Assembly: GCA_963780865.1 (NCBI GenBank)
Contig: CAWADT010000006.1
Coordinates: 20,858-84,857 of the forward strand
DNA from: an uncultured Chloroflexia bacterium
Lineage (GTDB): Bacteria; Chloroflexota; Anaerolineae; Anaerolineales; RBG-16-64-43
Direction of reading: 5' to 3'
Length of the DNA stretch: 64,000 bases
How positions within the stretch are numbered: position 1 is the stretch's first letter; the number at the start of each line of letters is the position of its first letter. The notes below the pieces were generated by a model, which saw only the letters and a program-made list of their open reading frames with translations, searched no databases and had not been told where the DNA came from. The position numbers and the translations under genes were made by a program. Positions 1-64,000 of this stretch are shown in pieces.

Positions 1-109
1 CTAGACCATCGGCCAGGGCATGCTCGAAGTAACTGACGTAGACCGCGTTATTCACATGGCCGTAGCTGTCACAATCGCTGGGCCGGATCTGCAACGGAAG
101 GATCTTCAT
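1..109 (-). CDS. acyl-CoA thioesterase (4HBT/YbgC-like hotdog fold), N-terminal part only; gene runs off the left edge
   Basis: Reverse-strand ATG at 109-107, then MKILPLQIRPSDCDSYGHVNNAVYVSYFEHALADGL. The D-x-x-GHVNNxxY pattern is typical of hotdog thioesterases. Absent from the ORF track because it is truncated. Confidence 0.45.
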   Translation of the reverse strand, partial: MKILPLQIRPSDCDSYGHVNNAVYVSYFEHALADGL

Positions 110-258
110 CGTCGGGTTTTCCTGCTCTCTCTTTAGCGCCGTGGGTGAATTGTATCAACCCTCGCCCGCGGTCAAGCGAGGAACGGCCGACGGCGGCGGT
201 TTTCCTGGCATCCGCTCTTGCGGGCGCCCGAGGAGCCGGACCTTCTGCGCGGGGCAAA

Positions 259-987
259 TTAAAACGATGTGCCATTAACCAACGTCCAGAAGATGACCGG
301 GCCCCAAGAAGAACGAGTGCCTTTCAGTAATAGTCCCACAAGTAATCCGATGAAAAACATTATTAACACATTGGGGATGGCGCCCAATCCATAGAAGAAG
401 ATATTAAACAGATGCGGCAATGCCCAGAGGATCGAGGTAATAAATACTCCCCGCGAAAAAATCCCCGCTTGGCCTCCAAGCGAATTATCAAAAGCGAGGA
501 TCAAATACACGACAAAGATGGCTTCTCCCGGGCCGTAGGCCAACAAAGCGGAAATCGCTGCAAGCATGTTCCAAGGTTGAGGCAGGCTTAAGGATTGAGT
601 GAAGGCCGGCACTTCTCCCATAAAACGTCCGCCCATGAGCTTTCCGGAAAGAAAAATTCTTACCCCCGCCAGAAGCATCGCCAAAAGGATTCCCAGGATG
701 AGGCTAACTGTTCGATGTTGCCATTTGGCGGGAGCGGCAGTTTTATTTTTCAATCGAAAAAATAGGAAGACCGCTGGAAGATCCATAGCCAATTGTCCGA
801 TCGTTCCGACAACGTAAATGTGATTTGTTAAATAATCCTTTGATCCATGAAGGAAGAGCGCCGGCCAGAGCAATACCAGGGCGGAAATCAAAAGCGATAA
901 TCCATAAACTACGAGGGGAAAAAGAAGCGAATATTTCGTTGGGGCCGCTTGTATTTGGCTTGGGTCGTCCTTCATCCTATACCTCAT
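259..987 (-). CDS. polytopic membrane protein, function unknown
   Basis: 242-aa ORF with 6-7 hydrophobic segments. The tail resembles CPBP/Abi only weakly (LWALPHLFN, WTLVNG), which is not enough to name a family. Confidence 0.55.
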   Translation of the reverse strand: MRYRMKDDPSQIQAAPTKYSLLFPLVVYGLSLLISALVLLWPALFLHGSKDYLTNHIYVVGTIGQLAMDLPAVFLFFRLKNKTAAPAKWQHRTVSLILGILLAMLLAGVRIFLSGKLMGGRFMGEVPAFTQSLSLPQPWNMLAAISALLAYGPGEAIFVVYLILAFDNSLGGQAGIFSRGVFITSILWALPHLFNIFFYGLGAIPNVLIMFFIGLLVGLLLKGTRSSWGPVIFWTLVNGTSF

Positions 988-1048
988 GGTGATAAGCGCC
1001 GGCTTCTGGTTTAGGCGGCCGTGTTATCCTGTGAACTTCGGCCTTGAG

Positions 1049-1678
1049 TCAACCGGTTTCCGGCAAGCCGTCAAAAAAATCCACGACCCCCGTTTCCAGT
1101 GCATACTCGGCGGCTACGATCCGAAGCTCGTCGTTGTGGATGCGTTGCTCGAGGATCGGTGAATCCTGCCGCAGACGGTTTATCGAAGCGCGGATGTTCG
1201 TGCGAACGGCTTGCCGTACCAGTTCATCCGGATTGTGGCGGAGCTCAGAATCCGGCAACCTTTCAACGGAAGGCCGGATCCGATCTATGATCGAACGGAG
1301 ATTCGGCGATAAGTTGTCCGTCGGATGCTCAATTTCGCTAAGGGCGGCCAGGACGGCTCCGCAATGTGAATGGCCCAGAACGACGATCAGCCGGGTGCCG
1401 AACCGTTCCGCCGCGTACTCGACGCTGCCGGTTTGGGAGGGAGTGACGATATTCCCCGCCACGCGGACGACAAAAAGGTCCCCCGGGCCCTGGTCGAAGA
1501 TGATTTCCACCGGCACCCGCGAATCGGAACACCCGAGAACTACGGCGAACGGCGATTGCCCCGCCACCAATTCGCTGCGTCTTGAGCAGATTGAGACTGT
1601 GCTACGGATCGGCGCGTCCGACACAAAACGCCGATTCCCCTCCCGCAGGCGTTCCAGCGCTTCCTGCGCCGATGGCAT
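1049..1678 (-). CDS. beta-class carbonic anhydrase
   Basis: Zinc-ligand motifs CSDSR and HSHCGA plus FVVRVAGN. Start moved to the internal ATG at 1678 (MPSAQEALERL), which follows a GGAGG. Confidence 0.85.
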   Translation of the reverse strand: MPSAQEALERLREGNRRFVSDAPIRSTVSICSRRSELVAGQSPFAVVLGCSDSRVPVEIIFDQGPGDLFVVRVAGNIVTPSQTGSVEYAAERFGTRLIVVLGHSHCGAVLAALSEIEHPTDNLSPNLRSIIDRIRPSVERLPDSELRHNPDELVRQAVRTNIRASINRLRQDSPILEQRIHNDELRIVAAEYALETGVVDFFDGLPETG

Positions 1679-1992
1679 TATGGTGTATTCACCTCCGCAG
1701 GATCCTCTGCCCAACATCCTCGAGAACGCGTTCCATCGGAAAATCGATTTCATAGCATTCCAGGATGCGAGGCATTGTTCTCCATGAAACTACTCAGGTA
1801 TGGTTTTCCATTTATTCATGGAAAATTCAGATTATTTTCGCAAAGCCGAGATTGGGAAGGCGGAGGATACCCCGGCATAAAAAAGATGGGTGGGGAGGCT
1901 GGTGGCCTTCTATTGCTCAGGGGTAAGCAATAACTGCTGCGATGATGCCGTTTCGATGGCGGCCGCGTAAACCTTCCACTCGCGCGCCCGAC

Positions 1993-2406
1993 TCACCCCT
2001 TGCGATATTTCCGCGCCGCGTCCAGCCGCAGCTGCGAGCGGCGCAGGGAGGTCATCGCCTTGAGGTAGGCCTCGTTGGTCTGGTCCGGCGCGTGCTTGAG
2101 CATTTCCTCGGCCCGCGCCTTGGCCGCCTCGGCCCGCGCCACGTCGATCTCCTCCACCCGTTCGCCCACGTCCGCCAGCACCGTCACCGCGTCCGGCAGC
2201 ACCTCCATGATCCCGCCCGCGATCGCGAAGGCTTCCTCCCGGCCGGCTTGCTTTACCACCAGCACGCCGTAGGTGAGCGAAGTCAGGAGCGGCGTATGGT
2301 GCGGAAAAATCCCGAGCAGACCTTCGCTGCCGGGGGCGACGACCATATCCGCGTCCCCGGAGAAGAGCGATCGATCCTGGCTGACGATATCGCAATGGAT
2401 GGGCAA
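1993..2406 (-). CDS. atpC: F1 ATP synthase epsilon subunit
   Basis: 137 aa. DIVSQDRSLFSGDADMVVAPGSEGLLGIFPHHTPLLT followed by a helical C-terminus. Lies directly downstream of atpD. Confidence 0.9.
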   Translation of the reverse strand: MPIHCDIVSQDRSLFSGDADMVVAPGSEGLLGIFPHHTPLLTSLTYGVLVVKQAGREEAFAIAGGIMEVLPDAVTVLADVGERVEEIDVARAEAAKARAEEMLKHAPDQTNEAYLKAMTSLRRSQLRLDAARKYRKG

Positions 2407-2424
2407 GTTCGAGTCCTTTTTATT

Positions 2425-2517
2425 CCCTCATCCCGTCGGGAGAGCACCGACTCCCTTCTCCCAGCGCCTGCCCCTGCGAAGCGGGGGTATGGTGGGAGAA
2501 GGGTTGGGGATGAGGGG
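2425..2517. repeat. REP-like imperfect palindrome (ccctcatcc ... cttctccca ... tgggagaagg ... ggatgaggg) in the atpD-atpC spacer
   Basis: Inverted arms read directly from the sequence. The same arm sequences recur at 6992-7076. Confidence 0.6.
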
Positions 2518-2519
2518 TG

Positions 2520-3965
<1,446 letters not shown>

Positions 3966-4011
3966 TTATTAAGTTCTTCTTCGTGCTTTTCGTGTCCTTC
4001 GTGGATTTTCT

Positions 4012-4906
4012 TCATCCCACCCGTCCTGCTCCTTGCGCGGCGAGTGCCTCCGTGCCGGCGGCGATGTCGAGCAAATCGCCGGTGATGCTTTCCTGGCGCG
4101 CCTTGTTGTACTCCAATTGCAATCCGCCGATCAGTTCGCCCGCGTTCTCGGTGGCGTTGCGCATCGTCACCATCCGCGCCGCGTGTTCGCTGGCCAGGCT
4201 CTCGAGGATCGATTTCATAAACCTCGACCGAAACCAGATGATGGATCGCGGTGTCAAGCAGTTGGGTTTGGCCGGGCTCGAATAAATACACCGGCCTGGC
4301 GCCGCCGGGGGCTTCCTCCGCCGGCGCCGCCAGACCCGAGAGGGGCAGAAGCTGCTGCACGGCGGTTTGCTGGTGGATCAGATTGATGAATTGGGTGAAG
4401 ACGATGAAGACTTCGTCGGCTTTGCCTTCGGCATATTCTTCGATCGCCAACCGCCCGATCGGCGAAAGGTCCGCGTAGGAGGGGGCGGGCGGCAGGTTGC
4501 TGAATTCGGCGGTGATGGGCACGCCCGCGCGGCGGAGCATCTCGCGTCCTTTGCGGCCGATGACGATGTAATGGACGGTAGCCTGCGAATCCGCGAAGGT
4601 GCTCAGCGCCCGGCGCACGACGCTCGCATTGTAGGCGCCCGCCAGCCCGCGGTCGCCGCTGACTACGATCGCCAGGATGTTTCGTACCGGCGCGCGCGGC
4701 GTAAGCATCGGGTGCTTGATCGTGTTGCGCCGGCCGGCCAGATGCCCCAGCACCTCGAGCGCTTTGGTCGCGTAGGGCCTCGTGGCCAGCACCGCCGCCT
4801 GCGCGTGGCGTACTTTGCTCGCGCTCACCGTTTGCAGCGCGCGGGTCACTTGGGCGATGTTCCGGACGCTCCGGATGCGGAGCCGCATTTCGCGGAGGGA
4901 GGCCAT
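4012..4906 (-). CDS. atpG: F1 ATP synthase gamma subunit, reading frame broken once (T3/A3 run at 4213-4215)
   Basis: The N-terminal 225 aa ([25 protein letters not shown]...) lie in ORF 3914-4906. The conserved C-terminus [23 protein letters not shown]...[12 protein letters not shown] lies in ORF 4012-4257. Removing one A from GAAATCG joins ...VSVEVYE to [10 protein letters not shown]. Confidence 0.85.
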
Positions 4907-5003
4907 CGGCTATCCCGCTCCGCGGGAGGAAAAAATCACGACAGCTTGCAGCGAAGGCTTCCGGCCGGTATGGATTGGCTGGGTGCGGAAAAACAAAAAG
5001 GAT

Positions 5004-5092
5004 GTCATTGCGAGCGACCGAAGGGAGCGAAGCAATCTGGTTTTCGCGTCAGAAAAATCAGATTGCTTCGTCGCTTCGCTCCTCGCAATGAC
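5004..5092. repeat. MITE-like palindromic element (gtcattgcgagcgacc ... gaagcaatct / agattgcttc ... ctcgcaatgac) in the atpA-atpG spacer
   Basis: Near-perfect inverted arms. An expanded relative sits at 63545-63746. Confidence 0.6.
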
Positions 5093-5150
5093 AAAGTCTG
5101 ACATTTTCCGCACCATGTTTGGGATCCTGTGCGCATCATCATGCGGTCGC

Positions 5151-6812
<1,662 letters not shown>

Positions 6813-6991
6813 CGAGGAACCTATGGTCGAATTGAAATTCTCCCTATGTGGGATTATCTTGGCATGCCCTTGGACCACAATCCTTTATACGCGGATTTCG
6901 CCGATTTTTCGGATTTCTAAGAATTCATATATCTACTCAGCCCAACCCAAGCTGGAAGGAATATCACGGGATTGATGCCCGGTTTTTCTCT

Positions 6992-7076
6992 CCCTCATCC
7001 GGCCTTCCCCCCGGAAAATCACCAAGGGTCCGGCCACCTTCTCCCAGCATAAGCCGGGAGAAGGACGGGATGAGGG
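6992..7076. repeat. REP-like palindrome, same family as 2425-2517
   Basis: Shares the ccctcatcc ... ttctcccag ... gggagaagg ... ggatgaggg arms. Confidence 0.55.
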
Positions 7077-7237
7077 GAAAGGCTGAGTAGTTACGAATTC
7101 ATTTAAAATTGTTTTCCCGCGCCCGCCCTCGCGCAGCGGGGGAAATCCGTTTCTTTCCGGTACTCCGCGTACTGCATTTTCCAAGTTGAGTCATTGCCAC
7201 TTACTTTGTATGGTGGTCGGTCAACCGCTCCATCGGA

Positions 7238-8308
7238 TTACGCCGTCAGCGAGGCGGCCGTGACGGCGTCCAGTTTGCGCAAAACCGCCGTCACCAGTTT
7301 CAACGCCGCGTCGTAATCGTCGCGGTGAATGATGCTTGAGTGAGAATGGATGTGGCGGGCCGGAACGCCGAGCACAACGGTGGGCACGCCGACTTTATGC
7401 AGATGGATGGCCGCGCCGTCGGTGGCGCCGCCCTCCATGGCCGAAACCTGCAGCGGGAGCCCCAGGTCGCGCGCGGTGTCCATCAACAGATCGCGCAGCT
7501 TCAGGTTGGGGATCATGCGCGCGTCGTAGAGCAGCACCGACGGTCCCTTGCCGAGTTTCACCGCCGACTGGTCCTCGGTGATCCCCGGCACGTCGCCGGC
7601 GATGTCGGATTCGAGCACGATGGCGGCGTCCGGATCGACGGCTTCCACGCTGGTGGTGGCGCCGCGCACGCCCACTTCCTCCATCACGGTTGCCACGCCG
7701 CAGACGGTGTTGGGATGGCCCGCGGTCTTAAGCGCTTCCAGCGTCTGGATCATGAGCGCTACGCCGACCCGGTCGTCGAACGCCTTGGATAGGTAGGTTT
7801 TGCCGCCGGAAAGAACAGCGAAGCCCGCCTGCGGAATGACCGGATCGCCGGGACGCACGCCGGCCTGCTCGACTTCCTCCTTGGAGGTGGCTCCGATGTC
7901 GATGTACATATCTTTCTTGGGCACAACTTTTTCGCGCTCGTCGGCCGGCAGCAGGTGCGGCGGCTTGGCGCCGATCACGCCCTGCACGTCGCCCCTGGCG
8001 GTTTGAACGATCACGCGCTGCCCCAGGAGCACCTGGTCGAACCATCCGCCCAGGGGGACGAACTTGAGAAAGCCCTCCTTGGAGATCAGCTTGACCATGA
8101 ACCCGATCTCGTCCATGTGGCCCGCGATCATGATCACCGGAGCTTTGGCGGCGCCGGTCTGCCGGCAGATCAGGCTGCCGATCTTGTCTTTTTCGATCGT
8201 CCCGAGGCCTGTTAAGCGTTTTTCGACCAGGGCGCGGATTTCGGCTTCATGCCCCGAAACGCCCGAAGCTTCGGTGAGCTCCTTAAGAAGAAGGGTTGTC
8301 GAATCCAT
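7238..8308 (-). CDS. M42 family aminopeptidase (FrvX/CelM-like)
   Basis: 356 aa. SGVSGHE, IMIAGHMDEIGFMV, FDDRVG and EEVGVRGA are the metal-ligand blocks of M42 peptidases. Confidence 0.85.
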   Translation of the reverse strand: MDSTTLLLKELTEASGVSGHEAEIRALVEKRLTGLGTIEKDKIGSLICRQTGAAKAPVIMIAGHMDEIGFMVKLISKEGFLKFVPLGGWFDQVLLGQRVIVQTARGDVQGVIGAKPPHLLPADEREKVVPKKDMYIDIGATSKEEVEQAGVRPGDPVIPQAGFAVLSGGKTYLSKAFDDRVGVALMIQTLEALKTAGHPNTVCGVATVMEEVGVRGATTSVEAVDPDAAIVLESDIAGDVPGITEDQSAVKLGKGPSVLLYDARMIPNLKLRDLLMDTARDLGLPLQVSAMEGGATDGAAIHLHKVGVPTVVLGVPARHIHSHSSIIHRDDYDAALKLVTAVLRKLDAVTAASLTA

Positions 8309-8559
8309 GGGAGGAATCCTCCAGAGAGTTGGGGAATGTTATCCCAACGGGTGTGTTTTGTCTAGCAAAGCGAGTCGGAAGCAGAGTTCCCGGCGGATGC
8401 GCTTGCGCCGGTCCGCGACCCGGACATTCATTGAACCGGCTTGTTGGGCTTCGAATAGGATGGTTATAATGAAAATCATCGCGCTGAGGTGGAGGATGGG
8501 ATCGAAAATGTTTCCTAAAAGGAATCGAGACAAAAATCCCCTCCGATAACTGGGATGGA

Positions 8560-9390
8560 ATGGCCACAAAAATAATCTGGATGTACTGGCATCAAGGTTG
8601 GGAACAGGCGCCGGATTTGGTGAAGCAATGCGCCGAATCCTGGCGTTTGAAAAACCCCGACTTCGAGATTTATTTGCTGGATCGAAACTCGGTGACGGAT
8701 TATGTTTCCTTGCCAAAGGAAATTACCTTTCGCCGCAGGAAACTCACGATTTAAAAGAATTCCAACCTAATCCGATTGGCTTTGCTTTCCAAATATGGAG
8801 GGGTTTGGTCCGACGCTTCCGTTTTCTGCAACCGGTCCTTGGGCGGATGGCTTGGCGAATATTATGGCTCCCTTTTTTTTGCTTTTCGAAATCCCGGAAA
8901 GGATCGCCTTTTAGCGAATTGGTTTCTCGCGGCAGAATCGGAAAGCGTCATCCTGCAGCGGTTATATGCCCGGTATTCGAAATATTTTGCCGATAATTCT
9001 TTCTCGAACCAAGGCACGGCGTTGGGGAAAATGCTCGTTAACTATTTCAACCGTCGATGGAACGCGGATTATCGAACCACGGGAAAATGGCTCTCCTGGT
9101 TTGCGCGAAAGATATTGCGCGTTTACCCGTATTTTATTTTTCACTACACTTTTAATCAGCTTATTCTCACCGACCCGGAATGCGCGGCGCTTTGGAATAA
9201 GGCCAAACCGTTTCCGGCCGAACCATTGCTAAGAATAAAATATCTCGATCCATCAGAGGATGGCTTGCTTCAGGCCAAACGCGAAATAGACTCTCGACTC
9301 GCACCTATGCACAAATTAAATTGGCGGATTGATAGTACAAGCAGCTTCTGGGCTACCGTGCTTCAATATTTACACGGGCAAACCGAATAA
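8560..9390 (+). pseudogene. Caps_synth-type capsular polysaccharide glycosyltransferase, copy 1, with an in-frame TAA at 8752-8754
   Basis: ORFs 8560-8754 and 8776-9390 share one frame and align end to end with the intact paralogue 10149-10979. Motifs IWxYWHQGW and LLSKYGGxWxDASV are present. TAA replaces the paralogue's CAG (10341-10343). Confidence 0.75.
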
Positions 9391-9471
9391 GCAGTATGCC
9401 TCCCAACGCCTAGCCTTTTTAATCTCATCGTGGAAAAAAGAATATCGCCGGCAATGGAGGAGTCCCCCGGT

Positions 9472-9810
9472 TTATGCGTCCGCTAGAGTTCGGCTGCCTT
9501 CAGTAGAGGTGGAGGGGGAAATCGATATACAGAATTCCGGAAATTGATAATCGCCGAGGTATCCGGTTTGCACATTCCACATGGCGTCCTCTGCGAGGCG
9601 CGTGTCCGATTCGGCGGGATAGCGGTGCGTGGAGAGATCGTCGGAGGGAATCATCGGCCGGGGGGCAAGCCCGAGTTTTTGCTAGAGGGTGTTAAAAACT
9701 TCGGCAAGATTTTCCTGCCGCCCGATAAAGAAAAAATCACCTTTCCGTAGGGATAAAAACTCTTCATTTTCAAACCAGTATTAGTATGAATCAAAAACGT
9801 GCTGGATGCC
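9472..9810 (-). pseudogene. C-terminal relic of a sulfotransferase, copy 1, with in-frame stops
   Basis: Translation ...IQHVFDSY*YWFENEEFLSLRKGDFFFIGRQENLAEVFNTL*QKLGL...PSDDLSTHRYPAE...DYQFPEFC parallels 11057-11395. Stops at 9781-9783 and 9682-9684. Confidence 0.5.
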
Positions 9811-9996
9811 AGGCACGCCCACTGCCTTCACTACAGGGGCGCAGCCGCACACGGTGTTGGGATGTCCGCCCATCTTGAGCGCTTCCAGTTTCTGGATCAT
9901 CAGCGCTAGCCCGACGCGGTCGTCGAATGACTTGCAAAGATAGGTTTTGCCGCTGGAGAGCGCCACGAGCCCCGCCTGCGGGACGACCGAATCGCC
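9811..9996 (-). pseudogene. internal fragment of the M42 peptidase gene, created by the segmental duplication
   Basis: GDSVVPQAGLVALSSGKTYLCKSFDDRVGLALMIQKLEALKMGGHPNTVCGCAPVVKAVGVPG matches peptidase residues encoded at about 7664-7850. Confidence 0.6.
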
Positions 9997-10148
9997 GTTC
10001 TCCATGCCGGATAGATTTTTATCGTGGATTTGTCGGGCTTTGAATAGATTGGATATAATGGGCAGCAACGCGCTTGTTTATGTCATTGAAAAAATAGTGT
10101 GTCCGTTGGAATCGGGGAGGATATTCTGCCTTCGGCAATCAGGATGAA

Positions 10149-10979
10149 ATGATTACAAAAAAAATCTGGCTTTACTGGCATCAGGGCTGGGAAAAAGCGC
10201 CGGATTTGGTGAAGCAATGCGCCGATTCCTGGCGTTTGAAAAACCCCGATTACGAAATCCATTTGCTGGATCAAAATTCCGTGGCCGAATATATTTCCTT
10301 TCCAAAGGAAATTGATTTTCGGCGCAAGAAACTCACGGTTCAGAAGATTTCAAATTTAACCCGATTGGGCTTGCTTTCCAAATATGGTGGGGCGTGGGCC
10401 GACGCTTCCGTCTTCTGCAACCGGCCGTTAAGCGAATGGCTGGGGGAGTATTATGGCTCCCATTTTTTTGCTTTTCGAAACGCCGCGAAGGACCGGATAT
10501 TATCCAATTGGTTCCTTGCGGCGGAATCGGATAGCGTCATCCTTCAGCGATTGTCGGAGAGGATGTTCAAGTATTTTTCGGAAAATTCCTTTTCGAACCA
10601 AGGCACAAATTTTGGGAAATTGCTACTAAAATACTTCAACCTTCGATGGAACAAGGATATCCAGAGCACACGAAACTGGCAATCCTGGTTCGCGCGCAAG
10701 ATGTTGCGCGTTTACCCATATTATATTTTTCACTACATCTTTAACGAGCTCATATTCACCGATTCGGAATGCGGCGCGCTTTGGAATCAAGCTAAGCCGT
10801 TTCCCGCCAGACATACGCTGAGATTAAAACGACCGGAGGAATCAGAGGAGGAGATTCTCCGCGCCAAACGCGAAATAGATTCCCGCCTCGCGCCCATGTA
10901 TAAATTAAATTGGCGGATAGATACTACGAGCGCCTTCTGGACTACCCTGCTCGAGTATTTGCGGGAACAACCGAAATAA
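10149..10979 (+). CDS. Caps_synth-type capsular polysaccharide glycosyltransferase, copy 2 (intact)
   Basis: 276 aa uninterrupted. KIWLYWHQGWEKAPDLVKQC...LLSKYGGAWADASVFCNRPL. Confidence 0.8.
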   Translation: MITKKIWLYWHQGWEKAPDLVKQCADSWRLKNPDYEIHLLDQNSVAEYISFPKEIDFRRKKLTVQKISNLTRLGLLSKYGGAWADASVFCNRPLSEWLGEYYGSHFFAFRNAAKDRILSNWFLAAESDSVILQRLSERMFKYFSENSFSNQGTNFGKLLLKYFNLRWNKDIQSTRNWQSWFARKMLRVYPYYIFHYIFNELIFTDSECGALWNQAKPFPARHTLRLKRPEESEEEILRAKREIDSRLAPMYKLNWRIDTTSAFWTTLLEYLREQPK

Positions 10980-11056
10980 GCCGTATCTCTACCGATGGCT
11001 TGAGGTTTTCGGCCCGAACAAAACGGGATTATTTTTCCGGGAAGTGACTTCTATCC

Positions 11057-11814
11057 CTACGTGTTCGCAGCAATCCGTTCGTCGGAAACCGACGGGAAGT
11101 CGAAAACCGATGAACAGAATTCCAGAAATTGATAATCCCTTCCATACCATGCTTTCAAGTTGCGTACGGTTTCTTCCTCGAGGTGTTTGCCCAAATCGGC
11201 GGGATTGCGGTGCGCGGAGAGATCGTCGGAGGGTAGGGGCAAGCCGGCAGCAAGTCCGAGTTTTTTCTTCAAGATATCAAAATCGACACCTAGATTCTCC
11301 TGCCTCCCGATGAAGAAAATATCCCGTTTTCTTTAGGGCAGAGACGCTTCGTTTTCAAACCAGTACCAGAAAGAATCGCGAACGTGTTGGATGCCGCGCA
11401 TGGCTCGCTCCGCCACAGCTTTTTTCTACTGAGAGCCGGGCGAAAGCGCCAGGGCCAGTTCATTGGGCGAATGAAAAATACCAAACGCCTCCGCCGCGCT
11501 CTAGGGCGAGTAGATGCGCGGCCGGCTTTGGTGTTGGCGCGAGTAGAAACCGCTGTCGAAGCGGTTGAGAGGATCCCGGAGGAGAAAGAAAACCTGCTCG
11601 CCTTCGGGAACGTCGCGCAGCCGATCCGGTGTGGATGCAGAAAAATGGCGTAGCGCTGCGTGACCGGCTGATTTTGCAGCGCGAACTTCATCGCTGTGCC
11701 GCCCGTCTCTCCGACGTGGAGCGTGTGGACGAATTGCTTTCCTTGCAAACGGTTAATCCTCAGGCGCAGAACGGCTTGCTGTGACGGAGAACCTTCACGC
11801 GGCATGCATACCAT
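11057..11814 (-). pseudogene. sulfotransferase (FVHxxKTGGT-type family), copy 2; one frameshift and three in-frame stops
   Basis: FVHTLHVGETGGTAMKFAL, then after a shift near 11615-11630 FFLLRDPLNRFDSGFYSRQ. In-frame TAG at 11501-11503, TAG at 11426-11428 and TAA at 11333-11335. The C-terminus IFFIGRQENLGVDFDILKKKLGL...DYQFLEFC stays in that same frame. Confidence 0.6.
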
Positions 11815-11872
11815 CCTAATCGCGAACGTTCGGACCGACAGCGGCCGTGATGGTTAATGAAGTGGAAGAAGG

Positions 11873-14790
11873 CTATGCTTCCGCGGATGGCCGGTGCAAG
11901 TGGGAATCGATGTTCTGCACATGGATCGATTTGGGGGCCGCCTGCCAGGACCTTTCCACGAAGGCGCCGTATTGGTTGAGCAGGTGCTCGATTTTGGCCG
12001 GAAAATCCGGTTTGTCCTCTCCGTTGTCGAAGGGCGGATCGAAATGGGTCAGGAGACAGCCGTCGATCCGGCGGGTGGTATAAAGCGGCACCACGACGGC
12101 ATCGGACAGCAGGGCCAACTGCGCAAAGCCCGGTTTGATCAGGTATCGGTGCGCCGCGATATTCACCGGGAGGCCGTCGGCGGCGTCGTATCCGAAATCG
12201 GGAATGATCTGGATTATTCCACCGCGCTGAAGCTCGCGCTGAGCTTCCACCGTGGCGTTGGCGATCAGCGCGGCCTGACTTTTTCTTCGTTCCGGGGCGG
12301 ACCGTTCCTTTTGATCCATTTTCCAGGCATAACCCGCGCTGAGCGTTGGGAAAGGCGCAACATGCATGTAGTGAGACAACGCAGGAGTGGAGAAACGGTG
12401 AGACATGCCGTGATACGTAACCAGGATTAGCCCCTTCCCCTGGCGAAGCGGCGGAGTGACGTTTTCGAGTCCCTCGACGGTGAAAAAATGCTTGAATACA
12501 TCCGATGTGCCCGACGCGATAATTCGGCCTGCGTCGCGGAAAAACGGGGAGGAAGACCGCTGCAGCGCCTTTTCGAAATTTTCTTCGGACCGAAACGGAA
12601 TGCGCGCCTGAAATTTGCGCGACCAAAGAATGCTGCTCAGTAGGTTGATATTCAGCGCCTCGGCCGGGGCGGCGGGGCAACCGCCAAGGCTGTCTACCCA
12701 ATGACGGAAAAGTTTTGCTTCGGCCGGATAAAAATGATCAACCACCCATGGCCGCCGGCACCAAGCCGAGAGCCAGCGCAAGCCTTGAGGGTAGTTGAAA
12801 AACAGGGTCAGGTATTCTGCGGCGAAGCGCAGGAAATAAATTGGCAAGGTGATCGAGCCGAATCCGAACTGCGCGGGGCGATACAGGTATTGCTTCTTAT
12901 AATCCGTCGTTTTCTTCCAGCGGCGGGGTTTCCCGGGATTGACCGCCGAGGGCGGGATTACCGTGATCGGGGATTCTCCGGATGCTGCCTCCCGCCGATC
13001 TCCTGTCCGTTCCTCGCTTTCCCAAAGTTCGCCGAGCCGGGCGATCGTCGGGTCATTATAGAATGCGAACGGGACGATCCGGTGGAAGGATTCCTCGACC
13101 TGCATCACCATGGTCATGGCCAGGAGCGAATCCCCCCCCAAGAGGAAAAAGTCGTCGTTCACCCCGACCCGATCCACCCCGAGGATCTCGGCCCATAGGG
13201 AACACAGCCGGCGCTGGGCGTCGTTGCGGGGTGCTTCCAGTGGCGTGCCGATATCGGGGCGGCCCATGCCCGGTTGAGGCAGCGCCGAACGGGACACCCG
13301 GTTGTTCGACGTCCGCGGAATCGCGTCGAGGAATACATACGTCGTCGGAATCATATGCGGGGGCAGGAGGGCGATCAGTTCCTTGCGCAGCTTGCGCACG
13401 GAAAGCTCCCCGCCGCCGACGCGGACGACGTAGGCCACCAGACGCTGATTTCCCGCCGGGGAAGAGCATTGGCGCGGTGGCGGCATCCGCAACGCCGGGT
13501 ATTTTCAGCAGGGCTGCCTCCACCGCTTCCAGTTGGATGCTGAAGCCCCGCACTTTGACGAGGTTGTCTTTCCGCCCGATATGTTCCAGCAGTCCGCCCG
13601 GCAACAACCGCCCCAAATCGCCGGTCAGGTAGATCCGACGGTCTCCCCCATCCGGGTCCGGAAGGAATTTGGCTTTGGTCAACTCGGGTTTCTGCCAATA
13701 CCCGCCCGCCAGATAGCGGCTGCGGACGGCGATCTGGCCCGGCTGATCGGGCGCGGCCGGTCGGCCATTCTCGTCCAGCAGGAGCAATTCCTTGTCCGGG
13801 ACCATTCGGCCGACGGGAATTTTCTCCCAAGGGATCGGGCCATCGAGGGGAATGCGCATTTCGCTCACCATCTGAGCTTCGGTGGAGGCGTAGCGTTGGG
13901 AAAATTGGGTGCTTTTCGGAAAGAGTTTCCGGAACTGTTCCACGTCCTCGCGCCTCAGTTCCTCGCCGCCGACCAACACCTGACGCAGGCGGGGCAGGGA
14001 GAACCTGGTGGTTACGGATTGATGCCGTAAAAACGCGCAGGAGGGCATGGAGAGAATCGTTATTTCTTCCTCGCGCAGCAATCCCATCAGCGAAGGTAAT
14101 GGGTAGGTTTGGTCCGTGATCGGATAAAGCATTACGCCGCTGAGGATAGCAGCCAATGCCATGGCCAAGCCCACGCCGCTGACGGGGGAAAGCAGGACGA
14201 ACTTGTCATTTTCCGTGAGCCGGTATCGGTCGTGGTTATACCAAGAGGTATGCAAAATCAATTCGTTGGAAATAATTACCCCTTTGGGTTCGCCGGTCGA
14301 GCCGGAAGTGTAAATGAGGGAAGCCGTCGAATCCGGCCGGATGCGAACGGATTCCAAGCCGGCGGTTCGAACTCTTAGGTTCGGATAGATCCATCCAGTC
14401 ACCGGTGGTGCGGGTGAGCTCATCCGCCAGCGGACCGAACGACGGATTCGTGATCACCAAAGGTTTTCGAGCGTCCTCCCAAACGGCGGCCAGTCCATTC
14501 AGCGGAAAACCCGGATTGAATACGACGGTGCTCTTCCCAGCCTTGAGGATTCCCAATGACGCCGTGAGGAGCTCTGTCCCTTCTTCGAGCAGCAGTCCGA
14601 CCGGTTCCTCGACCGGCCCGCGTTTGGCGAGGATCGAGCGCGCCAAATCATCCGAAGCCCGGTTCAATTCGGCATAGGTCAGCGAGGAATGCGGGGTTTT
14701 CACCGCGATCCGGTTGGGAACGGCTGCGGCCACCCGCCGGAAGCGCTGGGCGAGGTTCCCGCGTAGCTCTTCTCGGGGAAAGGGGATCAT
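11873..14790 (-). CDS. adenylation domain - carrier protein - LpxL/HtrB-like acyltransferase fusion; two frame breaks
   Basis: A-domain cores LIYTSGSTGEPKGV, YLTGDLGR and GRKDNLVKVRGFSIQLEAVE. Carrier motif FFLLGGDSLLAM. C-terminal GKGLILVTYHGMSHRF ... LQRGGIIQIIPDFGYD ... GFAQLALLSDAVVVPLYTTR resembles lipid A lauroyl-acyltransferase-type domains. Three ORFs (14236-14790, 13056-14423, 11873-13492) join at about 14340-14400 and 13452-13461. Confidence 0.8.
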
Positions 14791-15818
14791 GGCGCGGCGG
14801 TGCCCAATTTTTTATTTGCGGCATCCACAAACCGCGGGTCCCAGAGGGCGTCCAAGCCGGCGACCTTGTCCAATTTGCCCTTGCCCACCGCCCACTGCTG
14901 AAAATCGATGAGCCCCGACAGGTCGGTGCTCCCATCGTTGTGAATGGCGGGCCAGCAGATTTGTTTGAGGAGATCCGACGGGAGTTTGGTGTACTTTGCA
15001 AGGATTTCAAGGTTGCGGTCGGTTTTTCCCTGATTATATTGGTGGATGGCCTGCAGATAGGCAATGAGGAAGCGGTCACCGATTTCCGGATGGTCTTTGG
15101 TGAAGAGTTTGCCGAAGTCGAGGAAGCCGACGGGCATATTCGGGACAATTTCCTGGTATCCCTTCCAGACCACCATCTTGTTCGTAGCGACCAGGCGGGT
15201 GATCCATGGTTCGGCCGTATTGATGAAATCCACCGAACCATTTTGGGCCGCCGCGATCAAAGCGGTCGGCGGAAGATATTGGGTCTTGACGTCGTTTAAG
15301 GTGAGGCCGACCGTCCCCAGGAGCTTTTCGACGACAAATGCGCTGAAGCTGTTGGGTTCGACGGCGACGCGCATTCCCCGAATTCCGTCCGCCGAAAGCG
15401 TGGGATTCTTGGCCACCCATTCCGGAGTGGCGAGGATTGCCGAGTACGTGCAGCCGGTGGGCTCCAGATACCCTTTGTCGGCGACGATTTTAATGTTCCC
15501 CGTGGTATTGATGGCGTTGAACAATCCAATCGTCGGAGAGTCGCCTGCCGCGTCCAGGGTTCCCGCCTCCAGAACAGGCGTCATCAGGGTGGCGGAGTCG
15601 AAGGTCTGAAATTCCACATCCAGGTTTTGTGCGGTGAAGTACCCTTCATCCTGGGCGATGAATAAAGGCGCGGTGGAAAGAAATGAAGTGGTGCCTACTT
15701 CCACCTTTTGCGGCGCTGCATGTGTGGCGGGTTTGCAGGACGAAAACAGCAAACCAGCGGTTGCGAGTACAAGGAAAGAGGAAAAATGCAATTGATGCGT
15801 GCTTCGGAGGGATGGCAT
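14787..15818 (-). CDS. ABC transporter substrate-binding lipoprotein, NitT/TauT (NMT1/SsuA-like) family
   Basis: 343 aa. Signal peptide with lipobox LLFSSC. Periplasmic-binding pattern of the SsuA/TauA/ThiY type. Its stop overlaps the next gene's start as ATGA. Confidence 0.8.
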   Translation of the reverse strand: MPSLRSTHQLHFSSFLVLATAGLLFSSCKPATHAAPQKVEVGTTSFLSTAPLFIAQDEGYFTAQNLDVEFQTFDSATLMTPVLEAGTLDAAGDSPTIGLFNAINTTGNIKIVADKGYLEPTGCTYSAILATPEWVAKNPTLSADGIRGMRVAVEPNSFSAFVVEKLLGTVGLTLNDVKTQYLPPTALIAAAQNGSVDFINTAEPWITRLVATNKMVVWKGYQEIVPNMPVGFLDFGKLFTKDHPEIGDRFLIAYLQAIHQYNQGKTDRNLEILAKYTKLPSDLLKQICWPAIHNDGSTDLSGLIDFQQWAVGKGKLDKVAGLDALWDPRFVDAANKKLGTAAP

Positions 15819-15864
15819 GGGCTATCTCCTTCTCATAAAAAATAGGGTGGATTCTTCCTGTGCT

Positions 15865-16743
15865 CTAAATCTCGGGAATGGCTTTTCCCGGCAGTTCATA
15901 ATCTTGATCGATTTGCCAGGGGATCAGACGGCGGGAAAGGAATTCCAGCAAAACATGGCTTCCGATCCCGAGCAGAGCCGCCGTCAGCAACGCGACGTAA
16001 AGGATCTCGGTCTGCAGGGTCTGCCACGACGTCCAAATCAGCGCTCCCAATCCAATCTTGGCGTTGATCAGCTCAACGGCGATGGTGAGCATCAGGGATG
16101 ATCCCACGGCCAGCCGCACTCCGGAGAGCACCGATGGCAGGCTGCCCGGAAAGACCACGCGCCGCAGGAGCAGAAACGGCGAAGTTCCGTAGGATCTGGC
16201 GATCTCGATGTAATCCGGGTTGATCTGGCGTACGCCGGCCATCGAGTTGATCAGCAGCGGAAAGAATGCCGCCAGCGCAACGAGCACGATCCGCGAAGAT
16301 TCGCCCAGACCGAAGAGGATCAGGAACAGCGGGAAGAGCGCCAGTTTGGGCAGCGCATAGAGGCCGCTAACCAACGGATCGAGGATCCGCCTGAGGCGGG
16401 GGGATAAACCCAGCGCAATTCCCAGCAGGAGCCCCGCCGCACCCCCCGCCACCAGCCCGAATCCGAACCGGTAAAGGGTTGCCGCCAGATTCACCGCCAA
16501 TTCTCCGTTCCTGATCATCCTCACCAGGGTGACGGCAATCGACGAGGGGGCGGGGAAAAACAGAGTGCTGATCCAACCGGCGCGCGCGGCCAGCTCCCAG
16601 ACCGCGAGCCCCGCCAGCACCAGCAGCAGCGAGGCCCAACGCTCCAGTGCGCCGGGCCGCCAGCCGCGGGCCGCAGCGGTTACCGCCGGTGTTAACCCGC
16701 GTTCGGTTGAACTTCGGCTTCGATCGTCTGCCATATCTTCCAC
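15865..16743 (-). CDS. ABC transporter permease, NitT/TauT family
   Basis: 292 aa, about 6 TM segments, with the EAA-like loop IARSYGTSPFLLLRRVVFPGSLP. Confidence 0.8.
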   Translation of the reverse strand: MEDMADDRSRSSTERGLTPAVTAAARGWRPGALERWASLLLVLAGLAVWELAARAGWISTLFFPAPSSIAVTLVRMIRNGELAVNLAATLYRFGFGLVAGGAAGLLLGIALGLSPRLRRILDPLVSGLYALPKLALFPLFLILFGLGESSRIVLVALAAFFPLLINSMAGVRQINPDYIEIARSYGTSPFLLLRRVVFPGSLPSVLSGVRLAVGSSLMLTIAVELINAKIGLGALIWTSWQTLQTEILYVALLTAALLGIGSHVLLEFLSRRLIPWQIDQDYELPGKAIPEI

Positions 16744-17459
16744 TTAAGTGCCGTCGCTTCCGGTTGAGTGGCTGCACGCAGCGTGCGCGGTCGGGGGAGC
16801 GGCACGCGGTACTCCTCCAGAATCCTCCCCGGACGACGGCTCATCACCAGCACTCGGTCGCCCAGAATGATCGCTTCATCGATGTCGTGGGTGACATACA
16901 CCACGGTTTGTTTTTTCGCCGCCCAGGCTTGCAACAGCTCGGCTTGCAGGAGAAGCCGCATTTGCGCGTCCAATGCGCTGAACGGCTCGTCCATCAGCAG
17001 CACCGAGGCATCGGTGAGGAACGCTCGCCCCAGCGCGGCCCGCTGCCGCATCCCCCCCGAGAGCTCGTGCGGATAGTTTGGGGAAAAAGATTCCAACCCC
17101 ATGGTTTTCAGCCATCGCTCGGCTTCCCGGCGGCGATCGGCAAGGGGAACCCCCTGGGCTTCCAAACCGAAGGCCACGTTGTCGAGGATGGTCATCCAGG
17201 GGAACAAGCCGTGATCCTGAAACACCATCGCGCAGCGCGGAGTGTGCTTCGGCAATGGCCGCTCGAAGTGGATGCTTCCCGAGTTGGGCGATTGGATCCC
17301 GGCGATGAGTTTGAGCAGGGTGGTCTTCCCGCAGCCGCTCGGTCCCACCACGCACAGGAACTCATGGGGCTCAACCCGCAACTCCAGATGGTCCAACGCG
17401 GTCACTCGGCCATTGCTTGAAAAATACGCCTTGGATATATTGGAGCAGGAGAATTCCAT
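16692..17459 (-). CDS. ABC transporter ATP-binding protein, NitT/TauT family
   Basis: Walker A GPSGCGKTT, signature LSGGMRQR, Walker B LLMDEPFSALD. Confidence 0.85.
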   Translation of the reverse strand: MEFSCSNISKAYFSSNGRVTALDHLELRVEPHEFLCVVGPSGCGKTTLLKLIAGIQSPNSGSIHFERPLPKHTPRCAMVFQDHGLFPWMTILDNVAFGLEAQGVPLADRRREAERWLKTMGLESFSPNYPHELSGGMRQRAALGRAFLTDASVLLMDEPFSALDAQMRLLLQAELLQAWAAKKQTVVYVTHDIDEAIILGDRVLVMSRRPGRILEEYRVPLPRPRTLRAATQPEATALKWKIWQTIEAEVQPNAG

Positions 17460-17632
17460 CGCCGACGGGTCCCGGGGATCTCTATTTTCAGCAAGGGGAT
17501 AATTATAGCGCAGGAATCCCGGGTTTAGGTCCGAGATCGCAGTCGTTGTTCAGGCGACTGTCCCATTTTCGCGATTTTCCGTGGGACGAAAATCGGCTCC
17601 GAATGGCGCCCGATTCGAACCGCATGGCCCGT

Positions 17633-18406
17633 TTAGTGGTATCCCAGTTTTTCCATGACGGGGCCGGCGATTTCAAGAACGGCTTGCACCTCGGAGGCCG
17701 AAAGATCCTTGCCAAATTTGCCGATACTCTTGTCGTGGATTCGTTTGGCGTGAAAACCGGCTGGGTCCACCTGTAAGTAATCCGCCAGCCGCTGCAGCTC
17801 GCCGTTGGGGCGCTGGACAAGGTCCTCGTAGCGGAGAAGGAATAGGTCCTCGCGGTATTTTTCCATGGCGTCGATCGCGCGCACCCACTGCCGGGCCGCG
17901 TCCTGGACGGATTGAAACTCCTCCGCCCAGGGCAGCCCCTTCCATTTTGTGCGAACCATCTTCATGAAGGAGCTGATGACATCGCGCGCGTCGCGGTAGA
18001 TGATCACCCGGCGCAGCGCCTGCTGGCCGACGAGCGCGGGCAGGTCGAAGACATAGTGGGGGTATTTATCCCCGACGACGGGCTTATGCATTACACTCCG
18101 CAGCGCCTGCTCCACGTCGGCGAGTGTTACTTTCCCGGATGAAATCCGGCGTAAATGGGAGCGGTACATCTCCAGGAAGATTCCGCTGGCGAGCTTGAAA
18201 TACCATGGCGTCCTGCGGCCGATCCGCCAATAGAAACTGACGTGGCGCCAATCCGTTTCGATCGACCGGTAGTATTCCGTATACGGCGAATCAAGGTTCC
18301 GGAAGCATTTAAACTCGCCGGTGATGCCGATCTGCGGATGGTCGCGGCAGAGTTGAAATAGGAGCGTAGTGCCGGAGCGTGGATGACCGCCGATGATAAA
18401 GGCCAT
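17633..18406 (-). CDS. sulfotransferase (PAPS-dependent type), paralogue 1
   Basis: Start at ATG 18406 (MAFIIGGHPRSGTTLL, a 5'-PSB loop). IIYRDARDVISS (3'-PB). Shares C-terminal HxKSIGK...LGY with the neighbouring gene. Confidence 0.8.
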   Translation of the reverse strand: MAFIIGGHPRSGTTLLFQLCRDHPQIGITGEFKCFRNLDSPYTEYYRSIETDWRHVSFYWRIGRRTPWYFKLASGIFLEMYRSHLRRISSGKVTLADVEQALRSVMHKPVVGDKYPHYVFDLPALVGQQALRRVIIYRDARDVISSFMKMVRTKWKGLPWAEEFQSVQDAARQWVRAIDAMEKYREDLFLLRYEDLVQRPNGELQRLADYLQVDPAGFHAKRIHDKSIGKFGKDLSASEVQAVLEIAGPVMEKLGYH

Positions 18407-18417
18407 GCTGCTCCCGC

Positions 18418-19203
18418 CTAGGAATACCCGAGCCGGGCGAGCGTTTCCCCGGCGATCGATTCCACCGCGGCGAGCGCTTGGGGCTCGAGTCCGGCGCGGT
18501 GTTTCCCGATGCTCTTCTCGTGCAGGATGTGGATTGGAAAATCCGCCGCCTTGACGCCGAGCGCCAGGCCGAGTTCCTCCGCCACGGCCCTGGGTTCGGA
18601 CATCAGCCGTTCGTAGCGCACGGGAATGATCTTCCCCGCGCAGCTTTCCATGAGCTGGATGGATTTCACCCAGCGCATGGCCACTTTCTCCGGCGTGTCG
18701 AAGGCGTGGACGAAGTCCAGGTCTTTCCAAACCGACCGCGCGATGGCCAGCGTGGAGCTGACCACATCGCGCGCGTCGCGGTAAATGACGATGCAGGTTA
18801 GCTTATCGCATCCGGCGAAGTACTTGAGACTCCAAATATAATCGGGGAATTTATCCCCCACCCAGCGCCGATGGGGAAACAAACCGTGGAGGGCGGATTC
18901 CGCGCCGGTAAATCCGATCCGCCACGAACGTGTCCCCTGAATTCGCAGCAAATAGCTTGCGATAAACAGAAGATTCGAGCGAAGCGGGGTCGGTTCATTC
19001 CGGAAAAAGTTGACGCGGCCGCCTTTGCGCGCGATGGCGACGGTTTGGCGAAGAATGTAGGTGGAATAGTACGCCCGCGATCGGCCCAGGTATTTCAGGT
19101 TTGAAAATTCATTAGTGACGGCGATCTCCGGATGGCTGTTGAGGAGACTTCGCAGGATCGTCGTTCCGGAGCGTTGATGCCCGGTCACCAGCAGCAGCGG
19201 CAT
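18418..19203 (-). CDS. sulfotransferase (PAPS-dependent type), paralogue 2
   Basis: Start at ATG 19203 (MPLLLVTGHQRSGTTIL). VIYRDARDVVSS. Tandem paralogue of 17633-18406. Confidence 0.8.
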   Translation of the reverse strand: MPLLLVTGHQRSGTTILRSLLNSHPEIAVTNEFSNLKYLGRSRAYYSTYILRQTVAIARKGGRVNFFRNEPTPLRSNLLFIASYLLRIQGTRSWRIGFTGAESALHGLFPHRRWVGDKFPDYIWSLKYFAGCDKLTCIVIYRDARDVVSSTLAIARSVWKDLDFVHAFDTPEKVAMRWVKSIQLMESCAGKIIPVRYERLMSEPRAVAEELGLALGVKAADFPIHILHEKSIGKHRAGLEPQALAAVESIAGETLARLGYS

Positions 19204-19211
19204 GGTCGAGG

Positions 19212-21071
19212 TTAGCGTTCCTTTCGCAGGGAGTCCATCTGTTTGGATTGCATGGTGTAGAGCGCCGCATACACCCCCTTCTTCCGCATCAATTCCGGAT
19301 GGGAGCCGTCCTCGACGATTTTCCCCTGGTCCATCACGATGATCCGGTCGGCCATGCTCACCGTGGAAAACCGATGGGAGATGATGATCGTTGTCCGGTT
19401 CTTGGCCAGGTCGCGGAAAAGGCAGAAAATCTCGTACTCCGAACGCGGGTCGAGCGACGAGGTCGGCTCGTCCAGGACCACAACCGATCCGTTGCTGGCA
19501 AATGCGCGGGCGATCGCGATCTTCTGCCATTGGCCGCCCGAAAGATCCACCTCGCCGAACATCCTCCCCAGGATGGTTTCATACCCTTGCGGAAGCCGGT
19601 GGATCAGCGGGTCGATCCCGCACATCTTGCCGATGGCCTTCACCGCCTCCGGGTCGTCCATCAGGCGCTTCCAATCGCCGTAGGCGATGTTCTCGTGCAC
19701 GCTGCCCTCGTATTTGCCAAACGGCTGGAAGACGCTGGAATATTGCTGATAGAGGAACTCCTGGGAATATTCGTCGAGCGGATGGTTATCGAGGAGAATC
19801 CGGCCGTGGGTGGGCGCATACAGGCCGGAGAGCAATTTCACCAGCGTGGTTTTTCCGGCGCCGTTTTCACCCACTAGCGCCACCACCTCCCCTTTGCGGA
19901 TGTGCAGCGACACCCCCGAGAGCGCCGGCGCGGCGGTCCCCGGGTAGAAAAAGGTGACATGCTCCATCTTCAGGTCGCCATCGATGGCGGCGGGCCGGTA
20001 GGAGCCCTCGATGGTCAGGACGGGTTCGGTCCGCAGCAGCACGCGGATATGGTGGATGTAGATCGTATCCTCCAGCGCGTTTCCGGCGGTGAGCACCGTC
20101 TGCTCGATATCGCGCCGCAACCGAAGCGCGGCGCTCCCGAAAATCGTCAGGTCGCCGAGGGTCAGCGCGTGGTCGCGGATTTTTGTGACAATTCGCCACA
20201 GCAGATACGTCACCAGGCCGCTGGTGAGGAGGGAATAGATCGTCTGCATGATCAGCGCCGCACGGCGCATCCCCTGGTCCTGTCCGATGAATTCCTTCAG
20301 GAGGTCGTCGAACTTACGTAGCAAAAACGGGCCGAGGCCGAGCAGTTTGATTTCCGGCAGGAAGGATGGTGTGGTCAGACGACCGGTGAAATAGCGCGTC
20401 CAGCGCCGCTTGGTCGTCCGCAATTGTTCCAGTTCCGTTCGGCGGATGACGAGCCGCCATTCGAACCAGAAATATCCCAGCATGATGGGCAGGAAGATCG
20501 GCAGGATGATCGGGTCGATTTGGAATAAGAGGGCTGCCAGGATGGCGCTCTCCAGGATGATCGATCCCAGATTGATGATGTTGGAGAGAAAGTTGGCGAA
20601 GGTGCCCCCGGCGTTTTGCTGGGCGATGCTGAGAGTATCCTGGAATTGCAGATCTTCCAATTGCGCTAGGTCCAGTCGGGAAGTGTGTTCCAGCACGTCC
20701 ACGGTGATGTTCCGGCTGATCGTATCCTGGAAATACAGGTTCACGTAATTTTCCACCAGGGAAATCAATGCGTCCATCAGCGCCGCGCCCAGGCCGACCA
20801 GCAGCCACAAGTAGATCCGGTTGTCGTTGGCGGAGTGTCCGTTAACGGCCGCGGCGACCGCGTTGACCAGCCCGCGGGTGGAGACGGCCAGCAGGGCCGG
20901 GATGCTGCTGGAGGCGGCCGCCAGCGCGATCATCGCGATCACATGGAAGGGCTTATGGGAGAAGGAATATTTAAGCGTCCATGCACCCTCGCTAAAGAGG
21001 GTGCTGAGATTGGAACGCAAACCTTTTTGAAGCAGGTTGATTCTAAGCTGGGAGGAAGTGCGATAATTCAT
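19212..21071 (-). CDS. ABC exporter, fused permease/ATPase half-transporter (MsbA-like)
   Basis: 619 aa. Six-TM N-terminal domain, GENGAGKTT, LSGGQWQKIAIARAF, VVLDEPTSSLD. Its ATG overlaps the upstream stop as ATGA. Confidence 0.85.
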   Translation of the reverse strand: MNYRTSSQLRINLLQKGLRSNLSTLFSEGAWTLKYSFSHKPFHVIAMIALAAASSSIPALLAVSTRGLVNAVAAAVNGHSANDNRIYLWLLVGLGAALMDALISLVENYVNLYFQDTISRNITVDVLEHTSRLDLAQLEDLQFQDTLSIAQQNAGGTFANFLSNIINLGSIILESAILAALLFQIDPIILPIFLPIMLGYFWFEWRLVIRRTELEQLRTTKRRWTRYFTGRLTTPSFLPEIKLLGLGPFLLRKFDDLLKEFIGQDQGMRRAALIMQTIYSLLTSGLVTYLLWRIVTKIRDHALTLGDLTIFGSAALRLRRDIEQTVLTAGNALEDTIYIHHIRVLLRTEPVLTIEGSYRPAAIDGDLKMEHVTFFYPGTAAPALSGVSLHIRKGEVVALVGENGAGKTTLVKLLSGLYAPTHGRILLDNHPLDEYSQEFLYQQYSSVFQPFGKYEGSVHENIAYGDWKRLMDDPEAVKAIGKMCGIDPLIHRLPQGYETILGRMFGEVDLSGGQWQKIAIARAFASNGSVVVLDEPTSSLDPRSEYEIFCLFRDLAKNRTTIIISHRFSTVSMADRIIVMDQGKIVEDGSHPELMRKKGVYAALYTMQSKQMDSLRKER

Positions 21072-22525
21072 AGGATTCTTTTCTTGGCCACGGCAATTCT
21101 ATTCTGTTTTCTCGACTTTGGGGAAAGGAAATATTCTACCGCCGCCCGCACAAACCGGCTCCAGGTGGGTAACGCTCGGATCGATGCCCCGTTGCGAATG
21201 GCGCGGGACACGGCGACCGCCGCCGATCGCACATCTTTCCGGAAAACCGATTGCGCGAAAACTGTCAAATAGAGGGTCGTGACTTCCCCCCGATCGGAAT
21301 GGGGTACCACCCCGGTATTGAGGAGATCGCGCCAGATTGCATCGATGCTCGCGATGGGGGTACCACCTGATGCCCCGATCAGCGCCGATTGCAAGCTTTT
21401 GACGATCTCCCGCGTGCTCAAACCGGAGGAGAGCGCCCTCATCTTCCCCGGGTCCGGTGTGCGACCCCGTTGGTATTCCCACCATAGTAAATGCAGCCAA
21501 TCCAGAATCTTCCGGACCCGCTCCGGATACGGATTCCCCGGCAGTGGAATCCGGCAAAGGATTTCCCCCAGCGATGCGGTTTTTTCCCAGGCAACTCCGT
21601 ATTCCAGCGCCTGGTGAATCAGTTGACTTTGCCATACGAGGGGTATCTGGTCCGGAGATTGCTCGGCGAAGGGGATGGTTCCCTCTAAAAGGGCTGCCAT
21701 TCGCGCGTGGTCGCCGTTGCGCCACAAATCGAACGCCAGCCAGAGCAGGGTGTAGTAGCGCACTGACGGTTCCCATTCCCGCACGCCGGCGGAAAGGGTG
21801 GGCATCGCGAAGAAGCTGTCGACCGCAGCCATCAGATCGCCGGCTTGGCGCTGGCTGTCGCGCGTGATATTGGTGGCGTGCTGCCGGTAGCAGACGGTGG
21901 GTTCCCGAAGCCAGCGCATCCGGCACCCGGCGGCGGCCAGCCGGAACATCATCTCCACATCGTCGGTCTGGAACAGGCGCGGGTTGAACGCTCCGGCTTT
22001 CCGCAGCCAGTCCGAGCGCACGAGGAGGCCGCCCAGGAAAACGGGCTTCCACATCAGCCAGGTTTTCAAGTCGAGAATCGGGGCAATCTTCCAAGGTTGG
22101 ACAATTTGGAGCAGGTTTCCGCGCTCGTCGACCGTCTGCCAGCCGCTGTGAACGGCGCCCAGCTGCGGATGGGCGGCAAGTAGTTGCGCCTGCGCTCTTA
22201 ATTTCCCCGGTAGAAAAAAATCGTCGGAATCCAAAAACGCAATAAACCTTCCGCGGGCTTTCGCGATCCCCGCGTTGCGGGCGGCCGCAGGCCCTCGCCG
22301 ATCCTGACGCAGGTAATGAATGTTGGGAGCGGTGAAGGCCGCCATCAGCGAGGGCGTTGTATCGGTCGAGCCGTCGTCGACGACGATCAACTCCCAGTTC
22401 GGATAATCCTGCGCCCGCACGCTGTCGACGGCTTGCCGGATAAATTCGGCATGGTTGTGCGTCGGCATGATCACGCTGATGGAGGGGGGATCCGGAACCG
22501 GCGATGATTTGGAGAAGAAGGTCAT
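21068..22525 (-). CDS. family 2 glycosyltransferase with a roughly 250-aa C-terminal domain of unknown function
   Basis: ISVIMPTHNHAEFIRQAVDSVRAQDYPNWELIVVDDGSTD and FLDSDD. Start set at ATG 22525, which overlaps the upstream TGA as ATGA. Confidence 0.8.
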   Translation of the reverse strand: MTFFSKSSPVPDPPSISVIMPTHNHAEFIRQAVDSVRAQDYPNWELIVVDDGSTDTTPSLMAAFTAPNIHYLRQDRRGPAAARNAGIAKARGRFIAFLDSDDFFLPGKLRAQAQLLAAHPQLGAVHSGWQTVDERGNLLQIVQPWKIAPILDLKTWLMWKPVFLGGLLVRSDWLRKAGAFNPRLFQTDDVEMMFRLAAAGCRMRWLREPTVCYRQHATNITRDSQRQAGDLMAAVDSFFAMPTLSAGVREWEPSVRYYTLLWLAFDLWRNGDHARMAALLEGTIPFAEQSPDQIPLVWQSQLIHQALEYGVAWEKTASLGEILCRIPLPGNPYPERVRKILDWLHLLWWEYQRGRTPDPGKMRALSSGLSTREIVKSLQSALIGASGGTPIASIDAIWRDLLNTGVVPHSDRGEVTTLYLTVFAQSVFRKDVRSAAVAVSRAIRNGASIRALPTWSRFVRAAVEYFLSPKSRKQNRIAVAKKRIL

Positions 22526-23925
22526 AGGGTGCCGCGATTCGGCTCGCGCCGGTTGCGGAGATAGAATTGGGCGCCGGATCGCATGAATCGATACCAAGGG
22601 AATACTGCCCGGAAACCGGTGGAACTTTTCAGCGCCTTACCAAGGCATACGCTCGCCGAACCGATCCTGCCGGCGGAGAGGGCGCGAAGGTAACAATTTA
22701 AATACAGGGTAATGACCTCACGCCGATCCACCGGGGGGACGATTCCGATCTTCACGGCATCCTGCCATAACCGATCCACCACCGCCGGCGGCGTTGGATG
22801 CCGATCGCTGCTGATGCAATCCTGCGCCAGTTTTACCAGATCGCGCGTCGAGCCGATGTTCGGGTTCCCCGCGGTGAGCAATCCGTTCCCGGTTCCCAAT
22901 GCATAGGAAAGCCAGACAGTCCACCACCAGCGGAACAGGATCCGGACTTTTTCCTCCTCCGGTGCTGGAAGCGCAAGGATCGGAAGCGTCAGATCGAGAA
23001 AATCGTCCAAGCCGATCGGCGCAAGGCCGTTCTCTGCGGAGAGTTGGTGAAACGATTCCCGCCAATTCTTTAATTGAATGAATGCGGTTTCCTGCCGAAA
23101 TCGTTTCACTTCCTTGAGGGCTTCCCCCGCCTGGAAGGGAAAACCCCGCGACCACAGATACCACGCCAGCCAGAGATTGGTCGCATTCCGGATCGAATCT
23201 TCCTTTGGGCAAAGTTCCGCAGGCAGCTGTGGGGAGGCGAAAACTTTATCGAGAGCACGGAGGAGAAAGAACGCCTGGCGGGGGGCATTTTGCATGATGC
23301 TGACCGGATGTTGGCGGTAACCATAAGTGGTTTTCCGGAGCCAGCCTATCTTTCCACCTGCGAGAAGAATCCGGAAAACCAGATCGGTATCCATCGACGC
23401 GTCAGATTCCGGATCGAATCCGCCAACCCGATCGAGGATCTCCCGCCGGAACAATTTTGAACAGAGCATGGTCGGTTTCCAGATTAAGCAGGATTCCAGA
23501 TCAAACACCGGCGCATGTTCCCAGGGGGCGATCTCGGCGAGATTCTTTCCCTGGACATCGACAATTTGCCATCCTGAGGAAACGACATCCAATGACGGTT
23601 CGGCGGAAAAACAGCCCAGGGCATCGCGGAGGGCTTCCGGGTAGAGATAATAATCATCGGAATCTAAAAACGCAATCCAGCGTCCGCCGGCGTGGGTTAA
23701 GGCTGTGTTGCGGGCATGCGCCGCTCCCCGATGGTCCAGGAAATAAGGCCGGATCTTCTCACCGTATGATTCCAGCAGTGCCCGAGTTCCATCCGTGGAG
23801 CCGTCATCCACGACAAGAATTTCTTTGGATGCGGACGATTGCATCAAGGCGCTGTCGATCGCCTGACGCAGGGTGCCGGCGCGATTATAGGTGGCGATCA
23901 GTATGCTGATATCCACGGAACTCAT
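22522..23925 (-). CDS. family 2 glycosyltransferase, paralogue of 21068-22525 with the same C-terminal extension
   Basis: ISILIATYNRAGTLRQAIDSALMQ...EILVVDDGSTDGT and FLDSDD. The C-terminal halves are colinear (for example EVITLYLNCYL against EVTTLYLTVFA). Confidence 0.8.
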   Translation of the reverse strand: MSSVDISILIATYNRAGTLRQAIDSALMQSSASKEILVVDDGSTDGTRALLESYGEKIRPYFLDHRGAAHARNTALTHAGGRWIAFLDSDDYYLYPEALRDALGCFSAEPSLDVVSSGWQIVDVQGKNLAEIAPWEHAPVFDLESCLIWKPTMLCSKLFRREILDRVGGFDPESDASMDTDLVFRILLAGGKIGWLRKTTYGYRQHPVSIMQNAPRQAFFLLRALDKVFASPQLPAELCPKEDSIRNATNLWLAWYLWSRGFPFQAGEALKEVKRFRQETAFIQLKNWRESFHQLSAENGLAPIGLDDFLDLTLPILALPAPEEEKVRILFRWWWTVWLSYALGTGNGLLTAGNPNIGSTRDLVKLAQDCISSDRHPTPPAVVDRLWQDAVKIGIVPPVDRREVITLYLNCYLRALSAGRIGSASVCLGKALKSSTGFRAVFPWYRFMRSGAQFYLRNRREPNRGTL

Positions 23926-24833
23926 GCGGTCCTTGCCGGCGGAATGGAACGGCGCTGCCGGGCCGGCCGTTCCCAGCGAATGCCGGCGCTATGGGCAAGG
24001 ATTCCACCCCAAACCAGCAAACCTTCCCGCAGGCCCGGTCCTTTTTGGCGCATGGTTCGCAATAGAGTGAGGTGGAATTGCGGCCGGCGGCGCTGCCCGA
24101 TATTCAGCGGGATGCCGAGGCTTTGGAGATGATCCCGCATCAGTGCATACCCGCGTCCGTATTGGAATTGTTGTCGCAGGTATCGGCCGGCGGTGCGCGG
24201 ATGGGCGTGGCGCAGGCGCGCTTCCGGGACGTAATGCTGTCGATATCCGCGCGCGCATAAACGATGGCTCAGATCCAGATCCTCCGCGCCGGGGCGGGGG
24301 AAGCAATCCGCGAATCCACCCAGTTCAAGAAACACGTCGCGGCGATAGATGGCATTGTTGCTCATTAACAGATACGGATCCCCGTTGGGCAAATGCTGAT
24401 ACCCCCGGTAAAACTCCAGAAAATATTGATAGGCGCGCGCCGAAAAATTTTCCGGGAATAGGTTGAGAGTTTGCCCGCCGCACGCGTGCCAAGGCGATTG
24501 CCAGATCCCGGTGGCCATCTCGCGCAGCCAGCCGGGTTCGAGAACGCAATCATCGTCCAGGAAGGCCACCAGATCCGCTTCGGCATGACGTGCGCCGAGA
24601 TTGCGCGCGGCGGCTGGACCCTGCGCGGGGGTGGAGAGCAAAGTGGCGGAGTTGGAATCGAAGAAACGCCCGGTGATGATCGCCGAGGGATCCTGGCCGC
24701 CATCGTTAATCACAATCAGCCGCCAATTCTCGCGCGGGTAGTCCTGCCGGGCGAGACTTTCCACGCACTGGGTTAGGTATTCCAAACGATCTTTGGTCGG
24801 GAGTACAACGCTAATCCGGGGAAGATTTATCAC
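23922..24833 (-). CDS. family 2 glycosyltransferase
   Basis: ISVVLPTKDRLEYLTQCVESLARQDYP...LIVINDGGQD and FLDDDC. Stop and next start overlap as ATGA. Confidence 0.8.
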   Translation of the reverse strand: MINLPRISVVLPTKDRLEYLTQCVESLARQDYPRENWRLIVINDGGQDPSAIITGRFFDSNSATLLSTPAQGPAAARNLGARHAEADLVAFLDDDCVLEPGWLREMATGIWQSPWHACGGQTLNLFPENFSARAYQYFLEFYRGYQHLPNGDPYLLMSNNAIYRRDVFLELGGFADCFPRPGAEDLDLSHRLCARGYRQHYVPEARLRHAHPRTAGRYLRQQFQYGRGYALMRDHLQSLGIPLNIGQRRRPQFHLTLLRTMRQKGPGLREGLLVWGGILAHSAGIRWERPARQRRSIPPARTA

Positions 24834-24838
24834 GGACG

Positions 24839-25996
24839 CTAATGCCGGATAACCATGCGGATGGAATCCAAGAAAACCTTGGAGACCGAAGTGGCTTCAA
24901 AGTGCTGCGCGACCAGCAAGCCTCGCGCGGAAAATTCCTGCGCGAGCGCCGGATCTTCCAGAAGGCGTTGGATGCGATTGGCAAAAAGCGTGGTGTCCTG
25001 CGGATCGACAATAAAACTGTTTTCTCCATTTTGCAGGTAATCTGCAACACCCGCGAACGACGAGCATATTACCGGCACCCCGCTGGCCATGGCTTCAATC
25101 ACGACCACCCCAAAGGTATCCTCGCGGGAGGGGAGGATGAACATCTTCGCCCGGGCATACTCGGAGGAAATGCTCGCCGGATCCACAAAGCCGGCGAATT
25201 GGACCCGATCGGATAACCCGGCCAATCTTGCCTTCTTTTCCAGTTTATTCCGAAGCGACCCGGTGCCGACGATGCGCAAGAGGACATCGGGTTTTGCGGC
25301 GGCCACCTGGAAAAACGCCTCCAGCAAGAGATCAATGCCTTTCCGTTCGGTGAGCGAACCCACGAACAGAATGGGTGGTCGGGAATCCGCCTGGCTGCGC
25401 CTGGCTGCTTCGGCTTTCGTGGTGAACCGCGCCGTATCGTAAACCTGGGATGCCTCCAAAACGAATTTCGGATCCGCACCCAGGTGAATGAGATTCTCAC
25501 AGGCGCTGCGGCTGGTTCCCAAATACCCCTGGGCCCGGGGGACGATGATCCGGCGGGTCCACCGTTGGCCGCGGGAAAGCGCGCGGTCCGTGAAGGCTGT
25601 GCATTCCGACCAGGTGATATAGGGGCGACGGAATAAACGGCAATACACCAGGGCGGTTATCGCCGGGATGGAAAACTCATAGCCGATGATGACATCCGGC
25701 CGAAACCGGATCAGTTCGAAAAAAAGCGTAGGATTGAAGAACAGGGTTCGGTTTTCATGGTAATGGGTTTTGGGGAGTTGAATCGAGAAACCGGGCAAGA
25801 CGCGATTGGGAAACGCCAGAGTCGCCGGATCGATTTCCCATTTTCGCTCCCAACTCCGGAATGTGCTGAACAAGACGAGCAGCTCCACGGCGCCGGATTG
25901 ATGGATCGCCCGGAAGAGTGGAATTCGATACGGCATGATTTCATTATTCAGAAGGACAACGCGGGGGAGAGCGCGGACGGAGGATGAAGGGGCCAT
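24839..25996 (-). CDS. family 4 (GT-B, group 1) glycosyltransferase
   Basis: ILFVGSLTERKGIDLLLEAF...FILPSREDTFGVVVIEAMASGVPVI (E-x7-E region). Confidence 0.85.
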   Translation of the reverse strand: MAPSSSVRALPRVVLLNNEIMPYRIPLFRAIHQSGAVELLVLFSTFRSWERKWEIDPATLAFPNRVLPGFSIQLPKTHYHENRTLFFNPTLFFELIRFRPDVIIGYEFSIPAITALVYCRLFRRPYITWSECTAFTDRALSRGQRWTRRIIVPRAQGYLGTSRSACENLIHLGADPKFVLEASQVYDTARFTTKAEAARRSQADSRPPILFVGSLTERKGIDLLLEAFFQVAAAKPDVLLRIVGTGSLRNKLEKKARLAGLSDRVQFAGFVDPASISSEYARAKMFILPSREDTFGVVVIEAMASGVPVICSSFAGVADYLQNGENSFIVDPQDTTLFANRIQRLLEDPALAQEFSARGLLVAQHFEATSVSKVFLDSIRMVIRH

Positions 25997-26012
25997 TCGC
26001 GGAGGATCCTTC

Positions 26013-26588
26013 CTATTTGCCCATCGCCTGCAGCGCCAGCCGCAGCCTGGTTTCCGTATCCGGCGGCGCGTCCGCCGGGATTCGCTGCAGGGCGGTTTGC
26101 GCTTCCACGATGGAATACCCCAGCGCGGTGAGCGCCGCGATGACTTCGGTGTCGGTTTCGCTCCAGCCCGGCGCGCCCGCGCCGCCTTCTCCGGCCAATT
26201 TATCTTTCAAATGAAAGACGATCTTCTCGGCAGTCTTCTTGCCCACGCCGGGAATTCCGGACAAACGGTCGGGCGCGTTGCGCGCGATCGCCTGCCGCAA
26301 CGCATCGGTGGAAAAGTGCGACAGCAGCGAGAGCGCCACCTTGGGGCCGATTCCGCTCACGCCCAGCAGCAGTTCGAAGAAGGCCAGCTGGTCGGGGGTT
26401 TCAAACCCAAAGAGGGCCAGCGCGTCCTCCCGTACGAGCAGATGGGTGAACAGCGCCAGGGTTTGGCCGGGGCGGGCGCGGGCGGCGAGCGGAACCGGAA
26501 CCGAAACCCGGATCCCCATCCCGCCGAGATCGATCACCACCCAGGCGTCCCCCGATTGCTGGACGTTCCCGCGAATGGATGCGATCAC
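26013..26588 (-). CDS. ruvA: Holliday junction DNA helicase subunit RuvA
   Basis: (V)IASIRGNV..., LLGVSGIGPKVALSLLS, and the IPGVGKKTAEKI HhH motifs. GTG start at 26588 overlaps the ruvC stop as GTGA. Confidence 0.9.
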   Translation of the reverse strand: MIASIRGNVQQSGDAWVVIDLGGMGIRVSVPVPLAARARPGQTLALFTHLLVREDALALFGFETPDQLAFFELLLGVSGIGPKVALSLLSHFSTDALRQAIARNAPDRLSGIPGVGKKTAEKIVFHLKDKLAGEGGAGAPGWSETDTEVIAALTALGYSIVEAQTALQRIPADAPPDTETRLRLALQAMGK

Positions 26589-27082
26589 TTGGCCTCCGCA
26601 GAGAGTTGGGCGATTTTGTAGGAATGGGCGTGGCAGATCGCCACCGCCAGCGCGTCGGCCGCGTCGTCCGGTTTGGGCGCTTCCGGAAGCGAGAGCAGCG
26701 CGCGCACCATGGCTTGCACCTGCCGCTTTTCGGCCCCGCCGTAGCCGGCCACCGCCTGCTTCACTTGCATCGGCGTATACTCGCTCACCGGCACGCCGCC
26801 GCGGGCGAGGGTCAGCAGGATCACCCCGCGCGCCTGGCCGACGGTGATGGCGGTGCGGACGTTTTTTTGGAAAAACAAACTCTCCACCGCCGCACTGTCC
26901 GGCGCGTGGAGAGCGAGCAATTCGGTCAGCCGGTCGTGAAGCTCCAGGAGCCGGCGGGGCATCGGCAATTCGGCGCCGGTGCACACCGTCCCGAAGGCGA
27001 TCAGCGTAAGCCTCCCGGCGGATTCCTCGATCACCCCGTATCCGGTCGTCGCGGTGCCGGGATCGATGCCCACGACGCGCAT
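26585..27082 (-). CDS. ruvC: crossover junction endodeoxyribonuclease RuvC
   Basis: MRVVGIDPGTATTGYGVIE ... ESLFFQKN ... DAADALAVAICH catalytic acidic residues. Confidence 0.9.
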   Translation of the reverse strand: MRVVGIDPGTATTGYGVIEESAGRLTLIAFGTVCTGAELPMPRRLLELHDRLTELLALHAPDSAAVESLFFQKNVRTAITVGQARGVILLTLARGGVPVSEYTPMQVKQAVAGYGGAEKRQVQAMVRALLSLPEAPKPDDAADALAVAICHAHSYKIAQLSAEAK

Positions 27083-27093
27083 GATGGCCGCCC

Positions 27094-27852
27094 CTATCCG
27101 GCGGCTTCCATTGCCGCCACCGCTTCGTCGGTTATCAGCAGATTGGTATAAACCATATTCACATCATCCAGCTCTTCGAGCGATTCGATGACTTTCATCA
27201 CCTGCACGGTTTGATCCGGTTCCAACTCGGTTTGCTGGTTGGGCTCCATCCGCAGCGCGGATTCCTCGGGTTTGATCCCCTCCTTGCGCAACCTTTCGCT
27301 GACGGATTTGAAGGCTTCCACAGGGGCGTAGATTTCGATCGTTTCTTTGCCGATCTGCACGTCGTCGGCGCCGGCGTCGACCGCGAGTTCGAACACCGTA
27401 TCCGGGTTGTGCCCGGCGGTCGGGACGGAGAAGTAGGTTTTGCGGGCGAACTGCCAGGCGACCGATCCGCCTTCGCCCAGGCTTCCGCCCGCGCGGGAGA
27501 GAATCCGCCGGATCTCCGACACCGCGCGGTTGCGGTTGTCGGTTACCACGTCGATCAGCAAGGCGATCCCGTGCGGGGCATAGCCTTCATAGGTCACCTG
27601 CTCGATCGTGCCGCCTTCCTTGTCCTCGCCGGTCCCGCGTTTGATGGCGCGCTCGACGTTCTCCTTGGGCATGTTATTGGCCCGGGCTTTTTCGATCGCC
27701 AGCCGCAGTTTGAAGTTGCTTTCCGAATCGCCCCCGCCTTCGCGCGCCGCCAGCACGATCTCGCGCGCGAGCCTCGTGAAGAGCTGGCCGCGCTTGGCGT
27801 CGGCCGTCCCTTTTTTGCGTTTGATGGTTGCCCATTTCGAATGGCCGGACAT
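27094..27852 (-). CDS. YebC/PmpR family DNA-binding transcriptional regulator
   Basis: MSGHSKWATIKRKKGTADAKRGQLFTRLAREI is the invariant YebC N-terminus. 252 aa. Confidence 0.9.
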   Translation of the reverse strand: MSGHSKWATIKRKKGTADAKRGQLFTRLAREIVLAAREGGGDSESNFKLRLAIEKARANNMPKENVERAIKRGTGEDKEGGTIEQVTYEGYAPHGIALLIDVVTDNRNRAVSEIRRILSRAGGSLGEGGSVAWQFARKTYFSVPTAGHNPDTVFELAVDAGADDVQIGKETIEIYAPVEAFKSVSERLRKEGIKPEESALRMEPNQQTELEPDQTVQVMKVIESLEELDDVNMVYTNLLITDEAVAAMEAAG

Positions 27853-28213
27853 GGGAATTTCTCCTGACTTAAGCGCCTTGGCGCGAAGGATCGGAGTTCG
27901 TCAAACAGGCGGATTATACCATCCCCCTCCTCTTTCCTCCCCCATTTATCCGCCGGCAAAATTCGATCGGGCGTTTATTTTGGATTTTTTTCCAAACGAT
28001 CCGGGTTTGGATAAACGGGGGAGGATGAAGGAGGGGGGAGCGGCCGTCAAGCCCTAGGCGGCGGGATTCGCCCGTGAATCCCGCGATCGATAACCTTATT
28101 TCACTAAACTAGTTCTACGTCTGCAATCGGGGAAATTTGCCGTTTCCCAAGGGCGCAATGTTATAATTTTTTTTGGTAAAAAATATTTTAAGTCGCCTCG
28201 GCCAGGAGGAAAG

Positions 28214-29345
28214 TTGAAAAAAGCATTCTTCATCTTGTTTTTGTTGGCGCTGCTTATGGCAGGATGCAAAACGGCTTCCAACCAGGCTCCGTCTCTCGAG
28301 CCAGCCTCCGCCCGGGCAGTCACCGCCTCGTCCACAGCTTTGGTTTCCCCGACCCTGGAGATGCAGGAACAGGCAACGGTAACACCCCGGAATACGGAAA
28401 CCGCCACGCCCCTTGCCCATTTGGGGATGGGGGACGGGCATCTGGTCGTTTATTCGCCCGACGGCAAATTTCTGGCCATCGGTTTTGCCAATGGAATTGC
28501 CGTGCTGGATGCACGCACGCTTCAGGAATTAAAACTTATCCGTAGCTCTTCCTATGTTAGCTTCGTCCTATTTTCTTCCGACAGCCGATTCCTGATCACC
28601 AGCGGGTCGGAAGAGGGAACCGTCGAATTTCGGAACGTGGACGATTGGTCGCTGGCGAGGACGATGACGATTGGCTCCGTCTCGGTGATTGGGGCGGCCG
28701 TCTCTCCTGACGGGAAGCTACTGGCGACGATTAGCGATTTCGGAATATATGATCAGGTTATGGAATCTCTCCGACGGTTCCCTGATTCGCGAGCTCTCCA
28801 GCAATTTCTCGTTTATTCGGTGCTTGGCGTTTTCACCGGACGGAACGATGCTGGCTTCCGGATCGGAGGACTATACCGTGCGGTTGTGGCGCGTCGCGGA
28901 TGGATCCGAACGGATGAAATTGGGCAAGGAATTGGGACCCTCGGCGGGGGCCGAATGGAGCACGGTTCTCAGCGTCGCCTTTTCCCCGGATGGGAAAACG
29001 CTCGCTTCCGCGTCGGGTTACGGATTTATTCATTTGTGGAGCGTCTCGGACGGATCGCAATTGAAAAAAGTCGACGAAAAATTTTCTTTGGAAAGGAAGA
29101 TAAAAGTTGTATTCTCCCCGGACGGGAAGTCGATCGCGTATGGTTCTATGATGGAGAATATTATCCGCGTGAGGAATGCCGCCACAATGGATCTGGCGGC
29201 CACCCTGGAGGGGCATACGGATGTCGTCTTCGATATTGCCTACCGTCCGGATGGGAGCGAGCTGGCTTCGGTTTCGCGAGACGGGACTCTCAGGACGTGG
29301 AAGATGCCGGAAGGATCGGCCTTGGTGACTCTTATCCTCAACTAA
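28214..29345 (+). CDS. WD40-repeat lipoprotein; one frame break
   Basis: TTG start after AGGAGG. Lipobox LLMAGC. Repeated SPDGK/SPDG...LASxS units. ORFs 28214-29506 and 28689-29345 join at about 28731-28760 (..GKLLATISDF / IRLWNLSDGS..). Confidence 0.7.
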
Positions 29346-29575
29346 TCCGTATCCCTGCGTTTTGTCCTCTGGCAAAGGCATCACAGACACCGGAGGAAAT
29401 GAATCGCGACTTCCGCTCGATGCCGGGGTCGGAAAAAATTTTCCCGGGCTACGCTAACGAAAGAAATTGGATATTGGGTCGTGGTTCCTTTTCGGCGCAG
29501 CGGTAAATCCCTCTGAGGTTCGTTCCCGTAGTGAATCGTCAATAAAGCCAAAGTCGATTATTATTATCGCTCATC

Positions 29576-30193
29576 ATGGAAGAACGAACCCTGCTCGATA
29601 ACGCGCGCCGGGGCGATGTAGACGCATTCAACCAATTGGTGCTGGCCCATCAGAGCCACGCCTATTCCTTCGCCTACCGGATGCTCGGCGAGAAGGAAAG
29701 CGCGGCCGACGCCGCGCAGCAGGCGTTCCTCTCCGCCTACCGCCACCTCGGCGAGCTGCGGGGCGAATCGTTCCGATCCTGGCTGCTGCGGATCGTGGCC
29801 AACGCCTGCCTCGACGAACTGCGCCGGCGCAAGCGCCGGCCCGCCGTCTCGCTCGAGGACCTGGCCGCCGGCGAGGACGGAGACCGCAGCGAGGAATCCC
29901 TCTCCATCCTGGCCGATCCGGCCATAGGGCCGGAAGCGGCCGCCATCCGGTCGGACCTACGCCATTCGATCGAGGATTGCCTCGCGCTTCTGCCCCCCGA
30001 GCAGCGCGCGACCGTGCTGCTGGTGGACGTGCACGCCATGGATTACGCCGAGACGGCGCGCACGCTGCGCGTCGCGCTGGGCACCATCAAGAGCCGCGTG
30101 GCCCGCGCCCGGGCCGATCTGCGGGATTGCCTCCGCGCCAAAGGGGAACTTCCGCCGCCGGCGCGCCGTCTGGAGAGTGAGGCGCGCGCATGA
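29576..30193 (+). CDS. ECF-type RNA polymerase sigma factor (sigma-70 family)
   Basis: Region 2 FNQLVLAHQSHAYSFAYRML...WLLRIVANACLDELRRR and region 4 MDYAETARTLRVALGTIKSRVARAR. Confidence 0.85.
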   Translation: MEERTLLDNARRGDVDAFNQLVLAHQSHAYSFAYRMLGEKESAADAAQQAFLSAYRHLGELRGESFRSWLLRIVANACLDELRRRKRRPAVSLEDLAAGEDGDRSEESLSILADPAIGPEAAAIRSDLRHSIEDCLALLPPEQRATVLLVDVHAMDYAETARTLRVALGTIKSRVARARADLRDCLRAKGELPPPARRLESEARA

Positions 30194-31044
30194 ATTCCCC
30201 GGAAAGGCTCGACCCGCAACTGCTGGAATTGTTATCGGCCTATCTCGATGGCCGGCTGGAAGGCGCGGAGAGGACCGCCCTGGAAGCGCGACTTAATAAT
30301 GAAGAGAACCTCCGCCGGCAGCTGGTGGAATTGCGCTCGGTCCGGGATTCACTTCGCGCGCTGCCCTTGTTAACACCGCCGCGCTCGTTTGCGCTGACCC
30401 CGGCGATGGCCGGGAAGGCGGCGGGAAAACCGGCTGTTTTCACACCGCGCCGGATGGCATTCGGCTCGGCGCTGGCCTCTCTGGCGTTTGTCTGTGTGCT
30501 TTCATTGGAAGTGCTTTCCCGCGGGGTTTTCCTTCCAGCGGCGAGCGCTCCCCGGGCGCTATCGGTGAATGAGTCGCTGGCCGGTCCGCGGCCGTCCGAG
30601 ACGGAAACCGGCGCCGGGAAATCCGCCGCGGTCGCCGCCACTTCTGCTCCCGCGGCGACCGAGCTTCCCCCGTCCGCCGCCACTGCGCAGGCGGTCACCG
30701 GCTCCGGCAATTCCGTTCCAACCGAGACGCCCACGGAGGCGCCGGTTACGCCCCTGATGCTTGGAGGCGGCTGCGGAGAATGTTCTCCAACCGAAACGCC
30801 GACAATCGAACCCTCACCGACGGCAACGTTTAATTTTCCCGAATGCGGTTGCCATCCGACGAAGGTGCAGCCGGCTATTTTGGCCTCTACCGCCGTGGTT
30901 TCTCCGAGCAGGAGTTCTCAGCAATCCATCCGCGTTGATGTTCAAACCGCCACCCCGTTTGTGGAGGCGTTCTTCGGGCTGGCCGCCGTCTTGCTGGCCG
31001 CCGCGGCCGCGCTGACCGCAGTTTTCTCGCGCCGGCGGCATTGA
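30190..31044 (+). CDS. putative anti-sigma factor, membrane-anchored with a Pro/Thr/Ala-rich outer region
   Basis: 4-nt overlap with the sigma gene. N-terminal LLELLSAYLDGRLEGAERTALEARL is typical of anti-sigma N-domains. One central and one C-terminal TM segment. Confidence 0.65.
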   Translation: MNSPERLDPQLLELLSAYLDGRLEGAERTALEARLNNEENLRRQLVELRSVRDSLRALPLLTPPRSFALTPAMAGKAAGKPAVFTPRRMAFGSALASLAFVCVLSLEVLSRGVFLPAASAPRALSVNESLAGPRPSETETGAGKSAAVAATSAPAATELPPSAATAQAVTGSGNSVPTETPTEAPVTPLMLGGGCGECSPTETPTIEPSPTATFNFPECGCHPTKVQPAILASTAVVSPSRSSQQSIRVDVQTATPFVEAFFGLAAVLLAAAAALTAVFSRRRH

Positions 31045-31053
31045 CCGAGAATT

Positions 31054-31572
31054 TTGAGAATCGATATGCCAAAAAATATTCCCCTAAAAATCCGCCCTCT
31101 CTTGCCGGAGGATTGGCCCGCGGTCAGAGCCATTTTCCAGGAAGGCATTGACACTCGCAATGCCACCTTCGAAGACCAACCCCCGGACTGGGGAGAATGG
31201 GATTCCTCTCATCTCCGGGACGGCAGGATGGTTGCCGCCCTGGATGGAAAGGTGGTCGCCTGGGCGTCGCTCACTTCCGTTTCCGGCCGGTGCGTGTATT
31301 CCGGGGTGGCGGAAGTCAGCATTTATATCGCCGCGGCGATGCGCGGGAAGGGGATCGGCGGAACGCTGCTGGAAGCGCTGATCATGGAATCCGAGCGGAA
31401 AGGGTACTGGACGCTCCAGGCGGGGATCTTCCCGGAAAACGAAGCCTCCATGGCTCTCCATCAAAAATGCGGATTTAAGATCGTCGGCCGGCGCGACCGG
31501 CTTGGCAAGATGGACAACCGTTGGCGGGACGTGATGCTGTTGGAAAGGCGCAGCAGCGTCGCCGGAAGCTAG
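31054..31572 (+). CDS. GNAT N-acetyltransferase (phosphinothricin acetyltransferase-like)
   Basis: IRPLLPEDWPAVRAIFQEGIDTRNATFE ... RGKGIGGTLLEALI ... ENEASMALHQKCGFKIVG. Confidence 0.8.
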   Translation: MRIDMPKNIPLKIRPLLPEDWPAVRAIFQEGIDTRNATFEDQPPDWGEWDSSHLRDGRMVAALDGKVVAWASLTSVSGRCVYSGVAEVSIYIAAAMRGKGIGGTLLEALIMESERKGYWTLQAGIFPENEASMALHQKCGFKIVGRRDRLGKMDNRWRDVMLLERRSSVAGS

Positions 31573-31679
31573 CGGATTTCCTCGGCGCCCGGTTTCCGTT
31601 CCCGAAGGCGCCCCTCGCGTTTTTTCCCACGGCGGATGGTATATAATCTTTGCATTCGCCGTTCCAAGGGGAACGCTCC

Positions 31680-32390
31680 ATGAACTGGCTTCAACGATTA
31701 TTCTCCCGGCCCGAAAAACAACCTCCCCTCGAGCAAAAATCCGCGCCGCCGGCCGCGGTTCCTCCCCCCGCCGCGGCTCCCGTTCTCCCCCCGGCTGCCG
31801 ATTCCCGCGACCAAGCCGAGAGCCATCTGCGCGAGGTGCAGGCCAAAACCAACAAGCTGGCGGAAGACTTCGCCCGCGGGGAAATCAACCGCTCCACCTT
31901 CATTCACCTCTACGAACATTATCAGCAGCAGCGCCAGGCCATCGAGCGGTTGCTGGAGATCTCGCCGGAGAGCTGGCGCGAAGCCGTCAGCCAGGGGAAG
32001 AGCATCGCCATCCGCCGAGAACATTTTGCCAAGCCTCTGGGATTTTCCATCTACGAGAACGCTTCGGGCATGCCGCTTTCGACGCTCGGCAAGTTCGATC
32101 TGGACCCGGCGCTGATGGTGCCGATGCTTTCCTCCTACCGCGAAGCCGCGCGCGAGATGTTCGGCTCGCGGATGCGCTCCACCCAGATCGAGAACGGCCG
32201 TTGGGTGTGCTTCGTCTCGGGTCAATTCACCACGCTGATCGCGCTCTATAACACCGAACCCGCCGCGCGGCAGCTGCAGCTGATGGAAGAGACGCACCTG
32301 TTTTTCGAACGCGCCAACAAGCCCAGGTTGCAGCAATCGCCGATCAACCTCGACGGGATGGTCTTCCCCCACGAGTATTACCTGCAGTAG
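31680..32390 (+). CDS. hypothetical protein: Pro-rich N-terminus, coiled coil, C-terminal Roadblock/LC7-like region (tentative)
   Basis: ATG 31680 follows TATAAT (31642-31647) and AAGGGGA. The C-terminal 120 aa (GFSIYENASGMPLSTLG...RWVCFVSGQFTTLIALYNTE...) has the alternating pattern I associate with Roadblock/MglB folds. 29 nt upstream of a small GTPase gene. Confidence 0.55.
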   Translation: MNWLQRLFSRPEKQPPLEQKSAPPAAVPPPAAAPVLPPAADSRDQAESHLREVQAKTNKLAEDFARGEINRSTFIHLYEHYQQQRQAIERLLEISPESWREAVSQGKSIAIRREHFAKPLGFSIYENASGMPLSTLGKFDLDPALMVPMLSSYREAAREMFGSRMRSTQIENGRWVCFVSGQFTTLIALYNTEPAARQLQLMEETHLFFERANKPRLQQSPINLDGMVFPHEYYLQ

Positions 32391-32419
32391 CCAATCCCCG
32401 CTCTCCAAGGAGCCTGAAG

Positions 32420-32917
32420 ATGTCGGACATCCCCCTGTATAAAATCTCGATCGCGGGCGATGAAGCCGTCGGGAAAACCTCCCTCATCCGGCGATATTGC
32501 GAGGGCAAGTTCGAAGAGTCGCGCGTCGCCACCATCGGCGTGGATTTCCAGACGAAGGTGGTCGAGCTGCCCTTGGGCGCGGTTAAGCTTTCCATCTGGG
32601 ATATGGCCGGGCAATCCCGCTTCGAAGTGGTGCGGACGGGGATGTACCGCGGCAGCCGCGCGACGGCGCTGGTGTTCGATCTTTCCAATCCGGCCACGCT
32701 CCAGCACCTCCCCGCTTGGCGCAACGAGGCGCAGACCAACGCGAAAGGCACAAAGCTCCTAGTGGTCGGCAACAAATTGGATCTGGCCGCGGAGCGCGGC
32801 GCCGGAAAAGCGTTCGCGGATACCATCGGCGCGGCCTACGTCGAAACCAGCGCGCAAACCGGCGAAGGCGTGGCGGAGCTGTTCACCGCGCTGGCCGCAC
32901 TGGCGGCGCAAGCATGA
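32420..32917 (+). CDS. Ras-superfamily small GTPase, Rab/Ras-like rather than MglA-like
   Basis: G1 GDEAVGKTS, switch I TIGVDF, G3 WDMAGQSRF, G4 GNKLD, G5 ETSAQ. 165 aa, no CAAX box. Confidence 0.85.
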   Translation: MSDIPLYKISIAGDEAVGKTSLIRRYCEGKFEESRVATIGVDFQTKVVELPLGAVKLSIWDMAGQSRFEVVRTGMYRGSRATALVFDLSNPATLQHLPAWRNEAQTNAKGTKLLVVGNKLDLAAERGAGKAFADTIGAAYVETSAQTGEGVAELFTALAALAAQA

Positions 32918-32963
32918 TCTGAACGCGCCCGGATTATTGCACCACCGGCTTTGCGGACGACTC

Positions 32964-33730
32964 ATGTGGACCGGACGAAGAATCCCCTACCTGTATAATA
33001 AATACCTTCGAGGAGTCCGTCTGGATAAATCGCCCATCTTCATTGTTGGATGCGGCCATAGCGGCACTTCCCTGATACATGCAATTCTGGATTCCCATTC
33101 GAGAATATTTGCCATTCCTCCCGAGACTCGCGTCGGATTTAGAAAAATCCCGAGCCTTGGTTCCGTACATTCGCCTTTGCGACCATTAGCGCCGGGAAAC
33201 GCCGCTGGGTGGAGAAAACTCCCAAGCATATCCATCGGATGGAATACCTTTGGCAATTGCTCCCGGATGCAAAATTCCTTCTCGTCCTGCGCGATGGGCG
33301 GGATGTAGCTTGTTCCATCCAAGAACGAACGGGAGATTTGGAGTCCGGGATCCGGCGATGGGTGACAGACAACCTGGCCGGGGAGAAATATTGGGGAAAT
33401 CCGCAGGTTTGCTTGGTCCGATACGAGTTGCTTATCCTTGAATTCGAGAATACCATTGCCCGCATTCTGGATTTTCTCGGAGAGGAATATGAGGTTGGAT
33501 TAAAAGAATATTACCGCAAGCCCCGATTATTCTATGCGGATGTCATTGAAAAACCGGCCGGTATTTTTGGGGATAACCATGCTCAATACCGCAATTGGCA
33601 GATTAATCAACCGCTCTTCGATGGCCGTGGAAAATGGATGCGGATGACCGGAGAAGAGAAGCGTGTTTTCAAAGTATTGGCCGGCGAATTGCTGGAAAGA
33701 TACGGCTATGCCGACGGGATGGATTGGTGA
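32964..33730 (+). CDS. sulfotransferase; one frame break in an A5 run
   Basis: PIFIVGCGHSGTSLI (PSB loop) lies in ORF 32937-33308. WVEKTPKHIHRMEYL...FLLVLRDGRDVACS lies in ORF 33209-33730. The join is at AAAAA 33143-33147. Confidence 0.7.
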
Positions 33731-34158
33731 TTTTTCCTCGGTCCGTTATCCGCGCATTGCCGATTCGCAAAAGTCTTTTCTCCCGTCTCCCCTTTTTCGG
33801 GAAAAGATCGCCTTTGCCGAAAATCGCTGAGATATGATTGATGAAATGTATCGGCTCAGGCATAAACAATTTGTACGCGGATTTCTCGGAGAGCCGGATT
33901 TCCCGGAGGAATAGAAAAAGTATTATTCTCCCCTCATCTTGGAATTATCCGTAAAATCCGGAGAATCCGCGCAATCCGCGTACTGTTGATTTGAGATACA
34001 GGAAGTGCCCGAGTAGATACGATGAAATCATCCGAAAGGAAAAATATTTTCGGGCGATCTTCGGGTAGAATTAGCAGGGACAATTCCTGAAGCGGAGTTG
34101 GGGACGATGGGATTGGCATCGATTCGAATCCTGCGGGAGGAAGGCGCGAGGCTCCGGA

Positions 34159-34887
34159 ATGTCTTGGAACAGATGGTTCGGTGGGAAGAACGATAACCCG
34201 TCGCTGCCGCAAAACCGGAAAAGCATTCGGGTCCGCCCGATTCACGGTTGCGATGTTTTTCTGGATATTAACCATCGTCTTCCCGGGCTATCCATGGAGA
34301 CGATCTTTGATGTTGGTGCAAACATCGGACAATCGGCTCAGGAATACCGGCGCCGCTTTCCAGCGGCCGATCTGTACTGCTTCGAACCGGTGCCTTCCAC
34401 GTTTCAAGAGCTTTGCAAGAATCTGGAGGTATCGGATAAAACTCACGCCTTTCCACTGGCTTTTGGTTCCAAGCCGGGGCGCGTCGGCGTCGTCCTCCAA
34501 TCCCATTCTTCCATTAATTCCTTGCTGAATACAGTGGAGCCACCGTTCCCGGAAGGAATCCAGGCGGAAATCGTTGATGTCGACACGATGGATAATTTCT
34601 GCCGCATCCACGAGATCTCGCAGATGGATTATCTGAAAATCGACACCGAAGGCTATGATTTGGAAGTATTAAAGGGAGCGGAGGACCTGTTGCAACGGCG
34701 ATGTGTGACGTTCATTCAGGTCGAAGCCGGAATGAACCCGTACAACCAAAAACATGTCCCCCTGAAAATCCTCCAGGATTTCCTGGAGGCGCATCACTAT
34801 GTGTTGTTCGGCCTGTATGACCAAACGTTTGAATGGCGCGGCGAGGCCAGGTTGCGCTTCCTCAACGCCGTTTTCATCCTTTCCTAA
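34159..34887 (+). CDS. FkbM family methyltransferase
   Basis: IFDVGANIGQSAQEY ... YCFEPVPSTF ... MDYLKIDTEGYDLEVLKGA. Confidence 0.8.
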   Translation: MSWNRWFGGKNDNPSLPQNRKSIRVRPIHGCDVFLDINHRLPGLSMETIFDVGANIGQSAQEYRRRFPAADLYCFEPVPSTFQELCKNLEVSDKTHAFPLAFGSKPGRVGVVLQSHSSINSLLNTVEPPFPEGIQAEIVDVDTMDNFCRIHEISQMDYLKIDTEGYDLEVLKGAEDLLQRRCVTFIQVEAGMNPYNQKHVPLKILQDFLEAHHYVLFGLYDQTFEWRGEARLRFLNAVFILS

Positions 34888-34952
34888 TTTCCCGGCGGGA
34901 GGAGCGCTGCGTACGGCCAGCGGCGGGTTCTCTCCGGAAAAAGGAAATATCC

Positions 34953-35729
34953 ATGAAGCAAACTCCCGCATTTTATTTCGACATTCTGGAATTGCTTTCC
35001 CGCGGACGGTGTCCGGCGTGCGAGCTCACGCGCAGCAAAGCGATGCATTACATCGACCACGCCCTGTACGGGCTGGTGACCGACCCGCACGCGCAAAATT
35101 TGTTCGCCGACACCGGCGGGTACTGCCGCCGGCACGGCGAGATGCTGCTGAAAATCCCCTGGGGCTCGGCGCTGGGCGTGGCCATTCTCTATAACCGCCT
35201 GATCGAAGACGCGGCCGAGGAATTAAAAACCCAGCAGAACGAATCCGCCGCCGGAGAAAAGCGCGGCGCTCCCGCGTTGAGGTTGTTCCCGGCCAAAAGC
35301 CGCCGAAAGCCTCTCGTACGCGGCGATAACCCGGATTGTCTGGCCTGTAAAGTGGAGCGCGAGACCGAAGACGGCGTATTGCACACGCTGGTCGAATCCA
35401 TGCGCGCTGGGGACGAGCGCATGCTCGCGGCGGTGGGCGGCTCGGAGGGATTCTGCCTGTACCATCTGGACCGGATGCTGAAAGATCCGCTGCCCGGGAA
35501 AGTGGAAACGGCGTTGCGGCGCCATGGGTTGCGGCGGGCCGAGCAGTTGCTTGCCGAGTTGAAGGAATTCATGCGAAAGAGCGATTACCGGTTCACGGGG
35601 GAGCCGATGGGAGCGGAGGGCGACAGCTGGACGCGGGCGGTCGCGTGGGTGACGGGAGTGGGCATGGAGAAGGATGAACCCGGATCGCATCCGGGGGATT
35701 TAAAAAGGCAGATGCGGGGGGAAGGGTAG
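34953..35729 (+). CDS. Cys-rich hypothetical protein with two CPxC...C-x2-H units (resembles the DUF6062-type pattern, from memory)
   Basis: Start at ATG 34953 (MKQTPAFYFDILELL). CPACEL...GGYCRRH and CLACKV...EGFCLYH. Confidence 0.6.
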   Translation: MKQTPAFYFDILELLSRGRCPACELTRSKAMHYIDHALYGLVTDPHAQNLFADTGGYCRRHGEMLLKIPWGSALGVAILYNRLIEDAAEELKTQQNESAAGEKRGAPALRLFPAKSRRKPLVRGDNPDCLACKVERETEDGVLHTLVESMRAGDERMLAAVGGSEGFCLYHLDRMLKDPLPGKVETALRRHGLRRAEQLLAELKEFMRKSDYRFTGEPMGAEGDSWTRAVAWVTGVGMEKDEPGSHPGDLKRQMRGEG

Positions 35730-35984
35730 CCGGATGGTTTTTGACTTTCCGGCTCTTCTAAAATTCTAAATCCTTATCCAAGCGGAAAATAAGATTTTGT
35801 ACGCGGATGACCCTCGTCACGCTTCGCGCTCCGGGGGCAGGTACGGAAAAGATCCGATTACGCCGAGAAAACAGCCTCCAAAATTTTTTGGTAATTCTCC
35901 GTTAATCCGTAAAATCAGCGAAATCCGCGAACAAGGTTTTCCATTGAAATTCACCACCGATGCTCGGCGCGAACCCCTAATCAC

Positions 35985-36012
35985 TTGACGAAATTACGGA
36001 AACGTCTATAAT
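35985..36012 (+). promoter_or_regulatory. sigma-70-type promoter for the pyr cluster (TTGACG-N16-TATAAT)
   Basis: TTGACG at 35985-35990, TATAAT at 36007-36012, 140 nt upstream of pyrC. Confidence 0.5.
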
Positions 36013-36053
36013 TCGCGCGGCATGAAAAACAATCGAGCTTCGATCCTCCCCGG

Positions 36054-36132
36054 CGCCCGAATGGGGCTTACCCCCCATGAGGGCGTTTTGTTTTTTCCAG
36101 CCGTTTCCGAGAGCCGAAAGGCTCTCTTTTTT
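36054..36132 (+). terminator. two tandem terminator-like hairpins in the pyrC leader (candidate attenuator)
   Basis: Hairpin 1 at 36054-36085 (cgccc..tgggg/cccca..gggcg) followed by TTTTGTTTTTT. Hairpin 2 at 36109-36126 (GAGAGCC-GAAA-GGCTCTC) followed by T6. The ATG is at 36153. Confidence 0.5.
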
Positions 36133-36152
36133 ATACCGCAACCGGTGGCGCC

Positions 36153-37247
36153 ATGCTGACCCTTCCGGGATTGATCGACCCGCACGTGCACATGCGCGAA
36201 CCGGGGCAGACGCATAAGGAAGATTGGCAAAGCGGCACCGCCGCCGCGCTGGCCGGCGGGTTTACCTGCGTTCTGGCCATGCCCAATACCGATCCGCCGG
36301 CGACGGATTCGAAGTCGCTGGAGGACGCGGAGGAATTCGCGCGGAGGAAGGCCCTCTGCGATTACGGTCTCTTCCTGGGAGCCGGCGAAGACAACGCCGC
36401 CACCGCCTCCTCACTCGCGCCCAAAACCGCCGGTTTGAAAATGTACCTCGATAAAACTTTCGGCCCGTTGCGGCTGGCGGACCCCGGCGCGATCGCCGCC
36501 CACATGGCCAACTGGCCGAAAGCCAAGCCGATCGTGGTCCATGCCGAGGGGAGGCGGATCGCGTTGGCTATCCAAACGGCCGCCCGCCTCGGGCGCGGTG
36601 TGCACATCGCCCACGTCAGCCGCAAGAGTGAAATCCTGCTGATCAAGGCATCGAAGGAAAAAGGGCTCGCGGTTACCTGCGAGGTGACTCCCCACCATTT
36701 ATTTCTCACCAAGGAAGATATCCCGCGTCTCGGCGCGGGGCGCGGCGAGGTCCGCCCCAAACTCGCCACCAAGGCCGACCAGCAGGCGCTGTGGGAAAAC
36801 CTGGCGGTGATCGATTGTTTCGCAACAGATCACGCACCGCATACGGTCGCCGAGAAGGATGGAGAAAATCCGCCGCCCGGATTTCCCGGCCTCGAAACCG
36901 CGCTGCCGCTCCTGCTGGGCGCGGTGCGCGAGAAGCGGTTGACGCTCGAGGATTGTCTCCTGCGGATGGTCGACAACCCGCGGCGGATTTTCCATCTGCC
37001 CGAACAGGTGGCGACGCTGATCGAGGTGGACCTCGAAGCCCGGTGGACGATCCGCGGGCAGTACCTGCAATCCCGCTGCCTCTGGACTCCGTTCGAAGGG
37101 CTGCCCGTCCAGGGCAGGGTGGTCGAGGTTAACCTGCGAGGCAAGCTGGTCTATCAGGCGCCGGACATCCTCGCTCCGCCGGGGTACGGAAGAAATCTTT
37201 TCGGGTTGTCGCTCCCGCCCGAGCCGGTCAAACCGATCCCGATGTAA
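36153..37247 (+). CDS. pyrC: dihydroorotase
   Basis: [15 protein letters not shown] ... [17 protein letters not shown] ... FATDHAPH. Confidence 0.9.
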
Positions 37248-37312
37248 CCTCGCGGGACGCCATTCCCCGCCGCCCGAAGGACGGGCGCGGCGGAAATAGA
37301 AAGGATGCCACC

Positions 37313-38312
37313 ATGGCCACGTATGTTCCACCAACGCAACGCCGCGAAAAGAGCCCGCATCTTCCCTTCGGCGAAATGCGCCAGACGCCGTTTTACGGAA
37401 AAGACATTCTTTCCGTCTCGCAGTTCGACCGCGAAAAACTGGAATACGTCTTCGGCGTCGCCGAGGAGATGCGTTCGATGGTCGAGCACGTCGGCACCTT
37501 CGACCTGCTCAAGGGGAAAATTCTCGCCAACCTGTTCTATGAACCGTCTACCCGCACCTCGTCGTCCTTCATGGCGGCGATGCAGCGGTTGGGCGGAAGC
37601 GTGATCCCCATCAACGAAGTGCGATACTCCTCGGTGGCCAAGGGAGAATCCCTGCCCGATACGGTGCGCACGCTGGAATCGTACGCCGACGTGATCGTCA
37701 TCCGCCATCCGGAAGTGGGTTCCGCGGCGATCGCGGCGATGTACGCGCGCAAGCCCGTGATCAACGCCGGCGACGGCGTGGGCGAGCATCCCACCCAGGC
37801 GCTGCTGGACCTCTTCACCATCCGGGAGGAACTCGGCCGGACGGATGAGTTGACCGTGACGATGCTCGGCGACCTCAAATACGGCCGCACGGTGCATTCG
37901 CTCTCGCGGCTCCTGGCGCAGTTCCAGACGAAACTGCATTGCGTCTCGCCGGATATCCTGCGCATGCCGCCCGAGTTCGTGGCCGAATTGAAAATCCAGG
38001 GGATGTCCATCCAGGAGCACACGAACCTGGACGAGGTTCTGCCGGAAACCGACGTGCTCTACGTCACCCGCGTGCAGAAGGAGCGGTTCGAGGACCAGGC
38101 GGTGTATGAATCGGTCAAGGGCGCGTTTGTCGTCACGCCCGAAATCCTCAAGCTTGCCAAGGACCAAATGATCGTGATGCATCCGCTCCCGCGCGTGGGG
38201 GAGATCGCGATGGACTGTGGACGCCGATCCGCGCGCGGCCTACTTCCGCCAGATGGAATACGGGCTGTACATCCGCATGGCGCTCCTGGCGATGGTGCTG
38301 GGGAAAGCGTAG
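37313..38312 (+). CDS. pyrB: aspartate carbamoyltransferase catalytic subunit; one frame break near 38216
   Basis: [30 protein letters not shown]. After dropping one T in ATGGACTGTGGAC the C-terminus reads [32 protein letters not shown], with TAG at 38310-38312. Confidence 0.9.
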
Positions 38313-38313
38313 G

Positions 38314-38367
38314 GGACCATGGACCATGGACGATGGACCATGGTCGATGGCCCATCGTCGATGGTCT
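38314..38367. repeat. short tandem/dyad array built on ggaccatgg / cgatgg units
   Basis: ggaccatggaccatggacgatggaccatggtcgatggcccatcgtcgatggtc. A related array lies at 52641-52714. Confidence 0.55.
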
Positions 38368-38395
38368 TTCGTTCGAAAAGAAAGGGAACACTCCG

Positions 38396-39789
38396 ATGAC
38401 GAAATTCTCAAGCTTGCTGGATCAACGCGCCCGCAAGGTTCGTTCCCTGCTCTGCGTAGGCCTGGATCCGCATCCGGAACTCCTGGCCCAGCCGACGGCC
38501 AGTGCGGCGCTGGAATTCTGCCTGCGGATCATCCGCGAGACGTCCGATCTGGCGCTGGCGTTCAAGCCCAACAGCGCGTTCTTCGAGGCGTTCGGGCCGG
38601 AGGGGATCCGGGCGCTGCAGGAAGTGATCGGCGGCGTGCCGCGAAACTGGGTGTGCCGGTGATCCTCGACGCCAAGCGCGGGGACATCGGCGACACTTCC
38701 AAAGCGTACGCGCGCGCGGCGTTCGAAACGCTCGGCGCCGACGCGCTGACGGTCAATCCGTACCTGGGCGGCGATTCGGTCGCGCCGTTTCTGGAACAGG
38801 AGGAGCGCGGCGCGTTCATCCTTTGCCGCACCTCGAACCCCGGCGCGGCCGATCTGCAGCTGCGGCGCGTGGACGGCGTGCCGCAGTATGAGACGGTGGT
38901 CGCGCTGGCGCGGAAGTGGAACACGCGCGGCAACGTCGGTCTGGTGGTGGGCGCGACCGACCCGGCGGCGATCGCCCGCGTGCGCGCGCTCGCCCCGGAC
39001 CTGTGGCTGCTGGTGCCGGGCGTGGGCGCGCAGGGGGGCGACCTGCGCGCCGCGGTGGAGGCCGGAATGCGCGCGGACGGCCTGGGCGTGGCGGTGAACG
39101 TCTCGCGTTCGCTTGCCAAGGCGGCCAGCCCGCGCGCCGAAGCCGAGAAGCTCGTTGCCATAATGCGCGATGCGATGACGGCGACCCGTCCAAAATCGGA
39201 TCCGGTCGTGCCGGAGCATCTGGAGGTGGCGGAAATTCTCAGCGCGTCGGGTTGCGTCAAATTTGGCAATTTCACGCTGAAATCCGGAAAGCAATCGCCG
39301 ATCTACTTGGACCTGCGCCAGCTGGTGTCGCATCCGGAGCTGCTGGCCCGCGCGGCGGCGGTGTACGTCCCGCTCCTGCGCGAAATGAAATTCGACCGCA
39401 TCGCCGGGCTGCCCTACGCCGCGCTGCCGATCGCGACCGCCATCAGCCTGCAGACGGGCTGGCCGATGATCTACCCGCGCAAGGAAGCCAAGGACTACGG
39501 CACCAAGGCGCAGATCGAAGGAGCGTACAAGCCGGGCGAACGGATCGCGATGGTCGACGACGTGGTGACCACGGGAGGCGCCAAGCTGGAAGCGCTCGAA
39601 AAATTGCGCGGCGCGGGCCTGGTGGTGGAGGACCTGGCGGTGCTGGTCGACCGCGAAAGCGGCGGCGCGGACAGCCTGCGCGAGATGGGCGTGCGCCTGC
39701 GCGCCGCGGCGCGCCTCCGCGATCTACTCCCGATCTGGCAATCGCAGGGAAAACTCACCGCCGAGCAGGTGGCGCAGGTGATGGCCTAA
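38396..39789 (+). CDS. pyrF: bifunctional OMP decarboxylase (N-terminal, long type 2) / orotate phosphoribosyltransferase (C-terminal); one frame break
   Basis: [27 protein letters not shown] is in the frame of ORF 37313-38662. The protein then continues as [14 protein letters not shown]... in ORF 38326-39789, joined at about 38625-38650. The C-terminal half [19 protein letters not shown]...[14 protein letters not shown] is PyrE-like. Confidence 0.85.
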
Positions 39790-39973
39790 TACGCGTGGGT
39801 GGGATCGCAAAGCTCTATGGTCGTGGTCTATAGTAGATGCAGCCGGGATCGACGATCCCGGCTACGAGGAAAAACCAACCGACGCGGCCTAGAAGACGAG
39901 TCCCAGCTCGGAAAACACTGCGTAGTCTATCGCGGCGCAGAAAACTGCACCGGGAGTGGAATAACGAGTATTA

Positions 39974-40006
39974 AAACCGACGCGGTCTTTTAGACCGCGT
40001 CGGTTT
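39974..40006. terminator. bidirectional stem-loop aaaccgacgcggtc-tttta-gaccgcgtcggttt
   Basis: 14-bp perfect stem flanked by A and T runs, between convergent pyrF-E and the WXG100 gene. Confidence 0.6.
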
Positions 40007-40079
40007 GCATGTGCAAGGCTGTTTATTTAGAATCTAGAATTATCCGTGAAATCCGTGTTTTACCCGTGCCCCCCGTGAT

Positions 40080-40337
40080 TTATTTCTCCTGCTCTGCCGT
40101 CATCCTCCGCAGTTGGTCCGCGGATTTCTTCATCGCGGCGGTATGCAGGTCGACGCCCTTGCGCCAGTCGCCGTAGAAGCGGAAGAACGCTTTTTGCGCG
40201 TCGCCCTGCCATTTCGGCTCCACTTCCTTGACGGCTTTGGCGATTTTTTCCGCCGCGTTCTGGATTTGGGCGTTTGCTTCGTCAATTTCCTTAAGGAACT
40301 TGGTGATCTCTTCGGGATTGAAATCGATAACGGCCAT
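40080..40337 (-). CDS. WXG100 (ESAT-6-like) family protein
   Basis: 85 aa, two predicted helices with a central W-Q-G (EPKWQGDAQKAFFRFY). Confidence 0.8.
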   Translation of the reverse strand: MAVIDFNPEEITKFLKEIDEANAQIQNAAEKIAKAVKEVEPKWQGDAQKAFFRFYGDWRKGVDLHTAAMKKSADQLRRMTAEQEK

Positions 40338-40358
40338 GTTTACCTCGCGGCGGAAAAA

Positions 40359-40688
40359 TTAACCACTGCCTCTTTGATAAGCTTCCCAATCGGGATTGAC
40401 GTACTGCTCCCGGCGGGTAACCTTGATCGTGCGGAAATATTTTTCCTGCTTGATCAGATTTTCAAGCTGGGGGATGATTTTCCTTTTATGAGGATCGATC
40501 TCGGAGATAAAAGAATCCTTCCGGTGCCCCTCCCAGTTGAAATCCAAAAACTTGGCGGAGGATTCCACCCTGTCCTTTTCCATGGTTAATAGGTGGATCT
40601 GCGCGAGAATTTTATCCGCCAGGCGGTCAGCCTCGGGCGGATGGAAGAGGACATCACGATATAGGTATTGTGGAGGTATGGAAGCCAT
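40359..40688 (-). CDS. WXG-like small helical protein, probable partner of 40080-40337
   Basis: 109 aa. Central NWEGHRKDSF (W-x-G). Located 21 nt upstream of the WXG100 gene on the same strand. Confidence 0.55.
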   Translation of the reverse strand: MASIPPQYLYRDVLFHPPEADRLADKILAQIHLLTMEKDRVESSAKFLDFNWEGHRKDSFISEIDPHKRKIIPQLENLIKQEKYFRTIKVTRREQYVNPDWEAYQRGSG

Positions 40689-40799
40689 TGGTCCCCCAAA
40701 TACATAGTTGAAATGGATTATAAATCATGATATTATCAATGTCAATAGATCACCGGCAAGTTTATAGAATTATTTTCAGAACGACAAAGAGGGGACATT

Positions 40800-41630
40800 A
40801 TGGCGCGCATCCGGGTCGATACAGACGATCTTAAAGCCAAAGCCAAGGATTTCGAAACGGCCGCCAATGCATTTAACAAGGCAGGCGATGAGATCGCCGC
40901 CGCCGCGATGGGGATGCCGAGCTACGACGGCCAGCTTTCGGGCCCGGCCCGCGCGGCGGGATACGAAATCCAGCGCCAGAGCCGGGAAGTGCAGGCCCTC
41001 CTCGCTGGCGATGCGCAATCGCTGCAAAAGACGGCGCAGGCGTTTGAAGAGGCGAATAATCAGGCCATTGATGCATTTGGACAAAACCAAGAATTACTTG
41101 CCTCACATACCCCTGATAAGCTGCAAGGAATTGATATCGGAAATGCCTATCTTGGGTACCGGGATGATGGTCTGAGTGAGACAGTTATCCTATGTATGTA
41201 TGGCGTTTGCAATGTAATCCCGCGCAAGGGTAATGAATTGGTTATTGCAGACTTTGAGAAAAAGGTCGATGATTATGTGAAAGATGAGAAAACAATGTGG
41301 GATGAATGGAATAAAACTGTAGAGGCGGCGGTTATCGCATCGGGTTTATTAATTGGATTAACAATCATTACGGGAGGAACTGCTGCATTCGTCGCCGCAG
41401 GTTTGGGGGCGGCAGGTTCCATAGGTGGTGAAATCCTTGAATCGAAGGCCTGTAAAGATGCTCAGACAGATATGGCGAAGGATACTTATGGTGCAGCCTA
41501 TTACTGGAACATAATGTTTGGAAGCAAGGGTCTTGGACCGTGTACCACAGGGGATGATATTCAGGATCCAGTTGATCTTTGGAAACGGCAAAATCAAGAT
41601 ATTTATGATCCAACGGCACCTTGCACTTAA
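40800..41630 (+). CDS. polymorphic-toxin-like protein: WXG100/LXG-like helical N-domain plus an AT-rich C-terminal domain with a glycine-zipper membrane segment
   Basis: N-terminal 90 aa form a helix-turn-helix hairpin (RVDTDDLKAKAKDFETAANAF...SYDGQLSGP...LQKTAQAFEEAN). The C-terminal part carries AAVIASGLLIGLTIITGGTAAFVAAGLGAAGSIGG. RBS AGAGGGGA precedes the ATG. Confidence 0.65.
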   Translation: MARIRVDTDDLKAKAKDFETAANAFNKAGDEIAAAAMGMPSYDGQLSGPARAAGYEIQRQSREVQALLAGDAQSLQKTAQAFEEANNQAIDAFGQNQELLASHTPDKLQGIDIGNAYLGYRDDGLSETVILCMYGVCNVIPRKGNELVIADFEKKVDDYVKDEKTMWDEWNKTVEAAVIASGLLIGLTIITGGTAAFVAAGLGAAGSIGGEILESKACKDAQTDMAKDTYGAAYYWNIMFGSKGLGPCTTGDDIQDPVDLWKRQNQDIYDPTAPCT

Positions 41631-41664
41631 GAACCGTGCAATCGAATGAGATAGAGAGGTATTT

Positions 41665-42161
41665 ATGGACTTTCATCAAATATTAATTTATCTCAATGGG
41701 TTATTCTTTCTTGTAGCGGCATTATTCCAATTTTATCTTTTGCTGCGAGGCAGAGTTTTTTAATTAGATTAAGTATTCTTTTTTTACTTTGTTGTTTCCT
41801 AAATTCATGGATTATTCTATTGGATCTATCCTCATCTCGGGGTTTTGATTTATATGAAGGTCTCCTATTATGCCTACTTATTTTCATATTTATTGTTGTC
41901 CTCTTGGACGAAAGACAACGGAGAATATTCTTTGGGATTAGTCTAAATCATTTTATGTTGGCAATTAATGATTACCTAAATAAGAACGATTTGAAATATA
42001 AAAAAGAATCATTGACGATTATATCTATTAATAATCCCCTAATAGTATTTGATCTCAAGCCTATTCTAGGAAACCTTGGAACAATGATATCACGAAGAAT
42101 GGATAAGAATATAAAGGAGGATTCAAATTACAACCATTATTTTCCAATAGAATCTGATTAA
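41665..42161 (+). CDS. small polytopic membrane protein, candidate immunity protein; probably needs a 1-nt correction in a T6 run
   Basis: ATG 41665 gives MDFHQILIYLNGLFFLVAALFQFYLLLRGRVF*. A shift in TTTTTT (41756-41761) continues as LIRLSILFLLCCFLNSWIILLDLSS...LLLCLLIFIFIVVLL (ORF 41820-42161). Confidence 0.4.
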
Positions 42162-42171
42162 GAATATTAAA

Positions 42172-42273
42172 ATGAATTGGCCTAGCAAAATATCCATATT
42201 CTTGCTCTTTTGTATTTTTTCTCTGCTTCTATATATATTTTTAATTTCAAATGGAATTCACATTTCGTTTTGA
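42172..42273 (+). CDS. 33-aa hydrophobic peptide (speculative)
   Basis: MNWPSKISIFLLFCIFSLLLYIFLISNGIHISF. A single TM-length segment, too short to score. Confidence 0.2.
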   Translation: MNWPSKISIFLLFCIFSLLLYIFLISNGIHISF

Positions 42274-42295
42274 CATTTATTGAGGAGGAAAAAAA

Positions 42296-42925
42296 ATGGA
42301 AAACCAATCTTATAAATTATCGAAGCGGGCCGAGGGCTATTTTTCTACCATAAAAGAAAAGATGATGGAATTGAATGAGAAGATGGAATCCAATTTACTA
42401 TTAGTGAAAGATGAAAACCAATATGTACATATTGTTATTAATGGTAAGCAAAGAATTCAATCAATGGTAATTTCGGATTTATTACTAAATTCAAAAGATA
42501 AGCAAGAAGTTTGTCGATATCTTCTCGGAATAATCAATTCCGCAATACAAAAATCCAATTTTGATAACCTAATAAATGCGCAAAAAACTATTTCGGTTAA
42601 AGAATATCATGAAATGATTAATCAGGAAAAACAATCTATAACTGAAACAATAAAGGGAATGGAGAAGTCATTTCAGGCGGAATTGAATGAATTAGCATAT
42701 ATTAAGAAACATACGATTTCGGACGCCGGAAATATATCAGTGGTGATGTCTGGATTGCAGCAAATACAATTATTGGAAATTGATCCTCTCTATATTACGA
42801 GTGAAAACAAAAATAAGTTAATAAATGAAATTATTGAGGTTGTTAATAAAGCCACGATTGAAATTCAAAAAGAAGCTATTGATAAAATAAAGCAACAAGA
42901 TAATGAGTTATTACAATTATATTGA
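42296..42925 (+). CDS. protein made of two tandem YbaB/EbfC-like domains
   Basis: Domain 1: IKEKMMELNEKM...ENQYVHIVINGKQRIQSMVISDLLLNSKDKQEVCRYLLGIINSAIQKS. Domain 2: ISDAGNISVVMSGLQQIQLLEIDPLYITSENKNKLINEIIEVVNKATIEIQKE. Both follow the E. coli YbaB pattern G.V.V..NG......v.IDP.ll..d...LedLi..A.N.A. RBS GAGGAGGA. Confidence 0.6.
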   Translation: MENQSYKLSKRAEGYFSTIKEKMMELNEKMESNLLLVKDENQYVHIVINGKQRIQSMVISDLLLNSKDKQEVCRYLLGIINSAIQKSNFDNLINAQKTISVKEYHEMINQEKQSITETIKGMEKSFQAELNELAYIKKHTISDAGNISVVMSGLQQIQLLEIDPLYITSENKNKLINEIIEVVNKATIEIQKEAIDKIKQQDNELLQLY

Positions 42926-42997
42926 TATAATTAATTAATGAAAAACATTTAGTGATTAATTGCAATCTCCGATAGCAATATTATCAATAAATCCTGT

Positions 42998-43918
42998 TTA
43001 CACCGCTTTTCCAATCAGCTCGCGTATCGATTTCACCCCATGTTTCAGTAAATATTGTTGCATTCCCTTCGCCGTCGTTTCAAACACGTTCGGCTGACGG
43101 AACATCGCCGTTCCGATCCCGACGCAGGTTGCGCCAGCCAGGATGAGCTCAAGCGCCTCCTCCGCGTTCGTCACTCCGCCCAGGCCGACGATGGGGATGT
43201 TGTTTTTCTTGCAGCAGGAGGTGTAGCATTTGTACACCGCGTACACGGCCACAGGGTGAATGCCTATCCCGCTCAAGCCTCCGATCCGGTTTCCAAGCGC
43301 CGGTTTCTGCGTCTCCACGTCGATCGCCATGCCGCGCAGCGTGTTGATCACGCACAACGCGCCCGCCCCGCCGCGGATCGCCGCCTGGGCGATCGCGGCG
43401 ATGTCGGTAACGTTCGGCGTCAGCTTCACGATCAGCGTCTTCCCCAGCACCACCTTGCGGACCCGCGCGACGAGATCCTCGAGCACCGCTTCATCGCAGC
43501 CGAATTCGATCCCGCCCTTTTCAAGGTTCGGACACGATACATTGAGCTCAATCGCATGGATTTCCTCGCGCGGGGCGAGGATTTCCGCGCACTGGACGTA
43601 TTCGTCGATTTCGGATCCGGAGACGCTCGCGATTACGGGAACCTCGAGCTTCCGCAGCTTGGGGATTTCCTCCGCCACGAAAGCGGCGATGCCCGGGTTC
43701 TGTATCCCGATCGCGTTAAGCATCCCGGCCCGCGTTTCGACGATGCGCGGTTCCGGATTGCCCGCCCGCGGATGGAGCGAGACGCTTTTGAGCACGGCCG
43801 CGCCCATCCAGGGGCGGCTCGCGGCGAGCGCTTCATAGTCCAGGCCGTAGACGCCCGACGCCGAGAGCAGCGGGGTCTCCAGACGCAGCGATCCGAGACG
43901 GGTTTCTAATCCTTCCAT
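42998..43918 (-). CDS. pyrD: dihydroorotate dehydrogenase (class 1B) catalytic subunit
   Basis: Start at ATG 43918 (MEGLETRLGSLRLETPLLSASG). NAIGIQNPG, ELNVSCPN, GGLSGIGIHPVA. Confidence 0.9.
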   Translation of the reverse strand: MEGLETRLGSLRLETPLLSASGVYGLDYEALAASRPWMGAAVLKSVSLHPRAGNPEPRIVETRAGMLNAIGIQNPGIAAFVAEEIPKLRKLEVPVIASVSGSEIDEYVQCAEILAPREEIHAIELNVSCPNLEKGGIEFGCDEAVLEDLVARVRKVVLGKTLIVKLTPNVTDIAAIAQAAIRGGAGALCVINTLRGMAIDVETQKPALGNRIGGLSGIGIHPVAVYAVYKCYTSCCKKNNIPIVGLGGVTNAEEALELILAGATCVGIGTAMFRQPNVFETTAKGMQQYLLKHGVKSIRELIGKAV

Positions 43919-44889
43919 GGGATGTCCCTCGCTTCGAAGACCGGCCCTTCTCGGCAGACCCGCTTGCGGGAAATTGTGCCGTCCGGCCCGATCACCCGGG
44001 TGGTGCAGGAGTAACAGGAGCCCACTCCGCACGCCATGCGTTTCTCGAGCGTAACTTGGCAGTCCAGGGAATGGCGCGCGGTAATTTCCGCAACCGCGCG
44101 CAGCATTCCCTCCGGTCCGCAGGCGTACAGGCAAACGCTTTCGCGCGGAACGCAACCGTCGCGGAGGCCCTGCTCAAGCATTTCGGTGACGAGGCCCTTC
44201 TCTCCAAGCGACCCGTCGTCGGTGCATACGGTCAGCACCCGGGCGCCGATCTCGTCGAATTCCGAGTGGATTGCGTCGTAGAGAGCCTGATCCTCAACCT
44301 GGCCTCCCATTTCCGAATTGCTGGGCGTCGAGCTGACCGCCAGGCTGAGCATTTCTTTTTTCACCGCGCCAAGGTAGATCAGGACTTCCTTGCCGTGCTG
44401 CCGCAGCCGCTCCGCGAGCGCCGCCAGCGGCGCAACGCCTATGCCGCCCGCGACGATCACGGCTGTGCGGGCCGCGCCGATGGCAAATCCGTTTCCGCAC
44501 GGACCGATCGCGCGGAGGACCGCTCCCCGGCGGGTGCGGCTCAGGATGTCCGTTCCTTCGCCTGCCACCCGGTATAGAAAATCGATCCGGGCGGGATGAC
44601 GGGCGATCGCTTGGCGCAGCTCCTCCGGCAAATCCTCGGCCTGGGCGAGCGCCGCGCGGTGAAAATGGGGATACTCCGCGCGATGAATGCTGAGCGGCCG
44701 CCTCAGGGTCAGCGGGTAGGCGCGCGGTTTCCCAACCTCCGGATCGCACAGGACGTGAAAAAACTGGCCCGGAAGAAAATCCAACTGCGCGGCTTTTGGA
44801 AGCTCCAATTCGATGAGGAAATGCCCCTCGCAGATTTTTCTGTTTTGCACGACCTTGAGTTTGAGGTCGCGGATCGGCGAAGCGTTTAT
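43906..44889 (-). CDS. pyrK: dihydroorotate dehydrogenase electron-transfer subunit; start uncertain
   Basis: RRPLSI, GPCGNGF, VAGGIGVAP, and C-terminal 2Fe-2S MACGVGSCYSC. The ORF stays open to 45189, but homology begins near IRDLKLKVVQNRKI (about 44880). No canonical start codon is nearby except GTG at 44850. Confidence 0.8.
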   Translation of the reverse strand: MNASPIRDLKLKVVQNRKICEGHFLIELELPKAAQLDFLPGQFFHVLCDPEVGKPRAYPLTLRRPLSIHRAEYPHFHRAALAQAEDLPEELRQAIARHPARIDFLYRVAGEGTDILSRTRRGAVLRAIGPCGNGFAIGAARTAVIVAGGIGVAPLAALAERLRQHGKEVLIYLGAVKKEMLSLAVSSTPSNSEMGGQVEDQALYDAIHSEFDEIGARVLTVCTDDGSLGEKGLVTEMLEQGLRDGCVPRESVCLYACGPEGMLRAVAEITARHSLDCQVTLEKRMACGVGSCYSCTTRVIGPDGTISRKRVCREGPVFEARDIPWKD

Positions 44890-44911
44890 CCACGCGTCGG
44901 CGGGGCGGCCT

Positions 44912-45424
44912 TCAAGGAAATCGCCGATACGGTGCGAAGGGCCTGGGAAGATCGGCGTCCGGAGCGGTATCTCTATGACGCCACGCGCAAAAGCGGCGTT
45001 CCAATTCAAGATAGGAAAGGCCGCCCCATTCGGAAACGGTTCCGTCGCGTCCCAGACTCGCAATTCGAATTTCGGTTTTTCCAAATGTGAAACCGACGCT
45101 CCGTTTTGCAGACGTCTTCCAGGCGATTTTTCCGGGAATGTTTTGCGAAGAGCGGACGGAATAACCAAGCGCTTTGCCCCACTCGCCAAGCAGGGCGGCG
45201 GTCCGTTTCCGCCGGTGGCGCAGAATTTCCGCCACCGTAAGGCTTTGGCGAATGGCGGATACGTCCTCCACCGTCAGGCCGTCTTGGCTAAGACGTTCGA
45301 CCGCCAGATGGCGGGCGGCGGCTATGTCGTCCGGGCTCCCCGCCGCGAGCGATTCCGCGTCGAGGACGATCCGGCGCCAATCTCTCTGGGATGTCCCTTC
45401 GCCCGGCAGTCTTGCCTTTTCCTT
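44912..45424 (-). CDS. unresolved open frame between the methyltransferase and pyrK; possibly the methyltransferase C-terminus after a frame slip
   Basis: A frame open for 171 codons reads KEKARLPGEGTSQRDWRRIVLDAESLAAGSPDDIAAARHLAVERLSQDGLTVEDV...GKALGYSVRSSQNIPGKIAWKTSAKRSVGFTFGKTEIRI. No family recognised. It begins at the A4GGA4GG tract where the methyltransferase frame turns to nonsense-like sequence. Confidence 0.3.
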   Translation of the reverse strand, partial: KEKARLPGEGTSQRDWRRIVLDAESLAAGSPDDIAAARHLAVERLSQDGLTVEDVSAIRQSLTVAEILRHRRKRTAALLGEWGKALGYSVRSSQNIPGKIAWKTSAKRSVGFTFGKTEIRIASLGRDGTVSEWGGLSYLELERRFCAWRHRDTAPDADLPRPFAPYRRFP

Positions 45425-47016
45425 TTAATGAACGCTAGCTTGTCGTTCCGATAGCGCGCGAAGGGGGCGGCTGCGGGAAGGAGAATTTCATCGATCGGAG
45501 ATTCCGGAAGGGCGGCAATTTCTTCCCGATCGAGCCGTTGGTAAAAAGACCGCAGGATTTTATCGGCCGTGATCTTATTGCCATAGAGGCCGAACAATTC
45601 GCGTGCCGCGGCGGCCGCCTTTTTATGGAGCCTTTCCGCAGGAACTCCTATGACCGGCCCCGTTTGTTTTTTAATTACCGGCGCGCGCACCACGTATCCG
45701 CTGTTTTGCGATCCGTTGCCACCCGTCCCTGGCTGGTAGTGGATGTGTTCCGCCGCCAATCCGCCGCTCGCAAGGATGCCCAGGAACTGCGGAAAAAATT
45801 TTCCGCCGGAGTTTGCGCAGAAAAAATGCGCGCAGCTTCCTTCCTTGGCGACGCGGTGGAGCGCGCGTACAACGATGGACATCCGCTCGCGGTATTGATC
45901 GACGCTCCGGCCGCTTTCCGGGGCAATGACAATTTCCCGGCTGTGATCGAATTCCATCTTCAGCCAGGCCGCCTGGATGGCCGGCAGGAGGAACATGTCT
46001 CCGGGGGCTTCGAACGGCGGTTCCGTCAACACATAGTCGATGGAATTCTCGGGTAGTTCACAAATCAACGCATCCTCGGCGGATTTCCCCAGGATCACCA
46101 CGCTGGCCTGCCGCGATTCCAGCTCTCCATAACCGTAGCCAATCGTGGCGCGGTTTAAAACGGAATTGCTTTCCTTTTTTCCGTCGTAAATTCTTTGGAA
46201 GCTCCCGGCAAACGCGTCCCAGGGGTTTGCCACCGTGCATTTTTGCACCCCGCTTCGCCGGACCGATTGTTTTTCCTTCGCACGGCCCCGCGCAGCGGCG
46301 GTCGCCCGAGGAAGCAGCGGAAAGGGGCAATGGCATGCGGCCAAAGAGGAAGCGAAGGCTGATTTCATCGCATCCCGGACGGAAGGTTCGGTGATATTGT
46401 TGATCGAATTTAAAATGATGGAGAACGCGGCAACCGTCCGGCGGCGAAGAAAATCAGCGGGATACCCCCAGCTTGCGTCCGGATTCACCGGTAGGGGTAG
46501 GCGGGTCGGATGCCAGAAGGGGATGTCCGTGTCCGCGTTCTCCACTTCCACCCGCCGGTCGCCCGCATCGGGTGTTTTCGAAAGCCTTGCCGGGGAACAG
46601 GGGCAGGAATAATCCAACCGGGTTAGTTTCCCGTTTTCCCGGTGAAGGACATGCACGATGCCTTTTTTACCGCATTTCGGGCAGGTTGTCGCGAACAGTT
46701 CGGAGATCACGTCCCGGCAAGTTTCGCGGAGGTCCTCGTAAGCCCATTGCAGCCTCGGGAGGCTGACGGGAGTGAAAACTACTTCGGTGAAAAAGGATGC
46801 CAGGGGACTGGGATCAGTCGTCACCGCCCGGCGGCCCAAGCGCAAGGCTTCGATGGCCGTGGTTCCGTTGCCGCCGAATGGATCGAGGACGACGTCGCCT
46901 TCGTTGGTGTATGCGCGGATGAGTTCCGCGGCCACCGCTGGGGGCAGGTTTCCGCCGCGGGGATGCATCGCTTGGATCGGGTCGCTGCCGGCGCCGGCCG
47001 GCAAATCAGATTCCAT
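45322..47016 (-). CDS. Zn-ribbon-containing N6/N4 DNA methyltransferase-like protein with permuted motif order (AdoMet motif first, then xPPF)
   Basis: HPRGGNLPPAVAAELIRAYTNEGDVVLDPFGGNGTTAIEALRLGRR (motifs X-I), CPKCGKKG...CPC (Zn ribbon), IDYVLTEPPF (motif IV-like, with E instead of D/N/S). Confidence 0.7.
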   Translation of the reverse strand: MESDLPAGAGSDPIQAMHPRGGNLPPAVAAELIRAYTNEGDVVLDPFGGNGTTAIEALRLGRRAVTTDPSPLASFFTEVVFTPVSLPRLQWAYEDLRETCRDVISELFATTCPKCGKKGIVHVLHRENGKLTRLDYSCPCSPARLSKTPDAGDRRVEVENADTDIPFWHPTRLPLPVNPDASWGYPADFLRRRTVAAFSIILNSINNITEPSVRDAMKSAFASSLAACHCPFPLLPRATAAARGRAKEKQSVRRSGVQKCTVANPWDAFAGSFQRIYDGKKESNSVLNRATIGYGYGELESRQASVVILGKSAEDALICELPENSIDYVLTEPPFEAPGDMFLLPAIQAAWLKMEFDHSREIVIAPESGRSVDQYRERMSIVVRALHRVAKEGSCAHFFCANSGGKFFPQFLGILASGGLAAEHIHYQPGTGGNGSQNSGYVVRAPVIKKQTGPVIGVPAERLHKKAAAAARELFGLYGNKITADKILRSFYQRLDREEIAALPESPIDEILLPAAAPFARYRNDKLAFIKRKRQDCRAKGHPREIGAGSSSTRNRSRRGARTT

Positions 47017-47387
47017 TTTGCAGGGTGCGAAGGATCCTGGTCATTGGCGTTTTCCGGACCGTCGCGCGTGGTGATGGTCTATTTCGCCCGCCCGCGAGTC
47101 CGTGAATGGCAGACATTGTTGTGAATCAATGGGATATTCGATGGTTATATTATTGAGTGAAGGGAAGAAGAATAAAGGTGCGCTCATACTCCAGGCCGAT
47201 TACGAACCATTGCAATTTCCCGCAATCGTAAAAAGCCGCTCGCTCCGGTCTTCCTCGCGATTATATCAGGTCCAAGACTTGCCCAAGATAATATTGTGGT
47301 TTTTATAGGGTAATTCGACGATTTCAATACTTTTGCCTCTAACAGGCTGCTGAAAAACGTTGATTTTGTTTTGGGCATCCACGCCCG

Positions 47388-47440
47388 CCCCCCTTTCATC
47401 CCCCCATTTTCCATTGGAAAATGGGGGGATGAAAGGGGGG
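47388..47440. repeat. long perfect-stem hairpin cccccctttcatccccccattttcc / ggaaaatggggggatgaaagggggg
   Basis: Read directly from the sequence. Flanked by a second inverted pair (caggctgctgaaaaacg at about 47343-47359, gtttttcaacaacctgc at about 47481-47497), giving a roughly 150-bp MITE-like unit. Confidence 0.6.
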
Positions 47441-47543
47441 ATGGTTTCCCACAGGGAAGATAACACCAGCATGAATTGAGTTTTTCAACAACCTGCTAAA
47501 ACAATCGAAAAACTGGCTCTTGACAAAACGCCATATTATTTAT

Positions 47544-47577
47544 AAGATACTATCACGATATATCGTGATAGTATCTT
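47544..47577. promoter_or_regulatory. perfect 34-bp palindrome, candidate PadR operator, with TTGACA at 47520-47525
   Basis: aagatactatcacgata|tatcgtgatagtatctt ends 4 nt upstream of the RBS (AAGGAGG) and 15 nt upstream of the TTG start of the PadR gene. Confidence 0.5.
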
Positions 47578-47591
47578 GAAAAGGAGGTAGC

Positions 47592-48080
47592 TTGAGTCGA
47601 TATTCGCATTTCGGGAAGGAAAGCCATTTCGGAAAGGGGGACATCAAATACGTCGTGCTGGACCTGCTGCGCGAAAAGCCTTCCTACGGCTACGAGATCA
47701 TCCGCGCTTTGGAGGAGAGGTTCGGGGGACTCTACACTCCCAGCGCGGGGACCGTTTATCCGACGCTTCAGATGCTGGAGGAAATGGGGTACGTTACCTC
47801 CAACCAGTCGGACGGAAAGAAAAACTACACCATCACGCCCGAGGGAATCCATTTCCTGGAGGAACAGAAAAGCCAACTGGCGGACGTGCGCGAACGGATG
47901 CACGGCTGGTGGGACCGGCGAACCGCGTCGGAAGAGGTGCACGAGGTTTTGGATATGTCGAAGAATTTGCGAAAACTGATTAAGCAACGCCGCCGGGCCA
48001 TCAGCCCGGCGAAATGGCAGCAAATCCGGACGGTGCTCGAACGCGCCTACCGGGAAATCGAAGTTCTGTTGAACGACTAA
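47592..48080 (+). CDS. PadR family transcriptional regulator
   Basis: YVVLDLLREKPSYGYEIIRALEERFGGLYTPSAGTVYPTLQMLEEMGYV, a winged-helix PadR signature. Confidence 0.85.
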   Translation: MSRYSHFGKESHFGKGDIKYVVLDLLREKPSYGYEIIRALEERFGGLYTPSAGTVYPTLQMLEEMGYVTSNQSDGKKNYTITPEGIHFLEEQKSQLADVRERMHGWWDRRTASEEVHEVLDMSKNLRKLIKQRRRAISPAKWQQIRTVLERAYREIEVLLND

Positions 48081-48150
48081 CCCTCGTCGCAAAAACTTCA
48101 TCGAGAAAATTCGATCGACAGCCGATCAAAAGGATTCGGAGGTTACCTTC

Positions 48151-49074
48151 ATGTCTGCAATCGAAGTTCGCGATCTGAAAAAGAGTTACGGCGCCACCCG
48201 CGCCGTCGACGGGGTGAGCTTTGCCGTCGGGCGGGGGGAAATCTTCGGGATGCTCGGCCCCAATGGCGCCGGCAAGAGCACCACGACCGAAATCCTGGAG
48301 GGCCTGCGCCCGCCCAATTCCGGATCGGTTCAGGTGTTGGGGCTGGACGTCGCCCGCGAGCCGAAAAAGATCAAGGAGCGCATCGGGGTGCAGCTCCAGA
48401 CGACGGCGCTCTATCCGCGGCTGACCATACGCGAAGTGCTCGATCTATTCGCCACTTTTTACCGCGGGGAAAAGCGCAGCACCGACGAGCTGATCGGGAT
48501 GATGAACCTGGGCGAGAAACAAAATACCCAGAGCAAGGACCTTTCCGGCGGCCAGCGGCAACGGCTCTCGGTGGCCCTCGCGCTGATCAACAAACCGGAA
48601 ATCCTCTTTCTCGACGAGCCGACGACCGGGCTGGATCCGCAGGCGCGCCGCAGCCTGTGGGAGGTGATCCGCACGGTCAACCGCGAAGGGACGACGGTGT
48701 TCATCACCACCCACTACATGGACGAGGCGCAAACGCTCTGCCAGCGCGTGGCCGTCGTCGACGGCGGGCGGATCATCGCGCAAGGTTCCCCGCAGGAATT
48801 GATCCATCAATCGTTCCGGGAAACCGCGATCGAGTTCGATCAGAAAGGCTCCAAGGCGCCGGAGGGCACCTTCCGCAGCCTCTCGGGCGTCACCCGCCCG
48901 GCGATCCGCGAGAACGGCCACGTCACGATCTACACCGACAACGCAACCCTGACCCTCGGCGGCCTGACGGATCTGGCGGAAGCCGGCACGATCCACTTCG
49001 ACGACCTCCACCTGCGCCGCGCGACGCTCGAGGACGTGTTTCTCAAATTAACCGGAAAACGCATTCGGGAGTGA
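48151..49074 (+). CDS. ABC-2 type transporter ATP-binding protein
   Basis: GPNGAGKSTT, LSGGQRQRLSVALAL, LFLDEPTTGLD. Confidence 0.9.
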   Translation: MSAIEVRDLKKSYGATRAVDGVSFAVGRGEIFGMLGPNGAGKSTTTEILEGLRPPNSGSVQVLGLDVAREPKKIKERIGVQLQTTALYPRLTIREVLDLFATFYRGEKRSTDELIGMMNLGEKQNTQSKDLSGGQRQRLSVALALINKPEILFLDEPTTGLDPQARRSLWEVIRTVNREGTTVFITTHYMDEAQTLCQRVAVVDGGRIIAQGSPQELIHQSFRETAIEFDQKGSKAPEGTFRSLSGVTRPAIRENGHVTIYTDNATLTLGGLTDLAEAGTIHFDDLHLRRATLEDVFLKLTGKRIRE

Positions 49075-49078
49075 AGCC

Positions 49079-50164
49079 ATGAAAACTTTCTTTCAGCTCT
49101 ATCTTTCCAATCTGCGGGAATTCACGCGCAATCGGCTGGCGATGTTCTGGTCGGTCGCCTTCCCGGTCCTGTTCATCCTGCTGTTCGGAACAACCTTCAG
49201 CGGAAGCGGCAATACCACCTTCAACGTCGGCGTGGCGGTCGAAGACCCGGGAACCATCGGCACGGCGCTCGGGCAGGCGTTCGACGGAGTGCAGGCGTTT
49301 ACAGTGGCGCAAGGGACAAGCAACGAGCTCCTGGATAATCTCAAACAGGGAAAACTCAGCGCGGTGATCGTCGTTCCGGACGGCATCTCGGCTGCGGTGG
49401 CGGCCGGCAAACCCGCGAGCGTGGAAGTGCACTACGATCCATCGAACCAGACCACCTCACAGGTTGTGCTGACCATCGTTGAAAAAGTGGTCGGCGGTTT
49501 CCAGCAGTCGCTCATGCGCCAACCCGCGCTGCTCACCATCCAGCCTTTCACCACAACCGTTTCCTCGCTGCGCACGGTCGACTTTCTGCTGCCGGGGATT
49601 CTCGCCATGGCGCTGATGCAGCTCGGCGTGATGGCCACCGCGCCGCCGCTGGTGCAGTTGCGCGAGCAGCAGATCCTGCGCCGGCTTGGCGCCACGCCGC
49701 TTTCCCGGTCGATGCTGCTCTCGGCGCAGGTCTGCCTGCGGCTGACCATCGGCCTCACCCAAACCGTTTTGCTGATCCTGGTCGGCAGTCTGGTGTTTCA
49801 TGTTCATATCTTGGGAAACTGGTTCGTCCTGGCGGCGTTTGTGGTCCTCGGAGCTTTGATGTTCGTCTCCCTGGGTTATCTGATGTCGGGCCTGGCCAAA
49901 ACGCAGGACAGCATCATGGGACTCAGCCAGCTTGTCAATTTCCCCATGATGTTTCTTTCGGGGCTGTTCTTCCCGGTGGACATGATGCCGGGGTGGATCA
50001 AGCCCGTCATCAACGCCATGCCGCTCACTTACCTGGCCGACGGGTTGCGTCAAACCATGGTCGGCGCGATACCGCTGCATTCCTTGCAGGTCGACCTGAT
50101 CGTACTGGCTGCCTGGTTGGTGGTTTGCGCGGTCCTGGCGGTGCGGTTCTTCCGTTGGGAATAA
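49079..50164 (+). CDS. ABC-2 type transporter permease
   Basis: 361 aa. N-terminal TM, a large extracytoplasmic loop, then five TM segments. Immediately follows the ATPase gene. Confidence 0.85.
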   Translation: MKTFFQLYLSNLREFTRNRLAMFWSVAFPVLFILLFGTTFSGSGNTTFNVGVAVEDPGTIGTALGQAFDGVQAFTVAQGTSNELLDNLKQGKLSAVIVVPDGISAAVAAGKPASVEVHYDPSNQTTSQVVLTIVEKVVGGFQQSLMRQPALLTIQPFTTTVSSLRTVDFLLPGILAMALMQLGVMATAPPLVQLREQQILRRLGATPLSRSMLLSAQVCLRLTIGLTQTVLLILVGSLVFHVHILGNWFVLAAFVVLGALMFVSLGYLMSGLAKTQDSIMGLSQLVNFPMMFLSGLFFPVDMMPGWIKPVINAMPLTYLADGLRQTMVGAIPLHSLQVDLIVLAAWLVVCAVLAVRFFRWE

Positions 50165-50221
50165 GAGTACCAATCGGAAACTGAAAAGGTGACATAGGTA
50201 ATTTGCGTAAGGAGGAAAAAA

Positions 50222-50311
50222 TTATCCACGGATTACACGGTTGTTCCGGAAAAAATCTTTTCCATCCGTGTGATCCGTTCTTATCAGTGTCATCCGTGGT
50301 CTCTTTTTTTT
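50222..50311 (+). terminator. structured region ending in T8, probable terminator of the PadR-ABC operon; built from atccacgg/ccgtg repeat units
   Basis: atccacggattacacgg ... ccatccgtgtgatccgt ... catccgtggtctc followed by TTTTTTTT (50304-50311). Confidence 0.45.
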
Positions 50312-50357
50312 AGCCTCCCGGATAAGTACGGGAAAAAGTGGCATAAAGCTTGCCCTA

Positions 50358-50385
50358 TTGACAACTAGAACGCTTGTTCTATAAT
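50358..50385 (+). promoter_or_regulatory. TTGACA-N16-TATAAT promoter whose spacer and -10 carry a perfect TAGAAC-N4-GTTCTA box (LexA/Cheo-box type)
   Basis: TTGACA at 50358-50363, TATAAT at 50380-50385, tagaacgcttgttcta at 50366-50381, ATG at 50409. Confidence 0.55.
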
Positions 50386-50408
50386 GCTGAAATCTCGGAG
50401 GTAGAGAC

Positions 50409-51038
50409 ATGCAAAACGCACAAACTCAAAAATCGTTACAATTTTCGCTGGCTTCCTACGTCCCAAAGGTCCGACTACCGGAACGCGGTGCGGCCTTCCT
50501 CAGCCTGATCGTCGGCGCTACGGTGCTTTTCGAAATCTTCAACTACAGCACCACCGAACACGCGCTCGGCGACGTAATGGGCGGGCTGCGCTTTATAGAG
50601 ATTCCCTGGGCGACAATCCTGGCCCTGGCTTTCTGCGGGATCGATTTTGCCGGCATCGCGCGGCTGTTCTCGCCTGAGGAAAGGGATGGAAAAGGGCGCC
50701 TGGAAAGTATGTATCTTCTGGCGGCGTGGCTGCTGGCGGGAGTAATCAACGCGGCCATGACCTGGTGGGCGGTGACTATTGCCCTGCTCGGTCAGCCGAA
50801 TATCGGCAACGAACTTGTCTCCCGGCAGGATCTCATCCTATATGTTCCGATCCTCGTGGCCGGCGCTGTCTGGCTGATCCGCATCCTTTTAATCGGGATG
50901 CTGACGATGTCCGGCGGAAAAGCCGCCAAGCCGGCAATTGTACCGTTGGGTAAACCATCCCTTCCCGTTCAAACTATTCCCGTCCGGCCCTCTCCCTCCG
51001 CTTCGATGGTGCGCCCCTTCACCGGCGGCCGGTCCTGA
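50409..51038 (+). CDS. membrane protein of unknown function (4-5 TM segments, Pro-rich tail)
   Basis: 209 aa ORF with the strong promoter described above. No family recognised. Confidence 0.6.
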   Translation: MQNAQTQKSLQFSLASYVPKVRLPERGAAFLSLIVGATVLFEIFNYSTTEHALGDVMGGLRFIEIPWATILALAFCGIDFAGIARLFSPEERDGKGRLESMYLLAAWLLAGVINAAMTWWAVTIALLGQPNIGNELVSRQDLILYVPILVAGAVWLIRILLIGMLTMSGGKAAKPAIVPLGKPSLPVQTIPVRPSPSASMVRPFTGGRS

Positions 51039-51149
51039 TAAAATTCCCGCGGCTGGAAATACCTTCGCCTCCCCGCGCCCGTGAAAACTAGCGGTGCGGG
51101 GAGGCGCTTGGAGAAAAGCCCCGGCCCTTCTTCTCTATTCGGTGGACTC

Positions 51150-51779
51150 ATGAACCGGCGACGCATTCGTTTGAATCCGTATGTGATGGTCAGAGTGCTT
51201 CCCTTATTCATCGGGATGATCCTCTTGGCGGCCGTTTGCTCCATCGCCTCCCTGGTCGACGTCGTCGGCTCGATCGTCCAGCGCGCCGGGGCCGCGGATC
51301 GAACGCTAGCGCCTCTTTTTGCGCCTCAGGTCCTGGCGTGGAAGCCGCAAATCCTCCGCTGGTCGGATTCCTACGGCTTGGATCCAAATTTAACCGCGAC
51401 GGTCATGCAGATCGAATCCTGCGGCAACCCGCGCGCGGTATCGCCGTCCGGCGCGCAGGGCCTCTTCCAGGTGATGCCGTTCCATTTCGCCGCCGGGGAG
51501 GATATGCAGGATCCGGAGACGAACGCCCGGCGCGGGCTGGAATACCTCGCGGAATCGCTACTGCAATCGAAAGGCGATGTCCGCCTGGCGTTGGCTGGAT
51601 ATAACGGCGGGCACGGCGTGATCGGATTGGATCCTTCGCAATGGAGCGCGGAAACGCAACGCTATGCCTACTGGGGCGCGGGCATTTTCGCGGACGCATC
51701 CGTCGGGAAAACGGAAAGTTCCCGGCTGGAGGAATGGATGGCGGCGGGCGGAAGCGGCTTGTGCCGTCAGGCCGGGTAG
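51150..51779 (+). CDS. lytic transglycosylase (SLT/GH23 domain) with an N-terminal membrane anchor
   Basis: VMQIESCGNPRAVSPSGAQGLFQVMP ... LAGYNGG. Start taken at ATG 51150 rather than GTG 51081. Confidence 0.8.
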   Translation: MNRRRIRLNPYVMVRVLPLFIGMILLAAVCSIASLVDVVGSIVQRAGAADRTLAPLFAPQVLAWKPQILRWSDSYGLDPNLTATVMQIESCGNPRAVSPSGAQGLFQVMPFHFAAGEDMQDPETNARRGLEYLAESLLQSKGDVRLALAGYNGGHGVIGLDPSQWSAETQRYAYWGAGIFADASVGKTESSRLEEWMAAGGSGLCRQAG

Positions 51780-51813
51780 GATCGGCATGGGTTTGGCCGG
51801 GGAGATTGAGACG

Positions 51814-52236
51814 ATGGAAAAGGACGAAGCCGTTCAAAAAGCTTCAGCGCTCGTGGATCGTTCGAAGATCGCGCTCCTTGGAACCAACGGAGAGGACGGC
51901 TACCCGCAGATCAAGGCGATGCTCGTACCAGATCATGAAGGCCTGAAGCGGATCTGGTTCAGCACCAACACTTCTTCGCGGCGGGTGGGCCAGCTTGGGC
52001 GAGATCCGAAAGCCTGCGTGTATTTCGTCGATTTTCAGATCTGGCAAGGATTGATGTTGGTGGGCACGATGGAGATCTTACAGGATAAAGAATCGCGGTT
52101 GCGGCTCTGGCATTCCGGCGATGAGCAATATTACCCGCAAGGCCTCGACGACCCGGATTACACCGTTCTACGGTTCACCGCGGAATGGGGCAATTATTAT
52201 CATGCGCTGTCGAATGTGACGTTTCCCGTTGATTAA
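51814..52236 (+). CDS. pyridoxamine 5'-phosphate oxidase-family protein (general stress protein 26-like)
   Basis: Start at ATG 51814. ALLGTNGEDGYPQIKAML...RIWFSTNTSSRRVGQLGRDPKACVYF... Confidence 0.7.
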   Translation: MEKDEAVQKASALVDRSKIALLGTNGEDGYPQIKAMLVPDHEGLKRIWFSTNTSSRRVGQLGRDPKACVYFVDFQIWQGLMLVGTMEILQDKESRLRLWHSGDEQYYPQGLDDPDYTVLRFTAEWGNYYHALSNVTFPVD

Positions 52237-52276
52237 AATTCCAATCACGGATTTCGCGGAAAAAGGAATGGTTGTC

Positions 52277-52566
52277 ATGCCCGCGCCTGCCCTCGCGCAG
52301 CATCCCGGCTCGCGTCTGGTTCATGAGCCGGGATGAATGCAAAGCGAGGGTGGGTGCAGCGGGCATCCACGAGGTAGATGCGGCTATCCTTTATGGAAAT
52401 CCTGGATTCCCGATAAGGACACTCGGGAATGACAGCAGTTCTAAAGTTTATCCTACCCACGAAGGATGCCCTCGCGAAAGCGGAGGGCTGGTGTCCAGCA
52501 ATGATGAGGGAAAAATAACTATGTATTCGAGAGAAAGGTCGACTGGATTCCCGCGGAAGCGGGAAT
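52277..52566. repeat. cluster of three hairpin repeats (atgcccgc...gcgggcat nested hairpin; attcccga...tcgggaat; attcccgc-ggaa-gcgggaat)
   Basis: Stems at 52277-52284/52359-52366 with an inner pair at 52301-52311/52325-52335. Further stems at 52406-52413/52423-52430 and 52547-52554/52559-52566. Confidence 0.55.
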
Positions 52567-52640
52567 GAGATCAGGTCGGAATAGGTTCGGTTAAACTACA
52601 GATGAAATTAGCTGTCTTTAATCGATAATCCTCGGTCCAA

Positions 52641-52714
52641 GACCTATGGTCTATGGTCGATCGTCCATCGTCGATGGTCAATGGTCCATCGTCCACGGTC
52701 TATGGTCCATGGTC
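52641..52714. repeat. tandem/dyad array on ctatggtc / ccatcgtcgatgg units, related to 38314-38367
   Basis: gacctatggtctatggtcgatcgtccatcgtcgatggtcaatggtccatcgtccacggtctatggtccatggtc. Overlaps the last codons of the kinase gene. Confidence 0.55.
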
Positions 52715-54082
52715 GGTTTTCTTCAGCGGGAGCCACACGGAGAACGTCGTTCCCTTCCCGGGCTCCGACGCCACTTCGATCCGGCCGTCGTGGCTCTGCG
52801 CGATCCATTGCGCGATGGAAAGCCCCAGCCCGGAGCCGCCCAATGCGCTGCGGCTGCGGGATTTTTCCACACGGTAGAAACGGTCGAAGATGTGCGGCAA
52901 TTCATCGGGCGGAATACCCGGCCCGTTGTCGGAAACCGTGATATGAACACAGTCTTCGACCACGCGCAGGGAAAGAAGAACGCGTCCGCCGGATTGAGTA
53001 TATTGCAGCGCGTTCACCACCAGGTTCAGGAGCAACTGCTTCAGCCGGTCGCGGTCGCCGATGACCACCGTCTGTTCGAGGTTGCCAATGCTGACCTCCA
53101 CCTTTCCCTGGGCTAGAACGATCGCCTGCTGCAACACCTCAAGCAACAGCGTGTCGATCTCCACCGGCGCTTTGGCTAGCGGCAACGTACCCGCCTCCGC
53201 CCGCGATAGCAACAACAGGTCGCCCACCAGGCGAATCATCCGGTCAACCTCTGATTGCACCGCGTCGAGCGATTCGGCGTCCGGCCCCATCCGGCGGATG
53301 AGATCGACGTTCCCGCGGATGGTGGTGAGGGGGGTACGCAATTCATGGGAGACGTCGGCCAGAAAACGCGATTGGGAAGAAAACAGCGCTTCCAGCCGTT
53401 CGAGCGTTTCGTTGAATGCTTGGATGAGATTTCCCACTTCGCTCCCGGCGGGGACTTCGAGCGGAATTCGGCGGGAGAGATCGTCGGCGTGGGTGATCTG
53501 CAGCGCGGTAGCGGTTACCGCGTCGATCGGATGCAACGCGCTGCGAACGATCCCGTTTCCGAGCAGAATGGACAACAGCACAGCCGATGCGCTTCCGATG
53601 AGGAGCACGAGCAGCAGGATATATTGAGCCCGATCGACTACCGTCAGCGGGGTGCCTACCTCTAGTTGGCCGGCATTCACGCCCACAATCATTAAGGGCT
53701 TGGTCATCACGCGCAGGTGAACGCCGCGGATGCGGTTGTCGGAAAACCCTTCGCTGGGAAGGGGTTGCGTTCTTGAGTCGAGCGGTTCGGTTACGCCCTG
53801 GAGATTAAGCGAAGAAGCCAGCAGGTTCCCCTTCGAATCCCAGACCTGCACGTACGCGTTGGAAGACGAGAACGGGAGCGGCGGAAGGATCAGGAGCTGC
53901 AAATCCTCGACGTTTTGGATCTCCATCGACGACCGGATCAGATCGGCGGATTCCCGCAACGTCTGATCGATCTGTTGCGTGAGCGTATATTGCAGGACGA
54001 AGTATACGCTTGCGCCAAACAGTATCAGGACTGTGATCAGAACTATCGAATAACCAAAAATCAAACGGGCGCGGAGGGACAT
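52700..54082 (-). CDS. sensor histidine kinase (two TM segments, HAMP, HisKA, HATPase_c)
   Basis: H-box ADVSHELRTPLTTIRG, N-box LVVNALQYT, DNGPGIPPDE, GGSGLGLSIA. Confidence 0.9.
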   Translation of the reverse strand: MSLRARLIFGYSIVLITVLILFGASVYFVLQYTLTQQIDQTLRESADLIRSSMEIQNVEDLQLLILPPLPFSSSNAYVQVWDSKGNLLASSLNLQGVTEPLDSRTQPLPSEGFSDNRIRGVHLRVMTKPLMIVGVNAGQLEVGTPLTVVDRAQYILLLVLLIGSASAVLLSILLGNGIVRSALHPIDAVTATALQITHADDLSRRIPLEVPAGSEVGNLIQAFNETLERLEALFSSQSRFLADVSHELRTPLTTIRGNVDLIRRMGPDAESLDAVQSEVDRMIRLVGDLLLLSRAEAGTLPLAKAPVEIDTLLLEVLQQAIVLAQGKVEVSIGNLEQTVVIGDRDRLKQLLLNLVVNALQYTQSGGRVLLSLRVVEDCVHITVSDNGPGIPPDELPHIFDRFYRVEKSRSRSALGGSGLGLSIAQWIAQSHDGRIEVASEPGKGTTFSVWLPLKKTDHGP

Positions 54083-54105
54083 TCGGATCTGCTTTTCCCG
54101 GGGGA

Positions 54106-54786
54106 TCAGCTCTCGTCTCGAAGAACGTATCCCACTCCCCGCACGGTGTAGAGCAGCCTGGATTTGCCTTCCAATTCCAATTTCTGCCGCAAATAGCGGA
54201 TGTACACTTCGATGATGTTGCTTTCCCCACCGAAATCATACCCCCAGACGCGGTCGTATATGGTTTCGCGGGTGAGCACTTTCCGCGGATGGCGCAGGAA
54301 AAGTTCCAGCAGATCGAATTCCTTTGACGTCAGCTCGATCATTTTGTCCGATCGATGCACCTGCCGGGTTCCGGTGTCCAGTTTCAAGTCTCCGAACTGA
54401 AGCAGCTCGGGCTCGCCCGGCCCCGCCCGACGGAGCAGGGCGCGGACGCGGGCCAGCAATTCGGCCAGCGCGAACGGTTTGACCATGTAATCGTCGGCCC
54501 CGGCATCCAGCCCCTGCACCCGGTCTGAAACCGAATCGCGCGCCGTCAGGACCAGAATCGGAAGCGAGGAATTGGCCGTCCGCAGGCGGCGGCAGACTTC
54601 CAGCCCATCCATGCCCGGAAGCATCAGATCCAGTACGACCAGATCCATTCGCGTTTCGCGCGCTTTGGTGAGGGCGACCGTCCCGTCGGGGGCGGCGTCC
54701 ACCTCGTAGCCCTCGTACGTCAACCCCCGCCTTAGGAATGAGGAAATCTGTTCTTCATCTTCCACGATAAGAATTTTCGGCGCCAT
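54106..54786 (-). CDS. OmpR-family response regulator
   Basis: [11 protein letters not shown]...[13 protein letters not shown] receiver domain. Winged-helix C-terminus [16 protein letters not shown]...YTVRGVGY. Confidence 0.9.
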
Positions 54787-54900
54787 CTTTTTGTCCCTGT
54801 GCTCTTGCCCGAAGAATTTCTCTCTTCGGAAAATGGTTCCCCGGCGGATCTTTTTGATCCGGATCTCCGGCGGGAAGGAAAGGAACGAAGCCTGCGGACT

Positions 54901-57472
54901 CTACCCCGCGGAGGATGGCCGGGAATCCATAAACGGCTGCCCGACCTGGACCGGCAGCAGAATGAAGAAGGTGGTCCCATGCCCGAGCTGGCTCTCCAGC
55001 CAGACGCGCCCTCCCATGGCCTCGGCCAGGGTGCGCGCCACCGCCATCCCCACGCCGGTATCCCCCAGCCCTTCGATCAAAGGCCCTTCCGTCCGATAGA
55101 GCCGGGTGAAAACGCGCGGTTGGTCTTCGGCGGCGATGCCGGGCCCGCTGTCTTTGACCGTGATCAGCATGGCCCGCTGCTGGTTTTGCGTGGCTTGCGG
55201 CGAATGCGCGGTCAGGACGACTTCTTTGTCCGGCGCCGTAATTAAAACGGCGTTTTGAATCAGGTGGTTGAGGATTTGCTGCAGCGCGTCGCGGTCGATC
55301 TCGACCGGCGGCAAATCGTCCGATACGTCCAGGTGCAGCACGAGATTCTTTTCGCGGACGATTTCACTCACGCCGGTGATGGCGCCGTCGATGATGCCGG
55401 CCACGTCCACCGGCTGCATCGGCGGAGCGGCAATCTTTTCCGGCAGCAGCAGCAATTGCAAAAGGTCTTCGAACAGCGATTCGGTCCGGGTGATGCTGGC
55501 GCGGATCCGGTCGAGGAATTTTCGTTGCATGGCGCCCAGGATCCCCGCCGATTCCGACAGCAGCAGGTCGGTGTACCCTACCATGGAGGAGAACGGCTGG
55601 CGAATTTCCGAAATCAAGCTGGTGACCATGGCGATATCCGCGTGGAAGCTGGGTTTCTTTCCCGCTTCCGGAGGCAGGGGCGGTTGAAGCAAAGCGGATT
55701 GCAGATGGGCGTATTCTCCCAAAGTCTTGCGCAATTCGTTTTGGATGTTGGAAATTTCCGCTTGATAGCGGTTCTCGGTTTCCTCGAGCGCCCTCCGCAA
55801 GCCCTGAGTCTCCGTGTCGGAAGAGGGTTGGGCCGGGGAAGCCGCCGTTCCCTCCGCCCGGAGATGATCGAGTTCGGACTGCAGGGCGCGGTTTTCATTC
55901 TCCAGGGCGGTGGCGGCGGCGACCATTTCTCCAGCGCGCGCCGAATCTTGGCGTGAAGTTTCCAACTCCGCGCGCGCCTTCCGCAATTCTTCCTGAAGCC
56001 GGACAATCGAAGCATCGATTAAGCGCCTTCCGCCGTCCTCTTCGCCTTCCGCTTCCCCCTCCGCCGCCAGAGAGTCCTGCTCCTGCACGAGCGATGCCAA
56101 TCCTTCGGCGCGTTGGCGTTCCTCGCGCCACGCTTCCTCGGCCTGCTGGCGTTCCGTCTCCAGGTTCATCTTCTCCGTCTGCAGGTGTTCATTTTCCTGT
56201 CCCGCCTGAAGGAGGGTTTGCCGGATTTCCTCCAATTCCACGGTTATTTTATTCCGCGCGTGGATTTGCTGGAAGGCGGCGGCGCAGGCCTGGGCGAATA
56301 GACGCGCGGCGGATTCGTCCTCGTCTCGCCATTCCTCGTCGGAGTAGGAAGCCAGCAATAAAATGCCGACGGCGGGTTCCTCGGAAAGCGCGAGGGGAAC
56401 GAACAACACCGGCCCGGTGCGGGCCAGCCCCGCTTTCTCGGCGACGGCTTGCAGGGTTGCGCCCGCCTCCGTCTTCTCCAGCCGCAAGGTCTCCCGGCCG
56501 GCAAGCGCAAAATGAAGTTGCGGGACGGCGTCGGACGTCAATTGAAAAGCGGGCAGTGCGGCGGCGCTGATCCGGTCGAACCCGGCGATGAAATCCACTC
56601 CGTTGCCCTGCTGCGTGTTGGCCAGGAAGTAACTGGCTTCCACCTGCATCGCGCTGCAAACCCAGGCGGTCATGGCCTGCGGAAGGTCCGGCTCTTCCAG
56701 GGTCAGGATTAGGTCCGAGAGCGGCGGGATGGATTCAGACGCGGCTAGTCTGGCTTGCCTGGCCTGGCTGCCTCCGCCGGTCAGGGCTGCGCCGGAAGCC
56801 GTGGAAAGCGAAAACCGCATCGCCACGAGCGGAAAAGCAAACAGATTAAACAATCTGGCCAGGCCGGGAAGATTGGTGGAGCCGTCCCCGAGCATCACTT
56901 GCAGACTGGTTCCGGCCAGCAGCAGCAGCAGCGCCAGAAGGGAAAGGCCCCATCCTGCGGGCCGGCGGATCAGAAGCAGCAAGCCACCCGCGAGGATCAC
57001 AACCCAGCGCGCGGAATCCCAGATCAGCGAAAGGATGTTGGCATTGAACGCGCCGGTGGCCGGATTGAGATAGAGGAAGACAAAGGATCCGGCGGCGCCG
57101 AGGATCGCGAGGAGCGCAGCGCCGATCATCATCCCGTCGCCGGTCTTGCTCCGGCGGGGAAAAAGGAAGAACCAGACAAGCGCCAGGGCGACCAGAAGTT
57201 CCAGCGCCCGATCGCCGTTGGCCTGGAGGGAGGGCAGCGCGGGCGAGTTCTATATAGGAAGGAAGCAGATCGCCCACCAGGCCGGCCGTTTCCAGAAGGA
57301 GAATTGAACCGGCCAGCAGCAGACCGCGCCTCCATTCCCAGCGCGGCTTCTTTGCGACGAGCAGGAACGCCGAAGCGAGCGCAGTCAGGAGGATCCAGGC
57401 GCGGAAGAAAATAAAACCGGGAACGCCGAGCAGAAATACTTCGTAAGTGTGGAGTGAGACGGCCATAGCCAA
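54901..57472 (-). CDS. membrane GAF / coiled-coil histidine-kinase-like protein with Ser at the phospho-acceptor position; one frame break
   Basis: HATPase N/G1/G2 boxes are intact (LIQNAV, DSGPGI, GDTGVGMAV). The DHp helix reads LISEIRQPFSSMVGY, with TCG at 55609-55611 where H is expected. The N-terminal TM region in ORF 56846-57472 joins at GGAGGGAGGG 57225-57234. Confidence 0.75.
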
Positions 57473-57508
57473 GGCGCCTCCGCGCGGAAAATCGCGGCGG
57501 TAGATATC

Positions 57509-59998
57509 CTATTCTTTGGGATGTTCGGCGTGCATCGTGCGCAACGCCCACAAGGCTTCGAAGGCCGGGCTGCGCACGGAACTTTCGCCGTCGCTCAATC
57601 CCATGCACAAATCCTGAAGGAACCGGTTCTCGGCCATGGCACCGAGCGCTTCCACCGCGGCGGCCCGCTGGCGCGGTTCGCCCTCGCGGATCGCGCGCTC
57701 GAGCATGGCCAGGGTGGGCGCGCCAGGCGCGAGGCCCGTCTTTCGCTGTGCGGCAAACGACACCAGCCAGGGCAAATTCGCGGGGGATGGCATGGGAACC
57801 AGCGGGCTTTCGGATTCTCCATGCAGCCGTTCCACGGCCTGCGCGGCCGCCGACTTCACCGCCCACTGTCCGTCTTCTATCTGCACCCGTTCGAGGATTT
57901 CCAGCGCCCAGGGTTGTCCGGTGCGCGCCAGACCGAAGACCGCAGCGCGGCGGACCAGTAGTTCCGCGTCCTGGATGGCTTCCCGCAGGATGCCGTGCCC
58001 TTCGATCGGATCCAGGGATAGTCCCTCGGCGACGGCGCGGCGCAGATCGTCCTCGCCCTGAAGGAGGGTTTGGCCCAAGACGTCGATGGCGGCGTGGGAA
58101 GCGATCCGGCCGAGGGCCAGCGCGCCGGCCCAGCGCAACTCCCGCGAATCGGATTCCATTTGTTTGGAGAGCAGCTCCACAGCGCTCTGGTCGGCCATCG
58201 CCCCCAGGCCCAGCGCCGAAAGGATCCGTGCTTCCAGGTCGGAATCCGGAGCAGAGAGAAGCTGCCGAAAAAGCTGGGTGGCGGATGAGTCGCGGCTGTT
58301 GAGGAATGCGGCCAGCGCCCGGGCGCGGAGCGGAAATGGCTGGCTGGGAGTGCGCACCACTTTCATCAACCGGCGGAAAACCTCCACGCGCCATCCGGCG
58401 GTGGGCGGGGCATCGCGCAGCCAGGCGGCCACGTGAAGCAGTTTCCAGCCGTCCTCCACCAGCGGCGGCATCCGCGGCTCGCCGGATGCGGCCTCGCCTT
58501 CCTTTATTAAGGTTGGCGTGAGCCGGGCCGAGACGAGCGTGGCGACGTCGGTTTGCGCCGCCAGCGCGGTAGCCGAAAGCTCCGCCAGAGGCGTGCGGGA
58601 GCTCGCGAGAAACGCCGGCAGGTTTGCCTCGTTGCCCAGGGCGAGGGAGGAAAGCCGCGCGGCGATGACGATGTGGCCGAAGCTGACCCGCCCGGCGGGC
58701 CGTTTGCGCAACACGCCATGCGTGATCATCTCATCGAAGAAATCTTCCACGGGCGGGAGTGATTGTTCCGAATGCGGCCAGGCCAGCGCCATCGCGGTTT
58801 CCACTTGCTTGCGCGTGGGGGCGGAAATATTTTCGGCGATCATCCCCCGCACCACCTGGGCCAGGGCTTCTTCGGCGGCCGGAGGCAGGTGGCGGGTGAC
58901 GTAGGCTTGTTGGTCGGAAGCCGCCGTCGTTCCCTGCAAATCCCCGCTGAAGGCCGCCCAGGCTCGGAGGGTGATATCGAGCGGTGAAAGGCCAAGCGTT
59001 TGCCGGGAGAGCCAGCCGAGCAGCAATGCGGGATCCGCCTTTTCGGTCGTCTTCCGGTCCGAGACCACGATTTCCTGCCAGCGCTTCCCCCATTGTTCCA
59101 GGAACCTGCGATGATCCGCGGGCAGCCAGGGGGCCGGAGTGGCGACCGCGAACCCCATCGGCCGCCAGTGATTGATTTCCTCGGGATCGACCGTGATGAT
59201 CAGCCGCGCCTTCGGATATTGGGCCATCAGCGAGCGGACCCACTCGCGCACTTCGTCCTGGGCGGAGTAGGAGAGCTCGTCGACGGAATCCAGGAGCAGC
59301 AGCGAACCTTCGCTTTTTAGGTTGCCCTTCAAGTAAGGGGGAATTTGAGACGCGGAAAGGGTGGAGGCGTAGTGCTGGATGGCCGACTCCAGCGGCACGA
59401 GCGCATCTTTGGTTGAATTCGGCAGGGTCAGATCGTGCGCGTTAACATAGAATAGCGATTTGGGAATTCCGGCGGCCGGGGCGCCCGTCTCCACCGACCG
59501 GCGCAACCACTCGAGGGTCAACGCGGCGAGCACGGTCGACTTGCCGCTTCCCGGCAGACCGGCCAGGAGAAGTTGCGGTTTGAGCGAAAGCAACTGCGTG
59601 ACGGGGATTCCGACCGTGCCGTACGATTCGGCGAGCTGCGGCCAATCGGGTGCGAAGGGGAAGAGGGTCGGCGCGTCGTATTCCGGGGGCTGGTCCGGAT
59701 CCAAAGGCGGCGGAGCGGCGAGAAGGCGCGGCGGAAGCAGGATCTCTTCCAGCGCAAACAGGTGGGTGACCATGTGCGACGATTGGGCCCACCGCATCAG
59801 GTCGTTGCGATACCCCTGGGCTGCCGTGGTGGTTAAAGCTTCCAGGGCGGTCCGGTAGGATTCCCCCATGGCTTCCCGGAACGATGCGATCCGCGGGCGG
59901 AGCCGGAAGAGCACGAAGGCCAGCAGGACGGCGAGGAGGAATCCGATCCAAAAGGAAAGCGAATCAAATCGCCAGTCGGTGAGGAATTTCATGCTCAT
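57509..59998 (-). CDS. STAND NTPase: N-terminal TM helix, NACHT-like P-loop module, C-terminal HEAT-type repeats
   Basis: Walker A GLPGSGKSTVL, Walker B LLLLDSVDEL, C-terminal repeated ...RRAA...ALG... units. Start at ATG 59998 (MSMKFL) overlaps the upstream TGA as ATGA. Confidence 0.75.
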   Translation of the reverse strand: MSMKFLTDWRFDSLSFWIGFLLAVLLAFVLFRLRPRIASFREAMGESYRTALEALTTTAAQGYRNDLMRWAQSSHMVTHLFALEEILLPPRLLAAPPPLDPDQPPEYDAPTLFPFAPDWPQLAESYGTVGIPVTQLLSLKPQLLLAGLPGSGKSTVLAALTLEWLRRSVETGAPAAGIPKSLFYVNAHDLTLPNSTKDALVPLESAIQHYASTLSASQIPPYLKGNLKSEGSLLLLDSVDELSYSAQDEVREWVRSLMAQYPKARLIITVDPEEINHWRPMGFAVATPAPWLPADHRRFLEQWGKRWQEIVVSDRKTTEKADPALLLGWLSRQTLGLSPLDITLRAWAAFSGDLQGTTAASDQQAYVTRHLPPAAEEALAQVVRGMIAENISAPTRKQVETAMALAWPHSEQSLPPVEDFFDEMITHGVLRKRPAGRVSFGHIVIAARLSSLALGNEANLPAFLASSRTPLAELSATALAAQTDVATLVSARLTPTLIKEGEAASGEPRMPPLVEDGWKLLHVAAWLRDAPPTAGWRVEVFRRLMKVVRTPSQPFPLRARALAAFLNSRDSSATQLFRQLLSAPDSDLEARILSALGLGAMADQSAVELLSKQMESDSRELRWAGALALGRIASHAAIDVLGQTLLQGEDDLRRAVAEGLSLDPIEGHGILREAIQDAELLVRRAAVFGLARTGQPWALEILERVQIEDGQWAVKSAAAQAVERLHGESESPLVPMPSPANLPWLVSFAAQRKTGLAPGAPTLAMLERAIREGEPRQRAAAVEALGAMAENRFLQDLCMGLSDGESSVRSPAFEALWALRTMHAEHPKE

Positions 59999-60696
59999 CC
60001 CAAGTAGAGGATCCGCCCGCAATTACCGCATTGAATGATTTCCTGCCCGGAACGGGCGGAGTCGACGCGCGCCGAAGAGGGGGCCACCCCGCAGGCGCCG
60101 CAGGCTCCGCTTTCAAACCGGACGACGGCCATTCCGTGCTTGCTCCGCCGCAGGGCGGAATATCTTTCCAGGTCTTCCGGAGTCACCGCGGAAACGGCCG
60201 CTTCCCGCTGGTATCCAATCGTCTCGAGGGTGGATTGCACAACGGCTCGTTCCGCGAGCAGCTTCTCGTCCAGTCCGGACCGCAACCGCTCCTGCTCCTC
60301 CCGCGCCGCTTGCGCGGCGGCCACGGCTTTCTCGGATTCTTCGCACCGCATCATCGATTGCAATTGCCGTTCCTCAAGCACCGCGAGGTACCGGCGCAAC
60401 GAGGCGGATTCCTCTTGCACTTCCTGCAATTCCTTGGGGTTGCTCACGCCGCCGCCGTACAGCGTTTTATCGGTTTCCGCTATCCGCTGCTGCTGGCTCC
60501 GGGTTTCTTCCTCGGTTCGATGAAGATCCTTTTTCGCGTCGTCCCACAGGGCGCGCGCGGCTTCCTCCTCCGCTTGCGCGCGGTCCAGATCCGGATGCTG
60601 CTTGAGGCCCGTCTCGATATCCGACAGCCGCGCCTGATGGGAATCGATTTGACTGTCCAGGGTTTGCAATCGGAAAAGGTTGGAAATACGCGTCAC
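59995..60696 (-). CDS. coiled-coil protein with a C-terminal C4 zinc ribbon (COG1579/DUF164-like)
   Basis: NLFRLQTLDSQIDSHQARL..., long heptad region, CGACG...CGNCGRILY. GTG start at 60696 is preferred over TTG at 60726. Confidence 0.7.
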   Translation of the reverse strand: MTRISNLFRLQTLDSQIDSHQARLSDIETGLKQHPDLDRAQAEEEAARALWDDAKKDLHRTEEETRSQQQRIAETDKTLYGGGVSNPKELQEVQEESASLRRYLAVLEERQLQSMMRCEESEKAVAAAQAAREEQERLRSGLDEKLLAERAVVQSTLETIGYQREAAVSAVTPEDLERYSALRRSKHGMAVVRFESGACGACGVAPSSARVDSARSGQEIIQCGNCGRILYLG

Positions 60697-60805
60697 GGGT
60701 TGAATTATAGGGCAAAAAGGAAGCAAGTCAACACGCGCCCGGTTGGATTGACCTGACTTTTTCCGGGCGGTACAATCCGGACGGTTTTGCTACCGGAGGC
60801 AAAGA

Positions 60806-62035
60806 ATGAACCAACCCAAACAGGTATTCCTTCGCCGATGCGCCCCCTTGCTCCTGATCCTTCTGGCGCAGGCGTGCAATCTCGGAGTACGGCGTCCCGC
60901 GTCCACCCTGCTGCCCTTCTCCACCGCAGAATCATCCACTCCGGGGAGCAGTGCGACGGAAACGTTGCCGGCAGTCGCCGCTTCCACCGCGACACCGACC
61001 CCTATCCCTCCCACCCCGACCCAGACGCCGATCCCCCTGGTGTATCCGGTCGGCCCCTCGGGGTTCCCTTCCAACGTCGATCCCCTCACGGGGCTTGTGG
61101 TGAGCGACCCGTCGCTCCTGGATCGCAGGCCGCTGGCCATCAAGGTTTCGAATTTTCCGCGCACGGCGCGGCCGCAGGCCGGACTCTCGAAGGCGGACAT
61201 CCTCTGGGAGTTCTATACCGAATTCGGCAATACGCGCTGGATTGCGATGTTCTATGGCCAGGACGCCGATAAGGTGGGACCGATCCGTTCGGCGCGCGTG
61301 CTGGATACGCGGATCGTGCCGTTGTACGACGCCATCCTGGTCCACGTTCAAGCGTACGAAACCGTGTGGACGGAGATCAGCAAATCCGGGATCGATACGA
61401 TCAATGAGTTCCCGGCTTCGTGTCCCGCCATCTGCCGCGATACGACCGAACCGGTCGTTGAGAACAGCGCCTTCGGGAATACCGTCGAACTGACGAAATA
61501 CGCCAAACGGATCGGGATGCTCTCCGGCGGACGGCCCACCCTCGACGGGATGGTGTTCGATCCGGCGGCGCCGGCGGGAGCCGATCCCTCCACCGGGGTA
61601 TGGCTTTTCTTTTCATCCTCCGCCATGGCGCAATGGAAATACGACCCCTCCAGCGGCCGCTACCTCCGGCTTTCCGAGCGAGATCCCTCCGGCGTGATGA
61701 TTCCACTCACCGACCGGACCACCGGTGCGCAACTCGCGGTGGACAACGTGCTCATCCTGGATGTGAATATCTTCGGTTACTCCGGGAAGACGGGCAACGG
61801 AGAGCAATTCGACATGGACCTCTCGTCGTCCGGAACGGGATTTTTCTACCGGGACGGCGTCGTTGTGCAGGGCAAGTGGAAGAGCGGGGGTCCCAACGCC
61901 CCGCTTCAATTCGTCGATAAAAACGGCAACCCGTATGCGCTGCACCCCGGCACGACCTACATCGCCATTCTCGGGAACGGCTCCACGGGCGGCCGCACAG
62001 CCTCGACGGAATACCGCTTCTTCAATGTGCCGTAA
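60806..62035 (+). CDS. DUF3048-like (YerB-type) secreted lipoprotein, copy 1
   Basis: Signal peptide ending LLAQAC, Pro/Thr linker, DPLTGL...RRPLAIKVSNFPRTARPQAGLSKADILWEFYTEFGNTRW. Confidence 0.75.
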   Translation: MNQPKQVFLRRCAPLLLILLAQACNLGVRRPASTLLPFSTAESSTPGSSATETLPAVAASTATPTPIPPTPTQTPIPLVYPVGPSGFPSNVDPLTGLVVSDPSLLDRRPLAIKVSNFPRTARPQAGLSKADILWEFYTEFGNTRWIAMFYGQDADKVGPIRSARVLDTRIVPLYDAILVHVQAYETVWTEISKSGIDTINEFPASCPAICRDTTEPVVENSAFGNTVELTKYAKRIGMLSGGRPTLDGMVFDPAAPAGADPSTGVWLFFSSSAMAQWKYDPSSGRYLRLSERDPSGVMIPLTDRTTGAQLAVDNVLILDVNIFGYSGKTGNGEQFDMDLSSSGTGFFYRDGVVVQGKWKSGGPNAPLQFVDKNGNPYALHPGTTYIAILGNGSTGGRTASTEYRFFNVP

Positions 62036-62177
62036 TCGGAGCCCACGGTCGGTATAAACAACACGTAAATTCGCGGATCCTCGCTTCCCGAGGGATGAAA
62101 ACGAAGCCGCCCCCGGACGTTTTTCGCTCCCCGTATTTCCGCGCCATGGTGTACAAAGAAGGAAAGAGACTCGAAAA

Positions 62178-63417
62178 ATGGACATCCGCTTTTTGATCAC
62201 GCCTGCGCCACCCAGGGAGCGGGGGGAGTTCGGTTTTCGCGCGCTGGAGCGAAGTTTTTTTTTGTGGGGAGCCGTTGGATTCTTTGCCTTGGCGGGTTGC
62301 AGTTCGCCTGCACGCGCGAGCGTGGCCACACCCACTCTCCACCGAATCGGTTTTGGATTCGGCTACCCCGACCGCGGCTGCCGCGTTTACTCCCACGGAC
62401 GCATTAACCCTCACCGAAACCCAAACTCCAACCCCGTCCCAGACCAGCACGCCGGCGATCCTCAATCCCCTCACCGGCCTTCCGGTTTCCGACGCTTCCC
62501 TGATCGAGCGGCGTCCGCTGGCGATTAAGGTCTCCAACTTTCCGCGCACGGCCCGGCCGCAAGCCGGGCTTTCCTATGCGGACTTGCTGTTCGAGTTCTA
62601 CCAGGAATATGGATTGACCCGCTGGCACGCGATTTACCTCAGCCGGGACGCCGATAAGGTCGGCCCGATCCGTTCCGGCCGGAGAATCGATGTGCCCTTG
62701 ATGCGGGCGTACCAATCCATGCTGACCTTCTGCGCCGAGTACGACACCACCTGGGATTACATGGACGAGGAAGGAGTCCGCAATCTCCTGTTGTATTACG
62801 GGCCGGTCGGCCCGCCGGCCATGTGGCGGGATAATTCCCAGATCCCCATCAACGGCATCTACGGAAATACCGCCGAGCTTCGCAAAGCGGCCAAATACCT
62901 GAAAATCCCCGACATCAATCCGGATCTCGGGGGAATGGTTTTCTCCGAGACGCCGCCCGCGATGAGCGGTCCGGGCGACTCGCTCCAGGTGAGATTCCTC
63001 GCCGATACGGCGATCGCCCAGTGGCGCTACAACCCCGACGACGGAAAATAATACCGCTGGTCCGAGACCGACAATGGCTCGATGGCGCCGCTCCTGGACC
63101 GGGACACAGGGCAGCAGCTCTCCGTCTCCAACTTGATCGTGGTCTACGTCAATTACATCCAGCGCAACGGGGACCAGATCTACGAATTGGAATTGTTCGG
63201 CGGCGGCAAGGCGATGTTCTTCCGGGACGGGAAGGAATTGGACGGTATCTGGCGGCTCCCGAAACTCGATCGGCCGCTGCAATTCTTCGGACCGGATGGA
63301 CCCTATGATCAAAAACCGGGCGTGTCGTGGATCGTCCTGGTGGAAGATTCTTCGACCGAATCCCAGACCGGCGGGGATTGGACCGTTAAATTCGGCCAGC
63401 CGACGATGGGAACGTAG
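62178..63417 (+). pseudogene. DUF3048-like lipoprotein, copy 2; one frameshift and one in-frame TAA
   Basis: Lipobox FFALAGC lies in ORF 62178-62528. A frame switch at about 62328-62340 leads into ORF 62275-63051 (RRPLAIKVSNFPRTARPQAGLSYADLLFEFY). TAA at 63049-63051 sits where copy 1 has Tyr. The same frame continues through ORF 63082-63417. Confidence 0.65.
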
Positions 63418-63544
63418 ACTGCCGAAATTGAATTTTTTTGTTCGCTGGAAATAATCTGTACGCGGATTACCCCCGCTTCGCAAGGGCAGCCCCTGCGCGG
63501 AAAATTCCTGGTGGAAAATACCAGCCGCCTATTCATAAAAAGTT

Positions 63545-63746
63545 GACATTGCGAGCGACCGCCTGCCCTCGTGTACTTCGGGGGAAGGGAGGGAAACCCG
63601 CCCCGGCAAGCCCGCCGGGTGGGCCGGGGCAATCTCGCTGTTCGCGTTGGAAAGCCCAGATTGCTTCGCCCGCCCCGGTTGGGGTGGGCCGGGGTCGCTT
63701 CGCTCCCCCGGCCTCGCGGCGAAGCCGGGGCGGGGCTCGCAATGAC
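63545..63746. repeat. expanded member of the cattgcgagcgacc / ctcgcaatgac palindromic element family
   Basis: Same terminal arms and central caatct...agattgcttcg core as 5004-5092, with GC-rich internal additions (gggccgggg repeats). Confidence 0.55.
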
Positions 63747-63876
63747 AAACTCAGACTTTTTCAACATCCCATTAATTGTTTTTTATCCACGTAATCCGGT
63801 TTAATACCGGCCCGGGGAATGCGCAAGGCCATCCGAGAAATCCGCGTTTCGTTTTTTTTTCGGTCGTCTACGAAAC

Positions 63877-64000
63877 TCAGGTGGGAATTTCCTGCGACGA
63901 ATCGCCGATCGGCGGGAAGGGGTTTCGGATCGCGGGCAGGTATAAATCGCGCACGTATTCCTTGAGCATCCGGCGGGTGTTAAAAGTTGGCGCGATGGTG
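63877..64000 (-). CDS. C-terminal end of an alpha-glucan (glycogen) phosphorylase-like gene; runs off the right edge
   Basis: The reverse frame reads ..TIAPTFNTRRMLKEYVRDLYLPAIRNPFPPIGDSSQEIPT*. FN(S/T)xRM(L/V)xEY...YLPA is the usual C-terminus of alpha-glucan phosphorylases. Confidence 0.4.
   Translation of the reverse strand, partial: TIAPTFNTRRMLKEYVRDLYLPAIRNPFPPIGDSSQEIPT

Follow-up and report, generated by a model that had tools for sequence, protein, structure and literature searches.

A composition step at the head/tail junction of a type VII-style effector gene from an uncultured Chloroflexota bacterium, probably a recurrent site of cassette exchange

Type VII polymorphic toxins with WXG, LXG or LDXD heads have a conserved helical N-terminal trafficking domain and variable C-termini; small WXG100 genes adjoin the toxin gene, the downstream genes co-vary with the tail, and recombination diversifies them (Zhang, Aravind et al. 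2012, PMC3482391). Chloroflexi are among the listed carriers of such toxins with WXG or LXG heads (PMC3482391). EsxX, TelE and TspA, from Staphylococcus and Streptococcus, are LXG toxins whose glycine-zipper C-termini depolarise membranes (PMC12744356, PMC10434224, PMC7456083), and the EsxX model comprises two Lap partners, the glycine-zipper toxin, a soluble neutraliser (ExiAB) and polytopic immunity proteins (ExiCD) (PMC12744356). In Rhs/CdiA displacement, the conserved core and the variable tip meet at a short hyperconserved motif, and the tip is replaced together with its immunity gene by recombination, with a GC change at the tip boundary and displaced remnants (Jackson et al. 2009, PMC2935791). 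The YbaB-fold proteins EspL, EspD and EspH have been put forward as chaperones of ESX systems (PMC6109436); those of ESX-1 are cytoplasmic and stabilise specific substrates (PMC6109436, PMC6319747).

Here, we report a module of five genes in a 64-kb stretch of DNA (the window, i.e., the whole 64,000 nucleotides that were analyzed) from a GC-rich Anaerolineales genome. The module sits between pyrF/E and pyrD and encodes a WXG100 protein, a 109-aa W-E-G protein, a 276-aa protein that joins a membrane-hairpin tail to a head of predicted WXG100 fold, a polytopic membrane protein and a tandem YbaB-like protein (Table 1); this gene order is kept in about 20 loci. To our knowledge, secretion and interbacterial competition are almost unstudied in Chloroflexota. 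For Rhs and CDI toxins it is textbook knowledge that a GC change betrays C-terminal displacement, so our main finding is confirmatory, not surprising. Our preferred reading, to which we give a probability of roughly 0.8, is that this is a type VII-style effector module and that a composition step at codons 81-90 of the 276-aa gene is the recurrent crossover for the exchange of AT-rich cassettes.

Table 1. Features of the module, in positions of the window
Feature	Position	Strand	Description
Perfect 15-bp inverted repeat, 3-nt loop	39974..40006	.	100% complementary; flanked by the stops of pyrF/E (39789) and WXG100 (40080)
WXG100 protein, 85 aa, motif W43-Q-G	40080..40337	-	Pfam WXG100 43.1 bits (cut-off 27.3); TIGR03930 E = 8.8e-11
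109-aa protein, invariant W51-E52-G53	40359..40688	-	GC3 0.59; no Pfam family match
AT-rich divergent promoter region (putative)	40689..40799	.	consensus matches only
Head, codons 1-90 of the 276-aa protein	40800..41069	+	helical hairpin, predicted WXG100 fold; GC 0.62, GC3 0.71
Composition step and recurrent recombination junction (probable)	41040..41070	+	codons 81-90 (..AFEEANNQAI); change-point nt 41043
Tail, codons 100-276	41097..41627	+	predicted beta-meander and helical hairpin (AF2 model, alignment); GC 0.45, GC3 0.37
Polytopic membrane protein gene, about 205 aa	41665..42273	+	GC 0.30; candidate membrane immunity protein
209-aa protein, two YbaB/EbfC-like domains	42296..42925	+	Pfam PF02575 57.4 bits (cut-off 25.5), two stretches

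The first-pass annotation had placed a switch in base composition at about codon 80-85 of this gene, on hand counts of four 60-nt blocks, all of which proved exact (0.683, 0.40, 0.433 and 0.333). The maximum-likelihood single change-point of ORF 40800-41627 agrees with that placement, lying at nt 41043 with GC 0.642 on the left and 0.441 on the right; third positions alone put it at codon 81 (GC3 0.74 versus 0.36, log-likelihood ratio 16.7), a ratio reached by none of 5000 codon permutations of the ORF (maximum 11.9). Because the step is seen in GC3, it is not explained by amino-acid composition. The computed profile is a step and not the gradual change that would speak against a swap: GC3 per 10 codons runs 0.8, 0.7, 0.5 and 0.1 over codons 61-100, with no ramp. 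When 37 ORFs of the window were scanned for change-points, equal scores were found only for 3914-4906 and 17633-18730, both of which were rejected as frame artefacts (one is a frameshifted atpG, the other an out-of-frame 5' extension). Low GC continues as far as the pyrD stop at 42998, as had been claimed, in two tiers, i.e., the tail and then 41630-42998 (GC about 0.29, GC3 0.28). By gene, GC3 is 0.73 in the WXG100 gene, 0.71 in the head, 0.59 in the 109-aa gene, 0.37 in the tail and 0.28 in the membrane and YbaB-like genes; the pyr genes on both flanks have 0.76-0.82 and the host genes about 0.8 (0.79). The switch had also been assigned to the end of the head. This is correct for the conserved head coding, at whose 3' end the step falls (codons 81-90, ..AQAFEEANNQ), but in the AF2 model the position is still within the predicted helix 47-101, about 15-20 codons ahead of the structural linker at residues 102-110.

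One may ask whether a faulty join put an AT-rich fragment of another organism into a GC-rich contig. The window assembly is error-prone, with frame breaks in pyrB, pyrF, atpG and the membrane gene, which such a reading can draw on. Against it, the ORF is continuous across the junction and can be aligned over its whole length with about 20 full-length homologues that were assembled independently, host pyr genes stand on either flank, and the same step is present in 31 of 31 relatives. Moreover, an independent short-read assembly (L047), 99.5% identical over window positions 39457-42015, reproduces the junction, so the step is not an assembly chimera; we consider a mis-join extremely improbable.

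A scan of the genome collection for family loci gave 8 loci. Across the family, head GC3 exceeds tail GC3 in every one of 31 members (means 0.63 and 0.35; Wilcoxon p = 9e-10), and no homologue of uniform composition, which would have told against an exchange, was seen; please note that the members are phylogenetically related, so that p-values overstate their independence. The median change-point is codon 82.5 whatever the tail type, and 21 of 30 fall in codons 77-89. The family meta-profile has GC3 values of 0.55-0.78 in codons 1-80, drops to 0.45 in codons 81-90 and to 0.31 in codons 91-100, and is flat at about 0.35 from there on. Since the step is constant in the family, it marks a recurrent junction and dates no single event in this genome. 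We regard it as a single-gene, sequence-only marker of the junction at which a Chloroflexota family of polymorphic effectors recombines; being universal at a fixed codon, it suggests that simple GC3 change-point scans could reveal such junctions in uncultured lineages without domain models.

Recombination at the head/tail junction is directly visible in sister loci. L045 and L046 are syntenic, and their DNA is 97% identical through the WXG100 gene, the 109-aa gene and the head, and then collapses at codon ~90; P0005 and P0006 are the mirror case, with heads 60-87% identical and 90-100% identity from codon ~81. Head stubs are left in L040 and in L014/L042. Head identity and tail identity are unrelated over 3160 pairs (r = 0.05), and some homologue pairs have heads 96-98% identical with unrelated tails while others have the reverse. 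Separate alignment of the two parts of the window protein, as the first-pass annotation had proposed, gave different neighbours: informative sites in residues 1-108 favour the L002 homologue 20:5, and those from residue 126 onward favour L006 38:3 (Fisher p = 1.7e-9). The window WXG100 and 109-aa genes follow the affinity of the head, and the membrane and YbaB-like genes follow that of the tail. The claim that the tail and its downstream genes were recombined onto a conserved head is borne out by this mosaic ancestry, the shuffling, the two caught events and the step profile. For the window lineage, the swap rests on the three-way comparison with homologues that are 50-86% identical, and its direction and date are ones that we infer from sequence. 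L047, a 99.5%-identical strain, already has the same mosaic; no close relative with another tail was found at the pyrE/pyrD site.

Could the same pattern arise by divergence in situ, with no exchange? The fast-evolving tail and downstream genes, weakly constrained or selected for rare AT-rich codons, would then drift to an AT-biased mutational equilibrium, and the constrained head would keep its host-like GC. The GC3 order does match the conservation order, from the WXG100 gene (82-92% identical between loci, 0.73) to the membrane and YbaB-like genes (only 26-51%, 0.28), and a universal step is what a constant process would yield. However, the change takes place within about 20 codons of one ORF and at synonymous sites, the order of the closest relatives reverses at the junction, and near-identical tails are found on 67%-identical heads, plus converse cases. 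Furthermore, the ordinary accessory genes of the window are never under about 0.47 GC, and the P0008/P0010 tail type has GC3 of 0.65-0.69, i.e., AT-richness is not needed for function. We hold divergence without exchange to be very unlikely.

The likeness to Rhs/CdiA displacement (PMC2935791) covers the conserved core and variable tip that meet at a short hyperconserved motif, the replacement of the tip together with its candidate immunity gene, the GC change at the tip boundary and the displaced remnants. The protein family and the secretion route are unrelated, though, the conserved part here is only 90 codons, and no orphan tips lie downstream in the window. By tblastn, the 79 homologues match the window only at 40.8-41.6 kb, with no further copy of the 276-aa gene and no orphan tails or heads within the window.

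Under the cassette-exchange reading, the 276-aa protein is a mosaic of a ~90-aa WXG100-fold head and a hypervariable tail. The head and the two divergently encoded small WXG proteins probably bundle into what would be the export signal, and the last conserved head codons (..KTAQAFEEVDNQ) would give the homology for crossover; AT-rich cassettes, each with a tail, a polytopic membrane protein and a tandem YbaB-like protein, would be swapped between loci and genomes. A GC-rich head pool and an AT-rich cassette pool would then produce the same step at the same codon in every family member. It may also be asked whether it is the head that is the outlier, i.e., whether the mobile family is natively AT-rich and the GC and nucleotide sequence of the head are kept by frequent (GC-biased) gene conversion between copies, or by selection on DNA or mRNA as a recombination anchor, in which case the step would reflect homogenisation of heads, not import of tails. 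In attC arrays of relatives with about 0.38-0.41 GC, head GC3 is 0.50-0.56 versus 0.22-0.28 for the tail; many synonymous head positions are fixed family-wide (codon 17 GAT 100%, codon 87 AAT 92%, codon 42 TAC 91%); and mosaic breakpoints are seen by inspection also within heads (P0071, P0075, P0006). Nevertheless, the window head (GC3 0.71) is not above its host (0.79) and equals the adjoining WXG100 gene, itself outside the swaps. We judge the head-centred account unlikely, and it is compatible with our main explanation. Even where the arrays are AT-rich, heads stay GC-richer than their surroundings, so the step cannot be put down wholly to amelioration of a "resident" head, and "resident versus foreign" is too simple. 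Of the earlier picture of a foreign tail on a resident head, the swap junction remains; the tail seemingly comes from the family's own AT-rich pool.

The head is common to 79 homologues, with residues 1-95 at 50-86% identity. Its AF2 model has helices 9-38 and 47-101, i.e., a helix-turn-helix hairpin of about 100 residues as in WXG100/ESAT-6-like substrates, and Foldseek matched it to EsxA/EsxB structures (3zbh, 2vrz, 4lws, 4j41) with probability 0.93-1.0 and target-normalised TM of 0.7-0.82. Pfam WXG100 (PF06013) gave 14.5 bits on the window head, under the cut-off of 27.3, and 17-25 bits on the heads of relatives, three of which pass the T7SS_ESX_EspC cut-off (24.1-24.5 versus 23.5). The turn PSYDGQLSGPA is invariant and has no Trp, so W-x-G is absent from the head, while the partners keep WQG (85-aa) and WEG (109-aa). 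For LXG (PF04740), no Pfam match was found in the head at E up to 1, and the LXG domain is ~200 aa versus ~100 aa here. Fold, Foldseek and Pfam scores are consistent with a WXG100/EspC-like helical head, and the LXG half of the earlier WXG/LXG-like label falls away. The locus would work like an LXG toxin yet is outside the LXG family, and its head is, by the model, a conserved targeting domain of WXG100 fold. Relative to the toxins of PMC3482391, this head differs in being a bare WXG100 hairpin of ~90 aa, with no W-x-G and no Pfam LXG match. Export would be through a type VII system; no EssC/EccC FtsK-SpoIIIE ATPase was found within the 64-kb window or the flanks of L001-L006, L045 and L046.

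In the AF2 model of the tail, a four-strand beta-meander (residues 111-141, with G114, Y117, G119, Y120, C132, Y134 and C137 invariant) is followed by a long helical hairpin (146-191 and 195-239), whose tip (176-210, nt 41325-41429) is hydrophobic, rich in small residues and resembles a glycine zipper. The tail is presumably a membrane-inserting effector domain, with the hairpin probably inserting into membranes, and from the model we infer that it may be toxic to them; the pointers to toxicity in the C-terminus are the hydrophobic hairpin and the glycine-zipper-like motifs only. Searches against Pfam, NCBIfam, PDB sequences and Foldseek gave no recognised toxin domain or solved-structure match. 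SseG and alpha-xenorhabdolysin A were rejected as relatives of the tail, since their NCBIfam matches (E = 0.003-0.009, 15-17 bits) are far under the cut-offs. A tail-only word-indexed search returned 18 matches and exhaustive HMMER returned 11, of which 10 are genuine, and all genuine ones stand behind the same head family; P0085 was discarded as a repeat protein matching by chance. Among 1.84 billion proteins, the tail is matched by 10 representative clusters only, each with the same head, and the tail-only searches, including the exhaustive one, found the window tail behind no other heads. About 25 of the 79 homologues bear the window tail type, and the others have different tails, including a calpain-like Peptidase_C2 (44.7 bits). 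Most of these "different" tails have a common scaffold (LGY..D...VI.W.NG, a hydrophobic hairpin and ..WN.L), so much of the tail diversity could be fast divergence of one domain, not unrelated modules. The toxins of PMC3482391 are different in this respect, as most tails here are of one membrane-hairpin scaffold and are not nucleases or deaminases.

Three traits of polymorphic toxins are found in the family: a conserved N-terminal trafficking domain with alternative C-termini (79 homologues), C-termini exchanged at the domain junction (20:5 versus 3:38; codons ~90 and ~81 in the two sister pairs), and immediately downstream genes that co-vary with the C-terminal domain and are candidates for an immunity role. 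The latter holds for the polytopic membrane gene, which follows the tail, and for the YbaB-like gene, which lies downstream of 15 of the 20 toxins having at least 1.2 kb of downstream DNA, and whose identity follows that of the tail (rho = 0.60) far more than that of the head (rho = 0.24). The first-pass annotation had called the downstream genes immunity genes; the co-variation stands, one of the two is a tandem YbaB-like protein, and immunity is only a candidate role. On the 209-aa protein, TIGR00103 gave E = 2.7e-10 and 40.3 bits, under the equivalog cut-off of 49.45. Its single-sequence AF2 model is poor (pLDDT 50), and the tandem fold is predicted from sequence; a homologue search with it returned the query itself only. 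The polytopic gene is split into three frames in this assembly, with breaks at a T-run near 41755 and near 42150-42170. Using the 208-aa protein of L006, tblastn found 43-47% identity in three frame segments, and in L047, where an additional T is present at about 41755, the gene reads through. L001 has no polytopic gene, which weakens the immunity assignment.

The module resembles EsxX/TelE/TspA nearly one to one, with two small helical partners, a helical head and a hydrophobic tail rich in small residues, and it shares with EsxX a downstream soluble protein and a polytopic membrane protein. By analogy with EsxX-ExiAB-ExiCD, the polytopic protein may confer immunity, and the YbaB-like protein may act in the cytoplasm as a chaperone or neutraliser, which is more probable for it than a role as an immunity protein proper. 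The two systems differ in that neither sequence nor fold comparison revealed homology between their tails, their soluble partners (a YbaB fold here, an SHS2/GyrI-like fold in ExiAB) or their membrane proteins; they also come from different phyla. Like EspL, EspD and EspH (PMC6109436, PMC6319747), the 209-aa protein is a YbaB-like protein from a type VII-style locus, compared via the Pfam domain alone; those proteins are single-domain and lie outside swappable cassettes, whereas here each chain has two YbaB-like domains and co-varies with the tail. The toxins of PMC3482391 differ as well, since our cassette carries the tandem YbaB-like protein and no secretion ATPase was seen in the window or in the flanks searched. 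If confirmed, a tandem YbaB fold would be new as a toxin-specific chaperone or immunity class.

Besides the step and this tandem protein, we find it noteworthy that relatives of the module are carried in attC arrays. A covariance model found 19 attC-like sites beside family members on six contigs (L016, L024, L025, L026, L028, L033); the window and the GC-rich loci gave no such site. A strict regular expression with an ungapped-stem test had failed because of bulged bases, so folding and the covariance model were used instead. The repeats are 129-143 nt long, bounded by GCCCAAC...GTTGGGC, and form imperfect hairpins that show bulged bases and compensatory changes; a single copy stands behind every gene or gene pair, always in the same orientation. 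In these six loci only, the likeness to integron cassettes holds, i.e., imperfect hairpins bounded by RYYYAAC and GTTRRRY in one orientation; unlike integrons, these short contigs showed no integrase, and Rfam gave no match on them. One tail subtype is equally AT-rich whether it lies in the GC-rich chromosome of L001 or in the attC cassette of L016. The attC-flanked integron-like cassettes are a plausible mobile source of the tail cassettes. We tentatively suggest, as a possibility that is less likely than not, a two-compartment effector system of Anaerolineales in which cassettes shuttle between integron-like attC arrays and type VII-style modules, with the last ~10 head codons as the recombination anchor. 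If true, integron cassette arrays would be a new kind of reservoir for polymorphic-toxin tips; among the papers searched in full text, integrons, attC and gene cassettes occurred together with polymorphic toxins in one incidental review only.

The remaining features concern the divergently encoded partners and the edges of the island. The 109-aa gene adjoins the WXG100 gene in about 20 loci, and its WEG is invariant in an alignment of 11 homologues. In hhalign this WEG falls on the WQG of the WXG100 partner, weakly (E = 0.012), a profile-profile score too weak to claim the protein as a WXG100 relative; from its sequence it is probably a second small helical WXG-type partner. Between the two divergent units, the putative promoters are, on the - strand, a full 12/12 match to the sigma-70 consensus (40745 to 40717) and, on the + strand, TTGAAA-17-TATTAT (40708-40736); a putative ribosome-binding site, GAGGGG, precedes the ATG at 40800. 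A repeat search gave no convincing att sites and no convincing direct repeats on either side of the island. To judge from its sequence, the inverted repeat at 39974..40006, on the left edge of the island, probably terminates transcription in both directions. A related copy of this repeat lies at 39877-39897, where the scan gave a terminator-like site on the - strand.

The 276-aa putative toxin gene changes composition abruptly within its reading frame. A single-step likelihood scan of the ORF placed the change-point at nt 41043 (GC 0.64 on the left, 0.44 on the right), and GC at third codon positions (GC3) switches at codon 81, from 0.74 to 0.36, with a log-likelihood ratio of 16.7 that none of 5000 codon permutations equaled. 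The first-pass annotation had placed the switch at codons 80-85, in agreement with this value, and its four counts of 60-nt blocks were exact (0.683, 0.40, 0.433, and 0.333). A comparable score was reached by two other ORFs among the 37 of the window tested, and both were rejected as reading-frame artefacts, namely an atpG with a frameshift and a 5' extension lying out of frame. Past the 276-aa stop codon GC drops a second time, to about 0.29, and remains there until the pyrD stop at 42998, as had also been claimed. GC3 is 0.76-0.82 in the host pyr genes, 0.73 in the WXG100 gene, 0.71 in the toxin head, 0.59 in the 109-aa gene, 0.37 in the tail, and 0.28 in the two genes downstream of the 276-aa gene. 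GC below about 0.47 was found nowhere else in the 64-kb window. At window 8300-11000 and 33200-34900, GC dips more mildly (0.47-0.52) over genes for a sulfotransferase, an FkbM methyltransferase, and glycosyltransferases of the Caps_synth type. These islands resemble standard accessory loci for surface polysaccharides and have no relation to the toxin family.

Genes and elements of the island and its neighbors (window coordinates)
Feature	Position	Strand	Remark
pyrF/E	38326-39789	+	left neighbor of island
85-aa WXG100 protein	40080-40337	-	Pfam 43.1 bits
109-aa protein	40359-40688	-	invariant W-E-G
AT-rich divergent putative promoter region	between 109-aa and 276-aa genes		12/12 sigma-70 consensus
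276-aa protein	40800-41627	+
Membrane-protein gene	41665-42273	+	homologous to 204-208-aa polytopic proteins of other loci
209-aa protein, two YbaB/EbfC domains	42296-42925	+	PF02575 57.4 bits
pyrD	42998-44155	-	right neighbor of island

The independent short-read assembly L047 matches the locus with 99.5% identity over 39457-42015 and has the same junction, and a chimera as the source of the step is therefore ruled out. The membrane-protein gene is spread over three frames in our assembly, with breaks at 41755, a T-run short by one T, and at 42150-42170, past the end of L047. Similar mid-gene breaks occur in pyrB (38200-38230, C-terminus in another frame), pyrF (38630-38660, N-terminal part out of frame with the remainder), and atpG (about 4230-4290, - strand; beyond about codon 225 the GC3 signal shifts to codon position 1), which points to indel errors typical of long-read assembly, not real pseudogenes. 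Because L047 keeps the missing T, leaving the frame open, and because these three genes are broken alike, we attribute the breaks in the membrane-protein gene to indels of the assembly rather than to decay of the gene. A GC-rich 21-nt element (AACCGACGCGGYCT...) is present in two copies at window 39877-40006, with no copy at the right edge of the island; the second copy, a perfect 15-bp hairpin at the left edge, is probably a terminator.

The step is shared by the family as a whole. We compared 33 distinct members from genome and metagenome loci, and head GC3 exceeds tail GC3 in all 31 whose tail is 60 aa or longer (means 0.63 versus 0.35). In the start-aligned average, GC3 lies at 0.55-0.78 in codons 1-80, falls to 0.45 in codons 81-90 and to 0.31 in codons 91-100, and levels off near 0.35. 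Change-points of single genes have their median at codon 82.5, and 21 of 30 fall within codons 77-89, irrespective of tail type. DNA downstream of the members has 0.27-0.49 GC and the flanks 0.54-0.65. No homologue of uniform composition, of the kind that would speak against a swap, was found among the members compared: even the least stepped, P0008 and P0010, go from a GC3 of about 0.8 to 0.68 (host GC3, 0.93).

Recombination at the junction is seen directly. In a three-way comparison with the related loci L002 and L006, informative sites favor the L002 homologue 20:5 over residues 1-108 of the window protein and the L006 homologue 38:3 from residue 126 onward (Fisher p = 1.7e-9, uncorrected for scanning); the WXG100 and 109-aa proteins are nearest L002, and the membrane and YbaB-like proteins nearest L006. 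Across 3160 pairs, identity in the head does not correlate with identity in the tail (r = 0.05): the heads of some pairs are 96-98% identical and their tails unrelated, and in others the tails are 97% and the heads 67% identical. The syntenic loci L045 and L046, from two related samples, catch the swap: flank DNA is 92% identical across 3.9 kb, and the WXG100 gene, the 109-aa gene, and the head are 97% identical, until identity collapses at about codon 90 of the toxins (L045 5398-6303, L046 6579-7556), which have identical heads and differ in their tails. Family proteins P0005 and P0006 are the mirror image, with DNA identity of 60-87% in codons 1-80 and 90-100% from codon 81. YbaB-like identity follows tail identity (rho = 0.60) more closely than head identity (0.24), i.e., this gene travels with the tail. 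Head remnants, i.e., a 66-codon truncated head just upstream of an intact one (L040 1227-1424) and a 29-codon stub with an in-frame stop (L014 6001-6087, the same as L042 2347-2433) abutting bacA, the gene that follows the complete module in L006, look like debris of deletion or displacement.

Nearly all of the 79 homologues returned by a protein search come from metagenomes or from metagenome-assembled genomes of Anaerolineales, and the annotation of some reads 'type VII secretion target' or YukE. The head is common to all of them; the tail type of the window is carried by about 25, and the rest have other tails, one being a calpain-like peptidase. About 20 loci, at varied chromosomal sites and frequently beside a class II aldolase gene, have the order WXG100(-), 109-aa(-), toxin(+), [membrane protein], YbaB-like(+); the module of the window lies within the pyr cluster. 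In L006, two toxin genes, each with its own YbaB-like gene, flank a single WXG100/107-aa pair; one product, P0004 (L006 8433-9080), is nearest to the window protein in its tail (77% identity) and stops early, at 215 aa within the hydrophobic hairpin, perhaps because of truncation or of a fault in the assembly. Tandem toxin genes also exist: in L045 the YbaB-like gene and a gene for an 85-aa membrane protein are followed by a second family head (7410-7691). An 'orphan' member, P0056 (L004 10001-11002), lacks neighboring WXG100, 109-aa, or YbaB-like genes; downstream are a 267-aa gene at 0.43 GC and then NurA and HerA genes of host composition.

Six AT-rich contigs (L016, L024, L025, L026, L028, and L033) carry 129-143-nt repeats with the ends GCCCAAC...GTTGGGC. 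Their fold, a long imperfect hairpin showing compensatory changes, is the hallmark of integron attC sites. A covariance model found 19 copies, all in the orientation of the genes (seven in L024, four in L026), and none in the window or the GC-rich loci. On these contigs one such site comes after each gene, and in L024 all genes are set apart in this way; the cassettes so bounded hold family members plus a membrane-protein or YbaB-like gene. No integrase was found on these short contigs. The L016 tail is of the same subtype as that of chromosomal L001 (75% aa identity, equal AT-rich composition). Head GC3 exceeds tail GC3 even in these arrays (0.50-0.56 versus 0.22-0.28), and amelioration of resident DNA is therefore too simple an account of the head; heads and cassettes look like two pools of unlike composition joined at a fixed site. 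Many synonymous head sites are fixed across the family, which fits a recombination anchor or homogenization by gene conversion. In a full-text literature search, integron cassettes and polymorphic toxins appeared together in one paper only, an incidental review. The link to attC sites and the YbaB-like partner with its two domains most deserve follow-up.

Since Chloroflexi are in the catalogue of polymorphic toxins with WXG or LXG heads (PMC3482391) and a GC change is known to bound swapped Rhs tips (PMC2935791), we consider the step and junction real and well supported, the mechanism being a known one and the family new. The first-pass annotation was right that tail and downstream genes were exchanged at the junction (L045/L046, P0005/P0006, and r = 0.05), but not as a single event, the junction being recurrent. 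'Foreign' here means the family's own pool of AT-rich cassettes; the tail was found behind this head family only, even when 1.84 billion representative proteins were scanned exhaustively with HMMER.

As modelled with AlphaFold (29 homologues as input; mean pLDDT 73), the 276-aa protein has a helical hairpin head (9-38/47-101), a linker, and, in the tail, a four-stranded beta-meander (residues 111-141, pLDDT above 90) and a long helical hairpin (146-191/195-239) with a hydrophobic, Gly/Ala/Ser-rich tip at about 176-210. Foldseek matched EsxA and EsxB structures to the head only; the tail had no match in Pfam, NCBIfam, or PDB. Of the two head types first proposed, the head is WXG100-like, not LXG. 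The 109-aa protein matched no Pfam family, and profile comparison placed its WEG on the WQG of the WXG100 partner, a weak match. The closest worked-out analogue is Staphylococcus aureus EsxX, whose LXG head is held by two Lap proteins and whose glycine-zipper tail depolarizes membranes; inside the producing cell the zipper is sequestered in the cytoplasm by the soluble pair ExiAB, and the polytopic ExiCD proteins protect from incoming toxin (PMC12744356). The window parts list matches it almost one to one, and we infer by analogy that the module probably works likewise, with partners, head, putative membrane-acting tail, candidate soluble neutralizer, and candidate polytopic protection. Of the supposed downstream immunity genes, one does travel with the tail but is a YbaB-like protein; the YbaB-fold EspL, EspD, and EspH of mycobacteria are proposed type VII chaperones (PMC6109436). 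No EssC gene is present in the 64-kb window.

Elsewhere in the window, an 837-aa protein (57509-60022, -) combines a NACHT NTPase domain with HEAT repeats, a STAND-type architecture that is frequently defence-related, and its gene adjoins a histidine kinase gene (54901-57132). Directly past a pyrK-like gene lies one for a 564-aa protein (45322-47016, -) that has an N6/N4 DNA methylase domain.

Follow-up and report, generated by a model that had tools for sequence, protein, structure and literature searches.

The gene at positions 42296–42925 (+ strand) of the window, by which we mean the whole 64-kb stretch of DNA that was analysed, encodes a 209-aa protein composed of two YbaB/EbfC units. The C-terminal domain of the neighbouring toxin, a membrane protein gene and the YbaB gene move together as one low-GC cassette. 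We consider it likely, with a probability of about 0.8, that the tandem YbaB protein is a binder specific for the toxin C-terminus and not a nucleoid protein.

A duplicated YbaB/EbfC unit in a single chain

The sequence-only reading had described two consecutive copies of the YbaB/EbfC pattern in this ORF, which starts at the first ATG past a stop codon, and had pointed to a literal EIDP in the second copy. Both observations held. The whole protein matched the Pfam profile PF02575 (YbaB_DNA_bd) over two stretches (E = 1.7e-15, 57.4 bits for a cut-off of 25.5), each half exceeded this cut-off when searched separately (Table 1), and EIDP was found at residues 161–164. Comparing the N-half with the C-half by BLASTP revealed no similarity. 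Half-profiles built from 27 members of the family aligned in register with hhalign (83 columns, 98.2%, E = 4.7e-14) at 13% identity, which indicates that the internal duplication is real but old. The protein scored 40.3 against the NCBIfam equivalog TIGR00103, under the cut-off of 49.45, and is therefore not an ortholog of the housekeeping YbaB.

The AlphaFold2 model of the protein is confident (pLDDT 90.7, pTM 0.84) and consists of two alpha-beta3-alpha units, with the topology alpha1-beta1-beta2-beta3-alpha2 present twice. The N-half comprises a helix (residues 10–32), three strands (34–38, 44–49 and 54–59) and a second helix (69–98); after a short linker helix, the C-half comprises a helix (113–133), three strands (137–141, 147–152 and 157–162) and a final helix (172–208). 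When the model was compared with single PDB chains using Foldseek, the best matches were all YbaB/EbfC proteins (1j8b, 3f42, 1ybx, 1pug and 5yrx, TM-scores of 0.66–0.86), each covering about 85 columns, i.e., one half. Judging from the high pTM and the two-fold topology rather than from a superposition on a YbaB dimer, the protein may form a single-chain pseudo-dimer. Canonical YbaB/EbfC proteins, among them the five structures above, share the profile match and the topology with both halves, and the asparagine needed for EbfC dimerisation (N77, PMC9610160) is kept in both (N81 and N184). They are, however, DNA-binding homodimers of about 100 aa, in contrast to a single chain whose arms have diverged this far, and the tandem protein further differs from them by residing in a horizontally mobile toxin cassette and by its rapid evolution. 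Inspection of the sequence revealed no hydrophobic N-terminus, signal peptide or TM segment (GRAVY −0.45), and the protein is predicted to be soluble and cytoplasmic.

An exhaustive search of 1.8 billion representative proteins identified a family of about 29 clusters. Its 29 representatives of 197–228 aa aligned over their full length and were all tandem; two fragments were found in addition. PF02575 was matched by every aligned member (27 of 27), and the residues conserved across the family correspond only to generic YbaB structural motifs. A word-indexed homologue search returned the query alone, and a search with the family profile returned only three proteins. The named members originate from Anaerolineales MAGs and are labelled in databases as 'YbaB/EbfC nucleoid-associated protein' or as DNA-binding protein. 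The fused double form, which the sequence-only reading had not recognised from elsewhere, is therefore confirmed but is not unique, and the existence of this small, consistently tandem family led us to reject the possibility of an orphan protein. We also rejected a chance ORF in AT-rich DNA given the strong ribosome-binding site, the profile matches, the confident fold and the conserved family.

The low-GC cassette and its toxin

The tandem gene lies in a segment whose GC content is 0.28 (positions 42001–43000), far under the values of about 0.6–0.65 in the flanks and close to the 30% estimated previously. The cassette as a whole presents 29% GC in a genome of about 62% GC, and GC content falls in steps from the junction of the toxin N- and C-terminal domains through the YbaB gene (0.61, 0.44 and 0.29), in the window as well as at other loci. 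Within 2.3 kb of the tandem gene lie two WXG100-type genes and the gene of a WXG100-led substrate, and the same layout was observed in every sufficiently long locus. The second, divergent WXG100-like protein matched TIGR03930 weakly (E = 0.099); a partner gene of this kind, 107–109 aa long (87 aa as called in locus L017), was found wherever the contig extends that far. The candidate promoter region of the two divergent operons contains a 12/12 match to the sigma-70 consensus on the − strand (TTGACA-17-TATAAT, 40745–40717) and a 10/12 match with an extended TG on the + strand (40708–40736). No EssC/EccC type VII ATPase was detected among the 10 large ORFs scanned within the window; for several Chloroflexi, predictions of ESX-like systems have been published (PMC4010439). 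A phage origin was dropped since the viral structure library gave no match, and an anti-phage defence system was dropped since no protein of the module had a PADLOC match.

Table 1. Features of the cassette and its surroundings, in positions of the window.
Feature	Positions	Strand	Evidence
WXG100 protein, 85 aa, WQG motif; conserved small partner gene	40080–40337	−	PF06013, E = 5.2e-11, 43.1 bits, above cut-off
Second, divergent WXG100-like protein, 109 aa, NWEG motif	40359–40688	−	Aligns with the WXG100 gene around the W-x-G turn
Candidate divergent promoter region of the WXG pair and the toxin operon	40708–40745		Sigma-70 consensus matches only
Toxin N-terminal WXG100/EspC-like helical hairpin, about residues 1–94	40800–41080	+	AlphaFold2, Foldseek; host-like GC of 0.61
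Toxin variable C-terminal domain	41081–41630	+	Hydropathy, AlphaFold2, GC step; GC of 0.44
Gene of a 4-TM membrane protein of about 200 aa, split into three ORFs by two frameshifts	41666–42274	+	tblastn
Shine-Dalgarno sequence GAGGAGG of the tandem YbaB gene	42282–42288	+	Read from sequence, 7 nt upstream of the ATG; strong
First YbaB/EbfC unit, residues 1–105	42296–42610	+	PF02575, 35.0 bits alone; family profile matches H. pylori HP0035 (3f42), E = 5.7e-6
Second YbaB/EbfC unit, residues 106–209, with EIDP	42611–42925	+	PF02575, 31.9 bits alone; family profile matches 1j8b, 1ybx and 1pug, E = 4e-8 to 1e-7

The toxin upstream of the tandem gene is 276 aa long. Its N-terminal domain was modelled by AlphaFold2 as two helices (residues 9–38 and 47–101) and matched EsxA in Foldseek (3zbh, TM-score 0.83; 2vs0, 0.79); this bears out the proposal that the YbaB gene adjoins a WXG-type toxin. 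PF06013 was matched by 24 of 35 toxin homologues and PF10824 by 17 of them; the window toxin's own Pfam WXG100 score was 14.5, under the cut-off of 27.3. The N-domain is common to 79 clusters, many of which match only the first 33–46% of the query, and the C-termini joined to it include calpain-like (PF00648) and HExxH types. Such a conserved helical-hairpin targeting domain joined to diverse C-termini characterises a WXG100-led polymorphic toxin. The protein is presumably exported by a type VII-like route through its N-domain, together with the two divergently encoded WXG100 proteins.

The C-terminal domain comprises a small beta unit (residues 112–141), a long helix, a Gly/Ala-rich hydrophobic hairpin (about residues 172–205), a helix with an AAYYWN motif and an [IV]Y[DE]P tail. 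The hydrophobic segment was delimited by hydropathy and the other secondary structures by AlphaFold2, which modelled residues 191–210 of the hairpin region at low confidence (pLDDT <50). One related toxin matched the 2-TM effector domain PF20712 (25.9 bits for a cut-off of 24.3), and none of the 35 aligned toxin relatives matched it at an E-value of 0.01. The hairpin and the single PF20712 match suggest that the C-terminal domain may be toxic.

The gene between the toxin and the tandem gene, which is frameshifted in the window, had been missed in the sequence-only reading. The intact 4-TM protein of locus L010 (7320–7946) was found by tblastn in three frames of the window, in order: residues 1–32 in frame 3, residues 20–163 in frame 2 (E = 4.6e-39) and residues 174–208 in frame 3, the frame shifting near 41755, within a T-run, and again near 42160. 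Intact homologues lie between the toxin and YbaB genes in L007, L010, L014, L017 and L020. Overall, the 4-TM gene adjoins the tandem gene in seven of 10 cassettes, this membrane-protein family being absent in L002, L011 and L016. The protein possesses a soluble insert of about 80 residues between TM3 and TM4 and is likely to serve the cassette as its membrane immunity protein.

Linkage and co-divergence with the toxin C-terminus

Ten family genes were inspected at different chromosomal sites (the window, L002, L007, L010 with two cassettes, L011, L014, L016, L017 and L020), several of these loci coming from related metagenome projects and not being fully independent. All 10 genes followed, on the same strand, a toxin gene of the 'YLGY-beta / 2-TM / AAxxWN' group. 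The proximity of a tandem YbaB ORF to a WXG100-led toxin, noted initially for the window, is therefore a recurrent arrangement. In L011 and L016 the YbaB gene directly follows the toxin, without the conserved 4-TM gene between them, and in L002 a displaced toxin C-terminal fragment starts exactly where the YbaB gene ends. Searching for related loci with the toxin alignment yielded a single genome match, an Anaerolineales MAG whose contig ends just past the toxin, and no related locus in the metagenome collection.

Six toxins with the shared N-domain (P0116, P0093, P0105, P0107, P0082 and P0118) present five other C-terminal types and no YbaB. They are followed by different partner genes, each type having its own single one, and these genes are also GC-reduced (0.36–0.41). 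We therefore rejected the possibility that YbaB is a general accessory of the WXG100 module or of the N-domain.

Sequence conservation differs strongly within the cassette. Mean identity across loci was 83% for WXG100 (eight loci), 68% for the toxin N-domain, 33% for the C-terminal domain and 28% for YbaB. Mantel tests indicated that YbaB divergence follows that of the toxin C-terminal domain (rho = 0.78, p = 0.0035), compared with rho = 0.26 for the N-domain and rho = 0.16 for WXG100. The contrast shrinks when the outlier L002 is removed (rho = 0.51 for the C-terminal domain against 0.44 for the N-domain). A downstream, same-strand position in the cassette and co-variation with the toxin C-terminal type are both traits of immunity-type genes.

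Candidate roles of the tandem protein

Immunity, a chaperone or adaptor function and xenogeneic DNA binding had all been put forward for this protein from sequence alone. These were the right candidates, and the co-variation with the toxin C-terminus favours the first two: a toxin-specific binder is favoured over a xenogeneic DNA-binding protein because YbaB tracks the variable C-terminus of the toxin and neither its secretion domain nor WXG100. It is improbable, in our view, that the protein acts as a nucleoid-associated or regulatory factor of the DNA-binding YbaB/EbfC type, for instance by controlling or silencing the expression of its own AT-rich cassette. In favour of such a role, the protein genuinely belongs to PF02575, a sequence family in which the proteins characterised so far form tweezer dimers that bind DNA (PMC9610160, PMC2720974); the databases annotate it accordingly, and the cassette is markedly AT-rich for its genome. 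However, YbaB is absent from cassettes with the same N-domain and other C-termini, although these are GC-reduced as well, and it follows the toxin C-terminus rather than the locus, diverging far faster than the adjoining WXG100 gene. The low identity between its arms fits an asymmetric ligand and is a poor match to duplex DNA. The contact lysines of EbfC (K82/K84/K88, mapping onto PMC9610160) correspond to K/N/L in the N-half and to E/Q/I in the C-half, a weak argument since these positions are not conserved among DNA-binding YbaBs.

Our tentative preference, at somewhat less than even odds, is that the tandem protein is a dedicated chaperone, or holdase, of the toxin C-terminus, the close rival being immunity. 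Linkage and co-divergence suggest that it may physically bind the C-terminal domain; we infer both the part of the toxin that is bound and a role in chaperoning rather than immunity. The fusion of two YbaB units would have left the 'tweezer' arms free to diverge into an asymmetric clamp. This clamp would grip the toxin C-terminal helices in the producer's cytoplasm and hold the hydrophobic hairpin soluble, away from the producer's own membrane, until export. The tandem protein would then be a holdase that doubles as an internal antidote, and the 4-TM membrane protein would guard against toxin arriving from outside. Effector-specific chaperones follow a similar logic, in which one effector has its own small cytosolic protein, encoded alongside it, that shields or stabilises it before export, and a separate protein confers immunity against incoming toxin. 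Eag/DUF1795 chaperones of the T6SS serve effectors with transmembrane domains, and EsaE of S. aureus serves EsaD. The folds of these chaperones are unrelated to YbaB, and Eag chaperones bind N-terminal transmembrane domains and are encoded upstream; this is an analogy without homology.

Closer parallels in fold and setting are found in Actinobacteria. Mycobacterial ESX-1 employs the YbaB-fold proteins EspH, EspD and EspL to bind or stabilise individual substrates, EspH binding EspE (PMC6107294, PMC6109436, PMC6319747), and EspL-like genes of the YbaB/EbfC family adjoin toxin genes in the ESX-4 regulon of M. abscessus (PMC13491425). These studies back the earlier statement that YbaB-fold proteins such as EspL are accessory components of ESX loci. 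Like the tandem protein, EspL, EspH and EspD possess a YbaB-like fold and are encoded in type VII/WXG100 loci beside specific substrates; they are cytosolic and act on particular substrates rather than on DNA. In contrast to the fused double unit described here, they are single YbaB units (EspL has 115 aa), and the YbaB-like part accounts for only about 40% of EspH and EspD. The tandem protein comes from Anaerolineales-like Chloroflexota and, unlike the actinobacterial proteins, it lies in the variable part of a polymorphic toxin locus, the cassette of C-terminal domain and immunity genes, and its own sequence has diverged along with this C-terminus.

A classical cognate immunity protein, which would inactivate the toxin C-terminal domain, including that delivered by siblings, with the membrane protein as an accessory or second immunity factor, appears somewhat less likely to us than the chaperone. 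Its position after the toxin and its co-variation with the toxin C-terminus do form the classical signature of an immunity gene: YbaB alone was present downstream of this C-terminal type in every case, it is immediately 3' of the toxin in L011 and L016, and it diverges as fast as the C-terminal domain, while the other C-terminal types each come with their own single partner. The conservation of generic structural motifs only would also be expected if the binding surface evolves quickly. These points have to be set against the apparent solubility of YbaB, which lacks a signal peptide and TM segments whereas the toxin looks membrane-inserting. TspA, a membrane-depolarising T7SS toxin of Staphylococcus aureus that acts from outside, is neutralised by a membrane protein and not by a soluble one (PMC7456083), which argues for the 4-TM protein rather than YbaB as the external immunity factor. 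Most of our cassettes carry a polytopic membrane protein. The TspA-TsaI pair resembles the present system in its N-terminal helical T7SS targeting domain, its polymorphic membrane-active C-terminus (predicted here) and its polytopic membrane protein encoded downstream (PMC7456083). It differs in that no soluble YbaB-like third component has been described and in that the N-domain of TspA is of the LXG type, compared with WXG100/EspC-like here. Moreover, the literature searched attributes a chaperone-like, stabilising role to the YbaB-like proteins of T7SS loci and contained no YbaB-fold immunity protein (PMC6107294, PMC6109436, PMC6319747). Least probable among the roles considered is a two-part immunity complex in which the tandem protein would dock on the cytoplasmic TM3–TM4 loop of the 4-TM protein. 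The adjacency of the two genes in most cassettes and the soluble insert are consistent with this idea, but YbaB persists in the three loci that are devoid of this membrane-protein family, and the window combines an intact YbaB gene with a frameshifted membrane gene.

YbaB/EbfC proteins are usually treated as homodimeric nucleoid proteins, and our results flag the 'nucleoid-associated protein' label of this family as a systematic misannotation. They extend the known range of polymorphic-toxin cassettes by a new partner family and provide evidence for WXG100-led polymorphic toxins with swapped C-terminal cassettes in Anaerolineales, in a phylum whose type VII-like secretion has received very little attention. 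An asymmetric fusion of two YbaB units that pairs gene-for-gene with a single toxin C-terminal type offers a clean and compact system for testing the fold as a protein clamp. It is possible, if speculative, that the YbaB tweezer is a clamp for protein helices and not for DNA, first in this lineage and, extending the idea, in ESX loci as well, its one-chain asymmetric form serving as both export chaperone of the toxin hairpin and cytoplasmic immunity factor. If true, a polymorphic toxin system of Chloroflexota would supply the first immunity/chaperone family with a YbaB fold, and this would provide a simple one-chain model for the repeated recruitment of YbaB-like proteins by type VII loci.

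The double YbaB protein and its fold

The sequence-only reading had proposed that the 209-aa open reading frame holds two consecutive copies of the YbaB/EbfC pattern, and this was borne out. The Pfam model YbaB_DNA_bd (PF02575) matches the protein twice (E 1.7e-15, 57.4 bits against a cut-off of 25.5), and each half scanned singly exceeds the cut-off (35.0 bits for the N-half, 31.9 bits for the C-half). The NCBIfam equivalog for housekeeping YbaB scored 40.3, below its cut-off of 49.45. The halves are too divergent for BLASTP to detect one with the other. When profiles of the two halves, made from 27 relatives, are compared by hhalign, they line up in register (83 columns, probability 98.2%, E 4.7e-14, 13% identity), which indicates an ancient internal duplication. 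GAGGAGG lies 7 nt upstream of the ATG, and on inspection the sequence is that of a soluble protein (GRAVY -0.45) with no evident export signal.

The AlphaFold2 model, computed with the family alignment as input (pLDDT 90.7, pTM 0.84), presents a helix, three strands and a long helix, twice, with a short helix joining the units. The whole chain has a high pTM, which implies that the two halves are fixed relative to each other, and the YbaB 'tweezer' would be formed within one chain. The proposed fold was recovered by Foldseek, whose top PDB matches are five solved YbaB/EbfC proteins (TM 0.66-0.86, about 85 columns). A profile search of PDB sequences with the family found the same proteins, with N-half and C-half each matched.

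Searching 1.84 billion representative proteins exhaustively with HMMER yielded 29 relatives (E <= 0.001); those with a public name are called 'DNA-binding protein YbaB' or 'YbaB/EbfC family nucleoid-associated protein [Anaerolineales bacterium]'. Since they are of 197-228 aa and align end to end, save two fragments, the tandem form is the defining architecture of a rare family. PF02575 is matched by 27/27 aligned members. The invariant or near-invariant residues (S142, G153, K172, E178, N81 and N184) are generic YbaB motif positions; by our own mapping, N81 and N184 correspond to EbfC N77, the only position with a reported effect on dimerisation of EbfC (PMC9610160).

The putative toxin island and related loci

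The tandem YbaB is the last gene of a ~3-kb island, with dihydroorotase-like, aspartate carbamoyltransferase and OMP-decarboxylase/phosphoribosyltransferase genes on one side and dihydroorotate dehydrogenase B subunits on the other; the island interrupts an otherwise contiguous pyrimidine-biosynthesis cluster. The WXG pair is followed by a divergent promoter-like region, the 276-aa putative toxin, the remains of a membrane gene and the tandem YbaB. The low-GC setting noted from the sequence was confirmed: GC drops inside the toxin gene from 0.61 (N-domain) to 0.44 (C-domain) and is 0.29 over the next two genes, against ~0.62-0.65 in the flanks. An inverted repeat, which may be a bidirectional terminator, marks the left edge. 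The perfect sigma-70 consensus is unusual for Chloroflexota of ~60% GC.

Features of the window and of related loci (L002-L020), each in its own coordinates
Feature	Location (nt)	Strand	Description
Window, lower-GC patches	8000-11000; 33000-35000; 47000-48000		GC 0.47-0.52
Window, inverted repeat	39960-40010		Perfect, GC-rich, aaaaccgacgcggtc tttt agaccgcgtcggttt; between OMP-decarboxylase/phosphoribosyltransferase gene end and WXG100 gene
Window, WXG100 protein		-	85 aa; PF06013, E 5e-11
Window, second WXG100-like protein	40359-40688	-	109 aa; NWEG turn; unrecognised by Pfam
Window, sigma-70 consensus	40717-40745	-	12/12 (TTGACA-17-TATAAT); faces WXG100 pair
Window, putative toxin	40800-41630	+	276 aa
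Window, 4-TM protein gene	41666-42274	+	~200 aa; between toxin and tandem YbaB; broken
Window, tandem YbaB	42296-42925	+	209 aa; start is first ATG after stop
Window, N6/N4 DNA methylase	45322-47016	-	564 aa; PF01555; just past dihydroorotate dehydrogenase genes
Window, NACHT-HEAT repeat protein	57509-60022	-	837 aa
L002, orphan ORF	10600-10896		98 aa; homologous to C-terminus of another toxin subtype; overlaps tandem YbaB 3' end by 25 nt
L010, double cassette	3453-8633		Two complete toxin/4-TM/tandem-YbaB cassettes on opposite strands flank one WXG100 pair
L010, right-hand toxin	6437-7084		215 aa; ends early, within hydrophobic hairpin; membrane gene intact (reverse of window)
L014, genes after tandem YbaB	6765-10065		615-aa protein directly after tandem YbaB (Ala/Glu/Lys-rich coiled region, TM segment, C-terminal domain); two near-identical 150/154-aa proteins; 148-aa TM protein
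L016, zinc-ribbon protein	10695-11003	-	102 aa; Lar-like, E 5e-6, just under cut-off; C-terminal TM helix; convergent to tandem YbaB in low-GC segment; cassette without 4-TM protein
L020, orphan fragment	5586-5789		67 aa; toxin N-domain; directly after tandem YbaB gene

The adjacent WXG-type toxin anticipated from the sequence also stood, with the tandem YbaB downstream in the same island. Its model begins with an EsxA-like helical hairpin (residues 9-101; 3zbh, TM 0.83), followed by a small beta unit (112-141) and a long helix. A hydrophobic stretch rich in Gly and Ala (~172-205), modelled with low confidence, comes next, and then another helix, which bears the conserved AAYYWN motif. The toxin has 79 relatives, under names such as 'type VII secretion target [Anaerolineales]', 'YukE' and 'TIGR04197 effector'; among 35, WXG100 is matched by 24 and the EspC family by 17. 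Many are alike only over the first third of the chain and have C-termini unrelated to one another, including calpain-like and HExxH domains, which indicates a polymorphic-toxin architecture. The N-domain turn is SYDG, against W-x-G of WXG100 proteins. A short beta motif just past the N-domain ([YF]-L/I-G-Y ... I-x-[LIF]-[CW] ... G) occurs in nearly all toxins of any C-type (window and P0041-P0118), and the C-terminal end of many is a conserved [IV]-Y-[DE]-P or a long Pro/Thr-rich tail.

We inspected the surroundings of ten genes of the family (window, L002, L007, L010 with two cassettes, L011, L014, L016, L017 and L020), several of them from related metagenome projects. The suggested survey for other tandem YbaB genes beside WXG genes gave a toxin-linked family: in 10/10 a homologue of the 276-aa toxin precedes the tandem YbaB on the same strand. 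The 85-aa and ~109-aa WXG genes, invariably paired, are divergent upstream in every locus with a long enough contig. Because the chromosomal neighbours vary (arabinose/fucose genes, priA and rpsB-tsf, a GGDEF gene, pyrimidine genes), the conserved unit is the module, not the chromosomal site.

In 7/10 cassettes a 4-TM protein of ~140-215 aa is encoded between toxin and tandem YbaB; in L011 and L016 there is no such gene between them, and the tandem YbaB directly follows the toxin, with unrelated small TM proteins after it. The window's 4-TM gene was not listed in the sequence-only reading. Searched by tblastn with the intact L010 protein, it gave three successive pieces (frames 3, 2, 3), and it is split into ORFs of 32, 113 and 33 aa by frameshifts near 41755 (a T-run) and near 42160. 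These breaks may be those of a genuine pseudogene or may be homopolymer assembly errors; the gene is intact in L010, L014, L017, L020 and L007.

The orphan fragments in L002 and L020 look like traces left when recombination replaced a cassette. In L002 the toxin C-terminal fragment starts at the YbaB 3' end, which identifies the tandem YbaB as the final gene of an inserted C-domain cassette. The L014 615-aa protein and its followers may be another toxin with an immunity-gene array.

Specificity and possible role

We examined six toxins with the common N-domain and five other C-terminal types. Their downstream genes encode a 128-aa 4-TM protein (P0116, L019), 202/206-aa proteins with an N-terminal TM segment (P0093 and P0105, one type; L019 and L020), a 92-aa TM protein (P0107, L020), a 291-aa polytopic membrane protein (P0082, L021) and a 268-aa lipoprotein-like protein (P0118, L022). 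The tandem-YbaB profile matched none of these downstream genes, and the tandem YbaB is therefore specific to one toxin C-terminal group. The same absence rules out that it serves the N-domain or the WXG pair as a general accessory.

Mean pairwise identities over eight complete loci were 83% for the WXG100 gene, 66% for its 109-aa partner, 68% for the toxin N-domain, 33% for the C-domain and 28% for the tandem YbaB, which falls within the variable and toxin-specific portion of the locus. YbaB identities correlate with those of the C-domain (Mantel rho 0.78, p 0.0035) versus 0.26 for the N-domain and 0.16 for WXG100. The contrast between C-domain and N-domain is real but modest because removing L002, the most divergent locus, leaves 0.51 versus 0.44.

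On the simplest reading, to which we give a probability of about 0.8, the tandem YbaB is a specific protein partner of the toxin C-terminus. That the two units were fused and then diverged to 13% identity is consistent with a ligand that is itself an asymmetric protein. A DNA-binding role is improbable: the tandem YbaB is absent from cassettes of the same toxin family with other C-types, though their downstream genes are also of reduced GC (0.36-0.41), and such fast divergence (28% versus 83% for WXG100) is unexpected for a nucleoid protein. The C-half has E/Q/I at the EbfC DNA-contact lysine positions, a weak argument, as even YbaBs that bind DNA do not conserve these lysines (PMC9610160).

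As to the form of the partnership, we tentatively favour, at somewhat under even odds, a chaperone or holdase that is also an internal antidote for the toxin C-terminus over pure immunity. The tandem YbaB would act in the cytosol, keeping the toxin's hydrophobic hairpin soluble prior to export. To our knowledge, type VII loci have no known YbaB-fold proteins other than EspH, EspD and EspL. These mycobacterial proteins are cytosolic substrate stabilisers (PMC6107294, PMC6109436, PMC6319747), and the comparable T7SS membrane toxin TspA is neutralised by a polytopic membrane protein (PMC7456083). Most cassettes likewise encode a polytopic membrane protein, which we count for a chaperone role of the YbaB. 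A classical immunity protein directed at the toxin C-terminus is a close rival that we consider somewhat less likely: the gene position, universality and divergence rate of the tandem YbaB all fit it, and the conserved membrane protein is missing from two cassettes.

ESX-like systems in Chloroflexi have been predicted only (PMC4010439), and no tandem or pseudo-dimeric YbaB turned up in the literature searched. Neither polymorphic toxin cassettes nor YbaB-fold helpers in type VII loci are new in kind. What is new is the single-chain double YbaB, its placement within a C-domain/immunity cassette, its strict pairing with one membrane-type toxin C-domain and its host group, the Anaerolineales-like Chloroflexota.
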